In this document: positions 1 to 64,000 of the stretch, in pieces | Position numbering within the stretch: position 1 is the stretch's first letter | How the letters are laid out: every line of letters starts with the position of its first letter | Assembly: GCA_964512635.1 (NCBI GenBank) | Contig: CAZEJB010000004.1 | Coordinates: 51,822 to 115,821, forward strand | Origin: an uncultured Planctomycetales bacterium | GTDB lineage: Bacteria; 4484-113; JAFGCY01 | Length of the DNA: 64,000 nucleotides | Reading direction: 5' to 3' | Notes under the pieces: generated by a model | The model's input: the letters and a program-made list of their open reading frames with translations, nothing else | Database searches by the model: none | What the model was told of the DNA's origin: nothing | Position numbers and translations under genes: made by a program

Positions 1-8
1 CGGCCGAT

Positions 9-1127
9 ATGCGATATATGGGGAGAAACGCTACACCCAGACTATTTTGGCTGGCGGGGCTGGCTATCCTGCTGCTGCTGCTGCTCAGCGGTCCAGCCTG
101 GGCCGCAAGACGCAGTCGCAGCGAAACATGCCCGCTGGCGCCGCTTCCACGACTGACGACCCTGGATATGCCTGACGCGGCTGCAGCGCCCTTGTTGAGC
201 AGCGAAGACCTGCAGTCAATTGCACCGCCAGGATTTACCCTGGAGAGCGGTCCTGGAAACCCGGACGAGTTTGCCCTTGGCGGGGGCCTGTGTCTGAATG
301 CCGATGCTTCAAGCCTTCTGGTCCGCCTTGCCGTCGGGCCGGCCCGGGAAAGCGCGGGCCTGTTTTTCTATGGCAGCGACGGCCGGTTCTGGAATGAAGC
401 CCAGAAGGTGTATCCAGCCTACCAGTGCAAGATCAGCCTCAGAAGCAGCCCGCGTGATGCCAGAGAGGTATTGCTGCAGTCCTTTGACACGGCCGCGCAT
501 AACGCTTTTGTGCGCGCGCTGGAGTCGCCACTGCCTCGCAGGGGGCAGCCGGAGATGGCGAGCGGACTGCGGGCTGACCTGAATGTCTGCAGCAGCGACA
601 AGCTGTCACGCGGCAGGGAGTTTCTGGCCTGGGATGAATGGTGCGGGGCCGGGGTCGAGGGGCGGCATGCCAGCGAGAGGCGCGGCGAGTTGCAGGCAGT
701 CATCCGCATCGGGGGGAAGCACTACCTGCTGTGCCTTGGCTTCAGCGCCGAAGGCTGCTGTAACGATCTGGCGCTGACTCGCAACATCGCGGCCTGCCTG
801 GCCAGCCGTCTGGCTGGCAGCAGCTACGAACCCTGGACCTACCTGGCTGAGACTCCGCTGGAGCCCGGCTGGGCCGCGAGCGCCGTGGACATGCCTGTCG
901 AGACAGCGCCCCGAACGATGGACGTCCCTTCGCTGGAAGCGCTTTTCGGTTCTGCAGCCACCGGGGCCCCTGCGCCTCGCACAGAAGACTCGCTCGACCC
1001 TGACGAGCTCGAAGGGTCAATGGAGGCCGAGCAGGCTGCTCAGAGTTCCGGCGAGCAGTGGACCTCGCCCAGTTCAGGCGAACAGTGGACGGAGCCAACA
1101 TCCGGCGAACTGTGGGCTGAGCGCTAA
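9..1127 (+). CDS. secreted hypothetical protein (signal peptide; C-terminal tandem SGEQWT-like repeats)
   Basis: ORF track, 372 aa. MGRNATPRLFWLAGLAILLLLLLSGPAWA is a classic cleavable signal peptide. Three imperfect ~27-bp repeats at nt ~1059-1125 encode SSGEQWTSP/SSGEQWTEP/TSGELWAER. No catalytic motif recognised. Confidence 0.45.
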   Translation: MRYMGRNATPRLFWLAGLAILLLLLLSGPAWAARRSRSETCPLAPLPRLTTLDMPDAAAAPLLSSEDLQSIAPPGFTLESGPGNPDEFALGGGLCLNADASSLLVRLAVGPARESAGLFFYGSDGRFWNEAQKVYPAYQCKISLRSSPRDAREVLLQSFDTAAHNAFVRALESPLPRRGQPEMASGLRADLNVCSSDKLSRGREFLAWDEWCGAGVEGRHASERRGELQAVIRIGGKHYLLCLGFSAEGCCNDLALTRNIAACLASRLAGSSYEPWTYLAETPLEPGWAASAVDMPVETAPRTMDVPSLEALFGSAATGAPAPRTEDSLDPDELEGSMEAEQAAQSSGEQWTSPSSGEQWTEPTSGELWAER

Positions 1128-1152
1128 ACTTCACGCTGCTAGAATCCCGCGC

Positions 1153-2301
1153 GTGCGGCGCATTCTCCTTCTGGGCTACTTCGGGGCCTCAAACCTCGGC
1201 GACGACTGCCTGCTGGCGGATTTCCTCTGCGCGCACTGCGATTTTCTGCGGGCTGGCGAGTTTGAGGCCGATGTCGTTTACAACGGCACGCCGCCACTGG
1301 CTGGTTTTATAGAAAGATCTCAACTGGAACCGCTGCTTGGCGAGTGTATCGACAAGAAGGAACTCCTGAGCCGCAAGCTTGACGACTATGCTGCGCTGGT
1401 GCTGCCGGGCGGCAGTGTTCTTCAGGACAGCAGCAGCCTGAAGAGCCTGCTGTTTTATCTGGAGGTCATTCGCCGCGCGGCGGGGCAGGGTGTGCCGGTC
1501 TGCCTGCTGCATCAGGGTATCGGCCCGCTCAGCTCCTGGCTCGGACGCGCGCTGACGCCGCGCTGGCTGCGCCGCAGCGCGCTGCTGAGCCTGCGTGATG
1601 AGCAGAGCTTTGAATGGGCCAGGACCACCGTGCGGCAGCTCAGCAATGGTTCCTCGCCCCTGCTCTCTGCCGATCCGGTGCTGCTGGGACGTCTGCAGGC
1701 CGATCCGGCACTTTTACCCGGTGGTCTGGAACCGGGAAAGTACCTCCTTTGCGCACCTCGGCCGACTGGCGATCTGCCGCATCGTGCCGATCCAACCAGC
1801 GAAGCCGAGGCCCTGGCCAGGTTGCTGAAATCTGCGTCGGACAGCAGCGGGCTGCCTGTCGTGCTGGTAGCTTTCCAGCCATCGGCAGATATGGCTTTCT
1901 GCCAGGAAGTCGCCCGGCTGGTCGGTCCGCAGGGGCAGCTTTATACGTGTCCGCCGCAGGCGGCCGGCAAGGAGGCCAGCGCGGTGCTTAGCCTGGTGCG
2001 CGGCGCGGGCCTGCTGGTGGGCTACAGGCTGCATAGCCTGGTCCTGGCCGCTTCTGCGGGAGTGCCGGCGATGGGCGTGGCCTACGACCCGAAGGTCAGC
2101 GCCTTCTGCGAAGAGCTTGACTATCCCTGCTGCTATCCTGCTGAGGTTCATGAACAGCACACGCTCGAACAGTTGTCCGGCTTGTGGAATGCACGAAGCG
2201 AGGCGAGCCGCAACACAGCCCAGCGCCGCGAGCCCCTGCTCGCACGGATTGCTGCGGCTGAGCAGCAGTTCCTCGAGATTCTTGAGGCCAGGCGCGCCTA
2301 G
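1153..2301 (+). CDS. polysaccharide pyruvyl transferase family protein (CsaB/WcaK-like)
   Basis: N-terminal RILLLGYFGASNLGDDCLL matches the G-Y-[YF]-G-x-x-N-x-G-D-[DE] hallmark of the polysaccharide pyruvyl transferase family. 382 aa is a typical length. Confidence 0.6.
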   Translation: MRRILLLGYFGASNLGDDCLLADFLCAHCDFLRAGEFEADVVYNGTPPLAGFIERSQLEPLLGECIDKKELLSRKLDDYAALVLPGGSVLQDSSSLKSLLFYLEVIRRAAGQGVPVCLLHQGIGPLSSWLGRALTPRWLRRSALLSLRDEQSFEWARTTVRQLSNGSSPLLSADPVLLGRLQADPALLPGGLEPGKYLLCAPRPTGDLPHRADPTSEAEALARLLKSASDSSGLPVVLVAFQPSADMAFCQEVARLVGPQGQLYTCPPQAAGKEASAVLSLVRGAGLLVGYRLHSLVLAASAGVPAMGVAYDPKVSAFCEELDYPCCYPAEVHEQHTLEQLSGLWNARSEASRNTAQRREPLLARIAAAEQQFLEILEARRA

Positions 2302-2302
2302 G

Positions 2303-3268
2303 CTGGCTTCCGCCCTGCTGATTCTTGTGCTGCTAGGCTGGACCAGCCTGGCCAGCGCGGCGGTCAAGGTGAACATCGAAGCGCGATTCAAGCCTGAAGC
2401 GGGCTTCATCGCTGACGCGGCAATCATGGGCAACGGGCATATCGGTCTGGCCTATCCTGACGCCGGTCATATCTGCGAATACACCCCTGACGGGCATCTG
2501 TACAAGCATCTGGTCCGCGAGGCCGGTGTGGATCTGCCTTTTCGGCCCAGTGTTTGCATTGCCGGGCCCGGCGACGACATCCTGGTTTATGACGAGTCCG
2601 AACAGGCGGTTTTTGAGGTCGAGCCGGACGGCAATTTCAGCAAGGGGCTGACTCTGGCGTACGCGGAGGCTGGTGGCAAGACTGTGGCGCTGTCCAAGGT
2701 TGGCGACCTGGCCTGGCGTCCGGAGATTCGAAATGGTCAGCCGATTTCGACATCCAAAGGTTACCTGACCTGGGCTATGTTGCCCGAGCGCGGGGAATTC
2801 GCGGCCTTTAACGGCAAAGGTAAGCAGGTCAGCGTGATGTCCCTGAGCCACCTGCTGCCCTATGAGGATGCTATGTATACCCGCGCCCAGTGGGGCCCGG
2901 ATGGCGCCTTGTTTGTGCTGGATTATGCCCAGGGCGCTGTGCTGTACCAGCGCGGTGGCGGCAAGGATTTCCGGCGCATCCGGGTGATCCAGCCACCCAA
3001 GGCCACTGCCGGCGGCGAGTTCAGCATCAGTGCTGCGCCCACACTACAGGACTTCGCAGTAGATGAGGAAGGCAACATCGTTGCGGCGACCACCGATGAG
3101 AAAAAGGCGCTGATGCTGCTCACGCCGGGTAACAAAGGTTATGACAGCCGCCGAATTGACCTCAAGCTGGATCAGCCCGGGCGCCTGGCTGTGCGCTACA
3201 GCCGCGGGCGGTTCATCGTCTGGCAGCGTGACGCTCCGGAGGTGCTGGTATTAAGGCTGCAGCCTTGA
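2303..3268 (+). CDS. exported hypothetical protein (start codon uncertain)
   Basis: The track frame 2117..3268 overlaps the upstream gene. The hydrophobic signal-like segment LASALLILVLLGWTSLASA begins immediately after the upstream stop at 2301. Only CTG (2303) or GTG (2327) starts are available there. Function unknown. Confidence 0.35.
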   Translation: MASALLILVLLGWTSLASAAVKVNIEARFKPEAGFIADAAIMGNGHIGLAYPDAGHICEYTPDGHLYKHLVREAGVDLPFRPSVCIAGPGDDILVYDESEQAVFEVEPDGNFSKGLTLAYAEAGGKTVALSKVGDLAWRPEIRNGQPISTSKGYLTWAMLPERGEFAAFNGKGKQVSVMSLSHLLPYEDAMYTRAQWGPDGALFVLDYAQGAVLYQRGGGKDFRRIRVIQPPKATAGGEFSISAAPTLQDFAVDEEGNIVAATTDEKKALMLLTPGNKGYDSRRIDLKLDQPGRLAVRYSRGRFIVWQRDAPEVLVLRLQP

Positions 3269-5061
3269 GGTGCGAGTACCTTCGACGCTGGCTGTTGCCG
3301 GCAGGCCTGCTCCTGCTGGTCCTTGCGGGCTGTGGCGGGGGCGGGGGCGGCGATCCACTGCCACAGGACAACCTGATAATGACGGTGGTGGTCAACCCCC
3401 AAGGAGGGGGATCCAAGGCGGGCATCGCCGTTTTGCTGGGTCTCAGCCTCAAGCTGACAGATGCCGCGGGAACGGTTCAGTTTGCAGGCCTGACACCGGG
3501 GAGTTACACGCTGAGTCTGCAGCACCCGGACGGGCGCTTCACCTGCCAGTCTGTCCAGCTTGAAGATGCCCAGCGGCGCTTTGATTTCTCCCTGGGAAGC
3601 TCCGACGCGAGCGCGGTGAACGAGTTGCAGCCATTTATGGGGGCTACCGCTGAGCTGGACACGAGCATCTCCATGCACAGCGCGCTGGTTCTGGATCCCG
3701 CGACTGTTGATTCCGATGACTTCACGGTTACGCCGGATATCGGCCCCTACCGCCTGGAGCTGGTCGGCGCTGATCTGGTCCTGACACCCCTGCTGCAGCT
3801 GGCACCTTCTCAGACATATCTGTTTGACTTCACTGGCAATATCAGTGGTATCAGCGGCGGGCAACTGGCAAAGCCGCTGCGTTTCCTGCTTCGCACTGCC
3901 GCCACTGATGCCGCCGAGCCCAAACTGCTGAGTACCACGCCGGCCGATGGGGCGGTCAACTTTGCCACCAACCGCCCGGTGGTCTTCAGTTACAACGAAA
4001 CTCTTGACCCAGGTTCACTGCTTACGGCGAGCAGCACGCCTGAAGCAGACCTGCAGGTGGCCATCAGCGGGAGAAACGTCAGCGTTCGAGCGGTTGGTAA
4101 CTGGGAGCTGCAGACGGCGTACGTGGTGGAGGTGGCAGGCCTGCGTGATCTTGCAGGTAACGCCCGCGGCGGGACAGACAGCGTCAGCTTTAGCAGTGGC
4201 TCGCAGGCCGCGCCGGTCAACAACCAGCAGCCTGACTGGAACCGGGTTACGGACAGCATTGTGTTCTCTTCTGATCTGGCCGGGACATTTGACGTCTGGG
4301 CGGTCGATTCAGATGGGACTAACCTGCGTCAGCTGACCAGCGACCCGGGCAATGAATTCAGCCCGAGCCTGAGCTCTGATGGCGCTCTGCTCTGCTGGCA
4401 GGCAGTGGGTGCGGGCGGCGATTTCGATATCTTCGTCGCGGATGTTGCGGATGGGGATGCTTCGGACGGGCTGGCTGTCACGGCGGCGCCTTTCAACGAC
4501 CGCCAGCCGGTCTTCAGCCGAACCTTCAGCCGGGCGATCTTCTTTGTCTCCGACCGTTCCAATCCGGCCAGCCTCTACAGCATCGATTCCTCCGGCGGTT
4601 CACTGACTGCACTGGACTTCAATTTTGCTTCGGGTCAGGCCGACCCGGCACCACATCCGCTGCTGGACACTCAGCTGTTGTTCACCAGCGGTCGCGCCGG
4701 CAGCAATGACATCTGGAGAATGCTGCGCAGTGTCATCGACAACGAGGTAATCGATACCAATCTGACCGACGATCTGCTGGCTCAGGAGAGCCAGCCCGAC
4801 TGGCTGGCCGACGCCAGCGGGTATGTTTACATCTCCAACCGCAGCGGCTCCGACAATCTGTGGCTGGGAGATTTCTCCGGCGGGCTTGAGCGCCAGGTGA
4901 CCAACTTTGACCGCGCCGTGTCTTCGCCATCAGTGTCACCCTTCGCCGGCGAGTCGCTCTGTGCGCTGAGCCTGGCCAATGAGGAAGGCGGCCGGGATAT
5001 CGTTATCATTGAGCTGGTGGGTGGCAGCATTGTGAGCAACCTGACCGGCGGGGGATTCTAG
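3265..5061 (+). CDS. lipoprotein with Ig-like region and TolB-like (PD40) beta-propeller repeats
   Basis: Signal peptide plus lipobox LLVLAGC, followed by a poly-Gly linker (CGGGGGGD). Repeated motifs FDVWAVDSDG, FDIFVADVADG, SNDIWRM and DNLWLGD resemble PD40/TolB blades. TTG start overlaps the upstream stop (TTGA). Confidence 0.5.
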   Translation: MRCEYLRRWLLPAGLLLLVLAGCGGGGGGDPLPQDNLIMTVVVNPQGGGSKAGIAVLLGLSLKLTDAAGTVQFAGLTPGSYTLSLQHPDGRFTCQSVQLEDAQRRFDFSLGSSDASAVNELQPFMGATAELDTSISMHSALVLDPATVDSDDFTVTPDIGPYRLELVGADLVLTPLLQLAPSQTYLFDFTGNISGISGGQLAKPLRFLLRTAATDAAEPKLLSTTPADGAVNFATNRPVVFSYNETLDPGSLLTASSTPEADLQVAISGRNVSVRAVGNWELQTAYVVEVAGLRDLAGNARGGTDSVSFSSGSQAAPVNNQQPDWNRVTDSIVFSSDLAGTFDVWAVDSDGTNLRQLTSDPGNEFSPSLSSDGALLCWQAVGAGGDFDIFVADVADGDASDGLAVTAAPFNDRQPVFSRTFSRAIFFVSDRSNPASLYSIDSSGGSLTALDFNFASGQADPAPHPLLDTQLLFTSGRAGSNDIWRMLRSVIDNEVIDTNLTDDLLAQESQPDWLADASGYVYISNRSGSDNLWLGDFSGGLERQVTNFDRAVSSPSVSPFAGESLCALSLANEEGGRDIVIIELVGGSIVSNLTGGGF

Positions 5062-6374
5062 TGGCGGAAATTGTCACCGGCCGGCCGCAACTGGCGGGCC
5101 ATACCGCACTGCTGGTGGTCAGCCACCTCAGCGAGCTTGCGCGCCGGGCCCTGGCCCGCAGCCGCTTCCGCAAGGGTGACGGCGACAAGCAGGTCAACAA
5201 GTTCGGCGGCGAGGCCGTGCCAGAGGAAGCCATCGATGAACTGGTTGAAATCGGCACCATCGATACGGCGGACCCGCAGGACGAGGAAGCGCTCAGCGCG
5301 CGGGAGGCCGAGACCTACGACTTTATTGAGCTTTGCGTCGCTGCTGGCCTGCGGATTGGCACGACCCTGGAGTACAACGTCAAGCAGCTCACGCCAAAGC
5401 TGTTTATCGGCAGTGGCCAGTTTGAGACCATCAAGGAGGCGGCTGAACTTGAGGCCCCTGAACTGATTGCCACTAGCGCGCCGCTTAGCCCGGTGCACCA
5501 GCGCAACTGGGAGGCCGACCTCAAGCTTCCGGTTCTGAGCCGCTACGACATCATCTTCAGCATCTTTGAGCAGAACGCGCATACAGCTGAAGGGAAGATG
5601 CAGGTCGAACTGGCCCGCCTGAAGTATGAGCTGCCGCGCATCGTGCGCAGCTATGAGCAGCTTGACCCCCTGGCCGGCGGTATCGGCAGTCTGGGTCCTG
5701 GCGAACAGCTGACCGAGCGTATCAAGCGCCGCCACCGGCGCCGGATTTTTGAGATCGAGCAGCGGCTGGAGAAACTGCGGGAAGAGCGCACACTGCGTCG
5801 CTTGAAGCGCAGCCGCGCCGGTGTCTTCATCACAAGCATCGTTGGCTACACGAATGTTGGTAAGAGCACGCTGTTGAACCGCCTGACCGGCAGCGGCGTG
5901 ATTGTCGCCGACCAGTACTTCGCGACCCTGGATCCCACCGCCCGTGCGCTCTACCTGCCCGACGGCCAGCGTATGCTGCTGACCGACACGGTGGGCTTTA
6001 TCGATGACCTGCCCCGCGAGCTGCTGACCTCTTTCCGGGCAACCCTGGACGAGATGCAGGGCAGTCACCTGCTGCTGCATCTGGCGGATGCCAGCCATCC
6101 GCGGGTCGAGGCGCAGATCGCAGCGGTACACAAAATTGTGGCCGAGATTGGCCTGGGCGAAGTGCCGGGACTGCTGGTCTTCAACAAGTGCGACCGCGTG
6201 GACGAACGGACGCGCGCGCAGCTGGCATCGCGGCACCCGGACGCCCTGTTTGTCAGCGCGATGGACGGAGAAGGAGTATTTGAACTTCTGGAGGAGCTGG
6301 CGCGCCTGCGGGAAATGCTCGACCCCGGACCGCCGGTACCAAAAGAAAAGGAAGTTCCGTGGTGGGACCAGTAG
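5061..6374 (+). CDS. hflX: GTPase HflX
   Basis: HflX N-domain pattern (ELARLKYELPRI, GGIGSLGPGEQ) and G-domain motifs: G1 VGYTNVGKSTLLNRLTG, G3 DTVGFI, G4 FNKCD. GTG start at the upstream stop. Confidence 0.85.
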   Translation: MAEIVTGRPQLAGHTALLVVSHLSELARRALARSRFRKGDGDKQVNKFGGEAVPEEAIDELVEIGTIDTADPQDEEALSAREAETYDFIELCVAAGLRIGTTLEYNVKQLTPKLFIGSGQFETIKEAAELEAPELIATSAPLSPVHQRNWEADLKLPVLSRYDIIFSIFEQNAHTAEGKMQVELARLKYELPRIVRSYEQLDPLAGGIGSLGPGEQLTERIKRRHRRRIFEIEQRLEKLREERTLRRLKRSRAGVFITSIVGYTNVGKSTLLNRLTGSGVIVADQYFATLDPTARALYLPDGQRMLLTDTVGFIDDLPRELLTSFRATLDEMQGSHLLLHLADASHPRVEAQIAAVHKIVAEIGLGEVPGLLVFNKCDRVDERTRAQLASRHPDALFVSAMDGEGVFELLEELARLREMLDPGPPVPKEKEVPWWDQ

Positions 6375-6557
6375 TGCGGCTGCCGATTGCGTCGGCTTGC
6401 CCGCCAGCGGCGTAGGTAAGCGGCGTGACTAATGGACCGCGGACAATGCGCGTCCTCTGAATGCGCAGCCCGGGCTTCAAGAACGACCGCACAAGGCAAG
6501 CATCCAATATCGTCCGCATACAATAGTGCTCTTCAACTTCCAAAGCGGAGTAACTGC

Positions 6558-9284
6558 ATGATCAAGGCCCCCAGGTTCCAGTTCACTGCGCCATACAGGT
6601 TTCTGGTCCTGGCGCTGCTCGCGCTGTTTTCCACTCTGCTCGCAGCGACAGATGTTCACGCCTGTCGTTACTGCACGCAAGCAGAGCAGTTTGGCAGCGC
6701 AATGGCCCCTGAGCAGCGTCAGTATGTCGCACCGGACCGCAATTTCAGCACAAAGCACATTAGCCTGGACCTGGATCTGGATGTGCGGGGCGGGACAATT
6801 GCTGGCAGCGTCACCCACACGCTGGAAGTGCTCAAGCCGGGTGCGCAGGAGCTAAGACTGAATGCGGTTGCGTTGACAATCGATGGTGTTTCGATTGATG
6901 GGGTCCCCGTCAAGTATGAGTACCCGGTCACCGACTGGCAGGAAACATCACCCGACGGGATATGGATCGCCGGGGCCACCCTGGGCGACTCTCACGATGG
7001 CCTCGTTGTGCATGCGGCCGCGCCGCTTACCCGTGGCCAGCAGATCAAGCTAAAGGTTGACTATCACGGTGCGCCCAAGGAAGGGCTGTACTTCATCACG
7101 CCGGATGATGGTCTGGCCGGCTCGCGTCCTGAGGTCTGGAGCCAGGGCGAGGGCGAGCGCAACCGCTACTGGATTCCATGCTTCGACTACCCCAATGAGA
7201 AGGCCACCTTCGACGGCACCTTCCGCGTCGACCCGGACATGCAGGTACTGTCCAACGGGCGGCTGGATGGCGTCAGCACCATCAATAGCAAGAGCCAGTT
7301 CCACTGGGTGCTGGAGCAGCCGCAGGTGACTTACCTGATCATGGTCGCCGCCGGGGACTACGAGGTCTACAAGGACAACTGGCGCGGGAAGGACGTGACT
7401 TACTACGTCCCGCCGGGCACCGGCGAGGAGATGGCCCGGGATGTCTTCAAACAGACACCGGACATGCTGGACTGCTTCAGCGACGCGCTGGGGATCGAGT
7501 ATCCATTCGACAAGTACGCCCAGGTCGTCGTACAGAACTTCATCTTCGGCGGGATGGAAAACACCAGTGCGACCGTGCTTAACAGCCGCACCCTCTACGA
7601 CCGCCGCGCACTGCTCAGCCGCGACGGCGAGGATCTGATCGCCCATGAACTGGCGCACCAGTGGTGGGGCGACATGGTGACCCTGCGCGAGTGGAACCAC
7701 ATGTGGCTCAATGAAGGCTTCGCCACTTTCTTCCAGAAGTACTACAAGCAGCACCATAAGGGCGATGACGAGTATGTCTATGACTTCGACGGTGCGCACA
7801 GCGAGGTGATCGGCGCGGACGCTGATGCGCGCCCGATGGTGGTGGACTTTTTCAACCGCACCGACGCGCGCTCCAGCAGCAATGTCTATCCCAAGGGCGC
7901 GACCGTGCTGGACATGCTGCGCCAGTACCTTGGCGACGAGGTCTTCTTTGACGCGCTGCACCGCTATGGCACGGAGATGCGCTTCAAGAACGCCGATACC
8001 CAGGACTTGATGCGGGCCTTCCGCGACGCCAGCGGCGAGAACCTCGACTGGTTTTTTGAGCAGTGGGTCTATCTGGCCGGCCACCCGGATCTGCGAGTCA
8101 GCAAGAGCTGGGACAGCGGGCGTGGCATGCTGACGCTGAAAGTGGAGCAGACTCAGGCGCAGAGCAACCTGGTACCCCTGTTCCGCCTGCCGCTGGATGT
8201 GGAGATCAGCTGCGCGGAGAAGACTGAGAACTTCCGCATTCTTGTCAGCCAGCAGAGCCAGGAGTTCAACTTCCGCCTGCCCAGCGCGCCGCTGATGGTG
8301 CTCTTCGACAAGGGCGGGCATACGCTCAAGACCCTCGACTTCCCACGCAGCGTGGAAGAGCTGGTTTACCAGCTCGACCACGGCGACACCTTTGGCCGCA
8401 TCGAAGCCGCCCGCGGGCTCGGCGCCCTGGGGGAAAATGACACGGCCTTTGAGGCCCTCAAGCGTACGCTGATGGCGGATGGCTTCTGGGGCATGCGCAA
8501 GGAATGCGCCAGGGCTCTGCGGGCCAGCGGGCACCAGCAGGCTCCGGCAGCGCTGCTGGCAGCCCTGGACAGCCCGGATGCCAAGGTGCGCGAAGCGGCG
8601 GCGGATGCTCTGGGTGGCAAGAAGAACACGCCGGAGCTCGAGGCCAAGCTGCTGTGGCTGCTGGACAACGACGAGGCCTATTGGGTGCGCAGCGAAGCGC
8701 TGGAGAGCCTGTGCCAGTGCAAGTCGGAAAAGGCTTACAGCGCCTGCATCGCAGCCCTGGAGCAGGATAGTGAGAACGAAACCGTGCGCGCGACGGCACT
8801 CAGCCAGCTCGGCAGCATGGACCCGCTGCCTGAGGGGGTCGACCGCGCGGCGCTGCTTGAGACTCTGGCGCAGTACGCGACGGCAGCTAACAGCCGCGAA
8901 TACCGCCACAACGCGATCAACGCCTATGCCGCGCAGGCCAGCCGCCTGAAGGACGCCGAGGCAAAGGGCAAGGCGGCTGACTTCCTGCTGCCGATGCTGG
9001 ATGACTGGTACGTCAATACTCGCAGCACCGTGATTGGCGCTGTGCAAAACATCGGGGATTTACGAGCGATCGATCAGCTGCGCCGCATGTCGACGCAGGA
9101 CCCGGTGGAACGTATCCGCAACCAGGCGAAGGGCGCTGCAAGCAATATTGCTGCCCGCGTCGACCCGCAGACCAGCCTGGACGAGCTGAAGGCTCAGATG
9201 AAGGCGATGCAGGACGAGATTGAAGCGCTGAAGAAGGGCTATGGCGAGGTCAAGGAGAAGCAGGCCGAACAGCCGGTGAAGTAG
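6558..9284 (+). CDS. M1-family aminopeptidase N-like zinc metallopeptidase with C-terminal HEAT-repeat module
   Basis: GAMEN exopeptidase motif (FGGMENTSAT), HEXXH zinc motif (HELAHQWWGD) and the downstream WLNEGFATF third-ligand glutamate. N-terminal MIKAPRFQFTAPYRFLVLALLALFSTLLAA is signal-like, with GGAG 8 nt upstream of the ATG at 6558. The C-terminal ~300 aa are repetitive Ala/Leu/Asp HEAT-like repeats followed by a coiled-coil tail. Confidence 0.85.
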   Translation: MIKAPRFQFTAPYRFLVLALLALFSTLLAATDVHACRYCTQAEQFGSAMAPEQRQYVAPDRNFSTKHISLDLDLDVRGGTIAGSVTHTLEVLKPGAQELRLNAVALTIDGVSIDGVPVKYEYPVTDWQETSPDGIWIAGATLGDSHDGLVVHAAAPLTRGQQIKLKVDYHGAPKEGLYFITPDDGLAGSRPEVWSQGEGERNRYWIPCFDYPNEKATFDGTFRVDPDMQVLSNGRLDGVSTINSKSQFHWVLEQPQVTYLIMVAAGDYEVYKDNWRGKDVTYYVPPGTGEEMARDVFKQTPDMLDCFSDALGIEYPFDKYAQVVVQNFIFGGMENTSATVLNSRTLYDRRALLSRDGEDLIAHELAHQWWGDMVTLREWNHMWLNEGFATFFQKYYKQHHKGDDEYVYDFDGAHSEVIGADADARPMVVDFFNRTDARSSSNVYPKGATVLDMLRQYLGDEVFFDALHRYGTEMRFKNADTQDLMRAFRDASGENLDWFFEQWVYLAGHPDLRVSKSWDSGRGMLTLKVEQTQAQSNLVPLFRLPLDVEISCAEKTENFRILVSQQSQEFNFRLPSAPLMVLFDKGGHTLKTLDFPRSVEELVYQLDHGDTFGRIEAARGLGALGENDTAFEALKRTLMADGFWGMRKECARALRASGHQQAPAALLAALDSPDAKVREAAADALGGKKNTPELEAKLLWLLDNDEAYWVRSEALESLCQCKSEKAYSACIAALEQDSENETVRATALSQLGSMDPLPEGVDRAALLETLAQYATAANSREYRHNAINAYAAQASRLKDAEAKGKAADFLLPMLDDWYVNTRSTVIGAVQNIGDLRAIDQLRRMSTQDPVERIRNQAKGAASNIAARVDPQTSLDELKAQMKAMQDEIEALKKGYGEVKEKQAEQPVK

Positions 9285-9308
9285 GGCGCAGGCGCTATTC
9301 TTCCTGCT

Positions 9309-9911
9309 GTGCGAAACCTCGGATTCAAGATATTCCTCGCTGCGGGCCTGCTGACCCTTGTCCTGGTTTGCAGCGTCATCTGGCGGCAGCACCTCAAACA
9401 GCTTGACCGCAGCATGCAGGCGGAGCAGCTGGCCAGTACTCTTGCTTCTGCGGTAACGCTGTACCTGCAGGATAACGATGGCCGGCTGCCGGCGGATGTG
9501 GCGTCGCTGGAGACAGCCTGGGGACAGGCACTGCCCCGAAACCCGATAACGGGGGAAGCGCTGAATCTGGTCGAAGTGATGCATAACCAGCAGAATTACG
9601 ACATCAGCATTCTGGGGGCCCTGCCAACCAGTCCACCTCCTAAGCCTGGGGAGGAAGGCAAAGTTGTCTCGCCGGTAGTCATTGTGTATGGACAGCCCTT
9701 CTATAAGGGGCTGGACATTGACGGCGACAGTCTGCCGGACCCGGTAATGGCGCACTGGCCGCCGGGTGCCATCGAACAAGAATGGAATTATGTAGATCAT
9801 CAAAACTGGTTGTGTGAATCGCTGTCACAAGTAGTACGGCGTGAAGAGGAGAGGATGCGGGCCGCAGGCGACCGCGGCCAGCTCGACGAGAAAGACAAGC
9901 CAAGGTACTAG
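9309..9911 (+). CDS. hypothetical membrane-anchored/exported protein
   Basis: GTG start. N-terminal hydrophobic segment IFLAAGLLTLVLVCSVIW. Pro-rich stretch PTSPPPKPGEEG. No identifiable domain. Confidence 0.35.
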   Translation: MRNLGFKIFLAAGLLTLVLVCSVIWRQHLKQLDRSMQAEQLASTLASAVTLYLQDNDGRLPADVASLETAWGQALPRNPITGEALNLVEVMHNQQNYDISILGALPTSPPPKPGEEGKVVSPVVIVYGQPFYKGLDIDGDSLPDPVMAHWPPGAIEQEWNYVDHQNWLCESLSQVVRREEERMRAAGDRGQLDEKDKPRY

Positions 9912-9920
9912 GAGCAGAAA

Positions 9921-10412
9921 ATGAGTAAATTCGAACAGTCCCGGCTGGAAGGGCCTCACGCGTTGCTGCCGCGGATGGCAGGCGAGTGGGCCGGTACGGC
10001 CAAGCTGTGGTTTGAGCGTGACCAGCTGGTGGAGGAGAACAAGGTCCGCTGCAGCACCGCGGCGATCCTTGGCGGGCGCTTCTTACGCTGTGATTACAGC
10101 GCGAAGACGCAGGAGTTTGACAGCGAGGGCGCTGGGATCTATGGCTATGACATCCAGCGCGGACTGTGGGTGGGTTCGTGGGTCGACAGCTATCACAACG
10201 GCACGACTATCATGAACTCCGAAGGCGACGGCAAGGAAGTCGCCAACGGTTTCTCCGTGCTGGGTAAGTACAGCGACGGCCAGGGCGGGTTCTGGGGCTG
10301 GCGCACCGAGCTTCGCCTCGACGGTCCCGAGCACCTGGTGATCGCGCACTTCAACATCCCGCCGGGCGAGCCCGAGTACATCGCGGTGGAATACGCGATG
10401 GGCCGGGTGTAG
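9921..10412 (+). CDS. DUF1579-like (lipocalin-like) hypothetical protein
   Basis: 163 aa. AGGAGC RBS 6 nt upstream of the ATG. N-terminal HALLPRMAGEWAGTAKLWFE pattern recalls the DUF1579 family. Assignment from memory only. Confidence 0.4.
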   Translation: MSKFEQSRLEGPHALLPRMAGEWAGTAKLWFERDQLVEENKVRCSTAAILGGRFLRCDYSAKTQEFDSEGAGIYGYDIQRGLWVGSWVDSYHNGTTIMNSEGDGKEVANGFSVLGKYSDGQGGFWGWRTELRLDGPEHLVIAHFNIPPGEPEYIAVEYAMGRV

Positions 10413-10420
10413 GTCTGGTA

Positions 10421-10575
10421 GGGGTGGGGCTTGTCCCCACCTGGATTTGTAGTGACTCAAGGACATGCGCCCTTCTTGTAGCGGCGAGTCTTGACTCGCC
10501 CTCTCAAATGGAAAAGTATGGCGGGTCAAGACCCGCCCCTACAAACAGAAAGGGCCGGGGACAAGCCCACGGCCC
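10421..10575. repeat. nested imperfect palindrome (four hairpins; outer and inner pairs mutually reverse-complementary) in convergent intergenic region
   Basis: H1 GGTGGGGcttgtCCCCACC; H2 GGCGAGTCttGACTCGCC; H3 GGCGGGTCaaGACCCGCC; H4 GGGCCGgggacaagcccaCGGCCC. The H1 core gggcttgtcccc is the reverse complement of H4 ggggacaagccc. H3 is approximately the reverse complement of H2. Confidence 0.5.
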
Positions 10576-10640
10576 TGCAAAATCCTGGGAGCGCCAGCCA
10601 TGGGCTGGCGGCAGTAGGCCAGGCTATGCCTGGCGCACCA

Positions 10641-11081
10641 TTAACTCGCGCTGGCGACGAGCTTGGCGTTCAGGTTGATAGGCACAGCCCCGAGCGCGCG
10701 GCTGATCGGGCAGCCGCTCTTGGTCGCCGTCGCGATTTCCTGGAACTGCTCGGCGGAGATATTCGGCACCTCGGCTTCGCAGTCCAGGTCGATCTGGTTG
10801 ACCGTCGGCTTGCCGTCCACAGCGTTGAGGTGAACGTTGGCCGTGGTGCGAACCCAGTTAGGGGTGAAGCCGGCCTCGGACAGACCATGAGCCAGCGCCA
10901 TGCTGAAGCAGCCGCTGTGGGCCGCGCCGATCAACTCTTCCGGGTTGGTGCTGGGCCCGGTCTCGAAGCGTGAGACAAAGTCGTAGGCGGTGTTGCTGAG
11001 GACACCGCTCTCGGTGGAAATGCTGCCCTTGCCTTCCTTAAGGTTGCCGTGCCACTCGCTGGTGGCGTGACGTATGGACAT
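10641..11081 (-). CDS. OsmC/Ohr-family peroxiredoxin-like protein
   Basis: 146 aa. N-terminal RHATSEWHGNLKEGKGSISTESG and a two-cysteine arrangement (SGCFSMALAHGL ... SGCPISRAL) typical of OsmC. Confidence 0.75.
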   Translation of the reverse strand: MSIRHATSEWHGNLKEGKGSISTESGVLSNTAYDFVSRFETGPSTNPEELIGAAHSGCFSMALAHGLSEAGFTPNWVRTTANVHLNAVDGKPTVNQIDLDCEAEVPNISAEQFQEIATATKSGCPISRALGAVPINLNAKLVASAS

Positions 11082-11171
11082 GTTCTGGCCTCCTGTTCCT
11101 GATTTGGATTACTAATCCTACCGTGTACCGCGTAAAGCAGGTGTATGTTTCGTGACTGCTATCATCGGGCG

Positions 11172-11831
11172 GTGTATATCCCCCGGCACTTCAGGCAGGA
11201 CGAGCCCGCGACGCTTCGCAATTTTATGGTTCGCCACAGCTTTGCGATCCTCAGTATTGCTGCCGCTTCGCGACCAGAGGCCGTGCATCTGCCGCTGCTC
11301 TGGCGCCCGAGAGACTGTGAAGACCGCCAGTGCGAGCTGGGGGTCCTGGTAGGGCATGTCGCACGCGCAAATCCAATCTGGCAGGCCATGGATGGTCAGC
11401 GCGAGGCCCTTGTCATCTTCAGCGGGCCGCACGCCTATGTCTCAGCGCGCTGGTACATTAGCCGACCGCAGGTGCCAACCTGGAATTATCAGGCAGTACA
11501 CGCTTACGGCGTTCCGCGCCTGCTTGAAGGGGAGAAAAGCGCCGTCGATATGCTGCAGGAGCTGGCAGCAAAATACGAGGGAGCACTCACGGACGTTGAT
11601 GAGAAGCACAAGCCCTGGACCATGGCGGACGAGCCGGAGTACAGTGCTGCACTGCTGGGTGGGATAGTGGCTTTCGAGATGCCCATAAGTGAGCTGCAGG
11701 GAAAGTTCAAGCTGAGCCAAAACAAGCTGAAGGAAGACCGCGCTGGTGTGATTGAAGGGCTGGCACTTCAGGACGACGCCGCGAGCAGGGATGTTGCCGC
11801 GCTGATGCAGGATTACATTGATCAAAGATAG
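11172..11831 (+). CDS. FMN-binding negative transcriptional regulator, PaiB family
   Basis: YIPRHFRQDEPATLRNFMVRHSFAILS is the characteristic PaiB N-terminus. The track ORF starts at 11145; GTG at 11172 gives the canonical (M)YIP start. Confidence 0.65.
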   Translation: MYIPRHFRQDEPATLRNFMVRHSFAILSIAAASRPEAVHLPLLWRPRDCEDRQCELGVLVGHVARANPIWQAMDGQREALVIFSGPHAYVSARWYISRPQVPTWNYQAVHAYGVPRLLEGEKSAVDMLQELAAKYEGALTDVDEKHKPWTMADEPEYSAALLGGIVAFEMPISELQGKFKLSQNKLKEDRAGVIEGLALQDDAASRDVAALMQDYIDQR

Positions 11832-11864
11832 CCCCAATGACCTGGGGCCGGCGGGGGAAGGTAA

Positions 11865-11942
11865 TGGTCGGGCGGGCGAGATTCGAACTCGCGACCCCTA
11901 GTCCCCCAGACTAGTGCGCTAACCGGGCTGCGCCACCGCCCG
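11865..11942 (-). tRNA. tRNA-Pro (anticodon GGG)
   Basis: The reverse complement folds as a cloverleaf: acceptor CGGGCGG/CCGCCCG, D-arm GCGC-AGCCCGGTTA-GCGC, anticodon arm CTAGT-CTGGGGG-ACTAG (anticodon GGG), T-arm GCGAG-TTCGAAT-CTCGC, discriminator A and encoded CCA. Confidence 0.85.
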
Positions 11943-12110
11943 AACGAAGGGCCATTATACCTGCTGAACAGATTTCCTGCAGCGCAGCCCTAATCAGATG
12001 GAGGGCAGATATTGGCCAGGCGGCCGGCAGGCACCTTGCTTCAAGAATGGAACAGCAGCGACATCGGGCCCGTCAGTGGATTCGTGACCATAATCACGGT
12101 TTACAGGATC

Positions 12111-12139
12111 TTGTTTCACTCCCCACCGCGCTGTATACT
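12111..12139 (+). promoter_or_regulatory. sigma70-like promoter candidate (TTGTTT-17 nt-TATACT) with a ~110-nt leader upstream of the cytidylyltransferase gene
   Basis: -35 TTGTTT at 12111-12116, exact 17-nt spacer, -10 TATACT at 12134-12139. GGAGG RBS at 12236-12240 precedes the ATG at 12251. Confidence 0.3.
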
Positions 12140-12250
12140 GTTTGTGTTGACCACACTCTTCGGCCAACCCGGGCGCAGGCCCGTCTCCATTCCCACACGG
12201 GGCATCTTACCTATTCAAGAGCCAATCTCCAAACCCGGAGGCGTTTCCGC

Positions 12251-12970
12251 ATGCGTAAAGTAATAATCCTTCAGGCCCGCATGGCCAGCTCGCGCTTTCC
12301 AAACAAAGTGCTGGCTGAGCTGAGCGGCAAGCCCATGATCGCGCACATCATCGAGAGGCTCAAGGCCAGCAAACTGGCCGATGAGCTGAACGTTGCCATT
12401 CCGGCGGAGCCCAGCGAAGATGCACTGGCTGCCGCGCTGGAAGGCTATGGTGTGACGATCAGCCGTGGACATCCGACGGACGTACTGGGCCGCTATATTC
12501 AGGCGGCCTATCAGACCGGCGCCGAACTGATTGTTCGCGCGACCGCAGATAACCCCTTTGTCTGCCCGGAGAATCTGGACAACCAGCTTCAGGCCGTGCT
12601 TGACAACCCCGAGACAGATTATGTGTTTACCGAAGGCCTTCCCGTCGGCGTGACGGTTGAGACCTTCAATCTCAAGACTCTTGAGAAACTCGATTTCCTG
12701 GCGCGCAGTAACAACCACCGTGAGCATGTCACGCTCTACCTGCGCGAGCATCCCGGTCCCTTTGTTACCCGCACCCTGCATGCTCCCGCTGAGCTCAACC
12801 GACCGAACTTCCGCCTGACGGTTGATACACCCGCCGAGCTTGAGCGCGTCCAGGGCCTGTATAACAAAGTCTGGCAGCCCGGAGGCATTGCAGATCTCGC
12901 GGCGGCGGTACGCATCTACGACGAAAACCCATCTGAATATGAGCAGGTTGCCAGCGCGGCATCTGCCTAG
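12251..12970 (+). CDS. sugar-nucleotide cytidylyltransferase (SpsF / acylneuraminate cytidylyltransferase family)
   Basis: MRKVIILQARMASSRFPNKVLAELSGKPMIAHIIERL is the family N-terminus (QAR-x-S-R-x-PNK motif). GGAGG RBS upstream. The upstream 68 codons of the track ORF 12047..12970 are probably non-coding. Confidence 0.7.
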   Translation: MRKVIILQARMASSRFPNKVLAELSGKPMIAHIIERLKASKLADELNVAIPAEPSEDALAAALEGYGVTISRGHPTDVLGRYIQAAYQTGAELIVRATADNPFVCPENLDNQLQAVLDNPETDYVFTEGLPVGVTVETFNLKTLEKLDFLARSNNHREHVTLYLREHPGPFVTRTLHAPAELNRPNFRLTVDTPAELERVQGLYNKVWQPGGIADLAAAVRIYDENPSEYEQVASAASA

Positions 12971-13026
12971 CCTGGAGAAGGCGTTCGAGCAACAGCCGCC
13001 GCAAGGCGGCTGTTTGCTTTTCATGG

Positions 13027-13632
13027 TTGCCGTCCGGGCCTGTTTATACTGGTCTGGTGACTGATCAGACCTCGCGCGTCTTTGAGTGCCCCTGGTGGTG
13101 GGTCGAAGCCCGCAACTATTGCGATCCTGATGGCAACCCGCGGCAGTGGTTTACCGTGTGCCGGCCGAGCCCGGAGACTGTTCACATCCTCGCGCTGACA
13201 GAAGATGGGCAGGTTCCGCTTATTCGCCAATGGAGGCCGGGCCTGCAGGCCTGGCTTTGGGAGTTGCCGGCTGGGATTTGCGATGTCCCGGGTGAGGAAC
13301 TGGCCGTCACGGCCGCGCGCGAGCTTGAAGAGGAAACAGGCTTCAGGCCGATGCGCACGATTCATTTGCTGCGCGGGACGGTCAGTCCAGGCCTGAGCAA
13401 TGAAATGTGGAACGGTTTTCTTTGTCTGAAGCTCACCCGCGTGTCTCATGAACTGGGTGTCCACGGTGAGCAAATCGAGCTGCACCTGACGCCATTTGAC
13501 GAGCTGGAGGAACGCCTGCTTGAGCTGGCAGCCGGCGGTGAACTTGTGGACAGCAAAATATTCGGTCATATTGCTCTCGCCCGCAGGGCGCTGGCGTCAC
13601 TGCCGCCTGAAGCAACTGTAGTCAAACCTTAG
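13027..13632 (+). CDS. NUDIX hydrolase
   Basis: Nudix box GX5EX7REUXEEXGU is present as GEELAVTAARELEEETGF. Confidence 0.75.
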   Translation: MPSGPVYTGLVTDQTSRVFECPWWWVEARNYCDPDGNPRQWFTVCRPSPETVHILALTEDGQVPLIRQWRPGLQAWLWELPAGICDVPGEELAVTAARELEEETGFRPMRTIHLLRGTVSPGLSNEMWNGFLCLKLTRVSHELGVHGEQIELHLTPFDELEERLLELAAGGELVDSKIFGHIALARRALASLPPEATVVKP

Positions 13633-13716
13633 CGCAATGAACTGTGGCATGCGGTATAAAGTCCTGTCTGCTGAGGGTTCTGATGTGGACGCGGGCGCGT
13701 CTAACCAGACTAAATA

Positions 13717-16700
13717 ATGCTTGAATTCTCGCGCCCAATCTGGCTTTTGCTGCTGCTGGTAATCCCGGCACTGGTTTTTGTCGCGCTGCGCCTCAGCTAT
13801 GCCTCTCTCGGACCTTATCAGAAGTGGATCAGCCTTGGCGTCCGGATTATTGTCTGGATCCTGCTGGTCTTCTCCGCTGCCGGTGCTCAGTTTGTCCGCC
13901 ACTCCGACCGCGTCAGCGTTATCGTCGTGCGAGACAGCTCAGACAGCATCGATGACAACCAGGTGGCCCAGGTCACTACTGCCCTTGAGACCGCGCGCCA
14001 GAGCATGCGCAAGGATGATTCACTGGGCAAGGTCAATTTCGGCGCCGATGCTTACCTTGAGTTCCTGCCTCAACCTGGTACTGACGAGCGGATGCTGCAG
14101 GAGTGGCAGACCGAGCCACGCGGCAACTTCACCGACATCGGCGAAGCGATCCAGCTTGCCGTAGCGAGCTTCCCGGACAACGCGCAAAAACGCCTTGTTC
14201 TGATCACCGACGGCAATGAAAACGTTGGCAGTGCCCTGGCCGAGAGCCGGGTGGCCCGGGATAACGACGTTGAGCTCTTTACTGTTCCGCTGACGACGCG
14301 TACCGGTCCGGAAGTTGTACTCGACAGCCTTGAAGCGCCGGAGCGCGCCAGCCTGGGCGAGACGGTTAACGTTCGCTTCGTACTAAACAGCACAGTCGCC
14401 ACCGAGGCGGATGTAACCCTGATGCGCAACGGCGAGTTTGTAGACAAGGCGCCGCTGAGCATCAAGCCGGGGAAGGAAGTCTACGAATTCCCCGTCACCA
14501 TTGATCAGTCCGGGTTTTTTACCTATGAGTTGGCCGTAGAACCACGTCAGGACACAGTAGCCGAGAACAACCGCGCCTACACCTTCAGCGTGGTCCAGGG
14601 CCAGCCGCGACTGCTGTATGCCACCGGCGACCCTGGAGAGCTGGCTTACCTGCCCAAGACCCTGATCAGCCATAACATCGCTGTGGACGTCGTTCCTCCC
14701 AGCGGTATTCCCTACAGTCTCGAAGATTTCCAAGTCTACGACGGCATCATCTTCAGCGATGTGGCGGCCTTTGACATTTCCACTGAGCAGATGAAGATGA
14801 TTCAGGTCATGGTACGCGACTTCGGCCGCGGTTTCATGATGCTCGGCGGGGACAAGAGCTTTGGTGTTGGCGGTTATTACGAGACGCCGATTGAAGAGAC
14901 CCTGCCCGTAGATATGGACTTTCGGCGCAAGCGGGTTACCCCCAGTTCGCTGGTGATCTGCCTGGTCGACAAGTCAGGCTCGATGGCGGCAACGGTTGGC
15001 GGCGTCGAGAAGATCCAGATGGCCAAGGAAGCCTGCATTGAAGTGGTCAAGCTGCAGGGGCCAAGTGACTATGTCGGTGTCATGGGATTTGACGACACCG
15101 GCCAGTGGGTGGTCAAACCCGAAGCAAACGTTGACAAGGGCGCGGTCATCAACACGATCAGCCAGATGCGCGGCGGCGGTGGAACAGACTTGTACCCAGC
15201 ACTGAAGTCCGCCTTTGAAGAAGCCAAGAACATCAAAGTGCAGGTCAAGCACTTCATCATTTTCACCGACGGCATGGTCGCCCCTGGGGACTTCGAAGGT
15301 CTGGCCAAGGAAATGCAGGCCGAGAACTGCACCATGTCCACGGTTGCCTTCGGTACCGACGCCGACATTCCCTTTATGAAGGAACTGGCCCAGCTTGGCG
15401 GTGGCAATATGTATGAAGCCCGCAACCTGCAGGACCTGCCCCGTATTTTCACGCGCGAAGTATTCATGGCCAATAAGGCCACGATCGATGAAGAGCCATT
15501 TATTCCGCGGCCGACCGGGGACAGCCCGCTTTTGTCCGGCATTGCCTGGGGCTCAGCTCCGGCCCTGCTCGGCTATGTCGCAACCTCGGCCAAAGAGCGC
15601 GCACAGGTGCCGCTGGTTACCGGCAAGGAAGATCCCCTGCTGGCCGTCTGGCGTTATGGTCTGGGCAAGAGCGCTGCCTTTACCAGTGATGCCAAGAACC
15701 GCTGGGCCGCGCAGTGGCTGGGCTGGAGCGGCTATGAACGTTTCTTCCTGGGTCTGGCGCGTTGGATCCGCAGCGATCTCGACAGCAGCAATATCGACGT
15801 TAAGACCAGTATCACCGGACGCGAGGGTGTGGTGCAGGTCAGCGCAGTGGGCCAGGACGGCCAGTTTCTGAACCAGAGCAGCTTTGAAGCGCGGATTACT
15901 GATCCGGAGCTTGAAAGCCGCAACGTAAAGCTCGAACAGGTAGGACCGGGCCAGTACGAAGGCCGCTTTGAAGTTGCAGGCAACGGCAACTACTTCGTCA
16001 ACGTTGTTCAGATGGCTGGGGAGAAAGGACAGGAAAAGGCCCCGGTGGGTGCTGCAGCCGGTGGTCTGGCTGTTTCCTACTCGCCGGAATACCGTGACAT
16101 CTCGCCCAACACCTTCCTCCTCAGCCAGATGCAGGAGGGCAGCCTCGCACCGGAAGAAGTCAGCCTGGAAGGGCTTTTTGAGCAGGGTCGCAAGCCGACC
16201 AAGCGTCTTGAAGATGCCTGGGAGCTTTTTACCCTGATTGCTCTGATCCTCTGGCTGCTTGACGTGGCGGCGCGGCGCCTTGTGCTGGATGCGCAGGAAT
16301 GGCAACAGGCCTTTGCCACAGTGCTGGGCGGAACTTCCGGCCGTCGGGCCCAGCGCACGCGCGAAAGTCTGGCCGGGCTGCTGTCAGCCAAGGAGCGCGC
16401 AACTGGCCGTGGATCAGGCCGGCCCGGCAGTATGCCTGGTGAGGAGCGGGCAGGCGAGTGGGATCCGGCGGCGCTGGCCGAAGCTCGTGAGCGGCGTGAG
16501 CGGCTCGACCAGGCCACCGCTGCACGCAGTCGTGCAGGTGCCCCGCCGCCAGTTGAAGGCAAGGGTGCCGCTCAGACCGGCGGTGTGATTTCCGCTCCGC
16601 CAGAGGAGCCGCAGCAGCGCGCAGCCCAGGGTGCCAGCGAGCTTTCCAGCCTGCGGCGCAAGCTGGACTCCAGCGAACAGCGTACCGCAACAGGGAGTGG

Positions 16701-16842
16701 AACCTTTAAGCCAATGGATCCACCGGCCGGCACCTCTCAGCCTGCTGCGACGCCCCCGCCTAAGCCTGCAGCCCCGATGACCGAGCGTGACTTCACCAGC
16801 CGTCTGCTGGACCGCAAACGTAAGAAGCAGGACGACGAATGA
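13717..16842 (+). CDS. BatA-like aerotolerance-type membrane protein with VWA domain(s) and long C-terminal Pro/Ala/Arg-rich disordered tail
   Basis: N-terminal MLEFSRPIWLLLLLVIPALVFVALRLSY plus second TM helix WISLGVRIIVWILLVFSAAG is the BatA-type N-domain. VWA-like DxSxS motifs (VVRDSSDSID, CLVDKSGSMA). The last ~250 aa are low complexity. Confidence 0.65.
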   Translation: MLEFSRPIWLLLLLVIPALVFVALRLSYASLGPYQKWISLGVRIIVWILLVFSAAGAQFVRHSDRVSVIVVRDSSDSIDDNQVAQVTTALETARQSMRKDDSLGKVNFGADAYLEFLPQPGTDERMLQEWQTEPRGNFTDIGEAIQLAVASFPDNAQKRLVLITDGNENVGSALAESRVARDNDVELFTVPLTTRTGPEVVLDSLEAPERASLGETVNVRFVLNSTVATEADVTLMRNGEFVDKAPLSIKPGKEVYEFPVTIDQSGFFTYELAVEPRQDTVAENNRAYTFSVVQGQPRLLYATGDPGELAYLPKTLISHNIAVDVVPPSGIPYSLEDFQVYDGIIFSDVAAFDISTEQMKMIQVMVRDFGRGFMMLGGDKSFGVGGYYETPIEETLPVDMDFRRKRVTPSSLVICLVDKSGSMAATVGGVEKIQMAKEACIEVVKLQGPSDYVGVMGFDDTGQWVVKPEANVDKGAVINTISQMRGGGGTDLYPALKSAFEEAKNIKVQVKHFIIFTDGMVAPGDFEGLAKEMQAENCTMSTVAFGTDADIPFMKELAQLGGGNMYEARNLQDLPRIFTREVFMANKATIDEEPFIPRPTGDSPLLSGIAWGSAPALLGYVATSAKERAQVPLVTGKEDPLLAVWRYGLGKSAAFTSDAKNRWAAQWLGWSGYERFFLGLARWIRSDLDSSNIDVKTSITGREGVVQVSAVGQDGQFLNQSSFEARITDPELESRNVKLEQVGPGQYEGRFEVAGNGNYFVNVVQMAGEKGQEKAPVGAAAGGLAVSYSPEYRDISPNTFLLSQMQEGSLAPEEVSLEGLFEQGRKPTKRLEDAWELFTLIALILWLLDVAARRLVLDAQEWQQAFATVLGGTSGRRAQRTRESLAGLLSAKERATGRGSGRPGSMPGEERAGEWDPAALAEARERRERLDQATAARSRAGAPPPVEGKGAAQTGGVISAPPEEPQQRAAQGASELSSLRRKLDSSEQRTATGSGTFKPMDPPAGTSQPAATPPPKPAAPMTERDFTSRLLDRKRKKQDDE

Positions 16843-18410
16843 TGACCAGGGTGATGCTCTGGCGCTGTGTTCTTCTGCTGCTCGGATTGATGGGAAATGC
16901 AGGGATTACCGTAGGCTGCCGCTCAGAAAAAACGCAAAATGAGAAAGACGCCGCTGCCGCGCAGGCGATGGCCAGTTCGCACCTTCCGGACACCTACCAG
17001 GCCGGTTGCAGCCAGCGAGCATGGCTTGGCGGCAAGGGTAATGCGGGGGACAGCGGTTACTGCAATGCAAGACTCAAGCTGCCCCTCAACCGCACGCCAG
17101 CCTGGGAGTATTCCTACAGCCAGGCAGAGCTGTCAGACTCAAACCTCAACAGCCTGCTGCACTACGACGGCCGGGTGTATCTTTCGGCTTACTGCCCACA
17201 GATCGTCTGTCTTCGGACACAGGACGGCAGCCAGATATCAAACAGCGTGGAGTTTGCATCGCAGACTTCCGCGGACGCCGGACCACGCGAGTACTTCACC
17301 AGCCTGTATCTGCATCAAAGCGGCCTGCTGCTGGGGAGCGACAACTTCGGCCGCCGTTACTGCTGGCAACCCATAAGTGACGGTATCGAGCGCCGCTGGC
17401 TGCGCAGCGGGCCGACGGAAAAGAACTTCCTTGGTGTCCCGCTGCCTGGCCTGAGCGTGGCTTCCTTTGAAGAAGGACTTGTGGCGATGAAGCTGGAGGA
17501 TGGCGCGAGGGCCTGGGGCGTCCCGGTGCTGCAGCGCAACCGACGCTTCCGCGACAACAGCAACATGGTTGCCACGGATGACGGGACACTGGTGTGGTGC
17601 TCCGGCTACGGCGACATGGAGGCCTTTAAGGGCGAAAGTGGCGAGCCTTTGTGGGCCGCGGCTGTGCCCTCCACCCTGCGCTCCATCGCCCTGGATCAGA
17701 AGAACGCGCTGGCCTATGTCGCTTACCAGAATGAATTAGTGGAGTGCCGCAGCATGGCCGACGGCAGCCTGCTTTGGGACTTTAACTGGGGCGAGCTGAT
17801 TCCGGCTCAGGAGCGCGCTGCGCTGCAGGCCGAGATGGAAGAAGGCGAGACCTATCGTGCGCGGCTGTCTTCACTCACGATTGCTCCGGACGGAGTCGTG
17901 CTTTCTCTGTACAACGGCTATTGCATCAACCTCAGCCGCGCGGGCGAAGTAATCTGGCAGCGCCGCTGCGACAGCATGCTGTTTGACACCCTTGTGCTGG
18001 ATAATGCCTTCCTGCTAACTCAGTTTGCGGCGATTCCGCGCTCGGAGCAGCGCAGGGCGGCGCAAGGCAGCCGGCCGCTCTTGCTGCCACCCTGGCACGG
18101 CTTGCGAGCGCGGCTCTCCAAAGCGGGAATCGACGTGCCGGAGTATAAGGAAGGTCAGCTAAACGTGACTTACTTCGCGGGCCAGCTTGGCGGCGTCGCG
18201 ATAGCGGTCCGCTTTACAGCTGTTGATCCGGCCACTGGCGCGGAGCTGGACAGCCACGAGTCGGATGTCGACTTCGCTGTCGGCCCGGTACCGGCTTACA
18301 ATATGTTGCTCGCCGGCGGTGGCCGGCGCCTGAGTGAGACCTTGAAGACAAGCAGCAAGGAGCCGCGCATAGTGCAGGCTTTTGACTGGCTCGAGTGGGA
18401 GGGGACCTAG
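16839..18410 (+). CDS. PQQ-like beta-propeller repeat lipoprotein (BamB-like fold)
   Basis: Lipobox GITVGC after a signal peptide. Repeated W-x-x-x-G / DG-x-(L/V)-(V/Y) blade-like segments (DGRVYLSAY, DGTLVWCSG, DGSLLWDF, GEVIWQR). ATGA overlap with the upstream gene. Confidence 0.5.
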   Translation: MMTRVMLWRCVLLLLGLMGNAGITVGCRSEKTQNEKDAAAAQAMASSHLPDTYQAGCSQRAWLGGKGNAGDSGYCNARLKLPLNRTPAWEYSYSQAELSDSNLNSLLHYDGRVYLSAYCPQIVCLRTQDGSQISNSVEFASQTSADAGPREYFTSLYLHQSGLLLGSDNFGRRYCWQPISDGIERRWLRSGPTEKNFLGVPLPGLSVASFEEGLVAMKLEDGARAWGVPVLQRNRRFRDNSNMVATDDGTLVWCSGYGDMEAFKGESGEPLWAAAVPSTLRSIALDQKNALAYVAYQNELVECRSMADGSLLWDFNWGELIPAQERAALQAEMEEGETYRARLSSLTIAPDGVVLSLYNGYCINLSRAGEVIWQRRCDSMLFDTLVLDNAFLLTQFAAIPRSEQRRAAQGSRPLLLPPWHGLRARLSKAGIDVPEYKEGQLNVTYFAGQLGGVAIAVRFTAVDPATGAELDSHESDVDFAVGPVPAYNMLLAGGGRRLSETLKTSSKEPRIVQAFDWLEWEGT

Positions 18411-18412
18411 AA

Positions 18413-19279
18413 ATGTGGTCAATGGTTCTTAAGGAATACCGCCAGCGGGCGCGTGGTGTGGCGACGGTCGGCCTGATCATCGCCTATACGCTGATCCTCG
18501 GCGGTGTATCTTTCTTTGTCTATCTGGCGATGTATGCCGCGCTTGCAGCACAGAACGCCCAGGCCTCAGCGGCGGGACGTGCACTTTGCGTTGCCACCTT
18601 CATCGCCCAGATGATCATGGCTCTGATGCTCTCGCTGTCCCTTAACGCCAGCACCATTGCCGCCGAAAAGGATCAGGAAACCTTCGATCTGCTCAACCTG
18701 ACACTCTTCAAGAGCTGGGAGATTGTGCTGGGCAAGTTCTTCTCTTCGACGGGTTTCCTGTTCATTCTGGTCTTTACTGCCGTACCGATTTACACCTTGG
18801 CCTTCACCTTCGGCGGCATCGACATCGGGGCGATGTACCGCCTGGCGGCAGTGGTGACCGGAACAACCCTGCTGATATCCAGCATCGGCCTGTTCTTCTC
18901 CCTGGTCAGTGATGATCTGCGAACAGCCCTTGGCCGCAGCTTCCTGGTCATGATCGTGATCGGAGCAGTGACCCTCTTCCTTGGGCTGGCTCTGGGAGGC
19001 AGCCTGAACTCCAGTCAGCCCAATCCCTTCACTTACTACGGCGGGCTGCTGTCATTCTTCGTTAACCCGCTCTGGGCCGCGATTGACGTCCTGGGATCAC
19101 CGCTCAGTGGACAGCTTGCCTGGGGCAGCAACGGCGGTGCCGTGCCCTTTGTCATCAACTCCGGCATGCTCTGGGCCTTCACAGCCGGCTTCCAGACTCT
19201 CTGCGCCGCCGGCCTGCTGGCGGTCACTTCGATGATCTACCCACGCTACCGCGCCAGCCGTCAGGGAGGTGTGGCATGA
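18413..19279 (+). CDS. ABC-2 family transporter permease (NosY/GldF-like)
   Basis: Six predicted TM helices. The AAEKDQETFDLLNLT motif is characteristic of ABC-2 permeases. RBS GGGAGGGGA 9 nt upstream of the ATG at 18413. No ATPase gene in the operon. Confidence 0.5.
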   Translation: MWSMVLKEYRQRARGVATVGLIIAYTLILGGVSFFVYLAMYAALAAQNAQASAAGRALCVATFIAQMIMALMLSLSLNASTIAAEKDQETFDLLNLTLFKSWEIVLGKFFSSTGFLFILVFTAVPIYTLAFTFGGIDIGAMYRLAAVVTGTTLLISSIGLFFSLVSDDLRTALGRSFLVMIVIGAVTLFLGLALGGSLNSSQPNPFTYYGGLLSFFVNPLWAAIDVLGSPLSGQLAWGSNGGAVPFVINSGMLWAFTAGFQTLCAAGLLAVTSMIYPRYRASRQGGVA

Positions 19280-21690
19280 GCATGAAGCTGTCTATCCGCG
19301 TGCTGGCAAGTCTCTGTCTGCTCATTGTGCTTGTTGCAGCCGCTTCCAGCCCGGCACTGGCCAAACCGCCCAAAGGCATCACATGGGATGTCCAGCTCGG
19401 CTACAACAAACTGGCACAGAAGGGCAGGGTAAACCCGGTCATTGTCGACATGACCAACAATTCGCCTGGTACCAACCTTTCCGGCGATCTGGTCCTTGAG
19501 TACGGCGGGGTTGAATACTCCACACGGCTCGAACTGCCGACGCCGAGCAAGAAGCGTTTCTACCTCTATTTCCCCTGCGAGGACTATCCCCCGACGCTGA
19601 CTGTCCGTGTGCGTACCAAGGGCTACACCGAAGAGAAACTGATCAGCGCCTTCAATTCCACGATTGAGGCTTCGGATCTGAACGTACTGGTTCTGTCAAA
19701 CCAGAAGGGCAGTCTTGGAGTAGTGAATCAGCAGGTATCGGCTCGGATGCTCCGCGACATCTTCAACGCCGAGAATGCGGAGATTGGCGCGGCGACGGTC
19801 TTCGTCTCCTACCTGCGCCTCGACGAGTGCGAGCCCAACCCGAAGTTCTTTTCGACCGCCGATGTAATCGTGCTGGCCGATGTGGATTACCAGCAGATGA
19901 GCATGGAAATGGCGGAGGCCCTCAAGGCGGCGCTGGCCGGTGGCAAAAGCCTGGTCTTTTCCCTTGGCCTCAATGGCCCGGCCGTAGGGTCAAGCCCGCT
20001 TAACGAAGTCTGCCCACTGCAGGTTGCCGGGACGGAAACGGTAAGCAACCTCGGCAGCTTTGGGGAGCGTTATCGCTTCGACGCCGCGCGCTCGCCGGCC
20101 ATTCTGGCCACCGGCAGCTATGGACCGGGCACCGAAGTCCTCAGCTGGGCCGGGCAGAAGCCGGTCATCCTGCGCCGCACCTGGGGCAGTGGGACGGCTA
20201 TCGCCCTGGCCTTCGATTTCACCCAGGTGCCCTTCAAGCAGAACCCGCGTGTGGCCGACATTTTCAACGACTATGTCTTCAGGGTTAACGACACGGTTCA
20301 GCTCAGCAACTGGTATCTGCATCCCGGGCCGCTGGCCCAGATACTGAGTACCCTCGGCGCGGCCAAGCCAATGGAGCCGCAGTTCGTGCTGCTCTTCCTG
20401 CTGGCCTACGTCGTGCTGATCGGCCCATTGAACTTTCTGATCCTTGACCGCTTCAAGCGCCGCACACTGGTCTGGACGACAATTCCGCTGATCGTGGCCG
20501 GCTTCAGCTATCTCGGCCTGATGACCGGCTATCTGCGGCGCGGCGCCAATAACATCACGGCCTATTTCCAGGAAATGCATGTCTTTCCCGGAGCTGCCTA
20601 CACGCCATATCAGACCGTGATGCTTGTCTTTACCGCGGAGCGCACAAAGTATGAACTGAAAGTACCTGACCAGAGCGCCTTCCTCTATCCCACCATCCCG
20701 AGTCCGGATCCGACTAACCTGCCGACCCAGCCCGGCCTTGGTGTCTTTACCGGTGGCCGAATTGACAACAGCGGGGAGCCGCAGATCAAGATTACCCAGG
20801 GCAAATGGGACCCCAAGACTTACTATTATCAGGGATTTGTGGCTCAGCAGGCTGGTGCAACCTCGGCCCTCAGCGGCGTGCGAGGGGAAGGCGGTTTGCA
20901 GACAGTATCAGGCACATTCTCTCTCAGTCTGCCTTTTGACCTCCACAACGCATACATCTTTGGTCCGGGCTATGAACATGAGATCGGCAACATTCCGGGT
21001 ACAGGGAGCTTTGATATTGCCAATCTCCAGCCCGGTTCAGGTGGCGGTGCCCTGAGCGGTGACAACTATCTGGTTCAGCGGCTCAAGGAGATCATCAACC
21101 GCCAGAAGGAATCATCGCGACTGGCCCTGGCCTACCGTGATGAAGTGCTGCTGGTCGGTTTTAGCGAAGATATCGAGTCACTCGCCAAGTTCGACCGCGC
21201 TCACAAAGAGTATCGCCTCAACATGGTGGTGGTCCACCTGCCTTACAGCGCCAGCGTCGAAAAGGCGGGTGACCTGTCGGTTGGCCGCGCCCTGCTTACC
21301 GGCGGCAAGGACTTTAGTAACGAGGATCGCCGCTGGGGTAATTTCCAGTCTGAGTCGGCCCAGGGGCTCGACAATGTTCGCATCAAGCCGCAGGGCTTTG
21401 TTGACCTGGAATATGAGATCGCCGGCGACCTGAAGCGCGACAGTTCGATCCACATTTCGCTGGCCATCCGCGATAAGAATGAGAATCCGGTCGAGGACTC
21501 CTCCAACTTCATGAAGGTCGAGGTGCGCTCAGGTGGCGAGTGGCAGCCCCTGGCGATTGCCGATGGCAAATCAGTAGACGTGCCCGTTGGCGGACTGATG
21601 GACTCGCGGCGAAAGTTGACCCTGCGCTACACGGCACTCGGCGACGAGATTCTGTTTACGCTGCCTGATGACCGCCAGTCTGTCTACTAG
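19276..21690 (+). CDS. large exported/membrane-anchored hypothetical protein (possible ABC-2 auxiliary component)
   Basis: 804 aa. N-terminal signal peptide, two internal TM helices around aa 365-420. ATGA overlap with the upstream permease. No motif recognised. Confidence 0.4.
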   Translation: MSMKLSIRVLASLCLLIVLVAAASSPALAKPPKGITWDVQLGYNKLAQKGRVNPVIVDMTNNSPGTNLSGDLVLEYGGVEYSTRLELPTPSKKRFYLYFPCEDYPPTLTVRVRTKGYTEEKLISAFNSTIEASDLNVLVLSNQKGSLGVVNQQVSARMLRDIFNAENAEIGAATVFVSYLRLDECEPNPKFFSTADVIVLADVDYQQMSMEMAEALKAALAGGKSLVFSLGLNGPAVGSSPLNEVCPLQVAGTETVSNLGSFGERYRFDAARSPAILATGSYGPGTEVLSWAGQKPVILRRTWGSGTAIALAFDFTQVPFKQNPRVADIFNDYVFRVNDTVQLSNWYLHPGPLAQILSTLGAAKPMEPQFVLLFLLAYVVLIGPLNFLILDRFKRRTLVWTTIPLIVAGFSYLGLMTGYLRRGANNITAYFQEMHVFPGAAYTPYQTVMLVFTAERTKYELKVPDQSAFLYPTIPSPDPTNLPTQPGLGVFTGGRIDNSGEPQIKITQGKWDPKTYYYQGFVAQQAGATSALSGVRGEGGLQTVSGTFSLSLPFDLHNAYIFGPGYEHEIGNIPGTGSFDIANLQPGSGGGALSGDNYLVQRLKEIINRQKESSRLALAYRDEVLLVGFSEDIESLAKFDRAHKEYRLNMVVVHLPYSASVEKAGDLSVGRALLTGGKDFSNEDRRWGNFQSESAQGLDNVRIKPQGFVDLEYEIAGDLKRDSSIHISLAIRDKNENPVEDSSNFMKVEVRSGGEWQPLAIADGKSVDVPVGGLMDSRRKLTLRYTALGDEILFTLPDDRQSVY

Positions 21691-21816
21691 GCCCAGGATG
21701 AAAGTGAAGGCAGTTGCCTGCCTCCTGCCGCAGACCTGCGGCGGCAAGGCAAATGGAGCTGGCTGCGAGTGCAGGCGGCACTTAGTCAATTGGCAGTCAC
21801 ATGAGCGGATGGAACC

Positions 21817-22662
21817 CTACCTGGCGGCCTGACCGAGCCAGTCGCCACCGAATGGCGCGGCCTCCCAGTCATCGATCCACCAGGTACCACTGAGCTGAGT
21901 GCAGTCCTCTGAGCAGACAAAGGCAGCGAACCCGCCGGCCCGCTCGCTTTCCCAGCGCATGGAGAGAATTCCGCCGTTATAGAAACCGGAAATGCGCATA
22001 TTGCTGTCGCCGGTAACAGTTCCTTCCCATGAGCTGCCTACATATCGGGAGATGTCAATGAAACCGCGGCTGGTGTTGAACTTGTTGACGCTCAGGCCGG
22101 GGTTGGCACGTTCCGGCATTCGGGCAAACCAGAATCCAGTCCGGTTCTCATAACTCCAAAGATATAGAAAATTCTGCTGGTAGAGCTGGCCGTACATTTC
22201 CACCGCGCCGCCACCGAAACTGAGCTCCATGACTCCGGGCCGCGGCTTCTTCCAGTTGCCGTCGTCCACTTTGGTCTCATTGTCCTTGACCCCTGTCCAG
22301 GTGGCATAGCCATTCGGTTGCAGGTTCAGGATGTCTTGCTGGTCTACCGGGATCAGGTTCATCTTTTCCTCAACTACCTGGCAGATCTGCAGGTAGCGGC
22401 CCAGAATCGCCGGTTCGAGCAGCGTATCTTCGCCTGGCAGGGTCGGCCCGCGGTCTGCCGGAGCCTCAACCCCTTCGCTGTCATCCGGCCGCCCGCGCAG
22501 CGGAACCTCGGGCACGGGCGACTTGAATTCCGGGCTGTCCCAGGGATGTGTTCCGCGCACCTGTGCTGCCTGGCGCTCCGCTGCCTCGCCGTCGCGGCGG
22601 CAGGCCGAGCTGAAAAGCGGCAGTCCAAGGACCAGGGCCAGAATCGCGCAGCGCAAAAGCAT
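21817..22662 (-). CDS. exported hypothetical protein (possible lipoprotein)
   Basis: Signal peptide MLLRCAILALVLGLPLFSSAC. Trp/Gly-rich mature region. No known motif. Confidence 0.4.
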   Translation of the reverse strand: MLLRCAILALVLGLPLFSSACRRDGEAAERQAAQVRGTHPWDSPEFKSPVPEVPLRGRPDDSEGVEAPADRGPTLPGEDTLLEPAILGRYLQICQVVEEKMNLIPVDQQDILNLQPNGYATWTGVKDNETKVDDGNWKKPRPGVMELSFGGGAVEMYGQLYQQNFLYLWSYENRTGFWFARMPERANPGLSVNKFNTSRGFIDISRYVGSSWEGTVTGDSNMRISGFYNGGILSMRWESERAGGFAAFVCSEDCTQLSGTWWIDDWEAAPFGGDWLGQAAR

Positions 22663-22735
22663 GGGCCTATTCTAGACGCGTCCACGGACCAGGGGTTTCA
22701 CCCCTTGCCGGGCCGCTCCTGCCAGGGATCGCTGT

Positions 22736-24340
22736 CTACCAGCTCTCCGATTCGACGAACTGCCGCAGGAAGTACTCCGGATTCAGCTTCTCGCCGCCGA
22801 GGTGCTCCAGCGCCTCGTTCCAAGGACGCAGTGCCCCTTGCTCAAACAGGCCCTTGCGCAGCCAGGCGCCGGTAGCTGGCTGACGAATGAGCGGCGCAGT
22901 TCCCAGCTTCGTTTCGATGTAGTTTTGCATCTGGCTCGCTGTCAACTCGCCGAGGATGTAGTTGTGATAATACACCGGCGACTGGGCAATATGGGTCTTG
23001 GTAGCCCAGTCCGGCGCGTTGCGGCCGTCAGGGCGTGTCAGGAGCTGATACCGTTCCACCAGGTCCCACCACAAGGTATTCAAATCCTGGGTTGGATCGG
23101 CATACAGGCTGCGCTCAAAGTGTGTCATGACCATCATCCAGCGGGTGAAAACCAGCATCTGGAAGGCCAGCTGCCGGCGCGCACCGGCAGCGAGCTCGCC
23201 GGCCAGCTCAGCGCTGAGACCCAGTATGTCGCTAAGCCAGGCGGCGTCATAGGTAAGACGGCCAAAGAGCATTGCGATGGCTTCCGTGCTGCAGATATGC
23301 GCGATCCCGCGCAGGAAGTAGGCCTGCTCCGGCAGCATGTACTGGTCGTAGGCCGCATGGCCGAACTCATGCAGCATCGTGCTGGCCCAGTCGGCGTTCT
23401 CCCGGCAGTTACACAAAACATGAACCTGCTTTGGATCGCGACCGATCACCAGACAGAACGCGCCCTGGTCCTTTCCCTCGCGTTCATAGAGATCACTGTT
23501 CGCCAGGCTGGTTTCGATGTTCAAACCAACGCGCTCAAAGGTCTCCGCAGTCAGTGCCTCCAGGTTGCGCCCGGCAAAGTACTGGTCGAGCTTCTGGTCA
23601 ATAATCTGCGGCGCTTCCTGGAAGAAGGGGTCCTCATAGTGCCATGGTCGCAGCTCAGCGGTATCCTCAAGGCCGAAGCGGCGGCACAGGCGTTCATCCA
23701 GCAGCGCTTTGGCACGGCGAAAAGGCTCGCGGGTGGCCTGCTCAAGCCTGTCGAGTAAGGCAAACAGCTCTTGTTCGTCAATTTCCTGTGTCTGCAGCTG
23801 GCGGTCGTAGTAATCCCGAAAGCCCATCTCGCGGGCGCCAATGTTACGGATCTCCACCAGCTCAAGTAGCAGCCCTTCGACTTCCGGGCCGATTTGCTTG
23901 CTGGCCTCCCAGTGCTGCCGGCGCAGTTCGCTCTCATCGCTCTCGCGCAGGCAATCGTGAATGTCATTGGCACTGACGTGCTGGCCCGCAACTGTCCCTC
24001 GAAAATTCGTGTAGAGCGCGCCTATCTGGGCCTGCAGTTCGTTGCTGCGCTGCGCTGCCGCTTCACTCTCCTGATTGCGAATGAACTCGTTGACAAGCAG
24101 AGCTGCGGTGCGGTCCAGTTCGGCAGGCAGGTTCGCGTTCACTTCGCGCAGGCGCTTCAGTTCGGTGAAGCGTTCAGCACTCCCATAGACCGCGTGATAC
24201 TCCATTCCCAGTTCGATCATCCGAGGAAGCAGACTCTCATCGCCGGTGTTTGCGAAGCGCCATTCAGTCTGGCTCAGCGCAATCTCCAGCCGCTCTGTCT
24301 CCTGCGCAAGCGTGTCTACAAACTGCTCTAATTCCTGCAT
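22736..24340 (-). CDS. gluzincin zinc metallopeptidase, M2 (ACE-like) / M3 / M32-like
   Basis: HEXXH as TMLHEFGHAAYDQ, with a downstream HICSTEAIAM glutamate about 24 residues on (gluzincin third ligand). The C-terminal SPVYYHNYILGEL resembles the conserved Y-rich helix of the M2/M3 families. No signal peptide. ATG at 24340 has a GGGAGC RBS. Exact family not resolvable by eye. Confidence 0.6.
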   Translation of the reverse strand: MQELEQFVDTLAQETERLEIALSQTEWRFANTGDESLLPRMIELGMEYHAVYGSAERFTELKRLREVNANLPAELDRTAALLVNEFIRNQESEAAAQRSNELQAQIGALYTNFRGTVAGQHVSANDIHDCLRESDESELRRQHWEASKQIGPEVEGLLLELVEIRNIGAREMGFRDYYDRQLQTQEIDEQELFALLDRLEQATREPFRRAKALLDERLCRRFGLEDTAELRPWHYEDPFFQEAPQIIDQKLDQYFAGRNLEALTAETFERVGLNIETSLANSDLYEREGKDQGAFCLVIGRDPKQVHVLCNCRENADWASTMLHEFGHAAYDQYMLPEQAYFLRGIAHICSTEAIAMLFGRLTYDAAWLSDILGLSAELAGELAAGARRQLAFQMLVFTRWMMVMTHFERSLYADPTQDLNTLWWDLVERYQLLTRPDGRNAPDWATKTHIAQSPVYYHNYILGELTASQMQNYIETKLGTAPLIRQPATGAWLRKGLFEQGALRPWNEALEHLGGEKLNPEYFLRQFVESESW

Positions 24341-24384
24341 GCTGCTCCCGCTGACCGGCTCCCGCCGGCATGATGCGAATGTCA

Positions 24385-25839
24385 CTAACTGTCGGTCAAT
24401 AGTCCCTGCTGCTTAAGCCAGAGGCCATAGGCCTGACCCAACATTACGTTTTCGTTGTTTGGCGATGTCAGGAGCTGACGGCGCACATCCGAGTCGAGCA
24501 CGCCGGGCTGAGCTCCCCAGTCCAGGACAAGGTAATAAGACAGGCTGCGGTTACCCAGGCGGGCAAGCGTCCCAAGCTCCTCATCGGAAGGCAGGTCGCG
24601 CCCATAGCGGGCAATGCTGCCCAAAACCGCATTCGCCGCGGTTTCCGGCAGAAATGGTGCTTGCTGCAGGGCATAGGCCACCGCGGCCTTGTCCTTGTGA
24701 ATGCAGGCCAGAGAAAGCTCATAGCCAAGGTCGGCGATTACCCCACGGCTCAGCTCGGTCAACTCCTGCATTCGCTTTTGTGCCGCGGCCATGGCTGCCT
24801 TGTCGCCCGCTTCGCCCTTGCTGTCCTCAGTGCTGGCCGTCTTGTGGTTGGTGTCCAGCTCAGTCTGATACTGCTTAAGCGTTTCAATCTGCTTGAGCGG
24901 AAAACGCTCAATCGCTCCGTCAGCGAACAGCAGGGCGAGCTGATCGGCAGTGGCTTTGGCAGCCTCTGAGCCGCGCAGCTTGCCCGGGAAACTAAGGCCC
25001 TTGGGGGCGGTTTGTGCAGCAGCCTTCAGCAGCAGGTCATGTTGCAATTGGGGTACCTGCTGGTTGGAAAGCAGGCTGTTCCAGGTCTCAAGCGGTGCGT
25101 GTCGCAGCAGTCCAGCCCACTGCTCGGGGGCGGTATTCAGCAATGCCGGCTGGCCAATGTAGCCTGTGAAATCGATCTTGCGGTCACCGCGCTGCCCCAA
25201 TATTGAGTCAATGGAGAAGCGCCGCAGAACATCACTATCCGGCGCATCGCGATACAGCTGCTCCAGACGTTGAACAACCGCATCATCAAGCTGCAGTGGT
25301 CCGCCAGGTTCGTAATCCAGCCGTGCCATACCGATGCAAAAGGTGCTCAGGTCCTTGGGTGCTGTAACATCCAAAGCCCTGATCCAGAAGTCCGGCGGAA
25401 ACTGCTCCGCGTTTTCAAAACCATAAACAGCGCCAAACCAGCGCGCCTGGGCCTGCGGACCGGCATAGCGATCCAGCCAGGCTGCGCTGGCCTTGCCATC
25501 CCCGGTCAGGCTGTCCAGCACGACAGCCGCGAGTTGATCATCAACCGCCTGGGCTGCCAGGATGTCGCGAAACTCCTGAAGTTTGAATCGCAGAATGAAA
25601 AGCAAAGCAAACTGGCGCAGGTCTGCATTATCCCCACTGAGGTATTCCTTGATGAGTTCACGCTTGGCAGCAGAACTCTCTCCACTTTGCTCAACCTCAC
25701 TCTGCTGTTGTTGCTGAGCAGCATTACCCGATGGAGCGTGCACTTTGTTTTTTGCCGCTGGGCAGCCTGCAAGGCACCAGAGAGTCATGGCCGCAGCAAA
25801 CCCCCAAAGGGCATGTTTCAGGCTGTAGTGATTAGTCAT
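24385..25839 (-). CDS. hypothetical lipoprotein
   Basis: Start MTNHYSLKHALWGFAAAMTLWCLAGC with lipobox LAGC and a strong GGAGGGAA RBS. Gln-rich region after the Cys. Helical repeat-like body. No known motif. Confidence 0.45.
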   Translation of the reverse strand: MTNHYSLKHALWGFAAAMTLWCLAGCPAAKNKVHAPSGNAAQQQQQSEVEQSGESSAAKRELIKEYLSGDNADLRQFALLFILRFKLQEFRDILAAQAVDDQLAAVVLDSLTGDGKASAAWLDRYAGPQAQARWFGAVYGFENAEQFPPDFWIRALDVTAPKDLSTFCIGMARLDYEPGGPLQLDDAVVQRLEQLYRDAPDSDVLRRFSIDSILGQRGDRKIDFTGYIGQPALLNTAPEQWAGLLRHAPLETWNSLLSNQQVPQLQHDLLLKAAAQTAPKGLSFPGKLRGSEAAKATADQLALLFADGAIERFPLKQIETLKQYQTELDTNHKTASTEDSKGEAGDKAAMAAAQKRMQELTELSRGVIADLGYELSLACIHKDKAAVAYALQQAPFLPETAANAVLGSIARYGRDLPSDEELGTLARLGNRSLSYYLVLDWGAQPGVLDSDVRRQLLTSPNNENVMLGQAYGLWLKQQGLLTDS

Positions 25840-27055
25840 AAACTGCAGTTCCCTCCAGTAAAGAGACTCCCGGAAGGCGGGAAGTGATGCCCAGCGCCGC
25901 CGCCACGCTCGCGCCAAGGTGGTGCATTCCGACCGGCGGATCCAATCGGCGTCCGCCGCGTTTGGCTATGCCTGGGCTAAAAGCGAGGAGCGGTACCTGT
26001 TCGCGGGAGTGGTCTGTGCTTGCGGTAGTGGGGTCATTACCGTGGTCTGCGGTCAGAATCAGCAGCTCGTCGTCCTGAAGCTGATCCAGCGTGCCAGCCA
26101 GCCAGCGGTCAAAGACCTCCAGGGCCCGGCCAAAACCTGCGGCGTCATTGCGATGGCCATACAACTGGTCAAAGTCCACGAGGTTGCAGAGCAACAGTCC
26201 GCTCCACTGCTTGTCCCGCAGCAGCTCGCCTGTTTGCAGCAGCTCCTCGGCGTTGGTGTGGAAGGGGAAACTCTGGCTTAGTCCGCGCCCAGTCCGCGGA
26301 TAACAAAAGAGATCACCAATCTTGCCCACGCCAATTACTTCCAGTCCTTCTTCATGAATCTCGTCCAGCAAAGTCAGTGTTGGCGGTTCAAGCGAGAAGT
26401 CGCGCCGGTCAGCCGTGCGCTGATATCCGGCGACACGGTCACCGCTGAAAGGCCGGGCAATCACCCGGTCGACTGCGAGCTCTCCGCTGAGCATCTCACG
26501 GGCGATCTGGCAGCAGCGGTAAAGCTCTTCCAAAGGAACGATTTCAACATGCGCCGCTATCTGAAACACACTGTCGGCACTGGTGTAGACGATCAGGCCA
26601 CCGGAAGCTTGCTGCGCTGGCCCCAGCTCCTGGATGATCTGAGTTCCGCTGGCCACCTTGTTGCCAAGGATGACATGGCCGCAGGCCCGGCCGAATTCAT
26701 CAATCAGCCCGGACGGGAAGCCGCTGGGAAAGGTTGGTGCAGGACTGAGCCGCGGCAGGCCAAAGAGCTCCCAGTGACCTGTGGTGGAGTCCTTTCCGGC
26801 GGAGACTTCTGTCAGCCGGCCGTAATCCGCAGCAGGCCTGTCGGTCCAGGTCAGACCAGGAGGCTGTACTGGATAGAGCAGGCCAAGACCAAGCCGTGCC
26901 AGGGACGGAAGGCTTAGTGCCGCTCCTTGCGCGGCGCAGCTTTCAAGGACATGCAGCAGGGTATCGCTTCCCGCATCGCCGTAATACGCGGCATCCGGCG
27001 CGCCGCCGCAGCCGACTCCGTCCAGGACCAGCACCGTAACGCGCCTGTAGCTCAC
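25832..27055 (-). CDS. deoB: phosphopentomutase
   Basis: N-terminal VLVLDGVGCGGAPDAAYYGDAGSDTL matches DeoB (cf. VLDSFGIGA..DAERFGDVGADTL). The C-terminal TADHGNDPT metal-binding motif is present. Confidence 0.8.
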   Translation of the reverse strand: MSYRRVTVLVLDGVGCGGAPDAAYYGDAGSDTLLHVLESCAAQGAALSLPSLARLGLGLLYPVQPPGLTWTDRPAADYGRLTEVSAGKDSTTGHWELFGLPRLSPAPTFPSGFPSGLIDEFGRACGHVILGNKVASGTQIIQELGPAQQASGGLIVYTSADSVFQIAAHVEIVPLEELYRCCQIAREMLSGELAVDRVIARPFSGDRVAGYQRTADRRDFSLEPPTLTLLDEIHEEGLEVIGVGKIGDLFCYPRTGRGLSQSFPFHTNAEELLQTGELLRDKQWSGLLLCNLVDFDQLYGHRNDAAGFGRALEVFDRWLAGTLDQLQDDELLILTADHGNDPTTASTDHSREQVPLLAFSPGIAKRGGRRLDPPVGMHHLGASVAAALGITSRLPGVSLLEGTAVYD

Positions 27056-27110
27056 CTGCCGATTGTAGGGCAGGCGCGGTGTAAGATTTCAGTGAGGAGG
27101 AAGTCAGCGC

Positions 27111-28805
27111 TTGGGCGCCCCTGTGATAAGAGGCATGTCGCTGTGGACGGCATTGGCGGCCGCGCCGCTGCTGCTGCCCTGCTTAGCCCGCGGCGAGGAG
27201 CCACGTGATGCTATCAAGCGCCTGCCTGACCTGACCCACCAGAGCACCTTTGAGACCTTTGCCGCCGATGGCAGCCAGGGGCGCTCGCGACAGGAAGAAA
27301 ACTACCTTGGCACCTGGGACCTGGACTGGTACCCAGGAACCATAACCCTGGCGCAGGGTACTCGCGTTACGCCGGGAATCGGCTATACGGTCTATCTGAA
27401 TGACCGTCATGACCGGCTCAGTGGCGGGTCAACCGACCTGCGCGGCGACCAGTTCGACTTCCAACTGCGCCTTGAGCAGGACCAGCGGCTGCAGGGCAGC
27501 TTCGGCTGGCATCGGGTTGACCGCTACAGCGGCAGCCCGGGTAGCACGCTGCGTCCGGATATGCAGGTTGAAGACAGCCGCAGCTTCAATCTTTCCCTGG
27601 CCCAGCCCAACCTGCCGACGCTCAGCATCAGCGGGGTCGGAAGCTCCAACTACTCCAGCGCACTGGACGGCCAGACAGGCAGTGACTACGACAAGCTGCG
27701 CTATGGTGTCGATTTCGGCCGCGACTGGCAGACGGCCGCCATGCGAGCCCGAATGGAGGCGGAGTCCTGGCGTGGACGTAACTACCGGGACAATTCGGAA
27801 AACAGCGGCGACCGCAGCTATGCTGAGGCCAGCCAGCGCCTACGCCTTGGGGCAATCGGCGACCTGAACCTGAATTACTACTTCGAGGAAGTCTCACAGA
27901 TCAACAGTGGCTCGCTAGAGCCTTCACGCGTGGCCTCGAATCGCTTCAGCCTGAATCTGCAGGGCGGGCTGAACCTCAGCCGCGGCAAACTGGCCGCTCC
28001 GCTGAGTTATGGCACGTCTTACGCGAACTACACGAACCAGACTGTCTCAGGAGCTACGGACACGACCTATAACCGTACGGAACGAGGCTTTAACTTCAAG
28101 CTCAATGCCCCGGTGCCGGAAGGCAAGCTGGCCCAGTTCAGTTATGCCACCGCCTACAGCGAGGACCGCCAGTCTGACCGCCAGAACACTGCGATCAACC
28201 AGGATCTGCACTGGGACTTTCGGCCGAACAAACTCACCGATGCCGGCGCCTCATACTTCCAGCAGCGTGAAACCGATGAGCTGCAGCGGCTGCGCAACAA
28301 GGAGATTGACCGTGTGCAGACCTACCTGAACTATCGGATCCCCGGCAACCGGGGAACCCTGGGCTCAGTCTACACAGTTGCCAGCGAGCGTTATCCTAGC
28401 ACTCAGCGGCAGATCAACACAAGCGAGCTTCGCTTTAACAACACCCTGCAGTTTGGACCCAGCGCAAACCTGACCTTCAGCTATGTCCAGAACTACAGCG
28501 ACGCTGAGAACAACCTGTTCCGCGAAAATGGTAACGACTACACGCGGTCTGCGGTGCAGTACCGTCTCAGTACTCCGGACCGGATAAATCTGGACGCCAC
28601 CTGGAGCCAGCAGACGAACCGCTATTATCCTGGTACGACCAAACGGGATGTGCAGGGTCTGGCCCTTGGCTTCAGCTACAGCACGACTAACAACTGGAGC
28701 TACGCGCTGCGACTGGACAGCAGCGATGAACATGAGGAAAGCGATGCCAGCGGGATATATCGCTCGGGTGATCAGCTGCAGGCCATCGTGACATACACTT
28801 TCTAA
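27111..28805 (+). CDS. outer-membrane beta-barrel protein (porin-like)
   Basis: Signal peptide MSLWTALAAAPLLLPCLARG. Alternating Tyr/Asn/Ser/Arg-rich composition. C-terminal ...AIVTYTF ends in Phe as in OMP beta-signals. Confidence 0.5.
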   Translation: MGAPVIRGMSLWTALAAAPLLLPCLARGEEPRDAIKRLPDLTHQSTFETFAADGSQGRSRQEENYLGTWDLDWYPGTITLAQGTRVTPGIGYTVYLNDRHDRLSGGSTDLRGDQFDFQLRLEQDQRLQGSFGWHRVDRYSGSPGSTLRPDMQVEDSRSFNLSLAQPNLPTLSISGVGSSNYSSALDGQTGSDYDKLRYGVDFGRDWQTAAMRARMEAESWRGRNYRDNSENSGDRSYAEASQRLRLGAIGDLNLNYYFEEVSQINSGSLEPSRVASNRFSLNLQGGLNLSRGKLAAPLSYGTSYANYTNQTVSGATDTTYNRTERGFNFKLNAPVPEGKLAQFSYATAYSEDRQSDRQNTAINQDLHWDFRPNKLTDAGASYFQQRETDELQRLRNKEIDRVQTYLNYRIPGNRGTLGSVYTVASERYPSTQRQINTSELRFNNTLQFGPSANLTFSYVQNYSDAENNLFRENGNDYTRSAVQYRLSTPDRINLDATWSQQTNRYYPGTTKRDVQGLALGFSYSTTNNWSYALRLDSSDEHEESDASGIYRSGDQLQAIVTYTF

Positions 28806-28891
28806 GCAGGATGATCTTGAAACAAAAAAAACTCCCTGGACGCCCTGGCACAGACTTTGCCAGCCTGCGTGTCACAAGAGTGCGGCTTCTG

Positions 28892-29413
28892 ATGTCCCTG
28901 GCGGCAGCAGTACTGCTGCTGGTCCTGCAAGCCTGTTCCTCATCCGGAGCGCCTACTGGCGAGGAAGAGGTACGCAGTTTGCTGGAGACGCAGCTAAGCA
29001 TTGTGGCCGAAGGAATAGAACGCGAAGACGCAATACTGGCCAGCCAGCCCGTGGGTTCTTTATTCAGCATGGGCGCGAATGTGGCATTGCGCTACGGCAG
29101 CACGACCTTTCCGCCCGCCGGGATTTCAGAAGTCCGGGGCCTGCGGCCTTTCCGCACTTTCTTCGCAGAGGCCTTCAAACAGAATGCCAACATTACCCAG
29201 AGTTTTGAAGTCACTGACTTTGAAGTGAATGGCGACGTCGCGACTCTGACCGTTACCAGTACATTCAATGCCACGCGGGTCGATTCTGTGCCGCCGTCGA
29301 ACACGACTGCCGAACTGGAGGACTACATGGTCTTTCAGCGGGAAGAAGGTACCTGGCGCCTGATCAACTGGGATCAGGTTCCAGCTGAGACACCCAAAGT
29401 TCCCCCGGTATAG
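28892..29413 (+). CDS. hypothetical lipoprotein (possibly SnoaL/NTF2-like fold)
   Basis: MSLAAAVLLLVLQAC lipobox. ~170 aa mature protein with an alternating-strand pattern. Assignment weak. Confidence 0.35.
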   Translation: MSLAAAVLLLVLQACSSSGAPTGEEEVRSLLETQLSIVAEGIEREDAILASQPVGSLFSMGANVALRYGSTTFPPAGISEVRGLRPFRTFFAEAFKQNANITQSFEVTDFEVNGDVATLTVTSTFNATRVDSVPPSNTTAELEDYMVFQREEGTWRLINWDQVPAETPKVPPV

Positions 29414-29437
29414 ACAAGCGCCGGACCAGTCAGGAGT

Positions 29438-30481
29438 CTAGGATTCAAACAGACTGGGTGTTTCCTCGCCATTACTCAGATCGCGGGGTGCGGGAAGGCC
29501 GAAGTATTCATACGCCCGGTAGGTCACCACTCTTCCGCGGGGTGTCTTCTGCAGCAGCCCAAGCTTCAGCAGATAGGGCTCATGAACTTCCGCCAGCACA
29601 TCGCGCTCCTCATGGAAGACCGCGGCCAGGGTGTCGAGCCCCACAGGTCCGCCGCCGAAGCGGTCCATAATGGCTTTCAGGATCTCCCGGTCCATGCGAT
29701 CCAGTCCCAGTGCGCTGATTCCGAGTGCCCCCAGCCCGCTGACGCAGGTATTCAGGTCGATGTTTTCGCTGCCATTGACCTGGGCGAAGTCGCGCATGCG
29801 TCGAAGCAGTCTGAGCGCAATGCGCGGTGTACCCCGGCTATGTTCGGCGAGATGCTGGCGGGCCTCATCGTCTATGCTCATGCCAAGAGCCGGGGCAGCG
29901 CGCAAGATGATGCGAGAGAGCTCTTCCGGAGTATAGAACTCCAGGTGGAAGAGCACGCCAAAACGGTCGCGCAGGGGTGCGCTGAGCAGGCCGGAGCGCG
30001 TTGTGGCTCCCAGCAGCGTAAAGGGCTCCAGGGGCAGGCTGATAGTCCGCGCTCCCGGCCCGGTGCCGGTCACGATATCGACCCGGAAGTCTTCCATCGC
30101 GCTGTAGAGAGTTTCTTCCACTCCACGGGGCAGCCGGTGGATCTCGTCGATGAACAGAGTCTGACCGGGAGCCAGTCCGCTGAGAATAGCCACCAGATCG
30201 CCGGGGCGCTCCAGCAGGGGCCCGGCGCTGACAGCCAGACTGGTATCCATTTCGGCTGAAATCAGATGGGCCAGCGTCGTCTTACCCAGACCTGGAGGAC
30301 CGCTGAATAGAATGTGCTCCAGCGCTTCTCCGCGCATTCGGGCCGCCGCGATCATGATTCGCAGGTTGCTGACAAGTCCTTCCTGGCCGATAAAGTCGTC
30401 AAGACGCCGCGGGCGCAAAGAAACAAACTCGGCATCCTCGCGGTGGGCCTGGTATCGCAGAACCTGATCAGCGCTGTCCAA
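29438..30481 (-). CDS. ruvB: Holliday junction branch-migration ATPase RuvB
   Basis: Walker A GPPGLGKTT, Walker B LFIDEIHRL, sensor/arginine motifs and a RuvB winged-helix C-terminus. Confidence 0.9.
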   Translation of the reverse strand: MDSADQVLRYQAHREDAEFVSLRPRRLDDFIGQEGLVSNLRIMIAAARMRGEALEHILFSGPPGLGKTTLAHLISAEMDTSLAVSAGPLLERPGDLVAILSGLAPGQTLFIDEIHRLPRGVEETLYSAMEDFRVDIVTGTGPGARTISLPLEPFTLLGATTRSGLLSAPLRDRFGVLFHLEFYTPEELSRIILRAAPALGMSIDDEARQHLAEHSRGTPRIALRLLRRMRDFAQVNGSENIDLNTCVSGLGALGISALGLDRMDREILKAIMDRFGGGPVGLDTLAAVFHEERDVLAEVHEPYLLKLGLLQKTPRGRVVTYRAYEYFGLPAPRDLSNGEETPSLFES

Positions 30482-30483
30482 AA

Positions 30484-31161
30484 CTAGACTCCCGGTCCCG
30501 AGTCGGCCGACGGGCCTTGAGGGTCCGGCGCGTGATGGCTCGCCGGGGATTTGTCCGGCGGGGCGGATCCCGGAGCAGGCTCGGTTGGAGTGCCGGGGTG
30601 CAACTGGGCCTGCATTGAGCCAAGACGCTCCCGCCGCCGCCGCCGCCGCTCGGCAGCCGGGCTGAGCTCCCCGTCCTCCCCAACTTCCTCGGGCTCGTCT
30701 TCCTCGGGGATCATGCCGCCGATCGCACGTTCAAACAGCAGCACGCCGTTCAGATGATCAAACTCGTGCTGAAGAACCCTCGCCATGAAGCCATCGAAAC
30801 GCTGCTCATGCTCGTGAAAGTCCAGATCATGAAACTTCAGCACAATGGCCAGGTGCCGTTCCACATTAGCCACCCAGCCCGGAATGCTCAGGCAGCCTTC
30901 GCGGGCGACATGCGTTTCATTAGAGACGGCGGTGATTTGTGGGTTGATGTAGCCGCGTACTTCCTCCGTCTCCGGGTTCATAGCGACAAAAAAGCGAATG
31001 CCCTTACCCACTTGCGGGGCGGCCAGTCCAACACCGATGTCCTGCATCGTCTCGCGCATGTGCTCAAAGAGCTGACGAATCTCGCCAAGCTCACGCTTTT
31101 CCACGCGGCGACAAGGCCGGGTGAGGATTTTGTTGGGTGCGATTACGATCGGCAAAGCCAT
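30484..31161 (-). CDS. def: peptide deformylase with ~70-aa C-terminal low-complexity extension
   Basis: PDF motifs: motif 1 GVGLAAPQVG, motif 2 EGCLSIPG, motif 3 HEFDHLNG. The extension is acidic, then Arg-rich, then Pro-rich. Confidence 0.85.
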   Translation of the reverse strand: MALPIVIAPNKILTRPCRRVEKRELGEIRQLFEHMRETMQDIGVGLAAPQVGKGIRFFVAMNPETEEVRGYINPQITAVSNETHVAREGCLSIPGWVANVERHLAIVLKFHDLDFHEHEQRFDGFMARVLQHEFDHLNGVLLFERAIGGMIPEEDEPEEVGEDGELSPAAERRRRRRERLGSMQAQLHPGTPTEPAPGSAPPDKSPASHHAPDPQGPSADSGPGV

Positions 31162-31245
31162 ACAAGTGAATTATAACCTAGCCATATGTAAAGTATCGTT
31201 GACTAAGTCTAATATTGAATATTGCCTGAAGGCACAAACACCCTC

Positions 31246-32583
31246 ATGCCGCTGAGGGGTTGGCGCTGGTATGCCTGGCTGATGGCTGGACGCCATGGTG
31301 GTCGCGAGGCCGCCCGCAGATTCCATGAACTGGAGCGCAGCCAGTGGCTGGACGCGCAGGAACTCAGGCGGTGCTGTGAAGATAAGCTGCGCGATCAGCT
31401 GGTCTTTGCGGCCGCGCATGTACCGCATTATGGCCATCTGGGCCCCGAACCGAACCTGCATGCCTTTCCTGTGCTGACCCGGACCACGCTGCAAAGGAAC
31501 CTCCGAAGCCTCACGTCTCCTCTGGCGACAGCCCGGCGCTCCTGGCGGCTGAACTCCAGCGGATCCAGCGGTGTTGTGGTCAGTGTATTGCGGGACCGAC
31601 AAACTCAAAGCTGGGCGACAGCCTGTGCCTGGCGCGGCGACTGCTGGGGAGCAGATCTCCAGCCAGAGATGCGACAAGTCAGCCTGCTGAGCAATATCGG
31701 GAACATTGTAGGAAGCCGACGCGCACTCAGCCCGGCGGGAGCCTGGCTCCACAACCGCTTCGTACTTGACGGCATGCATCTGAGTGTCGATCGAACTCGT
31801 ATACTGCTGAAACAGATCAGTGAGCTTCAGCCTGAGGTGCTATCCGGGTATCCCAGCGTCCTGTTGGTTCTGGCTCGGATTGGCCAGCTTTGTGGATTCT
31901 CCGCTCCGAAGCTCAAAAAAGTCCTTCCAACGGCCGAGACCTGCAGCCGCGAGGAGGCTCAGGAATTGGAGCTGTTTTTTGGCGCACCGGTCCTGCAGCG
32001 CTACGGCTCTCATGAATTCAGCGCCATGGCCCATCAGTGCGAACACGGTTCATGGCACTGGCATAGCGAGGTACTTAAGGTTGAGGTCCGTGCGCCGGAC
32101 GGTTCAATCCGGTCAGAAGGCAGAGGCAGCCTGCTTTGCACTTCTCTGGCAAACCAGTCCTTCCCGCTGGTGCGCTATGAGATCGGTGATGAGGTCGATC
32201 TAACTCCTGTCGCCTGTCCCTGCGGTCGAGGACTGCCTACGTTTTCTACAATTGAGGGACGAACCAAGGACTATGTCTATTGCCCTGATGGCAGCTGGAT
32301 CAGCGCACATGCCTTTCTTGCAGTCCTAAGACGTCTGCCGCTGCTGCAATTCCAGCTGATCCAGGAACAGCCGGATATGTTGCACCTGCTGCTAGTAGCA
32401 GAAGGGGTAGTTCCGCAGCCACAACTTGATTGGATCGCAGCAACTTTCTCAGAGATTCATGATGGCAGATTAGGACTCAGGATCCTGCAGGTCGAAGAAC
32501 TGGAACGAAGTCCTGGGGGCAAGCTGCTGCGCATGATCAGCCGAATACCTGAGAATCTGCTTTCCGGAGGAACACCGCAGTAG
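31246..32583 (+). CDS. PaaK/CapK/F390-synthetase-family adenylate-forming enzyme, array paralog 1
   Basis: VPHYGHLG (cf. PaaK VPMYRRKF), P-loop-like SSGSSGVVVSV, and PLVRYEIGDEVDLTPVACPCGRGLPTFSTIEGR. ATG at 31246 gives MPLRGWRWYAWL matching the other paralogs; track TTG at 31222. Confidence 0.7.
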   Translation: MPLRGWRWYAWLMAGRHGGREAARRFHELERSQWLDAQELRRCCEDKLRDQLVFAAAHVPHYGHLGPEPNLHAFPVLTRTTLQRNLRSLTSPLATARRSWRLNSSGSSGVVVSVLRDRQTQSWATACAWRGDCWGADLQPEMRQVSLLSNIGNIVGSRRALSPAGAWLHNRFVLDGMHLSVDRTRILLKQISELQPEVLSGYPSVLLVLARIGQLCGFSAPKLKKVLPTAETCSREEAQELELFFGAPVLQRYGSHEFSAMAHQCEHGSWHWHSEVLKVEVRAPDGSIRSEGRGSLLCTSLANQSFPLVRYEIGDEVDLTPVACPCGRGLPTFSTIEGRTKDYVYCPDGSWISAHAFLAVLRRLPLLQFQLIQEQPDMLHLLLVAEGVVPQPQLDWIAATFSEIHDGRLGLRILQVEELERSPGGKLLRMISRIPENLLSGGTPQ

Positions 32584-32640
32584 CAGCCTTCGAACCAGCG
32601 GGCCGCCCTTCGCAATTGATGTCTTGCAGCTTAGGCGATA

Positions 32641-33984
32641 ATGGGGCGGGGCAAAATGGGATTTCGCACCCTCATTTGGAAATGGAAAGCCGGCCTGGAC
32701 GGCAACCCGGTCTTTTCACGCTATGACAGCCTGATGCAAAGCCAGTGGTTTGTGCCATCAGCATTGCGTGAAATGACCGAAGATGCACTGCACAAGGTTC
32801 TGGCACATGCCGCAAAGACAGTGCCGTATTACAAACGGCGCGGCGCCGAGCCCGCATCTATTGACTCCTTCGGCGTGCTCAGCCGTGACCAGTTGATCAA
32901 TGGCTATGCAAATCTGCAATCAAACCAGCCGGGACCCATGCCGCATTGGCCAACCAGCTCCAGCGGTTCCTCCGGCCAGCCGGTTACAGTTGTACTAGAT
33001 AAGGAATGCAACAGCTGGAGGACAGCCAGCGCCTGGCGCGGCGATACTTTCGGCACCGGATTGAGCCCCGATGCAAGGCAGCTTGCCATCTGGGGTAACC
33101 CGATGGAAGTTAAGCTCACACGACGCCTCTTCCAGCGCTTGCTGAACTACTATCACAATCGATTCATCGTTGATGGCTTCACTATCACCCCTGAATCGGT
33201 CCGTGAGATTCATCAGCGCATGCACCAGTTGCGACCAAAAATCCTGTACGGCTATCCCGCGTCGCTGCATGGCTTTGTGTTGAGCGCTCGCGAGCAGAAC
33301 CTTGAACCAATTCCTGTCTGGCGCTTGATGACTACCGGTGAGCAGCTCAATGAGACGCAAAAGGAAGCCATCGGCAATTACTTCGGAGTTAAGGTCTGCG
33401 AGCGCTACGGCAGCCGCGAGTTTGGCTCTATGGCACACCAGTGCGAATATGGCACCTGGCACATCCACCAGGAGCACCTGCACTTTGAGGTGCGTTTACC
33501 CGATGGGCGGATCAGCGACAGCGGCACCGGAGACCTGCTGGTTACCAGTCTGCACAATTACACCATGCCGCTGATCCGTTACGACATCGGCGATATGGCT
33601 GACCTGACACCCGCCGAATGCCAATGCGGTCGAGGCCTGCGCACATTCACCAGTCTGCTTGGACGGCCCAGCGAGTTTATCTATACGCCCAGCGGCGTCT
33701 GGATCAATGCCAACCACTATCACGTGCTGCTGCGCGATGAGCCGGTGCGGCAGTTCCGATTCATCCAGGACACTCCCGGCGAGCTGCGTATGCTGATCGT
33801 CCCGCGGGACGAGATGACGATGGAACGGCTTGAACTGCTGCGTCGTCAAGGCGAAGTGATCGCAAAAAATGAACTCAAGCTGCATCTGGAAGTCGTTGAC
33901 CAGATTGATCCGCTGCCGAACGGTAAAAGCCCCGGTGTGCTGAATCTGCTGCCAAGGCCGGCTCTGCCGGGACTTCTGAGCTAA
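32641..33984 (+). CDS. PaaK/CapK/F390-synthetase-family adenylate-forming enzyme, array paralog 2
   Basis: TVPYYKRRG, SSGSSGQPVTVV, PLIRYDIGDMADLTPAECQCGRGLRTFTSLLGR. Stop TAA at 33982-33984 overlaps the stop of paralog 3. Confidence 0.7.
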   Translation: MGRGKMGFRTLIWKWKAGLDGNPVFSRYDSLMQSQWFVPSALREMTEDALHKVLAHAAKTVPYYKRRGAEPASIDSFGVLSRDQLINGYANLQSNQPGPMPHWPTSSSGSSGQPVTVVLDKECNSWRTASAWRGDTFGTGLSPDARQLAIWGNPMEVKLTRRLFQRLLNYYHNRFIVDGFTITPESVREIHQRMHQLRPKILYGYPASLHGFVLSAREQNLEPIPVWRLMTTGEQLNETQKEAIGNYFGVKVCERYGSREFGSMAHQCEYGTWHIHQEHLHFEVRLPDGRISDSGTGDLLVTSLHNYTMPLIRYDIGDMADLTPAECQCGRGLRTFTSLLGRPSEFIYTPSGVWINANHYHVLLRDEPVRQFRFIQDTPGELRMLIVPRDEMTMERLELLRRQGEVIAKNELKLHLEVVDQIDPLPNGKSPGVLNLLPRPALPGLLS

Positions 33985-35294
33985 CGCCTGCTGACCAGGT
34001 TAATCACGTGTGGATTCTTGCCGCTGGGAAGGGGTTCAATGCTCTCTACCAGTCGAAGGTCCACCCTAATCTGCTCTCCATGCAGGCTGGCAAAATCGGC
34101 CAGCAGGTTGCGACGCATGTCTGAGGTCAGCTCTTGCAGGCCCTGCAGTTGCAGCTCGAGGTGATCCGGGGCATCCTGGATGATCCTGAACCTCTCCAGC
34201 TTGAGCTGACGCAGGAAGTTCGTATAGGCCAGTGAGCTGATCAGCCGGCCGTCCGGGATGCTGATGTGTTCCGCGACCCGGCCTTCAATGCTGCTGAAAG
34301 TCGGCAGTCCGCGTCCGCAGTTGCAAGGCACTGGCGTCAGGTCGACGATATCGCCGATGTCGTAGCGCAGCAGGGGCATTGCGCGGTTACTCAGGGTGGT
34401 GCACAACAGGTGGCCCTTCCCGGAGCCATTGATGGCACCGTCGGACGACTGGACCTCAACCACAAAATTCTCACTATGCCAGTGCCAGGTACCCAGCTCG
34501 CACTGGTGAGCCATAGTGCCGATCTCACGGCTGCCGTAGCGCCCAAGTACAGGGCAGCCAAAGAAGTCCTGGAGCTGCACCTGCGTTTGTGGGCTGCAAT
34601 GCTCAGCGGTGGGAATCACTTTCTCCACAATTGGCGCAGCCAGACCGAGTCTCTCGCTGATACTGGCAAAGGCACTCAGCGCTGAGACATAGCCGTAAAT
34701 CAAAGCGGGCTTAAGCTGCCTGATACGAGCGTGGACGTGACGTACGCTTTCCTCATCCATTACAAAACAGTTGAGCAGGTAGCGGTTACGGTAAAAGGCG
34801 GACAGGGCCTCCAGCCATGGTGGACGCGGCGCGAGATCCCGTGAGTTCCCCCACAGGGCCACTTGCCGCGCACTGGACTGCAGGTTTGTACCCCAGGGGT
34901 CGGCGCGCAGAGCGGCTGCATGCCGCCATGCTGCGCTTTCCATGTCATAGACCACTGTCACGGGCTCGCCGGTGCTGCCAGAAGAACTGGCGCGGTGCAG
35001 ATGAGTGTGGCTGGCCGCGGCCGGCTGCAGGCTGCTGCCCAGCCGGCCGAGTTCCTGTCGTCCCAGCACCGGCAAGTCTGCCAGGCTTAGCTGGCTTTGG
35101 CGGTCGGCAAGGCTGTTGTAAAAGGGGACTTCGCGTGCCGCGAACTCAAGGATCTGTGACAATCGCTCGCGCTGATACTGCTGCAGCAGGGGGCTTTCCC
35201 ACCATTGCGATTCAACCAGACGGTCGTAACATGCCGCAGCAAGCCGCCCGGCCTCACCACCGAACACCTGCCACGCCAGCCACCGCCAGTCCAT
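33981..35294 (-). CDS. PaaK/CapK/F390-synthetase-family adenylate-forming enzyme, array paralog 3
   Basis: MDWRWLAWQ N-terminus, EVPFYNSLA, SSGSTGEPVTVV, PLLRYDIGDIVDLTPVPCNCGRGLPTFSSIEGR. Confidence 0.7.
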   Translation of the reverse strand: MDWRWLAWQVFGGEAGRLAAACYDRLVESQWWESPLLQQYQRERLSQILEFAAREVPFYNSLADRQSQLSLADLPVLGRQELGRLGSSLQPAAASHTHLHRASSSGSTGEPVTVVYDMESAAWRHAAALRADPWGTNLQSSARQVALWGNSRDLAPRPPWLEALSAFYRNRYLLNCFVMDEESVRHVHARIRQLKPALIYGYVSALSAFASISERLGLAAPIVEKVIPTAEHCSPQTQVQLQDFFGCPVLGRYGSREIGTMAHQCELGTWHWHSENFVVEVQSSDGAINGSGKGHLLCTTLSNRAMPLLRYDIGDIVDLTPVPCNCGRGLPTFSSIEGRVAEHISIPDGRLISSLAYTNFLRQLKLERFRIIQDAPDHLELQLQGLQELTSDMRRNLLADFASLHGEQIRVDLRLVESIEPLPSGKNPHVINLVSRR

Positions 35295-35341
35295 ACCAGT
35301 TCAATATAGCCGTAACGGAAGGCCGCGGCAAACCATGACTA

Positions 35342-36679
35342 TCAACCAGCATTGACCAGGCGACTGTGCAGACGGTTTACTACATAGGGGCTTTTGCCGC
35401 TGGGCAGGACAGGAATAGTCTCTACCTGCTGCATCTCGAAGCTGAAGTCTGCGCCCAGAACCTGTCTGAAGTGCTCGCGGATCGGTTCCAGCTCCGAGGC
35501 CAGCAGCTCACGCTCCGATTGCATCAGGAAGGTCATCCGGCCTTCGTCCTCGATGATGAACCGATACTTCACCAGGGGCAGATGCTGAAAGAAGCTGTTG
35601 AATGTGCACAGGTTGATCCAGCGTCCGTCGGAACACTTGATCAAGTCTGAGACCCTCCCTTCCATGCTGCAAAAAGTCTGCAGGCCGCGGCCGCATGAGC
35701 AGTCCACGGGCGTCAGATCCACGATGTCGCCGATTTCATATCGAATCAGCGGCATCGCCCGGCTGATCAGGCTTGTACAAAGCAGTCGCCCGCGGCCCTC
35801 AGTAGAGATGCTCCCATCTTCGCGCTGGACCTCCAGAAGAATCAGTTCACTGCTCAGGTGCCAGGTTTTGTGTTCGCAGCGACTGGCGATCAGTCCCATT
35901 TCATTAGATGCATAGCGGTCTGCAACAGAGCAACCAAAGAACTCCTCCATCCGGGAGCTGTCTTCGAGGCTGCATTGTTCGCCGCAAGGCACGACCTTTT
36001 CAAAACGCCAGGGCGAAATCCCGGCCCGGCGTCCAAAGTGCATGAATGCCTGTATAGCTGTGGTTGGTCCATAGAGCAACCGCGATCTGGTCCAGGCAAA
36101 ATGCTTGTTGAGCTCAGTGGCTCGTGCCTCGTTCATTTCGAAGCAGTTAAAGATGTAGCGATTGAAGAGGCGGTCAAAGAGCTTTGCCTTGATGCCCCTG
36201 ACTTTTCCTGAATCGCGCGCGCTGGCCCAAAGCCCTGCCTGTGGATCTGTTGGACGCAGGCTGGTCCCCCACAGGTCGCCGCGCAGGAGAGCGGCCCGTC
36301 GCAAGGCCTGCGCTGCAGCATCGACATAGACCGTGACCGGTTCGCCAGTGGAGCCCCCGGTGTTCCAGCGCGTGATTCGCCCTTCGTTCTGGTGCGGCGC
36401 CAGCAGCTCTTCAGCATGCCTGCGCAGCATTGCGCGTGTGATGACGGGGAAAGCTTCGAGTTTTGGGCTCAGATAGAGATTTCTGTAGTACGGAACAGCG
36501 CTCACCGCAAAATGCAATGTCTCTTCCAGGCGCTGTGCCCGTAGTTGTTCCAGTTGGCCCGGTGTCAACCACTGGCTTTGCAGCAACTGGTCGTAAGCGA
36601 GCGCGGTCGACCGCCAGATTTCGGGGTCATATATCTGCCAGGCCAGCCAGCGCCAGTCCACAGCTGAATCATAGCGCAA
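35342..36679 (-). CDS. PaaK/CapK/F390-synthetase-family adenylate-forming enzyme, array paralog 4
   Basis: VDWRWLAWQ, AVPYYRNLY, TGGSTGEPVTVY, PLIRYEIGDIVDLTPVDCSCGRGLQTFCSMEGR. Confidence 0.7.
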   Translation of the reverse strand: MRYDSAVDWRWLAWQIYDPEIWRSTALAYDQLLQSQWLTPGQLEQLRAQRLEETLHFAVSAVPYYRNLYLSPKLEAFPVITRAMLRRHAEELLAPHQNEGRITRWNTGGSTGEPVTVYVDAAAQALRRAALLRGDLWGTSLRPTDPQAGLWASARDSGKVRGIKAKLFDRLFNRYIFNCFEMNEARATELNKHFAWTRSRLLYGPTTAIQAFMHFGRRAGISPWRFEKVVPCGEQCSLEDSSRMEEFFGCSVADRYASNEMGLIASRCEHKTWHLSSELILLEVQREDGSISTEGRGRLLCTSLISRAMPLIRYEIGDIVDLTPVDCSCGRGLQTFCSMEGRVSDLIKCSDGRWINLCTFNSFFQHLPLVKYRFIIEDEGRMTFLMQSERELLASELEPIREHFRQVLGADFSFEMQQVETIPVLPSGKSPYVVNRLHSRLVNAG

Positions 36680-36691
36680 CTGTGATAGGGA

Positions 36692-37972
36692 CTATTGGAC
36701 GCTGCTGTTGTCGCGCTTCAGGAGATTCACGATGTGCGGGCTCTTGCCGCTGACCAATGGAGGGATTTCTTCGAGCTGCTCAAAGTCGACCCGGATCTGC
36801 CCTTGGAACAGTCGCTCAAAGCTCTCCAGTAGCTGGGCCCTGATCGAGCCATCAATCTGCCCTTGATACTCGAACTGCAGTGTGATGTGGTCAATGCTGT
36901 CCTGCACGATTCTGAACTTGCTGAACGGAGCAAGACGCAGGAAGCGTGTGAAGGCCATGCTGGAAATCCAGCGGCCGTCGGGACAGTAGACATGCTCGGC
37001 TACACGGCCTTCAATACTGCGGAATGTGGGCAGGCCGCGGCCGCAGGGGCAGTCGACGCCGTCGAGGTCCAGCAGGTCGCGGATGTCATAACGTATCGTC
37101 GGCATCAGACGATTGCTGAGGCTGGTACAAAGCAGGCTTCCCTGGCCGCTCTCGCTGATGCTGCCGTCAGGATGCTGAACCTCCAGGTAGAGGTGCTCGC
37201 AGTTCACATGCCAGTTGCCGTATTCACACTGGTGTCCCATCGGGCCCATCTCGCGTGACGCGTAACGTTCCAGTACTGCCGAGCCCTTGAAGAAATCCTG
37301 GATGTCGGCGCGGGCCTCTGGCGTGCACTGCTCGGCCGTTGGCATGACTTTTTCGATGTAAGGCGGGCGGAGGCCAAGTTCCCGGGCAAAGCGGATGTAG
37401 CCGACAAGCGAAGAAACATAGCCATAGAGAAACCGCGGTCGCCGGCGCAGAAGTTCGCGATGGATTCGCTGCGCCTGCTGTTGATCGATGATCCAGCAAT
37501 GGATGATCCAGCGGTTGTAAAGCCAGTCGTAAGCCCGGCTGCGAAGACTGGCACTCTGGCGTGAATCTCGCGGGTTGCCCCAGAGGCTCACGGTCGGGTC
37601 GGTCGGCCCGAAGCCTGCACCCCAGCTGTCGCTTCGATACAACGCGGCCCTTCGCCAGGCGAAGGTCTGTTCATCAAAATGGATGGTCGCCGGCTCACCT
37701 GTGCTTCCGCTGCTGGTGCCTTCGTAGCGCTTGCCAAGCGGCGGCGTATCAGAGTGCAGTCTGCGGGCCTCACGGGTAATCAGCTGTCGCGACAGGACCG
37801 GGAATTCTCGGATGTCGGCGGAAAGCCCCAGCTCACGGTAATAAGGCACAGTGTTAGCTGCGTGCTCAACAACGCCCCGCAATTGTTCGCGCTGATAGCG
37901 CTGCAGCTCCTCTGTGGGCCACCACTGGCTCTGCAAACACCAGTCGTAGCGCTGCGCAATGTGGCGGGCCAC
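36692..37972 (-). CDS. PaaK/CapK/F390-synthetase-family adenylate-forming enzyme, array paralog 5
   Basis: Shortest N-terminus (lacks the WRWLAWQ motif). TVPYYRELG, SSGSTGEPATIH, PTIRYDIRDLLDLDGVDCPCGRGLPTFRSIEGR. Confidence 0.7.
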   Translation of the reverse strand: MARHIAQRYDWCLQSQWWPTEELQRYQREQLRGVVEHAANTVPYYRELGLSADIREFPVLSRQLITREARRLHSDTPPLGKRYEGTSSGSTGEPATIHFDEQTFAWRRAALYRSDSWGAGFGPTDPTVSLWGNPRDSRQSASLRSRAYDWLYNRWIIHCWIIDQQQAQRIHRELLRRRPRFLYGYVSSLVGYIRFARELGLRPPYIEKVMPTAEQCTPEARADIQDFFKGSAVLERYASREMGPMGHQCEYGNWHVNCEHLYLEVQHPDGSISESGQGSLLCTSLSNRLMPTIRYDIRDLLDLDGVDCPCGRGLPTFRSIEGRVAEHVYCPDGRWISSMAFTRFLRLAPFSKFRIVQDSIDHITLQFEYQGQIDGSIRAQLLESFERLFQGQIRVDFEQLEEIPPLVSGKSPHIVNLLKRDNSSVQ

Positions 37973-38050
37973 ATCGCCGCCGTAGATTTGCCAGGCTGTC
38001 CAGCGCCAGTCCAGACTGCGAATGATAGCGCAGTGCAGGCGACAGACTGC

Positions 38051-39412
38051 TTATGGATTGGCGGCCGAGGGCACAGGCAATCCGGCACTTTGACGGTGCA
38101 GCATGTTTATGACGATTGGGTCTTTTCCGTTGGATAAGGGTTCGATTCGTTCCACGACCTGAATTCGGAGTTTCATGCTGCTTCCTATATGCTTGAGAAA
38201 GAGTGCTTCGACCTGCAGGGCTAAGTCCTCCGGGACCGGCTCATGACCTTGCACCTGTATCGTAACCAGGGACTCAGTCTCCTGAATAACCCGATATTTG
38301 CTAAAGGCCATGCGCCGGAGTGGCATGATGAAGGACCAGGGACTCAGCCAGTGGCCATCTGACGTGAAGAGCTGCTCGGAGATTCGCCCGTCGAGGCCAG
38401 TCATCGTCGGCAGGCCGCGTCCACAGGGGCAGTGCACCGGCGTCAGGTCAACCATGTCGCCGATCTCGTATCGAATGAGCGGCATGGCACGGTTGTCCAG
38501 ACTTGTCGCCAGCAGGCTGCCGTATCCCGATCTGGCGATTGCGCCGTCCTGGCGCTTTACCTCCAGCAGCAGGTTCTCGCTGTGCAAATGCCAGGTGCCA
38601 TGCTCGCAGCGGTGGGCAATGGGGCCCAGTTCAGCGGCACCGTAGCGGTCGACAACGAGGCAACCGAAGAACGCTCGAAGTTCTTCCTTCGCCGGCTCCA
38701 GGCAGGTTTCGGATGTCACGATCACCTTGCTCATTGGCGGCGGATATGCTCCCTCGGCCTTCGCAAAGCGGGCGTAAGCTTCAACCACGGAGGCATAGCC
38801 GACCAGCATGCGAGGTCGCAGTTTCACAAGCAGAGTATTCAGTTCCTTTGCCCGGACCGGGTCAAGATCCACGCGGTTGAACACGAATCGGTTGTAGACA
38901 AAGTCATACAGCCTCGCCCGCAGATTCTGCTGGCTGCCGGCGTCACGCTCGCTGACCCACAACACGGCCTGTCGATCCGTCGGACGCAGATCCGTTCCCC
39001 ACGCGTCCCCGCGGAGCATTGCTGCCCGCCGCCAGGCCTGGGTGAGCGAATCGACCCTTGTGCTGACGGGCTCGCCGGAGGACCCGGCGCTTTGCCAGTG
39101 ATAGATTTTGGCGGATGGTTGCGGATCTGCCAGATGGCGGGCATAGTCGGGCCGGAAGCCCTGACGGTCAACAACTGGAAAATCCTCCAGGCGAGGAGCC
39201 AAGCCGAGCTCTCGATAGAAGGGCACTGTCTCAAGGGCATACTTCAGCAGGCGCTCAAGTTTCTGATTCTGAAGATCCAGCAGACGACCTGGCGAATACC
39301 GCTGGCTTTCAAGCAACAAGTCATAGCAAGCAGCCGCCTGTCGCCAGGTTTCGCCTCCATGCATCTGCCAGGCCAGCCATCTCCAATCCACAGCGCAGCA
39401 ATGATACGCCAC
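38051..39412 (-). CDS. PaaK/CapK/F390-synthetase-family adenylate-forming enzyme, array paralog 6
   Basis: VDWRWLAWQ, TVPFYRELG, SAGSSGEPVSTR, PLIRYEIGDMVDLTPVHCPCGRGLPTMTGLDGR. Confidence 0.7.
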   Translation of the reverse strand: MAYHCCAVDWRWLAWQMHGGETWRQAAACYDLLLESQRYSPGRLLDLQNQKLERLLKYALETVPFYRELGLAPRLEDFPVVDRQGFRPDYARHLADPQPSAKIYHWQSAGSSGEPVSTRVDSLTQAWRRAAMLRGDAWGTDLRPTDRQAVLWVSERDAGSQQNLRARLYDFVYNRFVFNRVDLDPVRAKELNTLLVKLRPRMLVGYASVVEAYARFAKAEGAYPPPMSKVIVTSETCLEPAKEELRAFFGCLVVDRYGAAELGPIAHRCEHGTWHLHSENLLLEVKRQDGAIARSGYGSLLATSLDNRAMPLIRYEIGDMVDLTPVHCPCGRGLPTMTGLDGRISEQLFTSDGHWLSPWSFIMPLRRMAFSKYRVIQETESLVTIQVQGHEPVPEDLALQVEALFLKHIGSSMKLRIQVVERIEPLSNGKDPIVINMLHRQSAGLPVPSAANP

Positions 39413-39471
39413 TCAATACAATCCTGAATCTGCGGCAGACGCAGAATGTATCCGTGCGCTATAACTCAGAT

Positions 39472-40359
39472 ATGGCGGAACGCATCCTCCTCATCGACTC
39501 CACCGGGCTGATCTTCCGGGCCTACTGGACGATCAAACCCCTTTCGGCGCCGGACGGCACCCCCGTCCATGCGGTGTTTGGCATGCTGCGAATCATGATG
39601 AAGGTCTTCAAGGACCGTCAGGCCACCGCCAGCGCGATGATCTTCGACGCCGGTATGGATACCTTCCGGCGCGAGATGTATGCCGACTACAAGGCTAACC
39701 GGCCGGCACCGCCGGACGATCTGCGGCCCCAGTTCGGTCTTTCCATTGAGGCCTGCCGCTGCACGGGCGCACCGGTCTTTGCCGAGAAGGGCTTTGAGGC
39801 CGACGACATTATTGCTACCCTGCGCGACCGGGCTGTGGAACGCGGGATGGCCGTGACGATAGTTACCGGCGACCGCGATATCCTGCAGCTCCTGGCCCCC
39901 AATGTTGAAGTGCTGATCATGAAGGGTGGCGGCGAATTTGACCCATACACTCCCGAACGCTTTGTCGAGGAGTATGGCTTCCCGGTCGACCGCTTTGTGG
40001 ACTACAAGGCGCTGATGGGCGACACCAGCGACAACATCCCGGGCCTGCCCGGCGTCGGTCCGAAGACGGCGCAAAAGCTGATAGAGACCTACGGCAAGCT
40101 TGAGCACATCTATGCCAACCTGGAGTTCGTTAAGCCCGACAAGCTGCGCGGTCTGCTGAAAGAGAATCAGGAAAAGGTCTTCATGTACCGCGAGCTATGC
40201 ACGCTGCACCACACTGTGCCGGTTGAGTACCATTTCGACCAGCGTGTGATGCCGGACTTCGGCTCAGATGCCCTGGCCGAGAAGCTGACTGGCATGGGAT
40301 TTACCCGCATCGGCGAAGACGCGAAGAAGCTGGGGGATCTGCAGCCTAACACGTCCTGA
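39472..40359 (+). CDS. stand-alone 5'-3' exonuclease (Pol I N-terminal/FEN-like domain)
   Basis: MAERILLIDSTGLIFRAYWTIKP, then GFEADD, TGDRDILQL and GIPGVGPKTA (H3TH) motifs. ~295 aa with no polymerase domain. The track ORF start at 39115 is an artefactual upstream extension. Confidence 0.8.
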   Translation: MAERILLIDSTGLIFRAYWTIKPLSAPDGTPVHAVFGMLRIMMKVFKDRQATASAMIFDAGMDTFRREMYADYKANRPAPPDDLRPQFGLSIEACRCTGAPVFAEKGFEADDIIATLRDRAVERGMAVTIVTGDRDILQLLAPNVEVLIMKGGGEFDPYTPERFVEEYGFPVDRFVDYKALMGDTSDNIPGLPGVGPKTAQKLIETYGKLEHIYANLEFVKPDKLRGLLKENQEKVFMYRELCTLHHTVPVEYHFDQRVMPDFGSDALAEKLTGMGFTRIGEDAKKLGDLQPNTS

Positions 40360-40597
40360 TGTAGCGTAAGTCCGTTGACCAGTTGCGGATTTCGATCTTA
40401 TCAGAGCTAACAGATTAAGCCGAGTCCCACCGAGTTATCTGGTCAATGCTGTGGCAGTAGGGCCAGTGTGCGCCAGAATCTATGTATCGAAGCGCCCGCT
40501 CAGCCTTGCACTTCTTTCTCGGTGAAACTCTGTTACCTCTGTTGACTCGGTGTGGATCATATTCTTCGGAAAAACGGGCCATCGGCGCGCGTTCCAT

Positions 40598-41632
40598 TCA
40601 TCCCCCGCTGATAGCCAGGCGCTTCATCCCGCCGCGCTGCAGCAGCTGGGTCAGGACTACCAGCACCAGCACCCACAGCACCGCGCGACCGACCATGATC
40701 CAGGCCTCAAGCCCGCTGACGCGGCCAAGATAGATCTGCATCGGCTGATAGAACATGTGCTGAGTCGGCAACAGCTTGAAAATGGCTGTGACGCTGTCCG
40801 GGAAGTAGCTCAGCGGAATGACCATCCCGCCGGCGATGTTCATGACCATGCGAATACCCATGCGGATGCCATTGTTGTACTCGAGGTAGAAACTGAGCAG
40901 ACCGATGGCGTAGTCCAGGATGAAGTTAATCGCATAACCCAGCACAATCGCGAGGAAGAAGGGCAGGATAGCTCCTGGCGGGGGTGTCTTCATATCGCCA
41001 AAGAGATTGAAGACCAGCAGCAGCGGCAAGGTGGCGAAACACAGGCGGAAGAAAGTGCGGCCGATTCCCTGGCCCAGGTAGTTAGCCATCAGGTTCAGCG
41101 GCTTGAGCAGGTCCATGGCCACCTGACCTTCGCGAACCGCCGCGCCCAGGTTGCGCCCCGTGGGAGTCATGTAAAAGGTGTTAAGTGTCCAGGAGACAGT
41201 CACGTAGGTGATGATTGTCTGCTGATCGAAGCCGCCCATCTGGCCGCCGCCGGCATAGACCGCGGCGAAAACAAAACGGTACATCAGGATGATGATCGGA
41301 TAGGAGAGGAAGACGAAGGCGACGCCGGCAGGATAGGCGAGATAGGAATTGAAGCCGACCTGCGCCAGGGCAAAGACTGAGGCCAGGGTGCTGCGCAGGC
41401 CATGCCGTGCCGGCCGCTGCGGCGGCTGGATGGTCAGGCCTGACGCGGATACACCGCCCCCCGGATTGTAGGGCGCAGGCCTGCCTGCACCAGCTGTGGC
41501 GTTCACAATAAGAGGATACAGCGTTCCCCCAGGGGCGTCGCATAGTCGCCGCCCGTCTTCATCTTGCTGGGTCTTCCCGCATTCGCGCGATAGTTGGAAG
41601 CATCGTAGGGGCGCGTGGAGCGCGCCCGGCAA
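40598..41632 (-). CDS. ABC-2-type transporter permease-like membrane protein (N-terminus over-extended in track)
   Basis: Body has 6 TM helices of ABC-2 permease type. The first ~75 aa are Pro/Gly-rich and unlikely to be coding, so the true start is probably near 41400. No cognate ATPase nearby. Confidence 0.4.
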   Translation of the reverse strand: MPGALHAPLRCFQLSRECGKTQQDEDGRRLCDAPGGTLYPLIVNATAGAGRPAPYNPGGGVSASGLTIQPPQRPARHGLRSTLASVFALAQVGFNSYLAYPAGVAFVFLSYPIIILMYRFVFAAVYAGGGQMGGFDQQTIITYVTVSWTLNTFYMTPTGRNLGAAVREGQVAMDLLKPLNLMANYLGQGIGRTFFRLCFATLPLLLVFNLFGDMKTPPPGAILPFFLAIVLGYAINFILDYAIGLLSFYLEYNNGIRMGIRMVMNIAGGMVIPLSYFPDSVTAIFKLLPTQHMFYQPMQIYLGRVSGLEAWIMVGRAVLWVLVLVVLTQLLQRGGMKRLAISGG

Positions 41633-41643
41633 CCTAATCTATA

Positions 41644-42603
41644 TCACGGGCGCTCGTGGAACCAGTTTAAGAAGCTGACATACGCAATAAGCACCGTAAA
41701 GAGAAACACTGGCGTGAACAGAAGAGCGAAGCCCTTCCGGAAGCTCGCCCGATATGGCGGGCGGAGACAGTTAAGCGCGGCAGGGCGTTCAGTGGCGTCT
41801 ATAAGCTGCTGACGCTGCTCTTCCAGCTTCAGGGAGCCAGCCAGCCCATGTCCGATTGATTTCAGCAGGGCAGCGTGAAAAATCAGCCGCAGCTCACTCT
41901 TGCGGGTTGTACTGTAGACCAAACAGTGCATGCCCCACATGACGAAAAAAATGGTCAGAACTATGCCGAGGTAGTCAATGCCTGTGAGCGCCCCTGGCAG
42001 GTCTTCGCCGCTGTAAGTTTCTGCCCAAAACAGCGAGATGCAAAATGCCGCTGTCAGTACGGCATTGGAGGCGAGCATGGCGTAAAGAGCTAGCTTCTTG
42101 CGCCTGCCTGGAGCAAGGAATTCGAGGTTGCAACTTACTTCGCTCAAGCGTTTTGTAAGGGAAGCCCTTGAGCTCGGGAGCTCACCTTCCAGCCGCAGAG
42201 CGCGCCACCCCAGCTTACGAAGGGAGTCAAAATCGAACTGGCCAGACATGATTCTGAAAGCGATTAGATCTACCTGCTGATGGTCGATCACGAACTTATG
42301 CACGAGCATAGAAGAGAGCCAGGGCAGGACAAGCAGAACAAAAGCTGTTAATGCCAGGCAAACTGTCCAGGACAAAGGCCCAAGTTCATCCAGGTCTGAA
42401 GGTTGGACCGTATCCCAAAATAATGCGAAGAGCAGACTGCCCGCCTGCCAGCCGTACCACATACCCCAGTTCTTCGCAGTATCCAGGGGATCGGCGAGCG
42501 CGGACTTTTCCTTCATCGCCACCAGCGTCTGCTGAAGTTCCGCTGACGAGAAGGTCGAAGCTGGAGTAGCTTTCTCTGAGGATGAAGTCGCGAGGTCGCT
42601 CAC
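41644..42603 (-). CDS. hypothetical integral membrane protein
   Basis: 319 aa with several TM helices. No motif recognised. Confidence 0.35.
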   Translation of the reverse strand: MSDLATSSSEKATPASTFSSAELQQTLVAMKEKSALADPLDTAKNWGMWYGWQAGSLLFALFWDTVQPSDLDELGPLSWTVCLALTAFVLLVLPWLSSMLVHKFVIDHQQVDLIAFRIMSGQFDFDSLRKLGWRALRLEGELPSSRASLTKRLSEVSCNLEFLAPGRRKKLALYAMLASNAVLTAAFCISLFWAETYSGEDLPGALTGIDYLGIVLTIFFVMWGMHCLVYSTTRKSELRLIFHAALLKSIGHGLAGSLKLEEQRQQLIDATERPAALNCLRPPYRASFRKGFALLFTPVFLFTVLIAYVSFLNWFHERP

Positions 42604-43964
42604 GGCTTCGCGCCTTCTTTGTTCACTGGCACCACGTACAGGCCCGCGTAGGTCGGCTCGCGGACGATGAAGCCGCTGCCATCGCGCAGCGGTTGCCAGT
42701 TGTGCTGCACGACAGGTAGTTCACTGTCGGCTTCCAGCGGCTCGGCCAGGGCGGAGAGGTCAGGCCGAGCCACGCTCCAGTCGACAGTGAAGCTGCTCCA
42801 GTCCACCTTGCCATACTCAATGCTGGCTCCGCGATCACGGCTGAACAGGCAGGCGCCGTCGTCGAAACTGCAGAAGCAGCGCCAATAGCCACCGTCGGGG
42901 ACTTCTTTCGAACTGCCATCTGTCCGGACAAGCAGCTGCCGCGGCCCGGCCAGGGCCAGCAGCATTGCGTCCGGCAGCACCCACTCGCTGAAGATGGTCC
43001 AGTCTGTATCGCTGGCCGGCTTAAACCGGCCGAGTTCCCCGCCGCTGTCAAAGCTGCTGAACATGGTCGCCATGTTGTCCAGTTCCTGATAGCTGAAGTT
43101 GTCGCCTTGCGGACACTTGTCAAAGGATTCCGCGTTGTCGAGTCCCGGCAACAGGCCACGATTACCGCTGGCCAGCTCGACAAAGTTATAGTGGTCCTGC
43201 TCCCAGACACTGGCTTCGCTGCTGGAAACCAGGCTGGCGTAGTGCGCCGCGGTCGGCTCGCCGGGGATGAAATACAGGGCAAACAAGCGCTGGCTGTCCT
43301 GGCTGAAAGCTAGCTGTGGACCGCCATCTGTCTCTTCGGCGAGGGCAATGCAGCGGCCATCGCCGCCAGAGCTGCTGCAGATAACCACTGCATTGCAGCG
43401 CGCGGGGTAGTCCTGGTTTGGAACCGACGTTGTAACCAGCCGGCTGACAGCCACCCGCTTGCCGTCAGGGCTGACCAGCAGGCTGTTGCCGGCTAAGGAA
43501 TAAGCGTCTTCGCTGAGCCCCCAGCCCTCTGCTGCCGGGTCCCAGCCGGCTTCCCAGATCCGGGCGTCTGTACCGTCGCTTGCAACGCTGAAATAGCGTC
43601 CGTAGGAGTCGCGGCAAAGCACAAGTCCGTCCGTCAGCTCGCCGAACTCCATCACGTCGGCCGCGATCAGCTTTGCGGCCCCGCTGGCCTCCAGGGCGAC
43701 CAGACCCTGGCTGATCGTAGGCATTTCGCCGGCTGCTTCCGGCTGGGCAGATGAATCGGTCTTCAGATACATCTGCCGGTCCTTTAGCGCCTTGGCCTGT
43801 CCCACAGCACCATCATTACCTCCCGGAGGCGGTGGAGGTGGCATGCTGGGTTTTGAGCTTTGCTCCCCAAACAGGTATTCGCAGGAGCCAGTCAGCGCGG
43901 TCGCCATGAACAACCAGGGCAGGCCGACCAGCAGGAACAGCACCAGCAGGGCTTTGCGCAGCAT
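42600..43964 (-). CDS. exported hypothetical protein with poly-Pro linker
   Basis: Probable start MLRKALLVLFLLVGLPWLFMATALTGS (signal peptide). PPPPPPGG linker. Gly/Asp/Ser-rich body, possibly a beta-propeller. Confidence 0.4.
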   Translation of the reverse strand: MLRKALLVLFLLVGLPWLFMATALTGSCEYLFGEQSSKPSMPPPPPPGGNDGAVGQAKALKDRQMYLKTDSSAQPEAAGEMPTISQGLVALEASGAAKLIAADVMEFGELTDGLVLCRDSYGRYFSVASDGTDARIWEAGWDPAAEGWGLSEDAYSLAGNSLLVSPDGKRVAVSRLVTTSVPNQDYPARCNAVVICSSSGGDGRCIALAEETDGGPQLAFSQDSQRLFALYFIPGEPTAAHYASLVSSSEASVWEQDHYNFVELASGNRGLLPGLDNAESFDKCPQGDNFSYQELDNMATMFSSFDSGGELGRFKPASDTDWTIFSEWVLPDAMLLALAGPRQLLVRTDGSSKEVPDGGYWRCFCSFDDGACLFSRDRGASIEYGKVDWSSFTVDWSVARPDLSALAEPLEADSELPVVQHNWQPLRDGSGFIVREPTYAGLYVVPVNKEGAKP

Positions 43965-43971
43965 TGCCGGA

Positions 43972-45294
43972 TTATAGCGAGGCGACGTCCTCTGCCACCG
44001 CAATCTCCACCGGCTGAAGAACTTCACGCAGCTCGCCGTAAAGCGGGAACTCGGCTGCCAGCTCAGCCACGCCGGCCCTTACGCTGGCTTGGGTCTCTTC
44101 ACTGACTTCGCCGCGCAGTGCCTGGCCGATCAGCGCGCCGACTCGCTTCATCTCGGGCTCCTTGAAGCCGCGGGTGGTCAAGGCCGGAGTGCCGAAACGA
44201 AGGCCAGAGGCGATGAAGGGCTTTTCAGTGTCGTAAGGAATCGTATTCTTGTTGCAGGTAATGTCCACAGCGTCCAGGCGCTCCTCGGCCACCTTACCGG
44301 TTAACCCCAGGCTGCCCTTCACATCCACCAGCATCAGATGATTGTCAGTACCGCCAGAGACAATGCGCAGGCCCTCTTCCTGCAAAGCCAGGGCCAGGGT
44401 CTGGGCGTTCTTGACGATCTGGCGCTGGTAGCCCTGGAATTCGTCGCCAGCCGCCAGCTTGAAGCAGACAGCCTTGGCTGCGATCACGTGTTCCAGCGGG
44501 CCGCCCTGCTGGCCGGGGAAGACCGCACTGTCGATGGCCTTGGCGTGCTCCTTCTTGCAAAGAATGAGGCCGCTGCGCGGGCCGCGCAGGGTCTTGTGAA
44601 CAGTCGTGGTAACCACATCGGCATAGGGGACCGGGCTCGGGTGCAGGCCAGCGGCGACAAGGCCAGCAATATGGGCCATGTCGACCATCAGCAGCGCGCC
44701 GATTTCATCGGCGGTCTCGCGGAAGAAGGCGAAGTCCAGCAGGCGCGGGTAGGCGCTGGCGCCGACCACGATCAGCTTGGGTTTGTGCGCGCGGGCGACC
44801 TCGCGAACCTGCTCATAGTCGATCTGCTCGGGGCCGTCGGGTGCGTCGGCGGGACGCACGCCATAGGCCACGACGTTGTAAAGCTTGCCCGAGAGGTTGA
44901 GCGGGTGGCCGTGGGTCAGGTGGCCGCCATGCGCCAGCTCCATGCCCATAATGGTGTCGCCCGGCTGCAGAAAGGCCATGTAGGCGCTGGCGTTAGCCTG
45001 GGCGCCGCTGTGCGGCTGGACGTTGGCGTGCTCGGCGCCGAACAGCGCCTTAGCGCGCTTGATTGCCAGAGACTCAGCTATGTCGACGAACTCGCAGCCG
45101 CCGTAATAGCGCTTCTTCGGGTAGCCTTCGGCGTATTTATTCTGCATCGGCTGGCCCAGCGCTTCGAGGACGCTGTAGTCCACGAAGTTCTCGCTGGCGA
45201 TCAGCTCCAGCTTGGCGTGCTGGCGCTCGGTTTCAGCGCAGATTGCGTTGTAGATCTCGGGGTCCACGTCCCGAAGGTGCGAAAACCACTGCAT
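43972..45294 (-). CDS. glyA: serine hydroxymethyltransferase
   Basis: [38 protein letters not shown]-terminus. PLP-lysine region [15 protein letters not shown]. ~440 aa. ATG at 45294. Confidence 0.9.
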
Positions 45295-45442
45295 GTATAT
45301 AAGGATAGCGGATACCCGGCAGGCTCGGTACCGGAGGCAGCCAGTGGCAGTATTCACTCACCCACGGTCAAGTGCCTGTAGGTGTCACATTCCCTGTTGC
45401 CATGGTCTCCAACGCAGGTTTCGGGTATACTGCTTTCCCCAC

Positions 45443-45528
45443 GCGGAAGTGGTGGAATGGCAGACACGCCAGGTTGAGGGCCTGGTGGCCGCAAGGCCGT
45501 GCGGGTTCAAGTCCCGCCTTCCGCACCA
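45443..45528 (+). tRNA. tRNA-Leu (anticodon GAG)
   Basis: GCGGAAGTGGTGGAATGGCAGACACGCCAGGTTGAGGGCCTGG + long variable arm + GGGTTCAAGTCCCGCCTTCCGCACCA. Acceptor GCGGAAG/CTTCCGC, anticodon loop TTGAGGG, class II tRNA, encoded CCA. Confidence 0.85.
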
Positions 45529-45859
45529 TTCGAACTCCTCTTTCGGTTGGCCTGCCTTCTCAAGGTAAGTTCTTGCCCACTAAGTCAAACACCCTATTCC
45601 TGCGTTCTCAAATGGCGTGTTCCTCTGTCCGTTCCGCAGCTCTTTGGACGCCGCTTCAGGTCGGGCCAGCCTGGCTCACAGCTCTTTCGGGGATTCCGTA
45701 CACCTACAGGAATGATCAGATTCACTGCTCTTGTGCTTGCGTTGTCAAAACTCCATGCATTGGCACTACATATGGTGAGAAGTGCACTATAACGGTTTGA
45801 TTTTGCGGACTACCTTACCGGAACATTTGCCAGTGATTCCTCTCGGTTACAATCCGATT

Positions 45860-46312
45860 ATGGTGCAGAAAAGTGTCGTCGCGGCTATTCAGCGAGCTAT
45901 TAGGCGAGGGATCGCCAGTTTCGGCTCGCAGGATCGGCTGGCCGAAGAAACGGGGCTGCACCGCAACACTATCTCCCGCTGGGTCCGAGGCGACCTGAAA
46001 GAGCCGGAGCTCGAGAAAATCATCCGGCTTTTTGAGGTTACCGGCAGCGATCTGAATGAGTTAAAGGAAGGCTGGTCCGACCAGCCGGAGCCATCAACCA
46101 TGCAGGTAGAACTGCTTGAGGCTATCCGTGGGGATTTGGCCGCGGTGCTGGCTGAGCAGCGAAAAATCAGCGGGGCACAGGTTGTAGTAGTGAATAAACA
46201 GGACAGCGGGGTTGCCTTTAACCTGCCGACGCTCGGTGAGGTAGTCAGCAGCTTTGAACAAAGAGCCCTGGAAATCAAGATGGAACAGGAAGGCGCTCGA
46301 AAGAAGTCATAG
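45860..46312 (+). CDS. HTH (XRE-like) DNA-binding protein
   Basis: QDRLAEETGLHRNTISRWVRGD is a helix-turn-helix of XRE type, followed by a ~100-aa acidic C-terminal domain. The alternative GTG start at 45782 is less likely. Confidence 0.45.
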   Translation: MVQKSVVAAIQRAIRRGIASFGSQDRLAEETGLHRNTISRWVRGDLKEPELEKIIRLFEVTGSDLNELKEGWSDQPEPSTMQVELLEAIRGDLAAVLAEQRKISGAQVVVVNKQDSGVAFNLPTLGEVVSSFEQRALEIKMEQEGARKKS

Positions 46313-46423
46313 CAGCTTTCACACATTTACTTGGCGGTGCGAGAAAAAGGATGTGTCAGGCAGACACCGAATGACCGACAAATTCAGGTCAGCGTTATTG
46401 CGATGTGTTAATGTTGACTCTGG

Positions 46424-47374
46424 ATGGGAGGCCTGATGAGCGGGTCGAGGGAAAAAAAGCTGCTGGGTACGGCACTGGAAAGTCCTGAATCTCTGCTCGC
46501 ATTCAGCCATAAGGTTTTCAGCCGCTTTTACGATCTGATGCTCGCGGGCCGGGTTGACGAAGCCTGGTTGGCGACCGAGATTCACGCACGGGTGTTTCGC
46601 GCCGCCCCGGAGCGATTCAGCGAAGATCCCTGGAACTCCAAGCTGGCCTTCGCACTTTGCAAAGTCGAGGCTGTCGGCGCATTGTTTATGGCGCAAATGT
46701 GCCGGTTTGAGCGCTCGCTGCAGTCCTGTGAGCGGGCCCTAACAATGCTTCGCCAGCGCGAGAGTTTCGCGAAGCAGCGCGGAGAGAAGCCGGGCTGGAA
46801 TCAGGTGCGGATGTATCTAGTCTCAGCACTAAGCATCCTGAAATGGTATGAGCCTCAGTTGCGGGAAGTCCTGTTGAGCCCGCTACAGTTGCTGGAAGAG
46901 TGGGATGTTTGTCTGGAGGCATATAACCGTTGCCGAGACGGGCAAAAGGGCCTGATGAACCGTGCACATCTGTTGCTCTGCTTCGAAAGCGTTATGCGTG
47001 CAGCGCTCCTGAGCGGCACAATTTCTTTCGATGACTACAACGAAAGGGCTCGGGAAGCACGCGATGTAATCATGTTGGACTTCCCCTTCTACCCACATCC
47101 GGATCCTGAAATGCTGAAAACCTACTTTCATCAGCTGCCCTACTATTACTCGTTGTGCTTCATGCTGGAGGCCTGTTCACCCACTCCCACGACAGACCGT
47201 TTGAAGGAGTACATTGACCTGAGCTACCGCTCCAGTGCCGCTCTAGGTCTGGCAAACAGGGAGCCCCTGTTCAGAGATTACGCGAGGCGCGACTGTCTTA
47301 CCGAGTTCAAAATTGTTATGCGGCGGCTTGATCTGCGGCCAGACGCAACCGATCTTGTCGAGCGCGCCAGCTAA
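46424..47374 (+). CDS. hypothetical protein, islet paralog A
   Basis: 316 aa, all-helical composition. Shares with paralog B by eye: RVDEAW, APERF(S/R)EDPWNSK(L/M)AF, LLEEW(D/N)(V/T)CLEAY, YYSLCFMLEACSP. GGGAGG RBS. Confidence 0.5.
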   Translation: MGGLMSGSREKKLLGTALESPESLLAFSHKVFSRFYDLMLAGRVDEAWLATEIHARVFRAAPERFSEDPWNSKLAFALCKVEAVGALFMAQMCRFERSLQSCERALTMLRQRESFAKQRGEKPGWNQVRMYLVSALSILKWYEPQLREVLLSPLQLLEEWDVCLEAYNRCRDGQKGLMNRAHLLLCFESVMRAALLSGTISFDDYNERAREARDVIMLDFPFYPHPDPEMLKTYFHQLPYYYSLCFMLEACSPTPTTDRLKEYIDLSYRSSAALGLANREPLFRDYARRDCLTEFKIVMRRLDLRPDATDLVERAS

Positions 47375-47692
47375 TCTCAGACAGCTTCTGCGCGGCTTGT
47401 TAGCGACACACCTCCTCTGCCGACAGCGTTTTAGAATCCCCCGCGACACGCTTCAACCGATCCGGTGACAAACACAACTGTACTGGTGACAGGTTTCAGC
47501 TCCTTCTTTACACTCGAAGATTGGAACCGGGTCAGGTTACAATCGCTGCGTTCATGCAGAAGAAGAATGTAAGGCAGCCCAAAGTGCGTAGCTACTGCGC
47601 AAAGTGCACCTTCCACTTGACCTGTGTTATCAAGGTATCGAGTGACAGACAGTTGGTCGGGGTGCTTCCAGGGCTGCTTGGCGGGTGGTTGA

Positions 47693-48634
47693 ATGCCTGA
47701 TTCGCAGGTTGAGCATGCTCTGGCTCACGCGCTTATGAGCCCCGAATCGTTTATGGCCTGCGGCAAGTTAGTTACTCTTGCTTTTTTTGAGCTGATGATC
47801 GCTCGCAGAGTAGATGAAGCCTGGATCCTGGCCGACCGCTTTGCCCGGTTGTTCAGGGAAGCACCTGAACGCTTTCGCGAGGATCCATGGAACAGCAAAA
47901 TGGCGTTCATTCTGTGCCACATCGAATCGGCTGGCGGTTTCTTCATGGCGCGCATGTGCCAGTACGAACGGGCAATTCGTTCATGTGAAAAGGCGCTCGC
48001 CCTTCTCAGGCAGCGGGAGGAGTTTGCACGCTCGCGCAGCGAATGGACAGGATGGACCCAGCCGCGCTGCTATCTGGTCGGTGCACTTGGCTATGTAAAG
48101 TGGCTTAGCCCCAGGTTGCGGGAAGAGGTGCTGACCCCAGAGCAGCTGCTTGATGAATGGAACACCTGCCTGGAAGCATACCTTCACAATGGTGACGAAA
48201 ACAAGAAGCAGACAATGCGCAGCATCATGATCCTCGCCTTTGAAGGTGTAATGCGCTGTGCACTGCTCTTTGGCCTGCTGGATATGAACGCCTACAACGT
48301 TAAGGCACAGGAAGCCCGGCGCGCGTTGCTGGTGGATATTCCGCTGTATCCCCATCTCAGCCCGGAAGAGTTAAGCCTCTCCGTGATGCACCACAGCCAT
48401 CACTATTCTCTCTGCTTCATGCTTGAGGCCTGCTCACCTGCTCCCCAGACAGACAGGCTGCGGGCCTACATGGACATGAACTACCGCACCTGTCTGGCAC
48501 TCAGTCAGGCGCTGTGGAAGCCGCCAATGGGGCCTTTGCTCAAGCGCGACTGTCTGGCGGAGTACCGCATTGTGGCCCGCCGCCTGGCATTACGGGCGCC
48601 CGCGGCCGAGTCTGCAAGCGGCAAGGATAAGTAG
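47693..48634 (+). CDS. hypothetical protein, islet paralog B
   Basis: 313 aa. Collinear with paralog A at an estimated ~45-50% identity by eye. Confidence 0.5.
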   Translation: MPDSQVEHALAHALMSPESFMACGKLVTLAFFELMIARRVDEAWILADRFARLFREAPERFREDPWNSKMAFILCHIESAGGFFMARMCQYERAIRSCEKALALLRQREEFARSRSEWTGWTQPRCYLVGALGYVKWLSPRLREEVLTPEQLLDEWNTCLEAYLHNGDENKKQTMRSIMILAFEGVMRCALLFGLLDMNAYNVKAQEARRALLVDIPLYPHLSPEELSLSVMHHSHHYSLCFMLEACSPAPQTDRLRAYMDMNYRTCLALSQALWKPPMGPLLKRDCLAEYRIVARRLALRAPAAESASGKDK

Positions 48635-48744
48635 CGATAGATTTCGCTCCACGCATGAGGGAACCGGTGAGGGGCCGGATGCAAGCGCAATGGCGCCCGC
48701 ATATGCGACAACAACCTATATGTGTTGTCGTAGGGGGATAAAAG

Positions 48745-48817
48745 TGGGCCGCGAAGGATTCGAACCCTCGACCAAGTGATTAAGAGTCACCTGCTCTACC
48801 AGCTGAGCTAGCGGCCC
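48745..48817 (-). tRNA. tRNA-Lys (anticodon CTT)
   Basis: Reverse complement GGGCCGC-TA-GCTCAGCTGGTAGAGC-A-GGTGA-CTCTTAA-TCACT-TGGTC-GAGGGTTCGAATCCTTC-GCGGCCC-A. CCA not encoded. Confidence 0.85.
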
Positions 48818-49023
48818 GCAGGGGGGAGATTGTATCGCGGGAAATCCCAAATGGCAAACTGCCGGGACCAGAATTTCAGGAATCTGCCCCTTGAAGTTCT
48901 GGCTGGCTTTAGAGCAGCATGCATAGCGGGGCATCCACCGGTGCGCCACCCAGGTCTTTCAGCGAGTCATCAAAAGCGCCGAGATTTCTCCTGCATTTAC
49001 TTATCTGCTAAACTCGCTGGCTC

Positions 49024-52000
49024 TTGTTTAGTCCCTGGGAAAAGCTGGTCGCCAACTTTGACGCTGCATTGAATGCTGTGGGGCTCGACGCGCCTGCTTC
49101 ATCGCTTCCTGCGCGCATAACCGATTTGCGTGCTTCCAGCCTGTTCTTCTTTGCGCTGCATCTGCAGCAACGTAGCGGGCTGCCACTGCTTCTGATCACC
49201 GAAACAACTGCCAGGGCAGCGCGGATGCAACAGTTTCTGGCTGCGGCAGAGCGCCTGGTTAATGAGCGCGAGCCAGCCCCCTGGGAGTTCATGGTCTTTC
49301 CGGACTTTGAGCCCCAGAACCTATTTGAATATTTCGATCCCCCGCTGGAACTGATGGAAGCCCGCGGCGCCGTTATGGACAGTCTCCGCCCTGGATCTCG
49401 CAAGACACCAAGAGTGATAGTAACCAGCTATAAGGCACTGTTCAGGATGGTGCCCGAGCCCGAGGCATTTTTTCGACAGCACCTCGACCTCGCCCCGAGC
49501 TCCGGCAGCGGCGGTCCGGCTGGTCTTACCCGCCGCATTGGGCGCGACGAACTTGCACGCCAGCTTGAGCTGCTGGGCTATCGTCAGGTCTCCACTGTAA
49601 CGGCTCTTGGGGAATACGCACTGCGCGGCGGGCTGGTAGACGTTTTTCCCGTTGGTGAGGAGTTACCGCTGCGCGTCGACCTGTTTGGCGACGAGATCGA
49701 GAGTATCCAGCGCTTTAGCCCGGAGACCCAGCGCAGTACCGAAACAAGCGACAGCCTGCGGATCCTGCCGATCGCGCTCGAGAGCGCGCATCTGCGGCAG
49801 CGTGAAGTCCAGGAATGGCTTCGCGATCGCTGGGACGGATACCGCCAGACCTATCGTGACCAGCTAAGCCGCAGCGCCTACGATCGCCTTATTGAGGTGG
49901 TGGAGCAGGATCTGGAGTTGCTGGCCGCAGGCGGCACGACCCCGCGGGCGGGTTGGTATTACCAGGCTACCTGCAGTAATGGCGCCACACTCTGGGACTA
50001 CCTGCCGGAGGGCGCCCCAGTGCTGGTTCACGAAGACGGCTTTGTCGACAGTGAGACCAGCAGCTACTTTCGCTTCTGGCAGAATCGCTATGTCGACTGG
50101 CTGGCCAGCGGCCTCAGTTTTCTGCGGCTCGAGGACAGCTATGTCCAGCCCGCCAGCGGGATTGTGGATACGATGCAGGAGCTGGCCCGCGGCCGTTTTG
50201 TCAGCGTTGGGCTGGAAGGTGAAGAGGAGATACAGGTGCCTCAGGTGCGGCCGCTGTTCAGCCACGCCTTTGGCCTGAGTCATGCCGACAGCCTGCCTAA
50301 TGCGAGCGTCGGACTCGACTCTCCGCCTCCGGCGAAGTGGGGCACAGCGCGTATCGTGGAGACAGTCAAGGCCTTCCCAAAGCTAACAAGAGGAACCACA
50401 GGGCTGGACCAGGGGCCGGCAGCCCGTATCACGCGTATAGACAGGCCGTTGACTGTGCTGACACAGTTCAGCGCTCGTCTGCGCGAGCTGCTACATGACG
50501 AGACCCTCTATCCCGAGATAGACAATGCCATCCTGCCGGGTGGATTTGTTGTCCCTGCTGGCGGCGACACGCATGATCCTGATTGGACAGTAATCACGGA
50601 TGTCGAGATCTTCGGCGAGATTGCCGAGGTGGCCGAGGCGCCGCCGATCAGGCGTTACCGCGGCGAGTCGGTTCGCCGTCCGGATGAGCTGAACCCGGGC
50701 GACTTCGTAGTGCACATCGACTATGGTATCGGACGTTTTGCCCAGCTTACCGACCGGGCCCAGGCCGGCGTAACCAAAAGTTATGTTGAGGTAGAGTACG
50801 CGGGACGTGACCGGCTCTACGTTCCGGTCGAACAACTCGACCGTCTGCGACGCTACAGCTTTGATGGTACTACGCCGACGCTGAACAACCTTGGACGGGA
50901 GCAGTGGAAGAAGACCAAGGAGAAGGTGGCCGCCGAGACGCTTGAGCTGGCCAAGAAGCTACTGGCGCTGTATAAGACCCGCCAGGTACGCAGCGGACAT
51001 GCCTATGTGCAGCACACGACCTGGGAAGATGAGTTCGCTGAGGGCTTCCCTTATGACCTGACAGGCGACCAGATCAGCGCCTGGACCGATGTTGAGCAGG
51101 ACATGGAGAACCCGCGGCCGATGGACCGCCTGCTCTGCGGCGACGTAGGTTTCGGCAAGACCGAGATTGCAATGCGCGCGGCCTTTAAGGCCTGTGTCGA
51201 CGAGCGGCAGGTGCTGGTGCTCTGCCCGACCACCGTACTGGCCGACCAGCACCATCACACCTTCACTCAGCGTTTCAGGCCCTTTCCATTCCGCGTTGGC
51301 ATACTGAGCCGTTTCCAGGGCCCCAAGGAACAGCGCGAGACCGTGGATATGGTCAAGGACGGAAGGCTTGATGTGCTGATCGCTACCCACCGCGGACTCA
51401 GCAAGGATGTCGAGTTCAAGCGTCTGGGACTGATGATCATTGACGAGGAACAGCGCTTTGGCGTCAAGCAGAAGGAGAAGCTCAAGATGCGCTTCCCGCT
51501 GGTTGATGTGCTGGCGATGAGCGCGACGCCGATCCCGCGTACGTTGCACATGAGCCTGATCGGCCTGCGCGACATCAGTCTGATTGAAACCGCGCCGGTG
51601 GCCCGCAAGCCGGTGAAGACCTACGTCGGCGAGTACGACGACATGCTGGTGCGTGAAGCATTGCTGCGCGAGCTGGGTCGCGGTGGGCAGATCTATTATC
51701 TGCACAACAGGGTGCAGGATATCGAGCGGGTTAAGGCCCACCTTGAGTATCTTGTACCGGGCGAGAAGATCATCATCGCTCACGGTCAGATGAAAGACGA
51801 GAAGCTGGAAGAGGTAATGCACGCCTTCAGTCTCGGCGCCTACAAGATCATGCTGGCGACGACGATCATCGAGAACGGCCTGGACATACCAAGTGTCAAC
51901 ACGATCATCCTTGATCATGCTGAGAACCTCGGCCTGGCCCAGATGCACCAACTCCGGGGCCGCGTGGGCCGCAGCTCGGCGCAGGCCTACGCCTATTTCT

Positions 52001-52716
52001 TCCATGACCCCCAGCGCGTGCTGACTGAGGAAAGCCAAAGCCGACTGCATGCGATTTACAACTATGCCTATCTTGGTGCGGGTTACGAGATCGCCCAGAG
52101 CGATCTGCGCATCCGCGGCGCGGGAAACCTGCTTGGTGCGGAACAGAGCGGTCTGGCCAAGGCAGTCGGTTTTGAGTACTACTGCGAAATGCTTGCGCGG
52201 ACTATTCGCGATATCAAAGAGCTGTCAGACGCTGGCCTCGATGCGCTCGACGAACTGCCAAGCATGGAGGAGCGGCCAGGCACGCAAATCGATCTGCCTT
52301 TGCCCTGCTTCATCCCGCCCGACTACATTGAAGACCCGGTGCTGCGCTTAGAGGTACTCAGGGATCTTGCCGCGCTGGAGAACGATCAGGCTGCGGAAGA
52401 CTTTGAGGCAAGTCTTGAAGACCGCTTCGGGGATCTCCCACAGCAGGTCGGCAACCTGCTTCTAGTGATTCGCCTGCGCAATCTGGGAAGTGCACTGGCC
52501 CTGGAGCGGGTAGGGTACAACCGCACGAAGAGCACCTTTACGCTGAAGTTCTTTGACAGCGAAAAGGACTGGTTCAAGCGCGCCGTACTGCTTGACAGCC
52601 GCTTCAGCCCGGCAGGCCCGCATCTGCTGGAGCTGCGGCTCGAGTTTACCGGGATCAAAAGTGCGGTTGAGCTCTATGAGACCCTGGAAGGATTGCTGCA
52701 GCTGAGACCAAAGTAG
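49024..52716 (+). CDS. mfd: transcription-repair coupling factor Mfd
   Basis: 1230 aa. RNAP-interacting/TRG region. Superfamily-2 helicase motifs GDVGFGKTEIAMRAAF, DEEQRFGV, SATPIPRT, LRGRVGRS. C-terminal TRCF domain. Confidence 0.88.
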   Translation: MFSPWEKLVANFDAALNAVGLDAPASSLPARITDLRASSLFFFALHLQQRSGLPLLLITETTARAARMQQFLAAAERLVNEREPAPWEFMVFPDFEPQNLFEYFDPPLELMEARGAVMDSLRPGSRKTPRVIVTSYKALFRMVPEPEAFFRQHLDLAPSSGSGGPAGLTRRIGRDELARQLELLGYRQVSTVTALGEYALRGGLVDVFPVGEELPLRVDLFGDEIESIQRFSPETQRSTETSDSLRILPIALESAHLRQREVQEWLRDRWDGYRQTYRDQLSRSAYDRLIEVVEQDLELLAAGGTTPRAGWYYQATCSNGATLWDYLPEGAPVLVHEDGFVDSETSSYFRFWQNRYVDWLASGLSFLRLEDSYVQPASGIVDTMQELARGRFVSVGLEGEEEIQVPQVRPLFSHAFGLSHADSLPNASVGLDSPPPAKWGTARIVETVKAFPKLTRGTTGLDQGPAARITRIDRPLTVLTQFSARLRELLHDETLYPEIDNAILPGGFVVPAGGDTHDPDWTVITDVEIFGEIAEVAEAPPIRRYRGESVRRPDELNPGDFVVHIDYGIGRFAQLTDRAQAGVTKSYVEVEYAGRDRLYVPVEQLDRLRRYSFDGTTPTLNNLGREQWKKTKEKVAAETLELAKKLLALYKTRQVRSGHAYVQHTTWEDEFAEGFPYDLTGDQISAWTDVEQDMENPRPMDRLLCGDVGFGKTEIAMRAAFKACVDERQVLVLCPTTVLADQHHHTFTQRFRPFPFRVGILSRFQGPKEQRETVDMVKDGRLDVLIATHRGLSKDVEFKRLGLMIIDEEQRFGVKQKEKLKMRFPLVDVLAMSATPIPRTLHMSLIGLRDISLIETAPVARKPVKTYVGEYDDMLVREALLRELGRGGQIYYLHNRVQDIERVKAHLEYLVPGEKIIIAHGQMKDEKLEEVMHAFSLGAYKIMLATTIIENGLDIPSVNTIILDHAENLGLAQMHQLRGRVGRSSAQAYAYFFHDPQRVLTEESQSRLHAIYNYAYLGAGYEIAQSDLRIRGAGNLLGAEQSGLAKAVGFEYYCEMLARTIRDIKELSDAGLDALDELPSMEERPGTQIDLPLPCFIPPDYIEDPVLRLEVLRDLAALENDQAAEDFEASLEDRFGDLPQQVGNLLLVIRLRNLGSALALERVGYNRTKSTFTLKFFDSEKDWFKRAVLLDSRFSPAGPHLLELRLEFTGIKSAVELYETLEGLLQLRPK

Positions 52717-52730
52717 ATTTGGGATGCCTG

Positions 52731-53882
52731 CTAGGTCCCGGTGTTGTCTTCCTCTGCGCCTTCAGCTTTTTCCGGTGACTCAGAGCTCTTCGATGTGTCC
52801 GGCGCGAGATTGGTTCCGTTCTTCTTACTGACGAAGCGCTGCATCTCCATCGGTGTGAAAGGAAGAATGTCTGCCGGCTTTTCGCCCTTGAAAATGTCGC
52901 TGATCAGGTCAAGCGCGCCGCGGGCATGTTCGGATGGAACCAGTCGCAGGCTGAGTGCGCCTGTGCCATCGAGCAGCGACGGGCCCAGCACGACGATTTT
53001 CTTTTCGATATCTTTGAAGATGTCTTGAGGGCAGGGCTTTGCCTGCAGTGCGGCCGGCGCACTGTCAATCTGAAAGCCGCAGATCACCAGAGCTTCAGCA
53101 TCCTTCTGACTGTGGGCTTGCTGGCGCAGCGTGTCCCAGGAGTCTATGGCCGGAGGTGGTTCCTGATTGATGCTGCCGGGCTGCAGCAGGTCCATTTGCT
53201 GGCGGAACTGCTCGCGCTGGGACTGGCCGGCAGTGCTGCTGTCGGACAACAGCGCCAGGGACGCTGCCTCGGGATGGTCGCGCCAGATCTCGGTGATGAC
53301 CTTGGGCAGGCTGTAACGCTGGTAGACCCCGGTAACCTGGCGGCTGTCCTCATAGTAGAAGTCCCGTTCGCCAACCGTGCCGCTGAAAACAATGGGCAGG
53401 TCCGCCGGCAACTCGCGACCGATCATGAACTGGGCCTGATCACCGTCAAGCCAGACGAGTTCCGGCTTCAGGCCGACAATCCAGTTGCGGGCCTCCTCGC
53501 CCAGCACTTGCTGGCTGAGCAGGTCTGAAACTCCGGTCAGGCCGCTGAGTGCAATGCTGACTTCAACAGGCTGGCTCTTGAAGCTGCCGGTGTAGGGGCC
53601 ATATATGTCGAGGTGCTGGCTCTGGCTGTACTTCGACCAGGGATCAAAGCCTAGTTCAGTGCCGATGGTGTTGATAAACTCACTGGCCCAGGGGTCGCTT
53701 TCGGTGGCATCAAATGCAATTGCGATGCGGCGGGCCCGCCCCGCCGGCGGAGCAGCGGTGCCGCTGGACGCAGCCGTTCCACCTTTGGCGCTTCCAGGCT
53801 TGCCTGACTGCCGACATGCGCCAAGAGCGCTGATGCACAGCAGGGCGAGCAGGACAATGGCGATGACACGTCGAGAATGCAT
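52731..53882 (-). CDS. hypothetical lipoprotein
   Basis: MHSRRVIAIVLLALLCISALGAC lipobox. ~360-aa mature protein with no motif recognised. Possibly periplasmic binding-protein-like. Confidence 0.4.
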   Translation of the reverse strand: MHSRRVIAIVLLALLCISALGACRQSGKPGSAKGGTAASSGTAAPPAGRARRIAIAFDATESDPWASEFINTIGTELGFDPWSKYSQSQHLDIYGPYTGSFKSQPVEVSIALSGLTGVSDLLSQQVLGEEARNWIVGLKPELVWLDGDQAQFMIGRELPADLPIVFSGTVGERDFYYEDSRQVTGVYQRYSLPKVITEIWRDHPEAASLALLSDSSTAGQSQREQFRQQMDLLQPGSINQEPPPAIDSWDTLRQQAHSQKDAEALVICGFQIDSAPAALQAKPCPQDIFKDIEKKIVVLGPSLLDGTGALSLRLVPSEHARGALDLISDIFKGEKPADILPFTPMEMQRFVSKKNGTNLAPDTSKSSESPEKAEGAEEDNTGT

Positions 53883-53904
53883 GAGGCCGGGATTGTAGCG
53901 GAGG

Positions 53905-55185
53905 TCAGACCAGGGCCTTTAGTTCGGCCAGGCTGGCCGAGCGCGGTCGCATGATCGGCGTTCCGAGTGCACGGTTTAACACCAGCTGCGCCAGCATACC
54001 GATGGACAGTCCAAGGCCGAACATCACCGTGTAGTAACGCAGTTCTGTCAGTCCATAGTGGTACAGCAGCGGCCCCGTGATGGCGTCAACGTTCGGTTGC
54101 ACGCTTTTGGCCTTGCCCTGTCTTGCCAGAACCCTTGGCCCGACCTGGTAATACAGATCTGCGAGCTGAAAGAGCGTATCGTCCTGAATATGCTGGTGCG
54201 CAAAGCGGTGCAAGGCGCTATAGCGCGGATCAGTGCTGCGCAGGACCGCATGCCCAAAACCTGGCAGGACGCGTCCGCTTTCCAGAACATCCCAGCAGTA
54301 GCGCTCGATGGCTCCGGCCTCCACTTGCCCGTTCAGTTCTTCCTGCATCCGCAGTACAAAGCGCAGTGTCATCTCCGAAGCCAGCCCGTGGATCGGTCCG
54401 GCCAGTGCGTTAAAGCCGGCGCTAACTGCGTAATAGGCATCGCTATGCGCCGAGCCGACTGTGTGGCAGGCGAGAGCACAGGCATTGGAACCTTCGTGGT
54501 CGCTGTGCAACACGAAGTAGAGGCGCAGCAGATCAGCAAAGCTGCGGGCTGCCGGCGCACTATGGGTCAGTCCCAGCATTACAGCAAAACGCTGGCTCCA
54601 TTCTCCGGTTGCCGGGCTCTCTGCCGCAGCCCGGACGCGCCCGGAATCCCGTTGCCAGACTGCCGCGGCGAGAACAGGAAGCTGCGCCAAAAGGTTCAGA
54701 GCGTCCTCGAGCGTCGCCCGCCAAAGGGTTTCCTTGCTTAGCTCGTGGTAGTCACGAGCCTGAGTCGAATAGCGCTGGAGGCCCAGAGTCAGCAGGCTGA
54801 ACAGCACCATCGGGTGTGTATTCGGAGGCGCTGCGGCCAGTTCCTCCCAAACCTGGGCTGGCAGCCTGGCGCGGGAGGCAAGCTCGGCGCGCAGCCATTC
54901 CCGCTGTCCATCGGCTGGAAGTTCACCGCAGAGCAGCAGCCAAAAAATCTCTTCAACACTAAGCTGCGTCAGTTCCAGTACAGGCCGGCCGCGGATAAGC
55001 AGACCCCGCTGTGGATCAACCACCGAGGTGTCACAAATCACCCCAATCACGCCACGCATGCCGCCATAGACCTGGCCCACAGATACTGCACCGATGGACA
55101 GCTCTCCGTGGCCGGACATCAGTTCGGATCGCTCGGCGCGCCAGCCTGGGACAAGTTCACTCAGACGCTCGTGAAGAAGTGTCAC
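53905..55185 (-). CDS. gltA: citrate synthase family protein
   Basis: SVGQVYGGMRGV and LHSDHEGSNACA (catalytic His) follow the citrate synthase pattern. 426 aa. Confidence 0.75.
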   Translation of the reverse strand: MTLLHERLSELVPGWRAERSELMSGHGELSIGAVSVGQVYGGMRGVIGVICDTSVVDPQRGLLIRGRPVLELTQLSVEEIFWLLLCGELPADGQREWLRAELASRARLPAQVWEELAAAPPNTHPMVLFSLLTLGLQRYSTQARDYHELSKETLWRATLEDALNLLAQLPVLAAAVWQRDSGRVRAAAESPATGEWSQRFAVMLGLTHSAPAARSFADLLRLYFVLHSDHEGSNACALACHTVGSAHSDAYYAVSAGFNALAGPIHGLASEMTLRFVLRMQEELNGQVEAGAIERYCWDVLESGRVLPGFGHAVLRSTDPRYSALHRFAHQHIQDDTLFQLADLYYQVGPRVLARQGKAKSVQPNVDAITGPLLYHYGLTELRYYTVMFGLGLSIGMLAQLVLNRALGTPIMRPRSASLAELKALV

Positions 55186-55252
55186 GTTTCAATTGTATGC
55201 GGGAGGGGCGGCTAAAGCTGGCGCTGTGCGATTTTCCGAAAAACCGACACTT

Positions 55253-55738
55253 CTACTCGAAATCTACCAGCAAATCACCGGGCATAACCCGGTCGCCAGC
55301 GGCTTTCCTGAATGCAATCACCCTGCCGTTGGCCGGGGCCAGCACTTCATGCTCCATCTTCATTGCCTCAAGGATCAGCAAAGGCTGACCCTTGTGGACC
55401 TGCTCGCCGGGCTCGGCAAGCAAGGCAAGAACCTTGCCGGGCATCTTGCTGGTCAGGTCGCCAGGGCCGGCGGAGGATGTGCTGCTGGTTTCGCCTGGTT
55501 CAACAGCCTTGAACACAAAGCGCTGACCATCCAGCCAAAGCTCAAAGCCGCCTGGAACTGCCAGCAGATCAGCACTGATCCTCCGGCCTTCAAGCACGAA
55601 GCTCAGACGACCGGCATCGTGCTCAAGGCCGCTGATCGGCAGCGCGCGGCCGTCGATACGGACTTCAGCGCCACCGTCCGCAGTGCGCCGGAGACTTAGC
55701 TCATGCTGTTCGCTTCTGCACAAAAATCTGCGGTTCAT
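55253..55738 (-). CDS. biotin carboxyl carrier (biotinyl-domain) protein, C-terminal piece of an acyl-CoA carboxylase alpha subunit
   Basis: Biotinylation motif ILEAMKMEHEV. The N-terminal half resembles the BT/hammerhead linker of PCC/MCC alpha subunits. Start ATG overlaps the stop of the biotin carboxylase ORF (ATGA). Confidence 0.7.
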   Translation of the reverse strand: MNRRFLCRSEQHELSLRRTADGGAEVRIDGRALPISGLEHDAGRLSFVLEGRRISADLLAVPGGFELWLDGQRFVFKAVEPGETSSTSSAGPGDLTSKMPGKVLALLAEPGEQVHKGQPLLILEAMKMEHEVLAPANGRVIAFRKAAGDRVMPGDLLVDFE

Positions 55739-57264
55739 ACATTGCTCCAGTCGCCCATGCTCTGCCAGGGAGAAAGCAGGGCAGCGGGAGTTTCCGCGTT
55801 TGCACTCCCTCTTCCGGCGGAGGACTGTGGCGATGCAGCTGCGACGGCAGCAGCCAGCCAGACGCGGTCGCCCGGCGGCCTTGAGCTCCAGCCTTCAAGG
55901 TGCTCCGAGATAAAGCTGGTGCTCAGCTCACCAGCCTGGAAAGCCGGGTGCGCGAGAATCGCCTGGAGGTATTCCGAGTTAGTGGTCAGTCCCAGGACAG
56001 CGTAATCACGAAGGGCCTGGCTGGCACGCTGAATTGCAGTGTTGCGGTCCTGGCCGTGAACAATCAGCTTCGACAGAAGTGGGTCATAGTCGCTGCCAAC
56101 CTCCCAGCCTTCGAACAATGCAGTGTCCACCCGCACTCCGGGGCTTTGCGGCTCGCGATAAAGCCCTACGCGGCCGACCTGTGGCAGGAAGTTCTCTGCC
56201 GGGTCCTCGGCGCAGAGCCGGCATTCTATTGCGTGCCCGCGAGGGACGAGATCTTCCTGGCGCAGGGAGAGTTCCTCACCGGCGGCAATGCGCAGCTGCC
56301 AATGGACAAGGTCGACGCCATAAGCCAGTTCGGTGACCGGGTGTTCGACCTGCAGGCGCGTGTTCATCTCAAGGAAGTAGTAGTGCTGGCCGAGGGCATC
56401 CTGGCCCAGGATGAACTCCACTGTGCCAGCGCCCTCGTAGCCAACCGCGCGGGCAAGCGCCACGGCATCAGCGCCCATCCGTGTACGCAGCTCGGGGCCA
56501 ACGGAGCTGCTGGGGGCCTCTTCGATGATCTTCTGGTAACGGCGCTGAATCGAGCATTCCCTTTCACCAAGGTGGACTATCTGGCCGTGCTTGTCAGCCA
56601 GGAGCTGAATCTCGATGTGGCGTGGCCGGGTGATGAACTTCTCCAGATAGACCGCAGGGTTTCCAAAGGCGGCCTGGGCCTCGCGCCGTGCTGCGGCTAG
56701 AGCCTCATCAAGGCGTTCCGGGACCTCCACCAGGCGCATGCCTTTGCCGCCGCCTCCTGCGCTGGCCTTTACCAGAAGGGGATAGCCGAGCGTCGCACCA
56801 GCCTCGAGCAGCATGCTGACTGCTTCTTCTGCAGATGCATCGGCTGGCAGTTCATATCCTGGAACCACTGGCACCCCGGCGGCCTGCGCGGTAGCGCGAG
56901 ACTCAACCTTGAGCCCCATCCCTCGGATAGCCGCTGGCGGCGGGCCGATCCAGGCCAGGCCTGCATCGATTACCGCCTGGGCGAAGGCGTCGTTTTCGGA
57001 CAGAAAGCCATAGCCCGGGTGGACACTGTCGCAGCCAGTCTCCGCTGCCACTGCCAGCAGCTTGTCGCCGCAGAGGTAGCTTTCGCGTGGTGGAGCCGGA
57101 CCGATCAGGCGCGACTGGTCGGCCAGACGTACATGCAGGGCACGGGCGTCCGGCTCGCTATAGACCGCCACAGTGGCAATGCCGAGTTCGCGGCAGGCGC
57201 GGATAATCCGCACCGCGATCTCACCACGATTGGCGATTAGAACGCGTGTAAGCTTCGGGCTGAT
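55735..57264 (-). CDS. biotin carboxylase (ATP-grasp) subunit of an acyl-CoA/acetyl-CoA carboxylase
   Basis: VRIIRACRELGIATVAVYSEPD and ATP-grasp motifs. The track starts at GTG 57213, but the conserved KLTRVLIANRGEIA runs in frame upstream to ~57264 with no ATG/GTG/TTG, so the start is non-canonical or there is a local sequence error. Confidence 0.8.
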   Translation of the reverse strand: MSPKLTRVLIANRGEIAVRIIRACRELGIATVAVYSEPDARALHVRLADQSRLIGPAPPRESYLCGDKLLAVAAETGCDSVHPGYGFLSENDAFAQAVIDAGLAWIGPPPAAIRGMGLKVESRATAQAAGVPVVPGYELPADASAEEAVSMLLEAGATLGYPLLVKASAGGGGKGMRLVEVPERLDEALAAARREAQAAFGNPAVYLEKFITRPRHIEIQLLADKHGQIVHLGERECSIQRRYQKIIEEAPSSSVGPELRTRMGADAVALARAVGYEGAGTVEFILGQDALGQHYYFLEMNTRLQVEHPVTELAYGVDLVHWQLRIAAGEELSLRQEDLVPRGHAIECRLCAEDPAENFLPQVGRVGLYREPQSPGVRVDTALFEGWEVGSDYDPLLSKLIVHGQDRNTAIQRASQALRDYAVLGLTTNSEYLQAILAHPAFQAGELSTSFISEHLEGWSSRPPGDRVWLAAAVAAASPQSSAGRGSANAETPAALLSPWQSMGDWSNV

Positions 57265-57536
57265 GTGGGTATTGTAAGTCGGGGACGCCGGCGGCGTCCG
57301 ACCAGAGGTGGGAAATCAAGCTGACCAGGTATTAGCCCCTGCGCGCGTGAACGGATGTATTTTCTGCCCAAGTGATGCTCTCCGTCCAAACGCGCAGGGA
57401 CCACCTCTCCGCACGGCCGGGCGCCGTCGCGTCCCTGCCACTGCAATTCAAGACGTGTGAAGTTTAGGGCCTGTTACAAGAACCGAAGGCCAAATTGGGG
57501 AGTTTGCCGCTGCAGCACTGGGCTGGCGGCGGTTGC

Positions 57537-57612
57537 TGGTGGGCCCGGCAGGATTCGAACCCGCGACCAAGAGATTATGAGTCTCCTGCTCTAACCGCTG
57601 AGCTACAGGCCC
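57537..57612 (-). tRNA. tRNA with CAT anticodon (elongator Met, or Ile2/lysidine type)
   Basis: Reverse complement GGGCCTGTAGCTCAGCGGTTAGAGCAGGAGACTCATAATCTCTTGGTCGCGGGTTCGAATCCTGCCGGGCCCACCA. Lacks the initiator features (C1:A72 mismatch, 3 GC pairs in the anticodon stem). Confidence 0.8.
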
Positions 57613-57682
57613 CCGCAGATAAGTCTATAACAGTGCTGTGCCCCAGGTGATTGGAGCTGCTTCAGGGATCGGGCAGAGTTTG

Positions 57683-58306
57683 CTATTTGCCGGAATCTGC
57701 TCCGGGTTCAGCATCCGCCTCATCCTTGGCATCGCTGTTCTTGCTCTTCCCGCCCTTGGCCTTACGTGAAGTGGCCTTCTCCCTTTCCGCCTCATGCTGC
57801 TTTTCGAACTCAACCATCGGCGGCGGTGCAAGAGTGGCGGGGAAGGCGCCATAAGCGCTTATCTCGGCCTCTGAACCGGAATAGATGTACCAGTTCAGGC
57901 CGACTTTGACCCAGCGCAGTGGCTGCTGCACTGCAAAGGCGTCGCCAAGCGCAGGATCAACCACGCTCCAGGCGAATTTGTCCTCGCTTGTGATCAGGAC
58001 ATTCCTGCCATGAGCCAATGGGTAGCGAGTGTTGGGCTTGGTCGCCTTGCGTCGCGATTCATCCAGCTGTCGCAGGTCGTCGCGGCTGAATTTCTTCTTG
58101 TATGCCGGGCTAAGGTAAGACGAGTAGGCCTGTTTCGGGTAGCGGCCAATCAGGTAGTTGTAATACTGCGCGGCCCGGCCTTCGAGCCCACCGACGACCC
58201 CGCAGGAGCCCAGCAGCAGCAGGCCGGCCAGCAGGGCCAGGCAGAAACACACGCGGATCGCTGACAGCAGGCGTAGCTTGCTCACGGCCTCATTATATCC
58301 ACACAA
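57683..58306 (-). CDS. hypothetical lipoprotein with Lys-rich C-terminal tail
   Basis: LLAGLLLLGSC lipobox. C-terminal KAKGGKSKNSDAKDEADAE low complexity. Confidence 0.4.
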   Translation of the reverse strand: MCGYNEAVSKLRLLSAIRVCFCLALLAGLLLLGSCGVVGGLEGRAAQYYNYLIGRYPKQAYSSYLSPAYKKKFSRDDLRQLDESRRKATKPNTRYPLAHGRNVLITSEDKFAWSVVDPALGDAFAVQQPLRWVKVGLNWYIYSGSEAEISAYGAFPATLAPPPMVEFEKQHEAEREKATSRKAKGGKSKNSDAKDEADAEPGADSGK

Positions 58307-58330
58307 GTGAATATCGACGCACGGCAGGCC

Positions 58331-58852
58331 TCAGTGACCGCCGATGGCCTTCTGTTCGATCATCCATTGAATGGCCTGGCTGCCGCTCAGCACGGCGATA
58401 GTAACAAGTGCCGCGGCGATGATCTGCCCGATGACGACCGCCATCAGGTAGTGCCGCAGGTTGATGCCAAGCAGATAAGCACCAATGGTAGCGGTGTAGA
58501 GTCCGCTGCCAGGTCCGGGAATGGCGACCAGAATCAGAAGTCCCCAATGACCCCAGCGCTCCATAGGCTTGTGGAGCTTCTCTCTCACTTTTGCTTCATA
58601 CCAGTCCCAGAGCCTGGCAAACCACCGCATCCGGCGCAGGAGGTTGACACCGGCGCTCATAAAGAGATATGCGAGGGGCGAAACAAGCCAGTTTGTCAGC
58701 AGAGCGACTGTGACCACGGCCCAGGGTTGGAGCTTGGTGGCCAGCAGTCCATATGGGATGGACGCACTGAGTTCCAGAGTGGGCGTGATACTGAGCAGTG
58801 CGATGCGCAGCACGGGGGGAATGCTCTCGAGCCAGCTGAAAAATGCCTCCAA
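58331..58852 (-). CDS. small multi-TM membrane protein (small multidrug export / COG2426-like)
   Basis: 173 aa with 4-5 TM helices. PGPGSGLYTATIGAYLLG resembles the family G-S-G-x-W-T-G motif. Assignment from memory. Confidence 0.4.
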   Translation of the reverse strand: MEAFFSWLESIPPVLRIALLSITPTLELSASIPYGLLATKLQPWAVVTVALLTNWLVSPLAYLFMSAGVNLLRRMRWFARLWDWYEAKVREKLHKPMERWGHWGLLILVAIPGPGSGLYTATIGAYLLGINLRHYLMAVVIGQIIAAALVTIAVLSGSQAIQWMIEQKAIGGH

Positions 58853-58926
58853 GGGCCGGGATTGTAACAGAAAGGCCGGCAGATGAAGGACTCACCTGCC
58901 GGCCATCGAAGGCTCTGTTCTGCTGC

Positions 58927-59568
58927 CTAGGCAGCGTTTGGCAGCTGGGAGTACTCGGCAGGGGCCTCATAGTCCAGCAACTCAACCCGCCCGGTCTCAA
59001 GGTAGTAGTAGGCTCCAACCACCTTGATCGTCCCATGGCTCACCATGTGGGCCAGGATCGGCTCGCTTTCCCGCAGGCGGGTGACAACCTGACGCACGTT
59101 CTCGCGCACCGCGTTCTCAACCGGATCTCCCGGCTGGCCGCTGGTAGCCTTGACCGCGGGGCGGATGTGTTCTACCAGGCTGAGAATGTGGCCCGGTGCT
59201 CCGCCGCTCTGGCAGGCCGCACCAACCGCTCCGCAGCGCTCGTGCCCCATCACCACAATCACACTGGAGCCCAGGTGTTCGACAGCATATTCCAGGCTGC
59301 CGATCACCGCGCTGTCGGCGATGTTTCCTGCGACGCGGCAGACAAACAGGTCGCCAAGTCGGCAGTCGAACACTTCGCTGAGCATGATCCGCGAATCGGA
59401 GCAGCTCAGGACGGCTGCGAAGGGATGCTGCTCGTAGGCAGTGGCCGATCTGCGGTCCTGGTCATTTCCGCTGCGGCGCACCTTGCCGTCGCGATAGCGC
59501 TGGTTGCCGGTCATCAGGTGGTTGATGACGAAATCAGGGTTGCTGGGTTCCCACTTGCGGTTGCTCAT
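58927..59568 (-). CDS. beta-class carbonic anhydrase
   Basis: Zinc ligand motifs CSDSR and HERCGAV. ATG at 59568 (MSNRKWEPSNPDFVINHL) sits 10 bp downstream of the MCP stop, with a GGAG RBS. The 70 upstream codons of the track ORF are Arg-rich and overlap the MCP. Confidence 0.8.
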   Translation of the reverse strand: MSNRKWEPSNPDFVINHLMTGNQRYRDGKVRRSGNDQDRRSATAYEQHPFAAVLSCSDSRIMLSEVFDCRLGDLFVCRVAGNIADSAVIGSLEYAVEHLGSSVIVVMGHERCGAVGAACQSGGAPGHILSLVEHIRPAVKATSGQPGDPVENAVRENVRQVVTRLRESEPILAHMVSHGTIKVVGAYYYLETGRVELLDYEAPAEYSQLPNAA

Positions 59569-59578
59569 TGGCTGGCTC

Positions 59579-61459
59579 CTAGACCTTGAACTTGGACACG
59601 ATTTCCTGGAGCTCAGTGCTGAGCTTGGCGAGGCTGGAGGCACTGCCGGCGATCTCTTCCGTGCTCGCCGTCTGTTCCTCCATGGCGCTGCTGACTTCCT
59701 CCGAGGCTGCGGCGTTCTGTTCAGCGACCGCAGCCACAGCCTGCATCGAGTTAACGACTTCAGAGGTGCTGGCATTGATCTGCTCAGCGGCGGCGCTGAT
59801 GCTCTGGACCTTTTCGCTCAGGGCTTCGACGCCCTTCACGATTTCACCAAGCACCCGCGAGGCCTGAGTGACAGTCTGAGCGCCGGCTGTAACCTCCTGG
59901 TCGCTCTTTTCCATCGCGGCCAGGGCAGCCTGCATCTCGGACTCGATGCCCTTGACCAGGTTAGTGATGCTGCCGGCAGCGGAGTTGCTTTCCTCGGCCA
60001 GCTTGCGCACTTCCTCGGCGACAACCGCGAATCCGCGGCCGGCCTCACCGGCGCGAGCAGCCTCGATAGCCGCGTTAAGGGCCAGCAGGTTGGTCTGGTC
60101 GGCGATGCCAGTGATGATGCTGATGAAGTCTCCAATCTGCTTGGTCTTGGTACCCAGCGATTCGACCACCTGAGCAGTCTGCTGAACGCTTCCGGCTGCG
60201 TGATTGATGATGTCCATCGCCTCATCGGCGCTGCGCTTGCCATCGGTGCCGTGGGTGGCCGCCTGGGTGGCGTAGGCTGCGACCTCTTCAATATCGCGGC
60301 TGACCATCTCGATCGCCTGGGCGTTCTGGCGCAGGTTTTCCTGAGCCATAACTACGTTCGATGTGGTGTCCTGGCTGCCGCGGGCGACTTCCTGAACTGT
60401 ATAGCTGACAGACTGAGCAGCCTTGCCGGTCTCTTCGGCACTGGCCGAAAGCTCCTGGCTGGCAGCTGCCACATGGGTTGCCGCTTCTCCGACCTGCTGG
60501 ATCAGGCGCTTGGTGTTGTTCTTCATCTCAATGAAGGCTTCAGTCATGACACCAATCTCGTCCTGGGCCTTGTTGTGAGGCAGGATTATGCTGAAGTCAC
60601 CCATGCTCATTGTGTGGGCCGCGCCGCTGAGCATACGCAGCGGCTTGCCAATCATCATGCCGATGCCGATGCTGAGCAAAAGGACAAAGGCTATGACAAT
60701 CCCGGAGGCAGTCATAAAGGAACCCTTGTTGGCCTCATTTACAGCGGTCGTGATTGTGTGAGCTTCCTGAATGACCTCAAATGCTCCGTGAGCCATGCCG
60801 GGCTTCCAGTTTTCCATCTGGTAGCCAAGCGGGTCCTTCCCGTCGCCAGTCTTGGAGGTTGCAGGATCACCGTGGCATAACATACATTCCTGGGTCAACA
60901 CAACTGCACGTGCAAAGCGCAGCTTGCCGTCCTTACCGCCCTTATAGCCAGGGATGGCCTTCCCCTTCAGCCAGGTGCCATCAGCCGGGACGGTTTCGTA
61001 CAGAACGCCTTCCTGTGCAAAAACGGAAGCGTTCTCCTTCCCCTGCTTGTTAACCTGCTCCTCGAGGTATGCCAGCATGGCTTTCTCGGTTTCGTCAGGT
61101 TCGTTGTCCGGGTTGCGCGGGTCGTTGGCAGGAACCTTGAACTCGTAACCCGACTCTTCGGCCTTGGTCTGGCCGACAGTCCAGCCGGCAACAACCGGAA
61201 CCGTCCAGTAGTAGCGGTCAAGGATGCTGTCTTTGGTTGCCAGCAACTCTTCTTCCTTGAATACGTCATGTTTGCCGCGCAGTTCGGCAACATAGTTGCG
61301 AGCGTTCTCAGCTTCCTGCGTAATGGCAACACCCTTGGCGACCACCTGATTGCAGATGCGCCGACGGACGCCACTTGCGCTGATAAACGCGTTGACGGCA
61401 AATGCAATGACGACCATCACGCAAACGGCGATGATGATCTTCGCTCCTACGCTCTTCAT
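59579..61459 (-). CDS. methyl-accepting chemotaxis protein with periplasmic c-type-heme (CXXCH) sensor domain
   Basis: N-terminal TM, ~200-aa periplasmic domain containing CMLCHGDP, second TM, HAMP, and an MCP signalling domain with the highly conserved [41 protein letters not shown]. Confidence 0.85.
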
Positions 61460-61706
61460 TCCTGTCTCCTACGCGGACGACGAAAGTAATCTCGCTACAG
61501 TTATCGGCTTTGGTTTAGTTGCACTGGAACCAAGTAGACGCTGTGACAAAAATTTTCCTTTTGGCGACAGCTGGCTGCTATTGGGCCAAGCACGCGAAGC
61601 CCATGTTCGGGGAGAGGTGACCCTTAGTCGGCGGCGCACGGAGGAGCAAGCTCCCTGCAAAGAGCTACGACGAGCTAACAGGTGTGGCCTGGCCTTGCAT
61701 TAAGGC

Positions 61707-62249
61707 CTAATCCGTAACAAGTCCAGTAAAAATCAGGTCGCTGCGCGAAGGCGGCTCAGTTCCCCGGCTGCGCAGAAGGTGCGCTACTCCGCCCAGATGC
61801 CAGACGCAGTGCGTGGCTGCATGAGTCAGCGCCAAGGCTGTACTTACCTTGAGTATCCCGGCTGAACGCGTCTTGAACTCGATGATCCGGGGCCAGTCAC
61901 TGACCGAAACTGAGCTGCAGACTTCGCGATGACGCATCAGGCAGGCCCAGGCATGCGTGCTTAAGGCCGACCAGTCCTCGATGCTCACCCCGACGTCGTC
62001 TATTGGGTCAGCACCGGCAACCTGATCCGAATAGCGATGCAGCGGCGTGAAGGCGTGGCGCATGAAGCTGCCGATCTGAGGGAAGGCGGGGTTTCCACTT
62101 TCTATACGCAGCCAGGATTGATCCCGGGGTGTGGCCCACGCATCCCATCCGGCCAGTTGGTATTCAAGCCAGCCGGATAGTGCGGGAAGATGATCACCCG
62201 TAACCAGAGCCGGATGTGCAGGTGGGACACTGTTCTGTGCGAGGTCCAT
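61707..62249 (-). CDS. hypothetical protein (possibly DinB/YfiT-like four-helix bundle)
   Basis: 180 aa with scattered His residues (HAFTPLH, THAATHCVWHLGG). Weak, from memory. Confidence 0.25.
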   Translation of the reverse strand: MDLAQNSVPPAHPALVTGDHLPALSGWLEYQLAGWDAWATPRDQSWLRIESGNPAFPQIGSFMRHAFTPLHRYSDQVAGADPIDDVGVSIEDWSALSTHAWACLMRHREVCSSVSVSDWPRIIEFKTRSAGILKVSTALALTHAATHCVWHLGGVAHLLRSRGTEPPSRSDLIFTGLVTD

Positions 62250-62316
62250 AGTTGAATTTTACTCTTGGGCGGGCATTTATCAAGCTGTCCTGGCAGATAA
62301 ACAGTGAGGAAGCAGC

Positions 62317-64000
62317 CTAGTCCCGTGGGGTTTGCACAGCGGCGCCCTGGGCGGCGCGTCCAGTCCTTGAGGTCTCATAACATGGTATGCCCATGATTCG
62401 ACACCAGGCGACTGTAATGGCATTGACGAAGCCGCCTTCGCCGCGCAGCCGGCCGCTCATCTGGCTCAGGACTTCTTCATCAGCCACCCGCATTTGACTG
62501 CGATAGCGGCTGCGCAGCTGGGCCACCGTCGGCAGATGAAACAGAACCCATAAATGGGCCAGCATCAGGCCCGGCCATTCCATCGGCTGGCGCAGGAGCG
62601 TCCAGAAATAGCCCAGCAGGTGCTGGAGCAGCATTACGGGCGCCAGGCGCAGCAGCACGCTGGCAGGTTGCCAGATCAGCATCCGCATCAACCGGTTGCG
62701 CTCCTGATAAAAGCGCAGGCGCACCTTGCCCAGGCTTCGCGAGGTGGCGTTATGCAGGTGCACGGCCGCCGCTCGCGGTTCCTTGATGATTCGGCGTCCG
62801 GTAGCCCGGAGGTGATTGCCAAGGAAGTTATCCTCGTGATAAGCAAAAAACAGTGTCGGAAACAACTCAGGCGCCAGCTCATCGATCACCTCGCGACTGA
62901 TCAGGCACAGTCCACCGCTGGGATAAAACGCCGGTTTTAAGCTGGATGCGCCGGGGCTAAGCTGCGATGTTTCAGTCGCTGGATACAAATCTCCTGCGCG
63001 GTAGCCGAAGAGGGTGGTGCCATGGTTTCGATACGACTCCTGCAAAGCCTGGGCCAGACGCGGCGGCATGTCCCAAACTACGTCTTCAGGGTCTTCTTCC
63101 AGTTCAAGGCGCAGGGCTTGGACGGCGGGCGCGATCAGCTCAACATCTCCGATGTTAACCAGCCGTCCACTGACCGCGTCGGCGCCGCTCAGTCGCGCGG
63201 CGTACACAAGGCGTTTGATGCAATCCTCGTCCAGCACGCAGTCATTGTTGACCAGCACGACAAAATCGCCCTGAGCCAAAGGCAGTCCCCAGTTAACTCC
63301 GCCGGCAAAGCCCTGATTGCGTGGCAGACGGAGGATCCTGATCCTGCTGTTGCCAACCTGCGCTGTCTGCCCGGGGGCAATTCCAAGGTCCAGCCGCAGC
63401 AGCTCGGCCTCGTCGGTGTCGCTGCCGTTGTCGACTATCACTATCTCGATCTGGTCGTAGCTCTGGGCCAGGATTGAATCCAGGCAGCGCCGGGTCATGT
63501 TCAGCCCGTTCCAGTTAAGGACGATTATCGACACGAGGCCGGATACGGCTGCCCCGCCTGCCGAGTACTCCGGAGTCTCGCCGGTGGGCGTCTGAGCCCG
63601 TGGTGGTGGGCGGAGGCCATAAGGGCGGAACATGGCCTGCACTTGGCGCGAACTTACGTTACGTTGACCGGAAGCCAGCCAGCGCGCTGCCAGGGCCCCC
63701 GGCAGATGCCAGAAGAAAAGCAGGCCAGCGGGCCAGAGATATGGCGTGGACAGAACCTTGAAACTATGCAGCGCTTCGTAGGCAAGGATCGGCAGTGCGG
63801 AGTGCAGCTGGCCCGCCAATGTGTCATTCTTGACCAGCATCAGATAGCGGTTTTTCTCCGCCAACATTCTGATCTTCCAGCGGCCGCGGCCACCGCTTCC
63901 ATGGACGTGGTGATAGGCTACACAGCGCGGTTCATAGTAGGCAAGCCAGCCACTCAGCTGAGCGCGCCAATCCAGATCAACGTCCTCAAAGTAGGCAAAA
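62317..64000 (-). CDS. two-domain family-2 glycosyltransferase, 5'-partial (continues past window end)
   Basis: The frame stays open upstream of the track M at 63867 to nt 64000, encoding FAYFEDVDLDWRAQ...YHHVHGSGG (C-terminal signature of a GT2 domain). A linker follows, then a second GT2 domain: SIIVLNWNGLNMTRRCLDSILAQSY, IVDNGSDTDE. Confidence 0.65.
   Translation of the reverse strand, partial: FAYFEDVDLDWRAQLSGWLAYYEPRCVAYHHVHGSGGRGRWKIRMLAEKNRYLMLVKNDTLAGQLHSALPILAYEALHSFKVLSTPYLWPAGLLFFWHLPGALAARWLASGQRNVSSRQVQAMFRPYGLRPPPRAQTPTGETPEYSAGGAAVSGLVSIIVLNWNGLNMTRRCLDSILAQSYDQIEIVIVDNGSDTDEAELLRLDLGIAPGQTAQVGNSRIRILRLPRNQGFAGGVNWGLPLAQGDFVVLVNNDCVLDEDCIKRLVYAARLSGADAVSGRLVNIGDVELIAPAVQALRLELEEDPEDVVWDMPPRLAQALQESYRNHGTTLFGYRAGDLYPATETSQLSPGASSLKPAFYPSGGLCLISREVIDELAPELFPTLFFAYHEDNFLGNHLRATGRRIIKEPRAAAVHLHNATSRSLGKVRLRFYQERNRLMRMLIWQPASVLLRLAPVMLLQHLLGYFWTLLRQPMEWPGLMLAHLWVLFHLPTVAQLRSRYRSQMRVADEEVLSQMSGRLRGEGGFVNAITVAWCRIMGIPCYETSRTGRAAQGAAVQTPRD

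Follow-up and report, generated by a model that had tools for sequence, protein, structure and literature searches.

The VpsH protein of Vibrio cholerae is related to PaaK, has partial structural similarity to CapK-like proteins and is genetically required for the addition of glycine to GulNAcA on a bactoprenyl-PP-linked disaccharide; ATP-dependent activation of the carboxylate followed by amide formation was proposed by its authors (PMC13463779). It is encoded by one gene inside a complete Wzx/Wzy locus, the vps-I cluster. The ligases NatL2, AjiA1, ClxA and BagE belong to benzoxazole and bagremycin pathways, use aromatic amino-hydroxy acids as substrates and are always found with pathway partners. 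In chemistry of the NatL2/ClxA type, adenylation is followed by direct O- or N-acyl transfer, so that esters and amides are made without CoA (PMC7204872, PMC12519233). PaaK and coenzyme F390 synthetase are members of the same superfamily branch. CapK-like proteins (PF27533 CapK_C) are encoded in capsule, EPS and O-antigen-type loci; to our knowledge none has been characterised biochemically.

Here we describe six adjacent genes for enzymes of this group, designated L1–L6, in a stretch of 64 000 nucleotides from an uncultured Planctomycetales bacterium (hereafter the window). Within the CapK-like branch of the PaaK-family adenylate-forming ligases, the block represents an expansion to six members that is specific to this lineage. 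We put at roughly even the chance that the six act as carboxylate-amine ligases, a battery that decorates a surface glycan encoded elsewhere.

Layout and divergence of the six genes

The interval 31222–39412 is filled by six long paralogous ORFs of 426–453 aa each (Table 1). Translation and alignment confirmed the paralogs recognised in the initial annotation, and the flanks named there, ruvB-def and a 5'-3' exonuclease gene, were verified by Pfam searches and coordinates. The genes are back to back, as had been described, but not co-directional, a point on which that annotation was silent: L1 and L2 lie on the forward strand and L3–L6 on the reverse strand, the two sets converging, and the stop codons of the convergent pair L2 and L3 share 4 bp. 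The spacers, given previously as 13–78 bp, are corrected to −4 to 78 bp, varying with the choice of start codon. No transporter gene lies in the block itself, in agreement with the same source, but an ABC-2 permease pair is located outside it, 1.2 kb past the exonuclease gene.

Table 1. Genes of the ligase block and its boundaries: positions in the window, and comparison of the ligases with their orthologs in the genome SJ870
Gene	Position	Strand	Description	Evidence	Identity to SJ870 ortholog	dN/dS
ruvB	29438-30481	-	flank gene (RuvB)
def	30484..31161	-	peptide deformylase; left boundary of block, outside system	Pfam Pep_deformylase, E 1e-43
L1	31222..32583	+	CapK-like adenylate-forming ligase paralog, 453 aa ORF	translation, motifs, ortholog	63% (SJ870 gene 12692-14062)	0.20
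L2	32641..33984	+	CapK-like ligase paralog, 447 aa	translation, motifs, ortholog	83-84%	0.10
L3	33981..35294	-	CapK-like ligase paralog, 437 aa	translation, motifs, AlphaFold2 model, ortholog	63%	0.22
L4	35342..36679	-	CapK-like ligase paralog, 445 aa ORF	translation, motifs, ortholog	63%	0.21
L5	36692..37972 (to 38014 with upstream N-terminus)	-	CapK-like ligase paralog, 426 aa from GTG 37972		81%	0.12
L6	38051..39412	-	CapK-like ligase paralog, 453 aa ORF	translation, motifs, ortholog	75%	0.15
5'-3' exonuclease gene	~39472..40359	+	right boundary, outside system	Pfam 5_3_exonuc_N and 5_3_exonuc

Several start codons were reconsidered. L1 probably begins at ATG 31246 (445 aa), the coordinate with which the initial annotation opened the array, judging from its ortholog P0011 with the N-terminus MPLRGWRW, and L4 probably at ATG 36661 (439 aa), with length and start identical to those of P0009. 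The family N-terminal motif DWRW.AWQ is encoded in frame upstream of the L5 GTG at 37972, where CTG 38014 is the sole candidate start; the L5 ortholog P0005 has 442 aa and the N-terminus MDWRWLAWQ. The real start of the exonuclease gene lies near 39472.

Pairwise protein identity among the six was 32–46%, a slightly wider range than the 35–45% estimated earlier by eye. Codon-aligned nucleotide identity was only 46–54% and the longest near-identical DNA stretch between copies was 61 nt at 84%, which together rule out an assembly duplication as the origin of the copies; the initial annotation, which had tied such an artefact to nucleotide identity above 95%, had come to the same view. Thirty-four alignment columns are conserved inside every ortholog group yet hold at least three different residues across the paralogs, including positions 251 and 256, adjoining the A5 motif, and 355, 358 and 359, directly past the hinge.

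Family, motifs and fold

The motifs quoted in the initial annotation, VP.Y, the GS.G P-loop, RY(E/D)I(G/R)D, C.CGRGL and GR, were present in the six ligases, with a degenerate P-loop tail in L1 (SSGSSGVV). Adenylation motifs, including the catalytic lysine, were kept in every copy, as were the family-wide invariant residues (L3 numbering) G106 and G109 of the P-loop, Y253, R310, Y311, D315, G338, R339 and the A10 lysine K426; the GK motif aligned with the C-terminal GK of PaaK1/2. Retention of these residues suggests that all six enzymes are catalytically competent.

An AlphaFold2 model of L3 (pLDDT 93.1, pTM 0.91) had a full-length PaaK-family fold, with NatL2, AjiA1, PaaK1/2, BT_0428 and ClxA as the best PDB matches over ~400–445 alignment columns. 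Profile comparison matched PaaK2 at E 1e-50, the full-length homology ranging from E 1e-48 to 1e-50. These fold and profile matches, together with sub-threshold NCBIfam matches, uphold the earlier assignment to the COG1541 PaaK/CapK/F390 group. NCBIfam gave sub-threshold matches only: PaaK scored 30–39 bits against a cut-off of 646 and F390 synthetase at most 27 bits against 459. An identity as PaaK or F390 synthetase proper was rejected on these scores, far under both cut-offs, and the locus has neither a paa operon nor a methanogen context. The precomputed Pfam annotation PF27533 CapK_C falls on several of the six, and among relatives the best source names from NCBI read 'phenylacetate--CoA ligase family' and 'capsule biosynthesis protein CapK'. 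With CapK-like proteins the six have in common the family motifs, a near-invariant Cys-His-Cys-Cys set and C.CGRGLP. Within the PaaK family (ANL superfamily), L1–L6 form a clade that is both rare and deep in the CapK-like subfamily: a score above ~315 bits is reached by only some nine of 1.84 billion representatives (50%-identity clusters), and the bulk of the family is at most 33% identical to the six.

Conservation of the array and its relatives in other loci

The metagenome-assembled genome SJ870 has a 1:1 ortholog of each of the six genes, in collinear order, bearing out the view of an old, diversified expansion; the genes were duplicated before the two genomes diverged. Each of the six reading frames is intact in both, with dS between the genomes at ~1.2–1.7 (saturating). 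Identity to SJ870 was 63–84% for the ligases, 89–95% for flanking housekeeping proteins and 94% for the exonuclease, and dN/dS was 0.10–0.22 for the ligases compared with 0.05–0.06 for RuvB, Def, the exonuclease and SHMT. Purifying selection has preserved the whole array, which evolves faster than the genes around it; divergence quicker than that of housekeeping flanks is a usual pattern for surface-structure genes. The block was inserted between the divergently oriented exonuclease gene and def-ruvB, since in more distant relatives (L090, L091 and L092) these genes directly adjoin with no block between them. Its entry would have taken place in a recent ancestor.

We compared the array with a sample of ~160 related CapK-like loci. 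That such enzymes normally occur singly, as previously stated, holds for about three-quarters of these loci, but a minority have 2–4 tandem copies and fusions of two ligases also occur (natural fusions of two complete modules in at least 15 of the best 150 representative clusters). Side-by-side ligase modules are thus a habit of the family, seen also in acidobacterial triplets and quadruplets and in the metagenome locus L150. Six copies and a stand-alone housekeeping context were found in none of the ~160 other loci, and no other array was as large or as detached from sugar-polymer genes.

Relatives at 25–33% identity occur in polysaccharide loci, mostly singly. The neighbours of 34 single-copy relatives were mainly GT4/GT1, GT2, Wzy, UDP-glucose dehydrogenase, epimerases and AsnB. 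Acidobacterial triplets adjoin DUF3473/polysaccharide deacetylase, Wzy_C, Poly_export, GT2 and sigma-54 regulators, and the four-copy array of L150 lies among GT4, a PglC-like Bac_transf, a PglD-like acetyltransferase, DegT and a PglF-like dehydratase. Tandem sets in EPS loci thus sit among glycosyltransferases, deacetylases, Wzy, Wza or Pgl-type genes, whereas the present array is larger and lacks these. The nearest clade members outside the lineage (L084-086) have the order ligase, Wzx-type flippase, ligase, ligase. Many relatives of ~730 aa consist of an ArnC/PpgS-like GT2 fused to the ligase, and in one the ligase is fused to PanD, the aspartate decarboxylase making beta-alanine. The possibility raised earlier, that close relatives might lie in a canonical capsule or paa locus, applies in part: in the closest relative the array still stands alone, and the canonical glycan loci are those of distant relatives only.

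Proposed function and alternatives

Three readings had been offered initially: acyl-adenylating enzymes of differing specificity, CapK-like decorators of a surface polymer, or an uncharacterised ligase system. The second is best supported, because of the neighbourhoods of relatives, the GT2 and PanD fusions, the flippase-adjoining clade members and the genetics of VpsH. Each ligase would most likely use ATP to adenylate a carboxylate and transfer the acyl group straight to an amine (or perhaps a hydroxyl), without feeding a CoA-dependent pathway; this is the amide-forming chemistry proposed for VpsH, which is annotated in the same broad phenylacetate-CoA-ligase-like group. The likeliest substrates would be sugar units of a lipid-linked cell-surface glycan with its genes elsewhere in the genome, and the reaction could couple a uronic-acid carboxylate with an amine or amino acid, or an amino sugar with a small acid. 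Donor or acceptor specificity may differ among the paralogs, or they may act as cooperating pairs.

Unlike vpsH, the six genes have no glycan genes nearby. Within ~19 kb of the block there are no genes for a glycosyltransferase, flippase, polymerase, sugar-nucleotide enzyme or carrier protein, and no glycan locus was found in the window or in the 10 kb past its end; the sole sugar-related genes in the region examined encode a cytidylyltransferase ~19 kb upstream and a double-GT2 protein ~23 kb downstream. Six decorating ligases would be unusually many for one glycan. Since the relatives with informative contexts are only 25–38% identical to the six, function may have shifted.

An unlikely alternative is a sequential assembly line, akin in logic to the MurC-F ligases or NIS siderophore synthetases but on a PaaK-type scaffold, in which the six ligases in turn adenylate the new terminal carboxylate and add the next amino acid or amine, so that a primer (a sugar, lipid or small molecule) is extended by a peptide-like or oligo-amide chain. 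A self-contained pathway of this kind would account for the missing partner genes, and the strictly identical gene order in both genomes, the tandem multiplication in the family and the PanD fusion, pointing to amino-acid building blocks, are consistent with it. The two-module fusions imply cooperating modules, but are equally explained as a covalent version of the PaaK-type homodimer known from PaaK1/2 structures. No product, primer or export gene was identifiable, and the sequences of the six show no order of action.

It is quite unlikely that the ligases serve small-molecule metabolism with no role on a surface glycan, activating aryl or acyl acids for catabolism as PaaK-like CoA ligases do, or forming esters or amides of a secondary metabolite in the manner of NatL2, AjiA1, ClxA and BagE. 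The best PDB matches by sequence and structure (NatL2, AjiA1, ClxA and PaaK) point this way, the closest solved structures being small-molecule ligases and not glycan enzymes, as do the CoA-independent chemistry of NatL2 and ClxA and the best sub-threshold NCBIfam matches, which include BagE/FevW, the DVU_1553 family and FlxY. Every NCBIfam score was, however, far under its family cut-off, and identity is only 18–22% to NatL2, AjiA1, ClxA and PaaK (20–22% to the NatL2/AjiA1/ClxA/BagE group), whereas the much closer relatives occupy glycan loci. There are no adjoining paa genes, amidohydrolase, AHBA/3-HAA synthesis genes, thioesterase, PKS/NRPS or regulator.

Defence islands, too, are typically inserted among conserved housekeeping genes and evolve faster than their flanks, but a ligase-based conflict or defence system, or a protein- or peptide-modifying ligase set, placed in this housekeeping locus is very improbable: PADLOC gave no matches for the six ligases and nearby membrane proteins, genes for a nuclease, toxin, sensor or mobile element are absent, repeats in the region are confined to those due to the paralogy of L1–L6, GC content differs little from that of the genome background, and no association with defence genes was seen in the surveyed neighbourhoods of the wider family. 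That the copies are decaying, redundant duplicates without distinct functions, as the degenerate P-loop tail of L1 and the lack of a canonical start codon for the conserved N-terminus of L5 might suggest, is scarcely credible, given intact frames in two genomes at saturating dS, low dN/dS, duplications older than the split of the two genomes and catalytic invariants kept throughout.

Organisation, orthologs and insertion of the array

The six CapK-like ligase ORFs (L1–L6) are arranged as two sets that converge: L1 and L2 are read from the plus strand, L6, L5, L4 and L3 from the minus strand, and there is a 4-bp overlap of the L2 and L3 stop codons. The initial annotation had recognised six diverged paralogs, which proved to be real, and had missed the two-strand arrangement. 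Pairwise identities were 32–46% for the proteins and 46–54% for the codon-aligned nucleotide sequences, and the best local DNA match among the copies was 61 nt at 84%; these low values indicate that the array is real and old. A collapsed repeat, for which nucleotide identity above 95% had been named as the sign, was thus ruled out, and an assembly artefact or recent duplication was rejected on the same nucleotide identities together with the presence of 1:1 orthologs in a second genome.

Features of the ligase block and ligase orthologs in the MAG SJ870 (GCA_020849855.1); dS was close to saturation for all genes compared
Feature	Position	Strand	Description	SJ870 ortholog	Identity	dN/dS
L1	31222-32583	+	CapK-like ligase ORF	SJ6	63%	0.20
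L2	32641-33984	+	CapK-like ligase ORF	SJ5	84%	0.10
L3	33981-35294	-	CapK-like ligase ORF	SJ4	63%	0.22
L4	35342-36679	-	CapK-like ligase ORF	SJ3	63%	0.21
L5	36692-37972	-	CapK-like ligase ORF from GTG	SJ2	81%	0.12
L6	38051-39412	-	CapK-like ligase ORF	SJ1	75%	0.15
5'-3' exonuclease	start near 39472, to 40359	+	295 aa, same length as SJ870 ortholog			

Comparison with the orthologs suggests that L1 and L4 start downstream of their ORF starts, at ATG 31246 and ATG 36661, respectively, the former in agreement with the start given in the initial annotation. In the case of L5, the coding sequence for the N-terminal family motif DWRW.AWQ (L-DWRWTAWQIYGGD) lies in frame ahead of GTG 37972 (minus strand, 37972–38014). 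No ATG, GTG or TTG occurs between this GTG and the in-frame TAA of L6, which leaves CTG 38014 or ATT/ATC codons as the only start candidates. The SJ870 ortholog begins with an ordinary MDWRW. This suggests that L5 has either a non-canonical start or recently lost its start codon. Next to L6, a 414 aa ORF (39115–40359, plus strand) that overlaps it represents the 5'-3' exonuclease with its N-terminus artefactually extended, and a 213 aa antisense ORF (39466–40107, minus strand) is spurious.

A search of relatives for the same array identified one, in SJ870, a genome with a RuvB 92% identical to that of the window. There, all six genes were present in unchanged order and orientation between the same flanks, and a tree gave clean 1:1 orthology between L1–L6 and the SJ870 copies. 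Between the two genomes the flanking Def, RuvB, exonuclease and SHMT were 89–95% identical with dN/dS of 0.05–0.06, compared with 0.10–0.22 for the ligases, all on dS values near saturation. These values indicate that all six copies are maintained by selection, at a rate of evolution two- to fourfold that of the neighbouring genes.

In three relatives whose RuvB is 70–74% identical (loci L090, L091 and L092), the exonuclease gene lies directly and divergently beside def-ruvB, free of ligase genes, and the block is thus an insertion into the exonuclease/def-ruvB intergenic region. GCA_964609245.1 and ERZ21869578 contig_4 are among the array-less relatives. Repeat search and GC content gave no traces of a mobile element at the insertion. 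In a further relative (L089, RuvB 78% identical), a HicA/HicB toxin-antitoxin pair is found immediately downstream of ruvB (3130–3578). Insertions seem to recur around def-ruvB in this lineage. The lineage is known from MAGs only; the best named RuvB matches, at about 55–62% identity, come from both Nitrospirae and Firmicutes. The window sequence is also present in the Logan assemblies of SRR14271333 and SRR14271334.

Family membership and predicted activity

A profile of 90 family sequences matched PaaK2 (E 1.2e-50), PaaK1 (3.8e-48) and BT_0428 (6.8e-54), with these three and ClxA, AjiA1 and NatL2 all at about 1e-44 to 7e-54 and the PaaKs matched over their full length; the C-terminal GK motif of the family aligned with the C-terminal GK of PaaK1/2 in this comparison. 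An AlphaFold2 model of L3, the one copy modelled (pLDDT 93.1, pTM 0.91), matched NatL2, AjiA1, PaaK1/2 and BT_0428 in a Foldseek search of the PDB (E 1e-22 to 4e-26, TM 0.56–0.65) over about 400–445 alignment columns at 18–22% identity, and the two-domain PaaK-type fold is predicted by the model to span the full length of L3. NCBIfam searches returned the DVU_1553 AMP-ligase family, BagE/FevW, PaaK, FlxY and F390-related models with significant E-values and scores far below the cut-offs. The six proteins scored 30.7–39.2 bits against the 646-bit equivalog cut-off of PaaK (TIGR02155), at most 26.6 against 458.7 bits for F390 synthetase (TIGR03335), at most 53.3 against 251.9 bits for the F390-synthetase-related TIGR02304 and 65–80 against 800 bits for BagE_FevW. 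AMP-binding was sub-threshold for all six in a Pfam scan. Among precomputed Pfam assignments, PF27533 (CapK_C) was on clusters containing L2, L3, L4 and L5, graded 'weak' on contigs, with none on record for L6 or most SJ870 orthologs. We conclude that L1–L6 belong to the PaaK-like branch of the ANL superfamily (COG1541) and within it probably to the CapK-like subfamily. The COG1541/PaaK-like placement made earlier from the motifs is thus borne out by the PaaK2 profile match and by the NCBIfam matches, significant though sub-threshold.

PaaK or F390 synthetase proper was rejected on scores below the model cut-offs and on context, there being no paa genes in the 64 kb; PaaK proper belongs to a paa catabolic operon, whereas the array is flanked by RuvB, Def, the 5'-3' exonuclease, ABC-2 permeases and SHMT. 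A benzoxazole/bagremycin ligase proper (NatL2, AjiA1, ClxA, BagE/FevW) was likewise rejected, with BagE_FevW scores below cut-off and no partner genes nearby.

All six proteins carry the adenylation core motifs, namely the P-loop (A3), A5 (Y-G-x-x-E), A7 (Y-x-x-G-D), the A8 hinge (G-R) and the A10 lysine (G-K). Nine residues (G106, G109, Y253, R310, Y311, D315, G338, R339 and K426 in L3 numbering) were invariant in the 90 family sequences including L1–L6; of these, G106 and G109 are the P-loop glycines and K426 the A10 catalytic lysine. As the invariant residues are kept, all six look catalytically competent, a prediction from sequence. In 34 alignment columns, residues were conserved inside each ortholog group and differed among the paralogs; some of these columns adjoin A5 and some lie just after the hinge. 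This is weak evidence for substrate pockets that may have diverged. C265, H271, C324 and C326 (E-C-E...H and C-x-C-G-R-G-L) were at least 90% conserved in the 90 CapK-like sequences, including all six copies; the C.CG part was also found in BT_0428, ClxA and AjiA1 and was absent in PaaK1/2. The Cys-His-Cys-Cys set may be a structural metal site.

Copy number, neighbours and fusions among relatives

About 1,500 clusters (50% identity) matched CapK-like ligases at E 1e-30 or better. The clade of L1–L6 is rare, with about nine 50%-identity clusters above about 315 bits among 1.84 billion representatives. At 80 genome and 80 metagenome loci with relatives of 25–33% identity, copy number was mostly one, with a minority of two and few of three or four; none of them had six. 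A scan of JGI metagenomes for more arrays gave no relative above 32% identity among the matches listed (at least 80 loci).

Single-copy relatives mainly adjoined genes for GT4/GT1, GT2, Wzy, UDP-glucose dehydrogenase, epimerases, AsnB and methyltransferases, and acidobacterial triplets lay next to DUF3473/polysaccharide deacetylase, Wzy_C, Poly_export, GT2 and sigma-54 regulators. At one locus (L150), four copies were interspersed with genes for GT4, a DegT aminotransferase and three Pgl-like enzymes (PglC-like transferase, PglD-like acetyltransferase, PglF-like dehydratase). The nearest clade members from outside the lineage comprised a ligase / Wzx-type flippase / ligase / ligase cluster (L084-086), a ligase adjoining a hexapeptide acyltransferase (L088), one adjoining a methyltransferase and followed, four genes downstream, by a GNAT-type acetyltransferase (L175), and a single copy beside trigger factor (L087).

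Many relatives are fusion proteins. In P0024, P0033, P0049, P0082 and some 30 further proteins of about 730 aa, an N-terminal GT2 domain is joined to a CapK-like ligase. Myxococcales-type sequences commonly have this architecture; the best matches of the GT2 part, all sub-threshold, were the polyprenyl-phosphate sugar transferases ArnC, PgfS and PpgS. One protein of 573 aa (P0112) combines a CapK-like ligase with a C-terminal PanD, the aspartate 1-decarboxylase that makes beta-alanine, which hints that at least one family member may ligate beta-alanine. Two complete ligase modules in one chain were found in at least 15 of the best 150 representative clusters (P0250, P0259, P0260, P0262, P0265 and P0267, among others, of about 850–1000 aa, and P0268 of 1486 aa), with the P-loop and/or the C.CGR motif recognisable in each half of most. 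No description of such two-ligase proteins was found in the literature searched. The expectation that these enzymes normally occur singly therefore fits most of the 160 loci and fails for those with two to four copies and for the two-module fusions.

Genomic surroundings and possible function

To the left, the block is bordered by peptidase M3, a metalloenzyme-superfamily protein, two proteins of unknown function, RuvB and Def, and to the right by the 5'-3' exonuclease, the SHMT operon (which also encodes two ABC-2-type permeases and a protein of unknown function), an HTH protein and Mfd; the remainder of the window contains general housekeeping genes. Sugar-related functions in the window are limited to a cytidylyltransferase (12047–12970), some 19 kb from the block, and a double-GT2 protein at the end of the window, and the 10 kb past that end carry riboflavin genes together with one for a P-type ATPase. 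Near the block there is no locus for glycan, paa or secondary-metabolite pathways, and a glycan locus was absent also from the rest of the window and from those 10 kb; the initial annotation had noted the lack of partner genes inside the block. The block has a GC content close to background; no flanking repeats or mobile-element signatures were detected, and every repeat in the region reflects paralogy. An Rfam scan of the window gave four tRNAs only, with no riboswitch or leader near the block, and promoter and terminator counts were at chance level. That the array might be a rearranged capsule or paa pathway is only partly borne out: in SJ870 it has the same stand-alone position, and it is distant relatives, at 25–38% identity, that reside in capsule, EPS or O-antigen loci.

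We regard it as an even chance that L1–L6 are a battery of CapK/VpsH-type carboxylate-amine ligases that decorate a surface glycan, lipid-linked and encoded elsewhere. On this reading, the paralogs would supply different specificities or work as cooperating pairs. The main weakness of this reading is that there are no glycan genes nearby and identity to the informative relatives is low. CapK-like ligases are widespread and routinely mis-named 'phenylacetate-CoA ligase', and to our knowledge none has been biochemically characterised. Decoration with amino acids or amines alters surface polysaccharides in their charge, antigenicity and matrix properties.

Literature searches on CapK-like/F390-like ligases in polysaccharide loci gave almost nothing apart from a 2026 study of Vibrio cholerae VpsH (VC0924), a protein predicted to be PaaK-related with partial structural similarity to CapK-like proteins (PMC13463779). 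On genetic support, VpsH is required for glycine addition to GulNAcA of a bactoprenyl-PP-linked disaccharide of the Vibrio biofilm polysaccharide, the first genetic function for CapK-like ligases; its authors proposed ATP-dependent carboxylate activation followed by amide formation (PMC13463779). L1–L6 may resemble this type of amino-acid:uronate amide ligase, a likeness drawn from the description of VpsH. NatL2 and ClxA show that enzymes of the PaaK family can hand an adenylated acyl group straight to O or N nucleophiles, with no CoA involved (PMC7204872, PMC12519233).

The first of the alternatives, a sequential assembly line, is unlikely. A role in small-molecule metabolism comes next and is likewise unlikely: NatL2, ClxA and AjiA1 are 20–22% identical to L3 in structural alignment, and their amidohydrolase and AHBA/3-HAA synthesis partners are not near the array. 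It is equally speculative that the six stand-alone ligases are a self-contained, template-independent assembly system in which PaaK-type modules cooperating as hetero-pairs or in a fixed order would yield a chain of oligo-amide or peptide-like type, either free or attached to a sugar or lipid of the envelope. Such a system would follow Mur-ligase or NIS-like logic, for which this scaffold is not known, and the natural two-module fusions could be smaller versions of the same principle. A system of another kind, for example a defence island, is very improbable, PADLOC-DB 2.0 having given zero model matches for the six ligases and three adjacent membrane proteins, and decaying duplicates are scarcely credible given the dN/dS of all six.

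The L1–L6 genes are largely explained by family context: the enzyme family is named and tandem multiplication is seen elsewhere within it. New are the separate and deep clade, a copy number above any seen elsewhere and the conserved stand-alone position within a housekeeping locus. The array documents ligase-module multiplication in the family, as tandem genes alongside fusions, and six diverged, intact paralogs from one organism are a natural specificity panel and a good entry point to define the specificity of CapK-like enzymes. The panel could reveal how donor and acceptor choice is encoded and could provide catalysts that form amide bonds independently of CoA. Should the copies work in cooperation or one after another, they would represent a new route to peptide-like chains.

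After SHMT, an apparent operon on the minus strand (40598–44027) encodes a 475 aa protein that has a single TM segment at its N-terminus and matched no family, followed by two paralogous ABC-2-type permeases, of which only one matched PF06182 and which have no adjacent ATPase gene. This set is kept in SJ870 and absent beside the exonuclease gene in the array-less relatives. Further along, a 142 aa ORF (45372–45800) overlaps a tRNA gene (45443–45525, plus strand) and is probably not a gene.

Follow-up and report, generated by a model that had tools for sequence, protein, structure and literature searches.

Described relatives of the six proteins

Among proteins of solved structure, the best matches to the proteins described here, by sequence and by fold, are NatL2 and AjiA1 (PDB 6SIW, 6SIX, 6SIY, 6TM4, 6WUQ), which are PaaK-type ligases that form esters independently of CoA in benzoxazole biosynthesis. 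In the NatL2 crystal structure, Cys248, His254, Cys308 and Cys310 coordinate an essential structural zinc >20 Å from the AMP, with activity abolished by EDTA and restored by zinc, and the catalytic lysine is supplied by the partner subunit (PMC7204872). The authors called the zinc "a unique feature of NatL2" in comparison with PaaK and a Bacteroides ligase (PMC7204872). PaaK itself (E. coli b1398; B. cenocepacia PaaK1 and PaaK2, PDB 2Y27, 2Y4N, 2Y4O) shares with the proteins studied here the two-domain fold and motifs A3, A5, A7, A8 and A10, and PaaK-family enzymes are obligate dimers (PMC8388817). Two further relatives are BT_0428, a PaaK-like ligase of Bacteroides thetaiotaomicron (PDB 4R1L, 4R1M, 4RVN, 4RVO), and ClxA (PDB 9S3L, 9S45), a 401 aa amide/ester ligase for aminohydroxybenzoate. 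Both carry the Cys, His and CxCG residues that correspond to the NatL2 zinc ligands (ECQEQNGMH and CPCGRTHLR in BT_0428; SCDEGHLH and CSCGNDRP in ClxA) and a P-loop without lysine (GNP and GEP, respectively), but neither has the N-terminal extension described below. BT_0428 is much closer to E. coli PaaK (E 1e-111) than to our proteins (E 6e-7).

The family to which the six proteins belong is the CapK-like family (PF27533, CapK_C), whose members are annotated as "capsule biosynthesis protein CapK" or "phenylacetate--CoA ligase family protein". We found neither biochemistry nor any substrate for this family in the literature. Its members match the six copies in length, N-terminal extension, (S/T)QW, GS(T/S)GEP, the C-H-C-C ligand pattern, CxCGRGLP and SGK, at 26-33% identity for typical members. 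These are found alone or in pairs within Wzx/Wzy polysaccharide loci, or as GT2 fusions, whereas the copies described here lie six together among housekeeping genes.

A conserved array of six CapK-like ligase genes

The window (the whole 64,000-nt stretch analysed) carries six paralogous genes, two on the plus and four on the minus strand, whose products of 437-446 aa are PaaK-fold adenylate-forming ligases (W1-W6, Table 1); the open reading frames thus bear out the six paralogs listed in the preliminary description. Pairwise identity among them is 34-47%, and the precomputed Pfam match is CapK_C. The AF2 model of W3 (pLDDT 92.6) has the PaaK-family fold, with NatL2, AjiA1, PaaK1, BT_0428 and ClxA as top Foldseek matches (E 1e-26 to 1e-22), and a sequence profile search returned the PDB entries of the same proteins. 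We consider it probable, at roughly 75%, that the region is a tandem set of six diverged paralogs encoding CapK-like ANL ligases of the PaaK fold and that the signatures they share are normal family architecture. The PaaK fold and the database name of an ortholog ("phenylacetate--CoA ligase family protein") could instead point to ordinary phenylacetate-CoA or aryl-CoA ligases of aromatic acid catabolism, but this is hardly credible given the scores of 31-39 bits against a cut-off of 646 for the PaaK model TIGR02155 and of 40-64 against 700 for the haloarchaeal PaaK model, the ~20% identity to PaaK1 and the lack of paa genes within the 64 kb window. NCBIfam models for BagE/FevW, the DVU_1553 family, FlxY, DdaG and F390 synthetase-related proteins gave weak partial matches over the A5-A8 core, with scores far under the curated thresholds (such as 65-81 where the cut-off is 800, or 78-101 where it is 300).

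Table 1. Genes and motifs of the six-gene array (window positions)
Feature	Coordinates	Strand	Details
W1, CapK-like ligase paralog 1	31246..32583	+	445 aa from ATG 31246, MPLRGWRWYAWL...; ORF
W2, paralog 2	32656..33984	+	442 aa from ATG 32656; MGFRTLIWKW...
W3, paralog 3	33981..35294	-	437 aa; MDWRWLAWQ...
W4, paralog 4	35342..36661	-	439 aa from GTG 36661; (M)DWRWLAWQ...
W5, paralog 5	36692..38014	-	440 aa if CTG 38014 is the start; (M)DWRWTAWQ...
W6, paralog 6	38051..39391	-	446 aa from GTG 39391; (M)DWRWLAWQ...
W1 N-terminal extension	31246-31350	+	equivalent to W3 segment
W2 N-terminal extension	32656-32751	+	equivalent to W3 segment
W3 N-terminal extension	35199..35294	-	residues 1-32, MDWRWLAWQ ... 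SQWW; AF2 secondary structure
W4 N-terminal extension	36566-36661	-	equivalent to W3 segment
W5 N-terminal extension	37919-38014	-	equivalent to W3 segment
W6 N-terminal extension	39296-39391	-	equivalent to W3 segment
W1 P-loop	31555..31578	+	SSGSSGVV
W2 P-loop	32959..32982	+	SSGSSGQP
W3 P-loop	34962..34985	-	SSGSTGEP
W4 P-loop	36338..36361	-	TGGSTGEP
W5 P-loop	37691..37714	-	SSGSTGEP
W6 P-loop	39068..39091	-	SAGSSGEP
W1 predicted Zn site, first half	32038..32058	+	C265-EHGSW-H271; alignment; equivalent to NatL2 Cys248, His254
W2 predicted Zn site, first half	33442..33462	+	CEYGTWH
W3 predicted Zn site, first half	34482..34502	-	CELGTWH
W4 predicted Zn site, first half	35858..35878	-	CEHKTWH
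W5 predicted Zn site, first half	37208..37228	-	CEYGNWH
W6 predicted Zn site, first half	38588..38608	-	CEHGTWH
W1 predicted Zn site, second half	32215..32244	+	CPCGRGLPTF; equivalent to NatL2 Cys308, Cys310
W2 predicted Zn site, second half	33619..33648	+	CQCGRGLRTF
W3 predicted Zn site, second half	34296..34325	-	CNCGRGLPTF
W4 predicted Zn site, second half	35672..35701	-	CSCGRGLQTF
W5 predicted Zn site, second half	37022..37051	-	CPCGRGLPTF
W6 predicted Zn site, second half	38402..38431	-	CPCGRGLPTM
W1 motif A10	32515-32523	+	
W2 motif A10	33919-33927	+	
W3 motif A10	34017..34025	-	SGK, catalytic Lys426
W4 motif A10	35393-35401	-	
W5 motif A10	36743-36751	-	
W6 motif A10	38123-38131	-	

A second metagenome-assembled genome (L001) keeps the six genes one-to-one in unchanged order, with 63-83% identity between orthologs versus 34-47% between paralogs. 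This array is special to the uncultured lineage, and the six copies appear to be old duplications, each retained, which would fit differing substrates or pairing partners. It lies next to def, ruvB and genes for a 5'-3' exonuclease, an ABC-2 permease and SHMT; the neighbouring genes in the window do not form a polysaccharide locus. The stop codons of W2 and W3 overlap (CTAA, 33981-33984).

The second genome also bears on the gene starts. The start of W1 (64% identical to its ortholog) is backed by Rf/P0011/P0121, which begin MPLRGWRW; the W2 ortholog Re/P0123 (83%) begins (M/V)GFRT and the W4 ortholog Rc begins MDWRW. For W5 (81%) and W6 (75%), orthologs Rb and Ra are called from the codon preceding DWRW. 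In W5, the DWRWTAWQ motif is in frame yet upstream of any ATG, GTG or TTG, the codon just before it being CTG, and the first canonical start (GTG 37972) would remove it. Because the orthologs start exactly one codon ahead of DWRW, we place this motif at the very N-terminus; the starts of the longer ORFs (36679 and 39412) probably lie too far upstream.

Family-wide signatures and a predicted zinc site

DWRWLAWQ is exact in W3, W4 and W6, while W5 has DWRWTAWQ, W1 GWRWYAWL and W2 GFRTLIWKW, so that a (V)DWRWLAWQ start, previously given for four of the six, holds for three. SQ(W/R)x follows 20 aa later in all six, as described. In W3 the segment is predicted to form two helices (residues 3-11 and 13-29; AF2 pLDDT 90-93 for residues 1-20), and the same ~30-residue, two-helix extension ending in (S/T)QW would precede the core in each copy. 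It had been taken as a subfamily mark. Among 118 unbiased, single-domain representatives of the CapK-like family, which formed our census sample, 104 have ~31 residues ahead of xQW and about 100 have (S/T)QW, and the extension itself is therefore family-wide; what differs is its tryptophan content (0-1 in the representatives, including typical members, versus 2-4 in the window copies). By sequence, only the Trp-rich form (M-DWRWLAWQ) marks a narrow clade, of 24 leaves in a tree of 151, within which W1-W6 all fall. NatL2 has no such extension, and its match begins at a "DW" equivalent to SQW.

The motif CxCGRGL(P/R/Q)T(F/M) is likewise present in all six copies, although the RY.IGD hinge said to precede it reads RYDIRD in W5. 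The earlier suggestion that its cysteine pair is metal-binding or structural is very probably right as to metal, for the pair aligns with NatL2 Cys308 and Cys310 and would constitute half of a Cys3His site. The remaining two candidate ligands, the Cys and His of QCExGxWH, had been overlooked and are also invariant in W1-W6. In HMMER alignments, from which the numbering was re-derived, NatL2 QC248PEGRMH254 falls on HQCExGxWH and C308GC310G on CxCG. As the four residues align one for one with the NatL2 ligands, homology supports a zinc site in W1-W6. This site would consist of the Cys and His of QC-x5-H after motif A5 and of the Cys-x-Cys, which lies in the hairpin connecting A7 (RYxIGD) with A8 (GR), and would staple the end of the N-terminal domain, remote from the active site, as in NatL2. 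C265, H271, C324 and C326 (numbered as in W3) show no variation among the six copies or across 118/118 representatives, which is far beyond chance.

We also considered that the Cys-x-Cys could be catalytic or redox-active, for example as a LuxE-like thioester acyl acceptor or a redox switch. The two invariant cysteines adjoin the A8 hinge, and some acyl-protein synthetases use a cysteine acceptor. This is very improbable: the homologous NatL2 cysteines are zinc ligands >20 Å from the AMP, the pair is conserved as a set of four with a third cysteine and a histidine, and of these four E. coli PaaK has just one, the first (the Cys in MEC), with neither the histidine nor the CxC cysteines. Despite the "unique" label, the BT_0428 sequence bears all four ligand residues; either its site is unoccupied or not modelled, or sequence conservation is no guarantee of zinc. 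The paper describing the structure of ClxA makes no mention of zinc.

The P-loop ends in GEP in W3-W6, in GQP in W2 and in GVV in W1. The string SSGS(S/T)GEP, reported for five of the six, literally fits only W3 and W5; the pattern of the CapK-like family is (S/T)(S/G)GS(T/S)G-x-P, with x most often Glu. This residue had been read as a lost canonical lysine that might alter the adenylation chemistry or the nucleophile. The lysine of GKP is not a canonical catalytic residue: the ANL A3 consensus (S/T)(S/T/G)G(S/T)TGxPK has a variable x at this position, and PaaK1 holds the ATP phosphates by backbone amides together with Ser94, Thr96 and Thr97 (PMC8388817). In the 118 representatives Glu is the commonest x residue (E 56, Q 15, R 7, T 6, D 6), Lys is rare, and E, Q, R, T, D, V and A occur freely in the family. 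Since the true catalytic lysine, in A10, is kept in all six copies, no altered chemistry or nucleophile can be read from GEP.

A small clade of these paralogs, defined by the three motifs and with adenylation chemistry or acceptor nucleophile altered by the Lys-to-Glu change, is accordingly improbable. E. coli PaaK does lack the motif, as stated in the preliminary description (the MG1655 sequence has SSGTTGKPT and no CxC), as do B. cenocepacia PaaK1 and PaaK2 on a sequence check; canonical PaaK has GKP, LPGTARTMRR in place of the CxC segment, no His ligand and no N-terminal extension, and the nearest solved GEP/GDP relatives, NatL2, AjiA1 and ClxA, are CoA-independent ester or amide ligases. 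The features thus set the paralogs apart from canonical proteobacterial PaaK but not from the CapK-like family, for which a cut-off of E ≤ 1e-30 gives 8,140 cluster representatives and one of E ≤ 1e-3 gives 28,625. All three core motifs are family-wide across thousands of CapK-like clusters: CxCGR is present in 114/118 representatives by the aligned Arg column and in 133/146 newly retrieved ones (regex, all lengths), and the C-H-C-C pattern in 274/282 full-length domains among the matches, which together with the 118/118 above contradicts confinement to a small subclade. CxCGRG and GEP in ordinary relatives had been named beforehand as evidence against clade specificity, and they were found in CapK-like sequences; the census largely refutes the claim in silico. 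Judged by sequence, the motifs are real but are standard features of the CapK-like proteins, a large branch of the PaaK-type adenylate-forming ligases.

Catalysis, partners and likely role

The catalytic residues (the glycines of the P-loop, Y-G-x-x-E in A5, Asp in A7, Gly-Arg in A8 and Gly-Lys in A10) are all present in 6/6 copies, and A10 GK is found in 117/118 representatives, suggesting that W1-W6 are catalytically competent. Each copy would most likely activate a carboxylate with ATP to an acyl-AMP, which is then handed to a nucleophile. W1, with its atypical GVV P-loop and without the proline that 92/118 representatives have, might not adenylate.

The six proteins could also work as heterodimers or in a bigger mixed assembly, with some copies, such as W1, as non-catalytic partners. 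Dimerization is obligate in PaaK-family enzymes, NatL2 and ClxA take the catalytic lysine from the partner subunit, and each of the six genes has been kept, with its own counterpart, in both genomes. In addition, two ligase units are naturally fused in ~20 of the 150 top-ranking family representatives, and in several of these (P0130, P0137, P0140, P0153, P0164) one half is degenerate. The fusion halves, however, are usually each other's closest relative (44% vs 29%), indicating recurrent recent duplication of a homodimer and not an ancient A/B pair, and A5, A7, A8 and A10 are kept in all six window copies; we regard such complexes as unlikely.

Under the preferred reading, of six CapK-like ligases, the resemblance to NatL2 and AjiA1 extends to the four zinc-ligand positions, the acidic P-loop residue (GEP or GDP), the CxCG after the A7 hinge and the A10 lysine near the C-terminus. 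Identity is only 22-24%, NatL2 has CxCGW where the window copies have CxCGRGLP-type motifs, NatL2 Thr239 corresponds to Arg (RYGSRE) in most of the family, including W2, W3 and W5, and the NatL2 gene lies in an aromatic natural-product cluster. With wider-family members found in Wzx/Wzy polysaccharide loci or as GT2 fusions, we infer a role in glycan decoration or in the synthesis of a small ester or amide, and not in the breakdown of phenylacetate. W1-W6 are thus further members of a known family, with a predicted zinc site whose counterpart in the relative NatL2 has a known structure, and what sets the lineage apart is only the Trp-rich N-terminus and the conserved array of six genes.

The six CapK-like ligases belong to a large known family

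In the ORF survey of the interval 31246-39412, two of the six paralogous ligases (W1 and W2) lie on the + strand and four (W3-W6) on the - strand, with pairwise identities of 34-47%. The local copy of Pfam gave no match for any of the six; this silence arises because the CapK_C model (PF27533) is newer than that copy, from which it is absent, and is no sign of novelty. Precomputed PF27533 matches were found for proteins identical to W2 (P0012), W3 (P0001), W4 (P0009) and W5 (P0006), and for one of the six orthologs at L001, the locus carrying the array in a second genome, which is flagged weakly. A Sorangium 'CapK' and Phycisphaerales proteins matched at E values of 1e-40 to 1e-53 over >90% of the length. 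Proteins annotated CapK carry the same motif set as W1-W6, and many database homologs are named either CapK or 'phenylacetate--CoA ligase family'. A profile of the six paralogs, run exhaustively in HMMER, returned 8,140 representatives of clusters at 50% identity with E<=1e-30, and 28,625 with E<=1e-3.

The AlphaFold2 model of W3, built from a 67-sequence alignment, was confident (pLDDT 92.6) and has the two-domain ANL/PaaK fold. Foldseek matched it to NatL2, AjiA1, PaaK1/2, BT_0428 and ClxA with probability 1.00 and E values of 1e-26 to 1e-22, and the same proteins are the nearest solved relatives by sequence. Assignment to a curated NCBIfam family was rejected on the score cut-offs, as only partial matches far below threshold were obtained (PaaK, F390-related, BagE/FevW, FlxY and DVU_1553 models). 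The scores were 31-39 bits against a cut-off of 646 for phenylacetate-CoA ligase PaaK (TIGR02155), at most 27 against 459 for coenzyme F390 synthetase FtsA (TIGR03335), 36-53 against 252 for the F390-related model (TIGR02304), 65-81 against 800 for BagE/FevW (NF041217) and 78-101 against 300 for the DVU_1553 family (NF045666). Judged by sequence, W1-W6 are distinct from canonical PaaK, but are members of an already known family.

Family-wide motifs, the predicted zinc site and the P-loop

A motif scan recovered all of the motifs listed in the preliminary description, with corrections. The N-terminal DWRWLAWQ, attributed to four copies, is exact in W3, W4 and W6, while W5 reads DWRWTAWQ and looser versions are present in W1 (GWRWYAWL) and W2 (GFRTLIWKW). 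The P-loops from W1 to W6 read SSGSSGVV, SSGSSGQP, SSGSTGEP, TGGSTGEP, SSGSTGEP and SAGSSGEP, such that SSGS(S/T)GEP, given for five copies, occurs literally in two and GEP in four. The RY.IGD hinge, ascribed to every copy, is RYDIRD in W5, and CxCGRGL(P/R/Q)T(F/M) is indeed invariant across the six. The ANL core motifs (A3 P-loop, A5 YGxxE, A7 Asp, A8 GR and A10 GK) were found in all of the copies, with the W1 P-loop departing from the A3 pattern in its final two residues (GVV). Between the A10 Lys and the C-terminus there are 11-23 residues, a spacing common to PaaK and NatL2 that does not discriminate between the two types. Invariant residues in the alignment of the six copies were G114, S115, G117, Y261, E265, D323, G346, R347, G433 and K434, numbered on the 453-aa W1 ORF from TTG 31222 (an offset of +8 from the refined start at ATG 31246).

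These motifs had been read as subfamily signatures that could define a distinct clade. When the six copies and E. coli PaaK (MG1655 record) were aligned with 118 unbiased single-domain representatives, the motifs proved to be family-wide. CxC is followed by Gly in 116 and by Arg in 114 of the 118 representatives, the A10 Gly-Lys is present in 117, and (S/T)QW has its Gln in 108 and its Trp in 98. The absence of CxC from E. coli PaaK held up on the MG1655 sequence; both this protein and B. cenocepacia PaaK1/2 have GKP and lack the His ligand described below as well as CxC. Thus, separation from canonical PaaK stands, while the idea that the features are peculiar to these six genes does not. As aligned here, the features set canonical proteobacterial PaaK apart from a very large group of CapK-like and NatL2-like proteins.

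The suggestion that CxC is a metal-binding or structural element was right in kind, as predicted from homology with the zinc ligands of NatL2. In that enzyme a tetrahedral zinc is held by Cys248, His254, Cys308 and Cys310, >20 A from AMP, and activity is lost with EDTA and restored by Zn (PMC7204872). The HMMER alignment places NatL2 'QC248PEGRMH254' on 'HQCExGxWH' of the window proteins and 'C308GC310G' on 'CxCG', and counting along it reproduces the NatL2 ligand numbering. All four equivalent positions (C265, H271, C324 and C326 in W3) are invariant columns in W1-W6. It is therefore plausible that CxC forms half of a predicted Cys3His structural site, of which the preliminary description had missed the Cys/His half. 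The four residues are kept in 118/118 representatives and, among all matches, C-H-C-C is present in 274 of 282 full-length domains. The same four are found in BT_0428 (PDB 4R1L, 4RVN; GNP, ECQEQNGMH and CPCGRTHLR) and ClxA (PDB 9S3L; GEP and CSCGNDRP). Zinc goes unmentioned in the ClxA structure paper, and a literature search on AjiA1 with zinc gave nothing relevant. The NatL2 authors described the zinc as 'a unique feature of NatL2' (PMC7204872); on the sequence evidence, the predicted site is instead universally characteristic of the CapK-like family.

It had been suggested that the Glu found in place of the PaaK Lys in the P-loop may alter the adenylation chemistry or the nucleophile. The PaaK Lys, however, sits at the variable x of the ANL A3 consensus (S/T)(S/T/G)G(S/T)TGxPK (PMC8388817). 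This residue is Glu in 56 of the 118 representatives, Gln in 15, Arg in seven, Thr in six and Asp in six, Lys being rare. Binding of the ATP phosphates in PaaK1 relies on backbone amides, Ser94, Thr96 and Thr97 (PMC8388817), and the catalytic A10 Lys is invariant in W1-W6. Given that x varies and the A10 Lys does not, GEP says nothing about chemistry, which corrects an attractive but wrong inference. As a separate observation, an acidic or amide x (E, D or Q) tends to occur with an Arg in A5 (RYGSRE), in 152/195 cases versus 11/45 for T, V or A at this site (counts uncorrected for phylogeny). In W3 the residues are E110 and R256, the latter aligning with Thr239, which binds phosphate in NatL2, and the two may form a charge pair; NatL2 itself breaks the pattern, combining GEP with Thr239.

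Gene starts and conservation of the array

In PaaK and NatL2 the match with the window proteins begins at SQW, leaving ~28 residues ahead of it in the latter. Such an N-terminal segment is found in 104/118 representatives (median 31 residues), typically with 0-1 Trp, versus 2-4 in the six copies. In the W3 model it consists of helices 3-11 and 13-29, and its first 20 residues score pLDDT 90-93, which suggests a two-helix segment packing on the protein body. DWRW-type N-termini are limited to about a dozen close clusters. The four DWRW-type orthologs in the second genome, MAG SJ870 (GCA_020849855.1), all begin exactly one codon ahead of DWRW; this places the real N-terminus at the motif, so that 36679 and 39412, both farther upstream, are probably incorrect starts. 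For W5, no ATG, GTG or TTG is present between the W6 stop and the DWRWTAWQ motif, and the first canonical start falls downstream of the motif. Its start seems to be the CTG directly before the motif (see table), and the ortholog was called from the equivalent codon.

We also observed an element, GCGCTAT(G/C)AT(T/G)CA, 4-6 nt upstream of the W3, W4 and W5 starts and those of their orthologs, and a similar TATCAT box slightly farther upstream of W6 and its ortholog. The starts that follow are ATG, GTG, CTG and GTG for W3-W6 and TTG, TTG, ATG and GTG at L001, and no Shine-Dalgarno sequence was found upstream of them. Since the reading frames through the element differ, it is conserved as DNA and not as peptide. 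A sigma-70-like match, TTGCCG-17-TATATT, stops 9 nt short of the W3 ATG. The element looks like a -10 box at the gene start, an arrangement that would give leaderless mRNAs.

Features of the array, its surroundings and related loci
Feature	Location	Strand	Remark
ruvB	29438-30481	-	neighbour of array
W2/W3 stop overlap (CTAA)	33981-33984	both	TAA on +, TAG on -
Upstream element, W3	35300-35312	-	conserved
Upstream element, W4	36667-36677	-	conserved
Upstream element, W5	38021-38031	-	conserved
CTG before W5 DWRWTAWQ	38012-38014	-	motif in frame directly after
331 aa ORF antisense to W6	38432-39427	+	shadow ORF
5'-3' exonuclease ORF, 414 aa	39115-40359	+	too long at 5' end
Upstream element, L001	upstream of 7256, 8630, 10001		orthologs
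P0015 context	L008 5401-10894; L009 5800-11293		
Two-unit fusions	P0125, P0126, P0130, P0131, P0133-P0137, P0140-P0142, P0144, P0145, P0147, P0152, P0153, P0155, P0159, P0164, P0176		

The array is flanked by ruvB and def on one side and by a 5'-3' exonuclease, an ABC-2 permease, two unknown genes and SHMT on the other. The closest RuvB proteins are 66-92% identical to the one encoded here, and those from named phyla appear at 62% or less. The exonuclease ORF is over-extended, as residue 124 is the first in its Pfam match and the ortholog is 295 aa long, so its apparent overlap with W6 is an artefact. The long antisense ORFs over the array genes, including the one opposite W6, were taken as high-GC artefacts. 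W2 and W3 converge with overlapping stops and no terminator between them, and the corresponding gap in the relative is 7 nt.

MAG SJ870, the only close relative in a genome scan of GTDB species representatives, has the same six genes in identical order and in the same neighbourhood, as one-to-one orthologs with 63-83% identity. The shared gene order that includes def, ruvB and the exonuclease extends over at least 20 kb in both genomes and is thus uninformative on functional linkage of the array. In a neighbour-joining tree of 151 leaves, the six copies and their orthologs fall within one 24-leaf clade, from which we infer that the array is a lineage-specific expansion older than the split of the two genomes.

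Predicted activity and possible roles

Since the adenylation motifs are kept in all six, each of W1-W6 probably forms an acyl-AMP and would then hand the acyl group to a nucleophile. Neither paa genes nor a polysaccharide locus adjoining the array was found in the 64 kb window, and a role in phenylacetate catabolism was rejected on the PaaK score cut-off given above. Elsewhere in the wider family, members are encoded within Wzx/Wzy polysaccharide loci or occur as fusions with GT2, and the nearest characterized relatives, NatL2, AjiA1 and ClxA, form esters or amides independently of CoA. On both counts, phenylacetate catabolism is disfavoured. For the narrow DWRW-type clade, the only polysaccharide-type context observed was that of P0015, a more distant member, where a Wzx-type flippase gene (Polysacc_synt) and an unknown gene lie between two CapK_C genes. 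A literature search on CapK biochemistry gave nothing usable, the name mostly bringing up unrelated kinases.

The PaaK family is dimeric (PMC8388817). In the NatL2/ClxA type, subunits exchange their C-terminal extensions, which provides the catalytic Lys in trans and fixes the closed conformation. Among the top 150 representatives we noted ~20 that consist of two complete ligase units fused in tandem (830-1,490 aa), and in several of these one half lacks the P-loop, the zinc ligands or the A10 Lys. In most cases the two halves are mutual nearest relatives (mean identity 44%, versus 29% between proteins), pointing to recurrent tandem duplication of a homodimer, a process that could also have produced the array. 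An ancient A/B heterodimer that could be mapped onto W1-W6 was rejected, as the fusion halves are mostly recent internal duplicates. NatL2 and ClxA oligomerize hydroxy- or amino-acids. By analogy, the six paralogs might constitute a dedicated multi-ligase machine, acting as three pseudo-heterodimers or as a sequential CoA-independent ester/amide 'assembly line', with either a small-molecule oligomer or a glycan amidated at multiple sites as product and the Trp-rich N-terminal helix as a clade-specific docking or membrane-interface element, although we regard this as a long shot.

Nothing in these results would surprise a specialist in ANL enzymes, and we consider their importance low to moderate. 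They flag a conserved six-gene array of uncharacterized ligases in this lineage, within the CapK-like class, for which any biochemical handle would be new. The family-wide zinc-site residues are useful when annotating such proteins, designing constructs or reading EDTA sensitivity.

Follow-up and report, generated by a model that had tools for sequence, protein, structure and literature searches.

Gene organization and receptor architecture

The window, meaning the whole 64-kb stretch of DNA that was analysed, carries on its minus strand a chemoreceptor (MCP) gene and, directly behind it, a gene for a beta-class carbonic anhydrase (CA). The receptor gene and the parts of its product are listed below.

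59579..61459, minus strand: chemoreceptor (MCP) coding sequence, 626 aa (from the ORF list; Pfam domains Tll0287-like, HAMP and MCPsignal)
61376..61444, minus strand: TM1, signal-anchor helix, aa 6-28 (Kyte-Doolittle 19-mer means up to 3.0)
60713..61375, minus strand: sCache_heme/Tll0287-like sensor domain, aa 29-249, predicted periplasmic
60932..61033, minus strand: clade-specific insertion of about 26 to 34 aa in the sensor, aa ~143-176, of low model confidence
60872..60886, minus strand: CXXCH heme-c attachment motif, C192-M-L-C195-H196, with H196 the presumed proximal ligand
60644..60712, minus strand: TM2, aa 250-272, leading straight into the HAMP domain (Kyte-Doolittle profile)
60515..60658, minus strand: HAMP domain, aa 268-315 (Pfam PF00672, E 3e-07, 31.1 bits against a cut-off of 25)
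59726..60229, minus strand: MCP signalling domain, aa 411-578, with the hairpin-tip motif at aa 466 (PF00015, E 1.4e-43)

The domain identity of the receptor is well established. The three Pfam domains each exceed their curated thresholds; the sensor region, for which the earlier note had suggested a Pfam check, matched the Tll0287-like family PF11845 over aa 33-230 with an E value of 2.9e-24 and 86.6 bits against a curated cut-off of 24.1. The MCP hallmarks, a PF00015 domain with its hairpin tip and a HAMP domain, are both present. The signalling hairpin comprises about 311 residues, and a sequence scan placed methylation-type motifs at aa 332, 556, 577, 584, 591, and 598. An identical MCP protein was found on two Logan contigs (SRR14271333/4) and one NCBI contig.

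The sensor domain is predicted to be extracytoplasmic, between the hydrophobic segments at aa 6-28 and aa 250-272, which lie close to the approximate positions proposed earlier (about aa 8-30 and aa 255-280). Because the HAMP domain follows directly after TM2, aa 29-249 must face the periplasm on this prediction. The sequence RRR stands right after TM1 on the predicted periplasmic side, contrary to the positive-inside rule; the assignment is left unchanged.

Conservation of the heme motif

The C192-M-L-C195-H196 sequence is the sole CXXCH of the protein and is positioned between the two transmembrane segments; from the protein's own composition, about 0.0004 such motifs would be expected by chance. 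A word-based search with the sensor alone against 5.8 billion proteins returned 40 relatives with identities of up to 42%, and the alignable full matches were all annotated as PF11845, many of them labelled MCP. A metagenome scan with the sensor gave no close relative, the best match being 39% identical. Across alignments of 24 and 38 sequences, seven residues, C192, C195, H196, P88, R115, N116, and M215, were invariant.

The count was extended to 105 sensor ORFs: those of 103 loci in genomes and metagenomes and those on the two contigs of the window itself. Exactly one CXXCH was present in each of them (105/105), and in 97 of the 105 the ORF also encoded an MCP signalling domain. The 80 genome loci had been fished with the pattern ME[NG]W[KN]xG[EDM]xH; since this pattern presupposes Met215 and His224, their conservation there is circular and was set aside, so that Met215 conservation was counted only from the word-based homologue set, while the CXXCH count from the pattern-fished loci is independent of the pattern. 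Conservation of the heme motif is thus established. The earlier note had placed the CXXCH in the periplasmic region of the receptor and had named a cytoplasmic or transmembrane position, or homologues without the motif, as grounds for doubting a heme sensor; the motif was found in the loop between the two membrane segments and was invariant in the 38 aligned homologues.

Fold and family of the sensor

A single-sequence search of the PDB with the sensor gave no significant match. A homologue profile matched the Tll0287 crystal structure 5b82 with an E value of 3e-12; in the alignment, PRNPDNEPD falls on the RNP motif of that protein and CMLCHG on its CLACHG. The 23-residue motif upstream of the CXXCH, aa 109-131, includes the invariant R115-N116, and the resemblance to Tll0287-like sensors that had been recognised in it is borne out by the alignment of these two residues to the RNP motif.

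The AlphaFold2 model of aa 29-250 had a pLDDT of 86.5 and a pTM of 0.84, with one weak stretch, the insertion (pLDDT 52-68), and predicts a Cache-type fold resembling Tll0287. The model places the CXXCH on a short helix (domain residues 162-168, corresponding to protein aa 190-196) that is flanked by two strands, one at domain residues 151-159 and the other at 195-204. The next-best structural matches in the fold search were ligand-binding sCache chemoreceptors. Ungapped extrapolation from the profile alignment puts Val89 at the place of Tll0287 Cys68, and the only other loop Cys is the nonconserved Cys36.

Pfam has long included the Tll0287-like family, which was given its functional framing in 2026. 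In a preprint of February 2026, DUF3365/Tll0287 was reclassified as sCache_heme; CXXCH was present in 99% of its >5,000 members, HAMP-MCP fusion was among the commonest architectures, and stand-alone His/Cys members, which are redox-like, were set apart from signalling-coupled members without an axial Cys (10.64898/2026.02.01.703092). Heme c has been experimentally demonstrated in three members of the family (10.64898/2026.02.01.703092; PMC8396549). The receptor has no axial Cys and is fused to HAMP and MCP domains, which differs from the stand-alone, His/Cys redox type (Cluster 1), and the lack of the axial Cys places it with the signalling-coupled sCache_heme group. It is clearly a divergent member of an already known heme sensor family with known MCP fusions.

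Its divergence is seen both in the insertion and in sequence identity. The insertion at aa ~143-176 is missing from most aligned homologues and is common to two UBP7 MAG homologues (L001 and L002) and to the receptor of the genome assembly GCA_020849855.1 (locus L106). The L106 MCP is 89% identical to that of the window; full-length identity of the two UBP7 MAG proteins is 52%, the nearest named genomes overall lie at 50 to 52%, and identity to anything outside the receptor's own clade is at most 52%.

Comparison with characterised heme sensors

The Cache_heme-HAMP receptor of Pseudomonas azotoformans, a signalling-coupled Cluster 2 protein (10.64898/2026.02.01.703092, 10.64898/2026.05.25.727664), has several features in common with the window receptor: a periplasmic single-Cache domain between two transmembrane segments, a HAMP domain right after TM2, and a single CXXCH on a short helix that precedes the last strand, with no axial Cys. 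The two differ in output, the window protein having a complete MCP signalling domain and that of P. azotoformans a bare HAMP recruiting a Ser/Thr kinase; in the insertion of about 26 to 34 residues, carried by the window sensor only; and in the operon partner, a CA in the window and the kinase in P. azotoformans. Tll0287 of Thermosynechococcus elongatus (5b82) is stand-alone and soluble, with His/Cys ligation through Cys68, whereas the window protein is membrane-anchored and MCP-fused, has Val at the Cys68 position, and is only 13 to 17% identical to it.

A likeness to the Geobacter heme-MCPs had been proposed from the sequence. It stands in two respects: GSU0582 and GSU0935 of Geobacter sulfurreducens (PDB 3B47 and 3B42) show the same order of transmembrane segment, periplasmic heme-c sensor, transmembrane segment, HAMP and MCP, and the Geobacter heme chemoreceptors have been put in the same family as sCache_heme (10.64898/2026.02.01.703092). 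It did not extend to the similarity searches, in which neither protein was matched by the homologue profile at E<=1 and both were absent from the top 50 to 60 fold matches. Their distal Met60 comes from N-terminal helices, where the window protein has no Met, and their crystal forms are domain-swapped dimers. The likeness is one of architecture and family, not of close kinship. DcrA of Desulfovibrio vulgaris, a chemoreceptor with a periplasmic c-type heme that has been proposed as a redox or oxygen sensor, is likewise comparable by description; unlike the window receptor, it carries an extra cytoplasmic PAS domain (PMC8396549).

Proposed sensing mechanism and alternatives

By analogy with characterised members of the family, we infer heme attachment, a ligand, and signalling through CheA as follows. 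Cys192 and Cys195 would form thioether bonds to one c-type heme, with His196 as the proximal ligand. Since the axial Cys of the stand-alone members is absent, the distal heme site should be labile; it may be occupied by water or perhaps by the invariant Met215, and its lability would let a diatomic gas bind or a redox-linked ligand switch happen. The most likely gas ligand is NO, a choice that leans on one characterised, distantly related signalling-coupled member: a HAMP-coupled protein without an axial Cys was reported to bind NO tightly, with a koff of ~6e-4 per s, and did not form a stable O2 complex (10.64898/2026.02.01.703092). Binding of NO, or the ligand switch, would shift the C-terminal helix, which runs on into TM2, and the signal would pass via TM2 and HAMP to the methylatable hairpin of ~311 residues controlling CheA, resulting in NO or redox taxis.

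Two other modes of sensing were weighed against gas binding. The heme may report periplasmic redox potential and not a gas, with a distal Met acting as an on/off switch and the receptor serving energy or redox taxis. Met215, part of a MENW sequence, is invariant in 38 homologues that were retrieved without that motif as a key and lies, in the model, in the loop after the CXXCH helix. The Geobacter heme-MCP sensors GSU0582 and GSU0935, which behave as redox/spin-state switches with potentials of -156 and -251 mV, are ligated by His/water when oxidised and by His/Met when reduced (PMC8396549). However, the distal Met of the Geobacter proteins is contributed by their N-terminal helices, whereas aa 29 to 127 of the window protein are free of Met, and the Geobacter domains were recovered by neither profile nor fold search; redox sensing of this kind is a possible, though unlikely, alternative. 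It is very improbable that the CXXCH is unused for heme and that the domain recognises a small organic molecule, as ordinary sCache sensors do. The Cache fold, with ligand-binding sCache chemoreceptors as next-best structural matches, would agree with such a role, but the CXXCH is invariant in all homologues examined and present in 99% of the family (10.64898/2026.02.01.703092), and experiments have demonstrated heme c in three of its members.

The chemoreceptor-CA unit

The features at and behind the end of the receptor gene are the following.

59576..59580, minus strand: AGGAG, resembling a Shine-Dalgarno sequence of the CA gene; it overlaps the stop codon of the MCP gene and lies 7 nt before the ATG (direct reading)
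58927..59568, minus strand: beta-class carbonic anhydrase, 213 aa, no signal peptide (Pro_CA, E 9e-42)
58864..58904, minus strand: intrinsic-terminator-like hairpin with a 13- to 14-bp stem and TTTCTGTT, after the CA stop codon (scan)
57537..57612: tRNA-Met gene, between the CA and carboxylase genes
55735..57213, minus strand: biotin carboxylase, 1.7 kb downstream of the CA gene
55253..55738, minus strand: BT/BCCP protein, on the same strand as the CA gene
53905..55185, minus strand: citrate synthase, on the same strand as the CA gene

The CA scored 143.4 bits against PF00484, for which the cut-off is 25.7, and its start codon is backed by two homologues (P0042 and P0043). The zinc-site motifs C56-S-D58-S-R60 and H109-E-R-C112 supply the ligands Cys56, His109, and Cys112 and the dyad Asp58-Arg60. 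A signal-peptide-like N-terminus was found in 94 of 111 other CA homologues, whereas the window clade has no such extension, and its CA is for this reason predicted to be cytoplasmic; judged by its motifs, the enzyme is also predicted to be catalytically intact. It has the Pro_CA fold, the zinc ligands, and the Asp-Arg dyad in common with the beta-CAs of the PRK15219-like group (NCBIfam NF011765) and falls below the cut-off of that subfamily (146.9 versus 221). The NCBI contig carrying the identical MCP encodes an identical CA protein as well.

The MCP stop codon TAG (59581..59579) is followed by the 10-bp spacer gagccagcca and the CA start codon, ATG, at 59568. A CA gene 10 bp downstream on the same strand, with its own ribosome-binding site and probably co-transcribed with the receptor gene, had been described in the earlier note; the spacer and the AGGAG sequence could be read directly, and co-transcription gained support from three loci, in which conservation of the pairing was traced from CA homologues.

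Window locus: MCP-CA gap of 10 bp
L106 (GCA_020849855.1): MCP 89% and CA 87% identical to the window proteins; MCP-CA gap of 12 bp
L107 (Logan contig): MCP C-terminal part only; CA 72% identical; gap of ~14 bp to the homologous ATG

A Shine-Dalgarno-like sequence is present at every one of these junctions, the equivalents at the same place being AAGGAAGG in L106 and AAGGATGG in L107. A GC-rich hairpin with a T-run follows the CA stop codon in all three loci; the stem sequences differ, and a downstream TTGYTACAATCC is conserved across the three. The window hairpin folds at -33 kcal/mol (z -3.5). Retention of the hairpin structure despite sequence change argues for an intrinsic terminator and thus for a bicistronic unit, so that co-transcription of the MCP and CA genes as a two-gene unit ending at this terminator is supported by the sequence comparison, and the anatomy of the operon is established. 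A promoter scan of the 247 bp before the MCP gene gave no sigma-70-like match; the only one lay upstream of a DinB-like gene. In a fourth relative, the CA is 66% identical and a partial 294-aa gene lies 81 bp upstream.

Distribution and genomic neighbourhood of the pairing

None of the 103 other heme-MCP loci, from genomes and metagenomes and including the nearest, 52% identical relatives, had a CA gene adjoining the heme-MCP gene, which agrees with the earlier remark that the pairing is unusual; behind the 52%-identical UBP7 homologue, the next gene is another MCP. The phylogenetic range is established to this extent: the MCP-CA pairing is confined to a small, narrow uncultured clade.

Gene order is the same in the window and in L106 for more than 10 kb, comprising GT2, DinB-like, MCP, CA, a small exporter-like protein, and a hypothetical protein, and continuing with biotin carboxylase, BCCP, citrate synthase, and Mfd. 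With synteny this broad, the two loci may simply have inherited the shared MCP-CA order. The ORFs of the 64-kb window included no che, flagellar, cytochrome-c maturation, or N-oxide genes, which makes the receptor gene an orphan MCP gene among housekeeping genes. A search of the window with Rfam and ARAGORN identified four tRNAs and no regulatory RNA.

Possible roles of the carbonic anhydrase

The most likely reason for the MCP-CA arrangement is co-regulation, or else an accident in the history of the gene order, without a mechanistic partnership. A different role for the CA, that of a housekeeping enzyme providing bicarbonate to the products of the biotin-dependent carboxylase genes nearby, with its place behind the MCP gene being incidental, is unlikely. 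Biotin carboxylases take bicarbonate as a substrate, and the biotin carboxylase, BCCP, and citrate synthase genes lie downstream on the same strand, in the same order in L106. Against this, the terminator-like hairpin, two unrelated genes, and the tRNA-Met gene intervene, from which it follows that the CA and carboxylase genes are not one operon, and no carboxyltransferase gene was seen nearby. A place for the CA within a carboxylase operon had been considered as a candidate arrangement and was ruled out by these same intervening elements.

Alternatively, the CA could be a functional accessory of the chemoreceptor through equilibration of cytoplasmic CO2, HCO3-, and H+, either because the receptor or its HAMP/signalling region senses CO2 or pH or because carbon supply is tied to NO or redox taxis. 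This is regarded as rather doubtful. The 10- to 14-bp junction and the unit's own terminator have been kept while the CAs diverged to 72% identity, which would favour it, and a second case of CA genes among MCP genes points the same way: in L110 (GCA_048498075.1), the gene order is MCP-CheW-MCP-CA-MCP-CheR-CheD-CheB, with a signal-peptide-bearing, that is, exported, CA that starts 11 bp after the preceding MCP, and L114, whose CA is 71% identical to that of L110, has the order MCP-CA-HAMP protein. The window and L110 CA clades are, moreover, not sisters on an NJ tree, which is crude. These points are set against the absence of any CA adjoining the MCP in the 103 other heme-MCP loci and against the independent CA neighbourhoods sampled, five of seven of which had no MCP; the seven include the window clade, and without that ascertained case the MCP link is 1/6, which is not significant. 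In addition, the window clade is syntenic over more than 10 kb, so its gene order may be simple inheritance; the window CA is cytoplasmic by prediction, whereas the sensor is periplasmic; and a literature search on a link between CAs and chemoreceptors gave no bacterial precedent.

That these two MCP-linked CA clades go back to one origin was also considered and was rejected on the crude NJ tree, on which they are not sisters. The conserved tight spacing and the second CA clade among MCP genes leave room for a real functional link. The CA embedded in a che operon elsewhere is suggestive, a lead and not proof of a link between CA and chemotaxis. The broader proposition that beta-CAs are recurrent functional partners of chemoreceptors, drawn from two non-sister clades with a CA gene a few bases after an MCP gene, is improbable; if true, it would mean an undescribed bacterial module for CO2, bicarbonate, or pH taxis, or a direct tie between the handling of inorganic carbon and NO or redox taxis.

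Taken as a whole, the reading preferred here, a class-I heme-c sCache MCP for NO or redox taxis together with a co-transcribed CA that is not its mechanistic partner, is considered likely.

Implications

The conserved MCP-CA unit, together with an unrelated CA in a che operon, suggests the testable idea that CAs sometimes serve chemosensory pathways, which is offered as a lead and not as a finding. If the assignment of the sensor is right, the locus adds to the heme-Cache family a divergent, insertion-bearing chemoreceptor from an uncultured lineage, and the receptor is a reasonable candidate for testing NO sensing by MCP-fused members.

Carbonic anhydrase lineage

A signal-peptide-like N-terminal extension was present in 94 of the 111 carbonic anhydrase (CA) homologues (P0045-P0160) outside the clade of the window CA, which is encoded at 58927..59568 (-), and absent from the four proteins of that clade, and this difference suggests a shift of the enzyme from periplasm to cytoplasm in the window lineage. 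In locus L110 (1..8711; GCA_048498075.1, JBEHYR010000048.1), which belongs to a separate CA clade, a beta-CA with a signal peptide lies within a chemotaxis operon, 11 bp after the preceding MCP gene, in the order MCP-CheW-MCP(4HB)-CA-MCP-CheR-CheD-CheB. On another contig, L114 (1..2386), a CA gene whose product is 71% identical to the CA of L110 has an MCP gene on one side and the gene of a HAMP protein on the other.

Flanking regions

Directly 3' of a terminator-like hairpin, a conserved sequence, TTGYTACAATCC(G/C)G..CCTTG, was kept in all three relatives (the window, GCA_020849855.1 locus L106, and Logan contig L107), with hairpin stems that were unlike:

window 58853..58873 (-), conserved element
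L106 ~8690..8712, same element
L107 1209..1232, same element

The element could serve the downstream Sm_multidrug_ex-family gene as its leader or as a promoter element resembling a -10 box. On the other side, only a 247-bp spacer separates the DinB-like gene from the heme-MCP gene in the window, where L106, whose heme-MCP is 89% identical to that of the window, has an additional 4HB-type MCP gene (4300..5982). In L001, a UBP7 locus with a homologous heme-MCP, that gene is likewise adjoined by a 4HB-type MCP gene.

Other genes of the window

53905..57213 (-), consecutive genes for biotin carboxylase, a separate BT-domain/BCCP protein, and citrate synthase
31222..39412, six successive paralogous ORFs of 426-453 aa, two (+) and four (-)
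46424..47374 and 47693..48634 (+), neighboring ORFs of ~315 aa each
9921..10412 (+), DUF1579 protein

The biotin carboxylase row, which has the same order in L106, includes a 4-bp overlap at the BT-domain/BCCP gene, and no carboxyltransferase gene was found near it; the called start of the biotin carboxylase seems ~14 residues short relative to the Pfam N-terminal domain. The six paralogues share 34-46% pairwise identity and an N-terminal SQW...VP(Y/F)Y motif, and none had a Pfam match at E<=1e-4. The neighboring ORFs, 51% identical to each other, also had no Pfam match.

Numerous ORFs in the window had no Pfam match. The closest MCP relatives were from MAGs of Nitrospirota and of UBP7, and one of the UBP7 MAGs was deposited under the name Planctomycetales. 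The lineage of the source genome seems to be poorly sampled.
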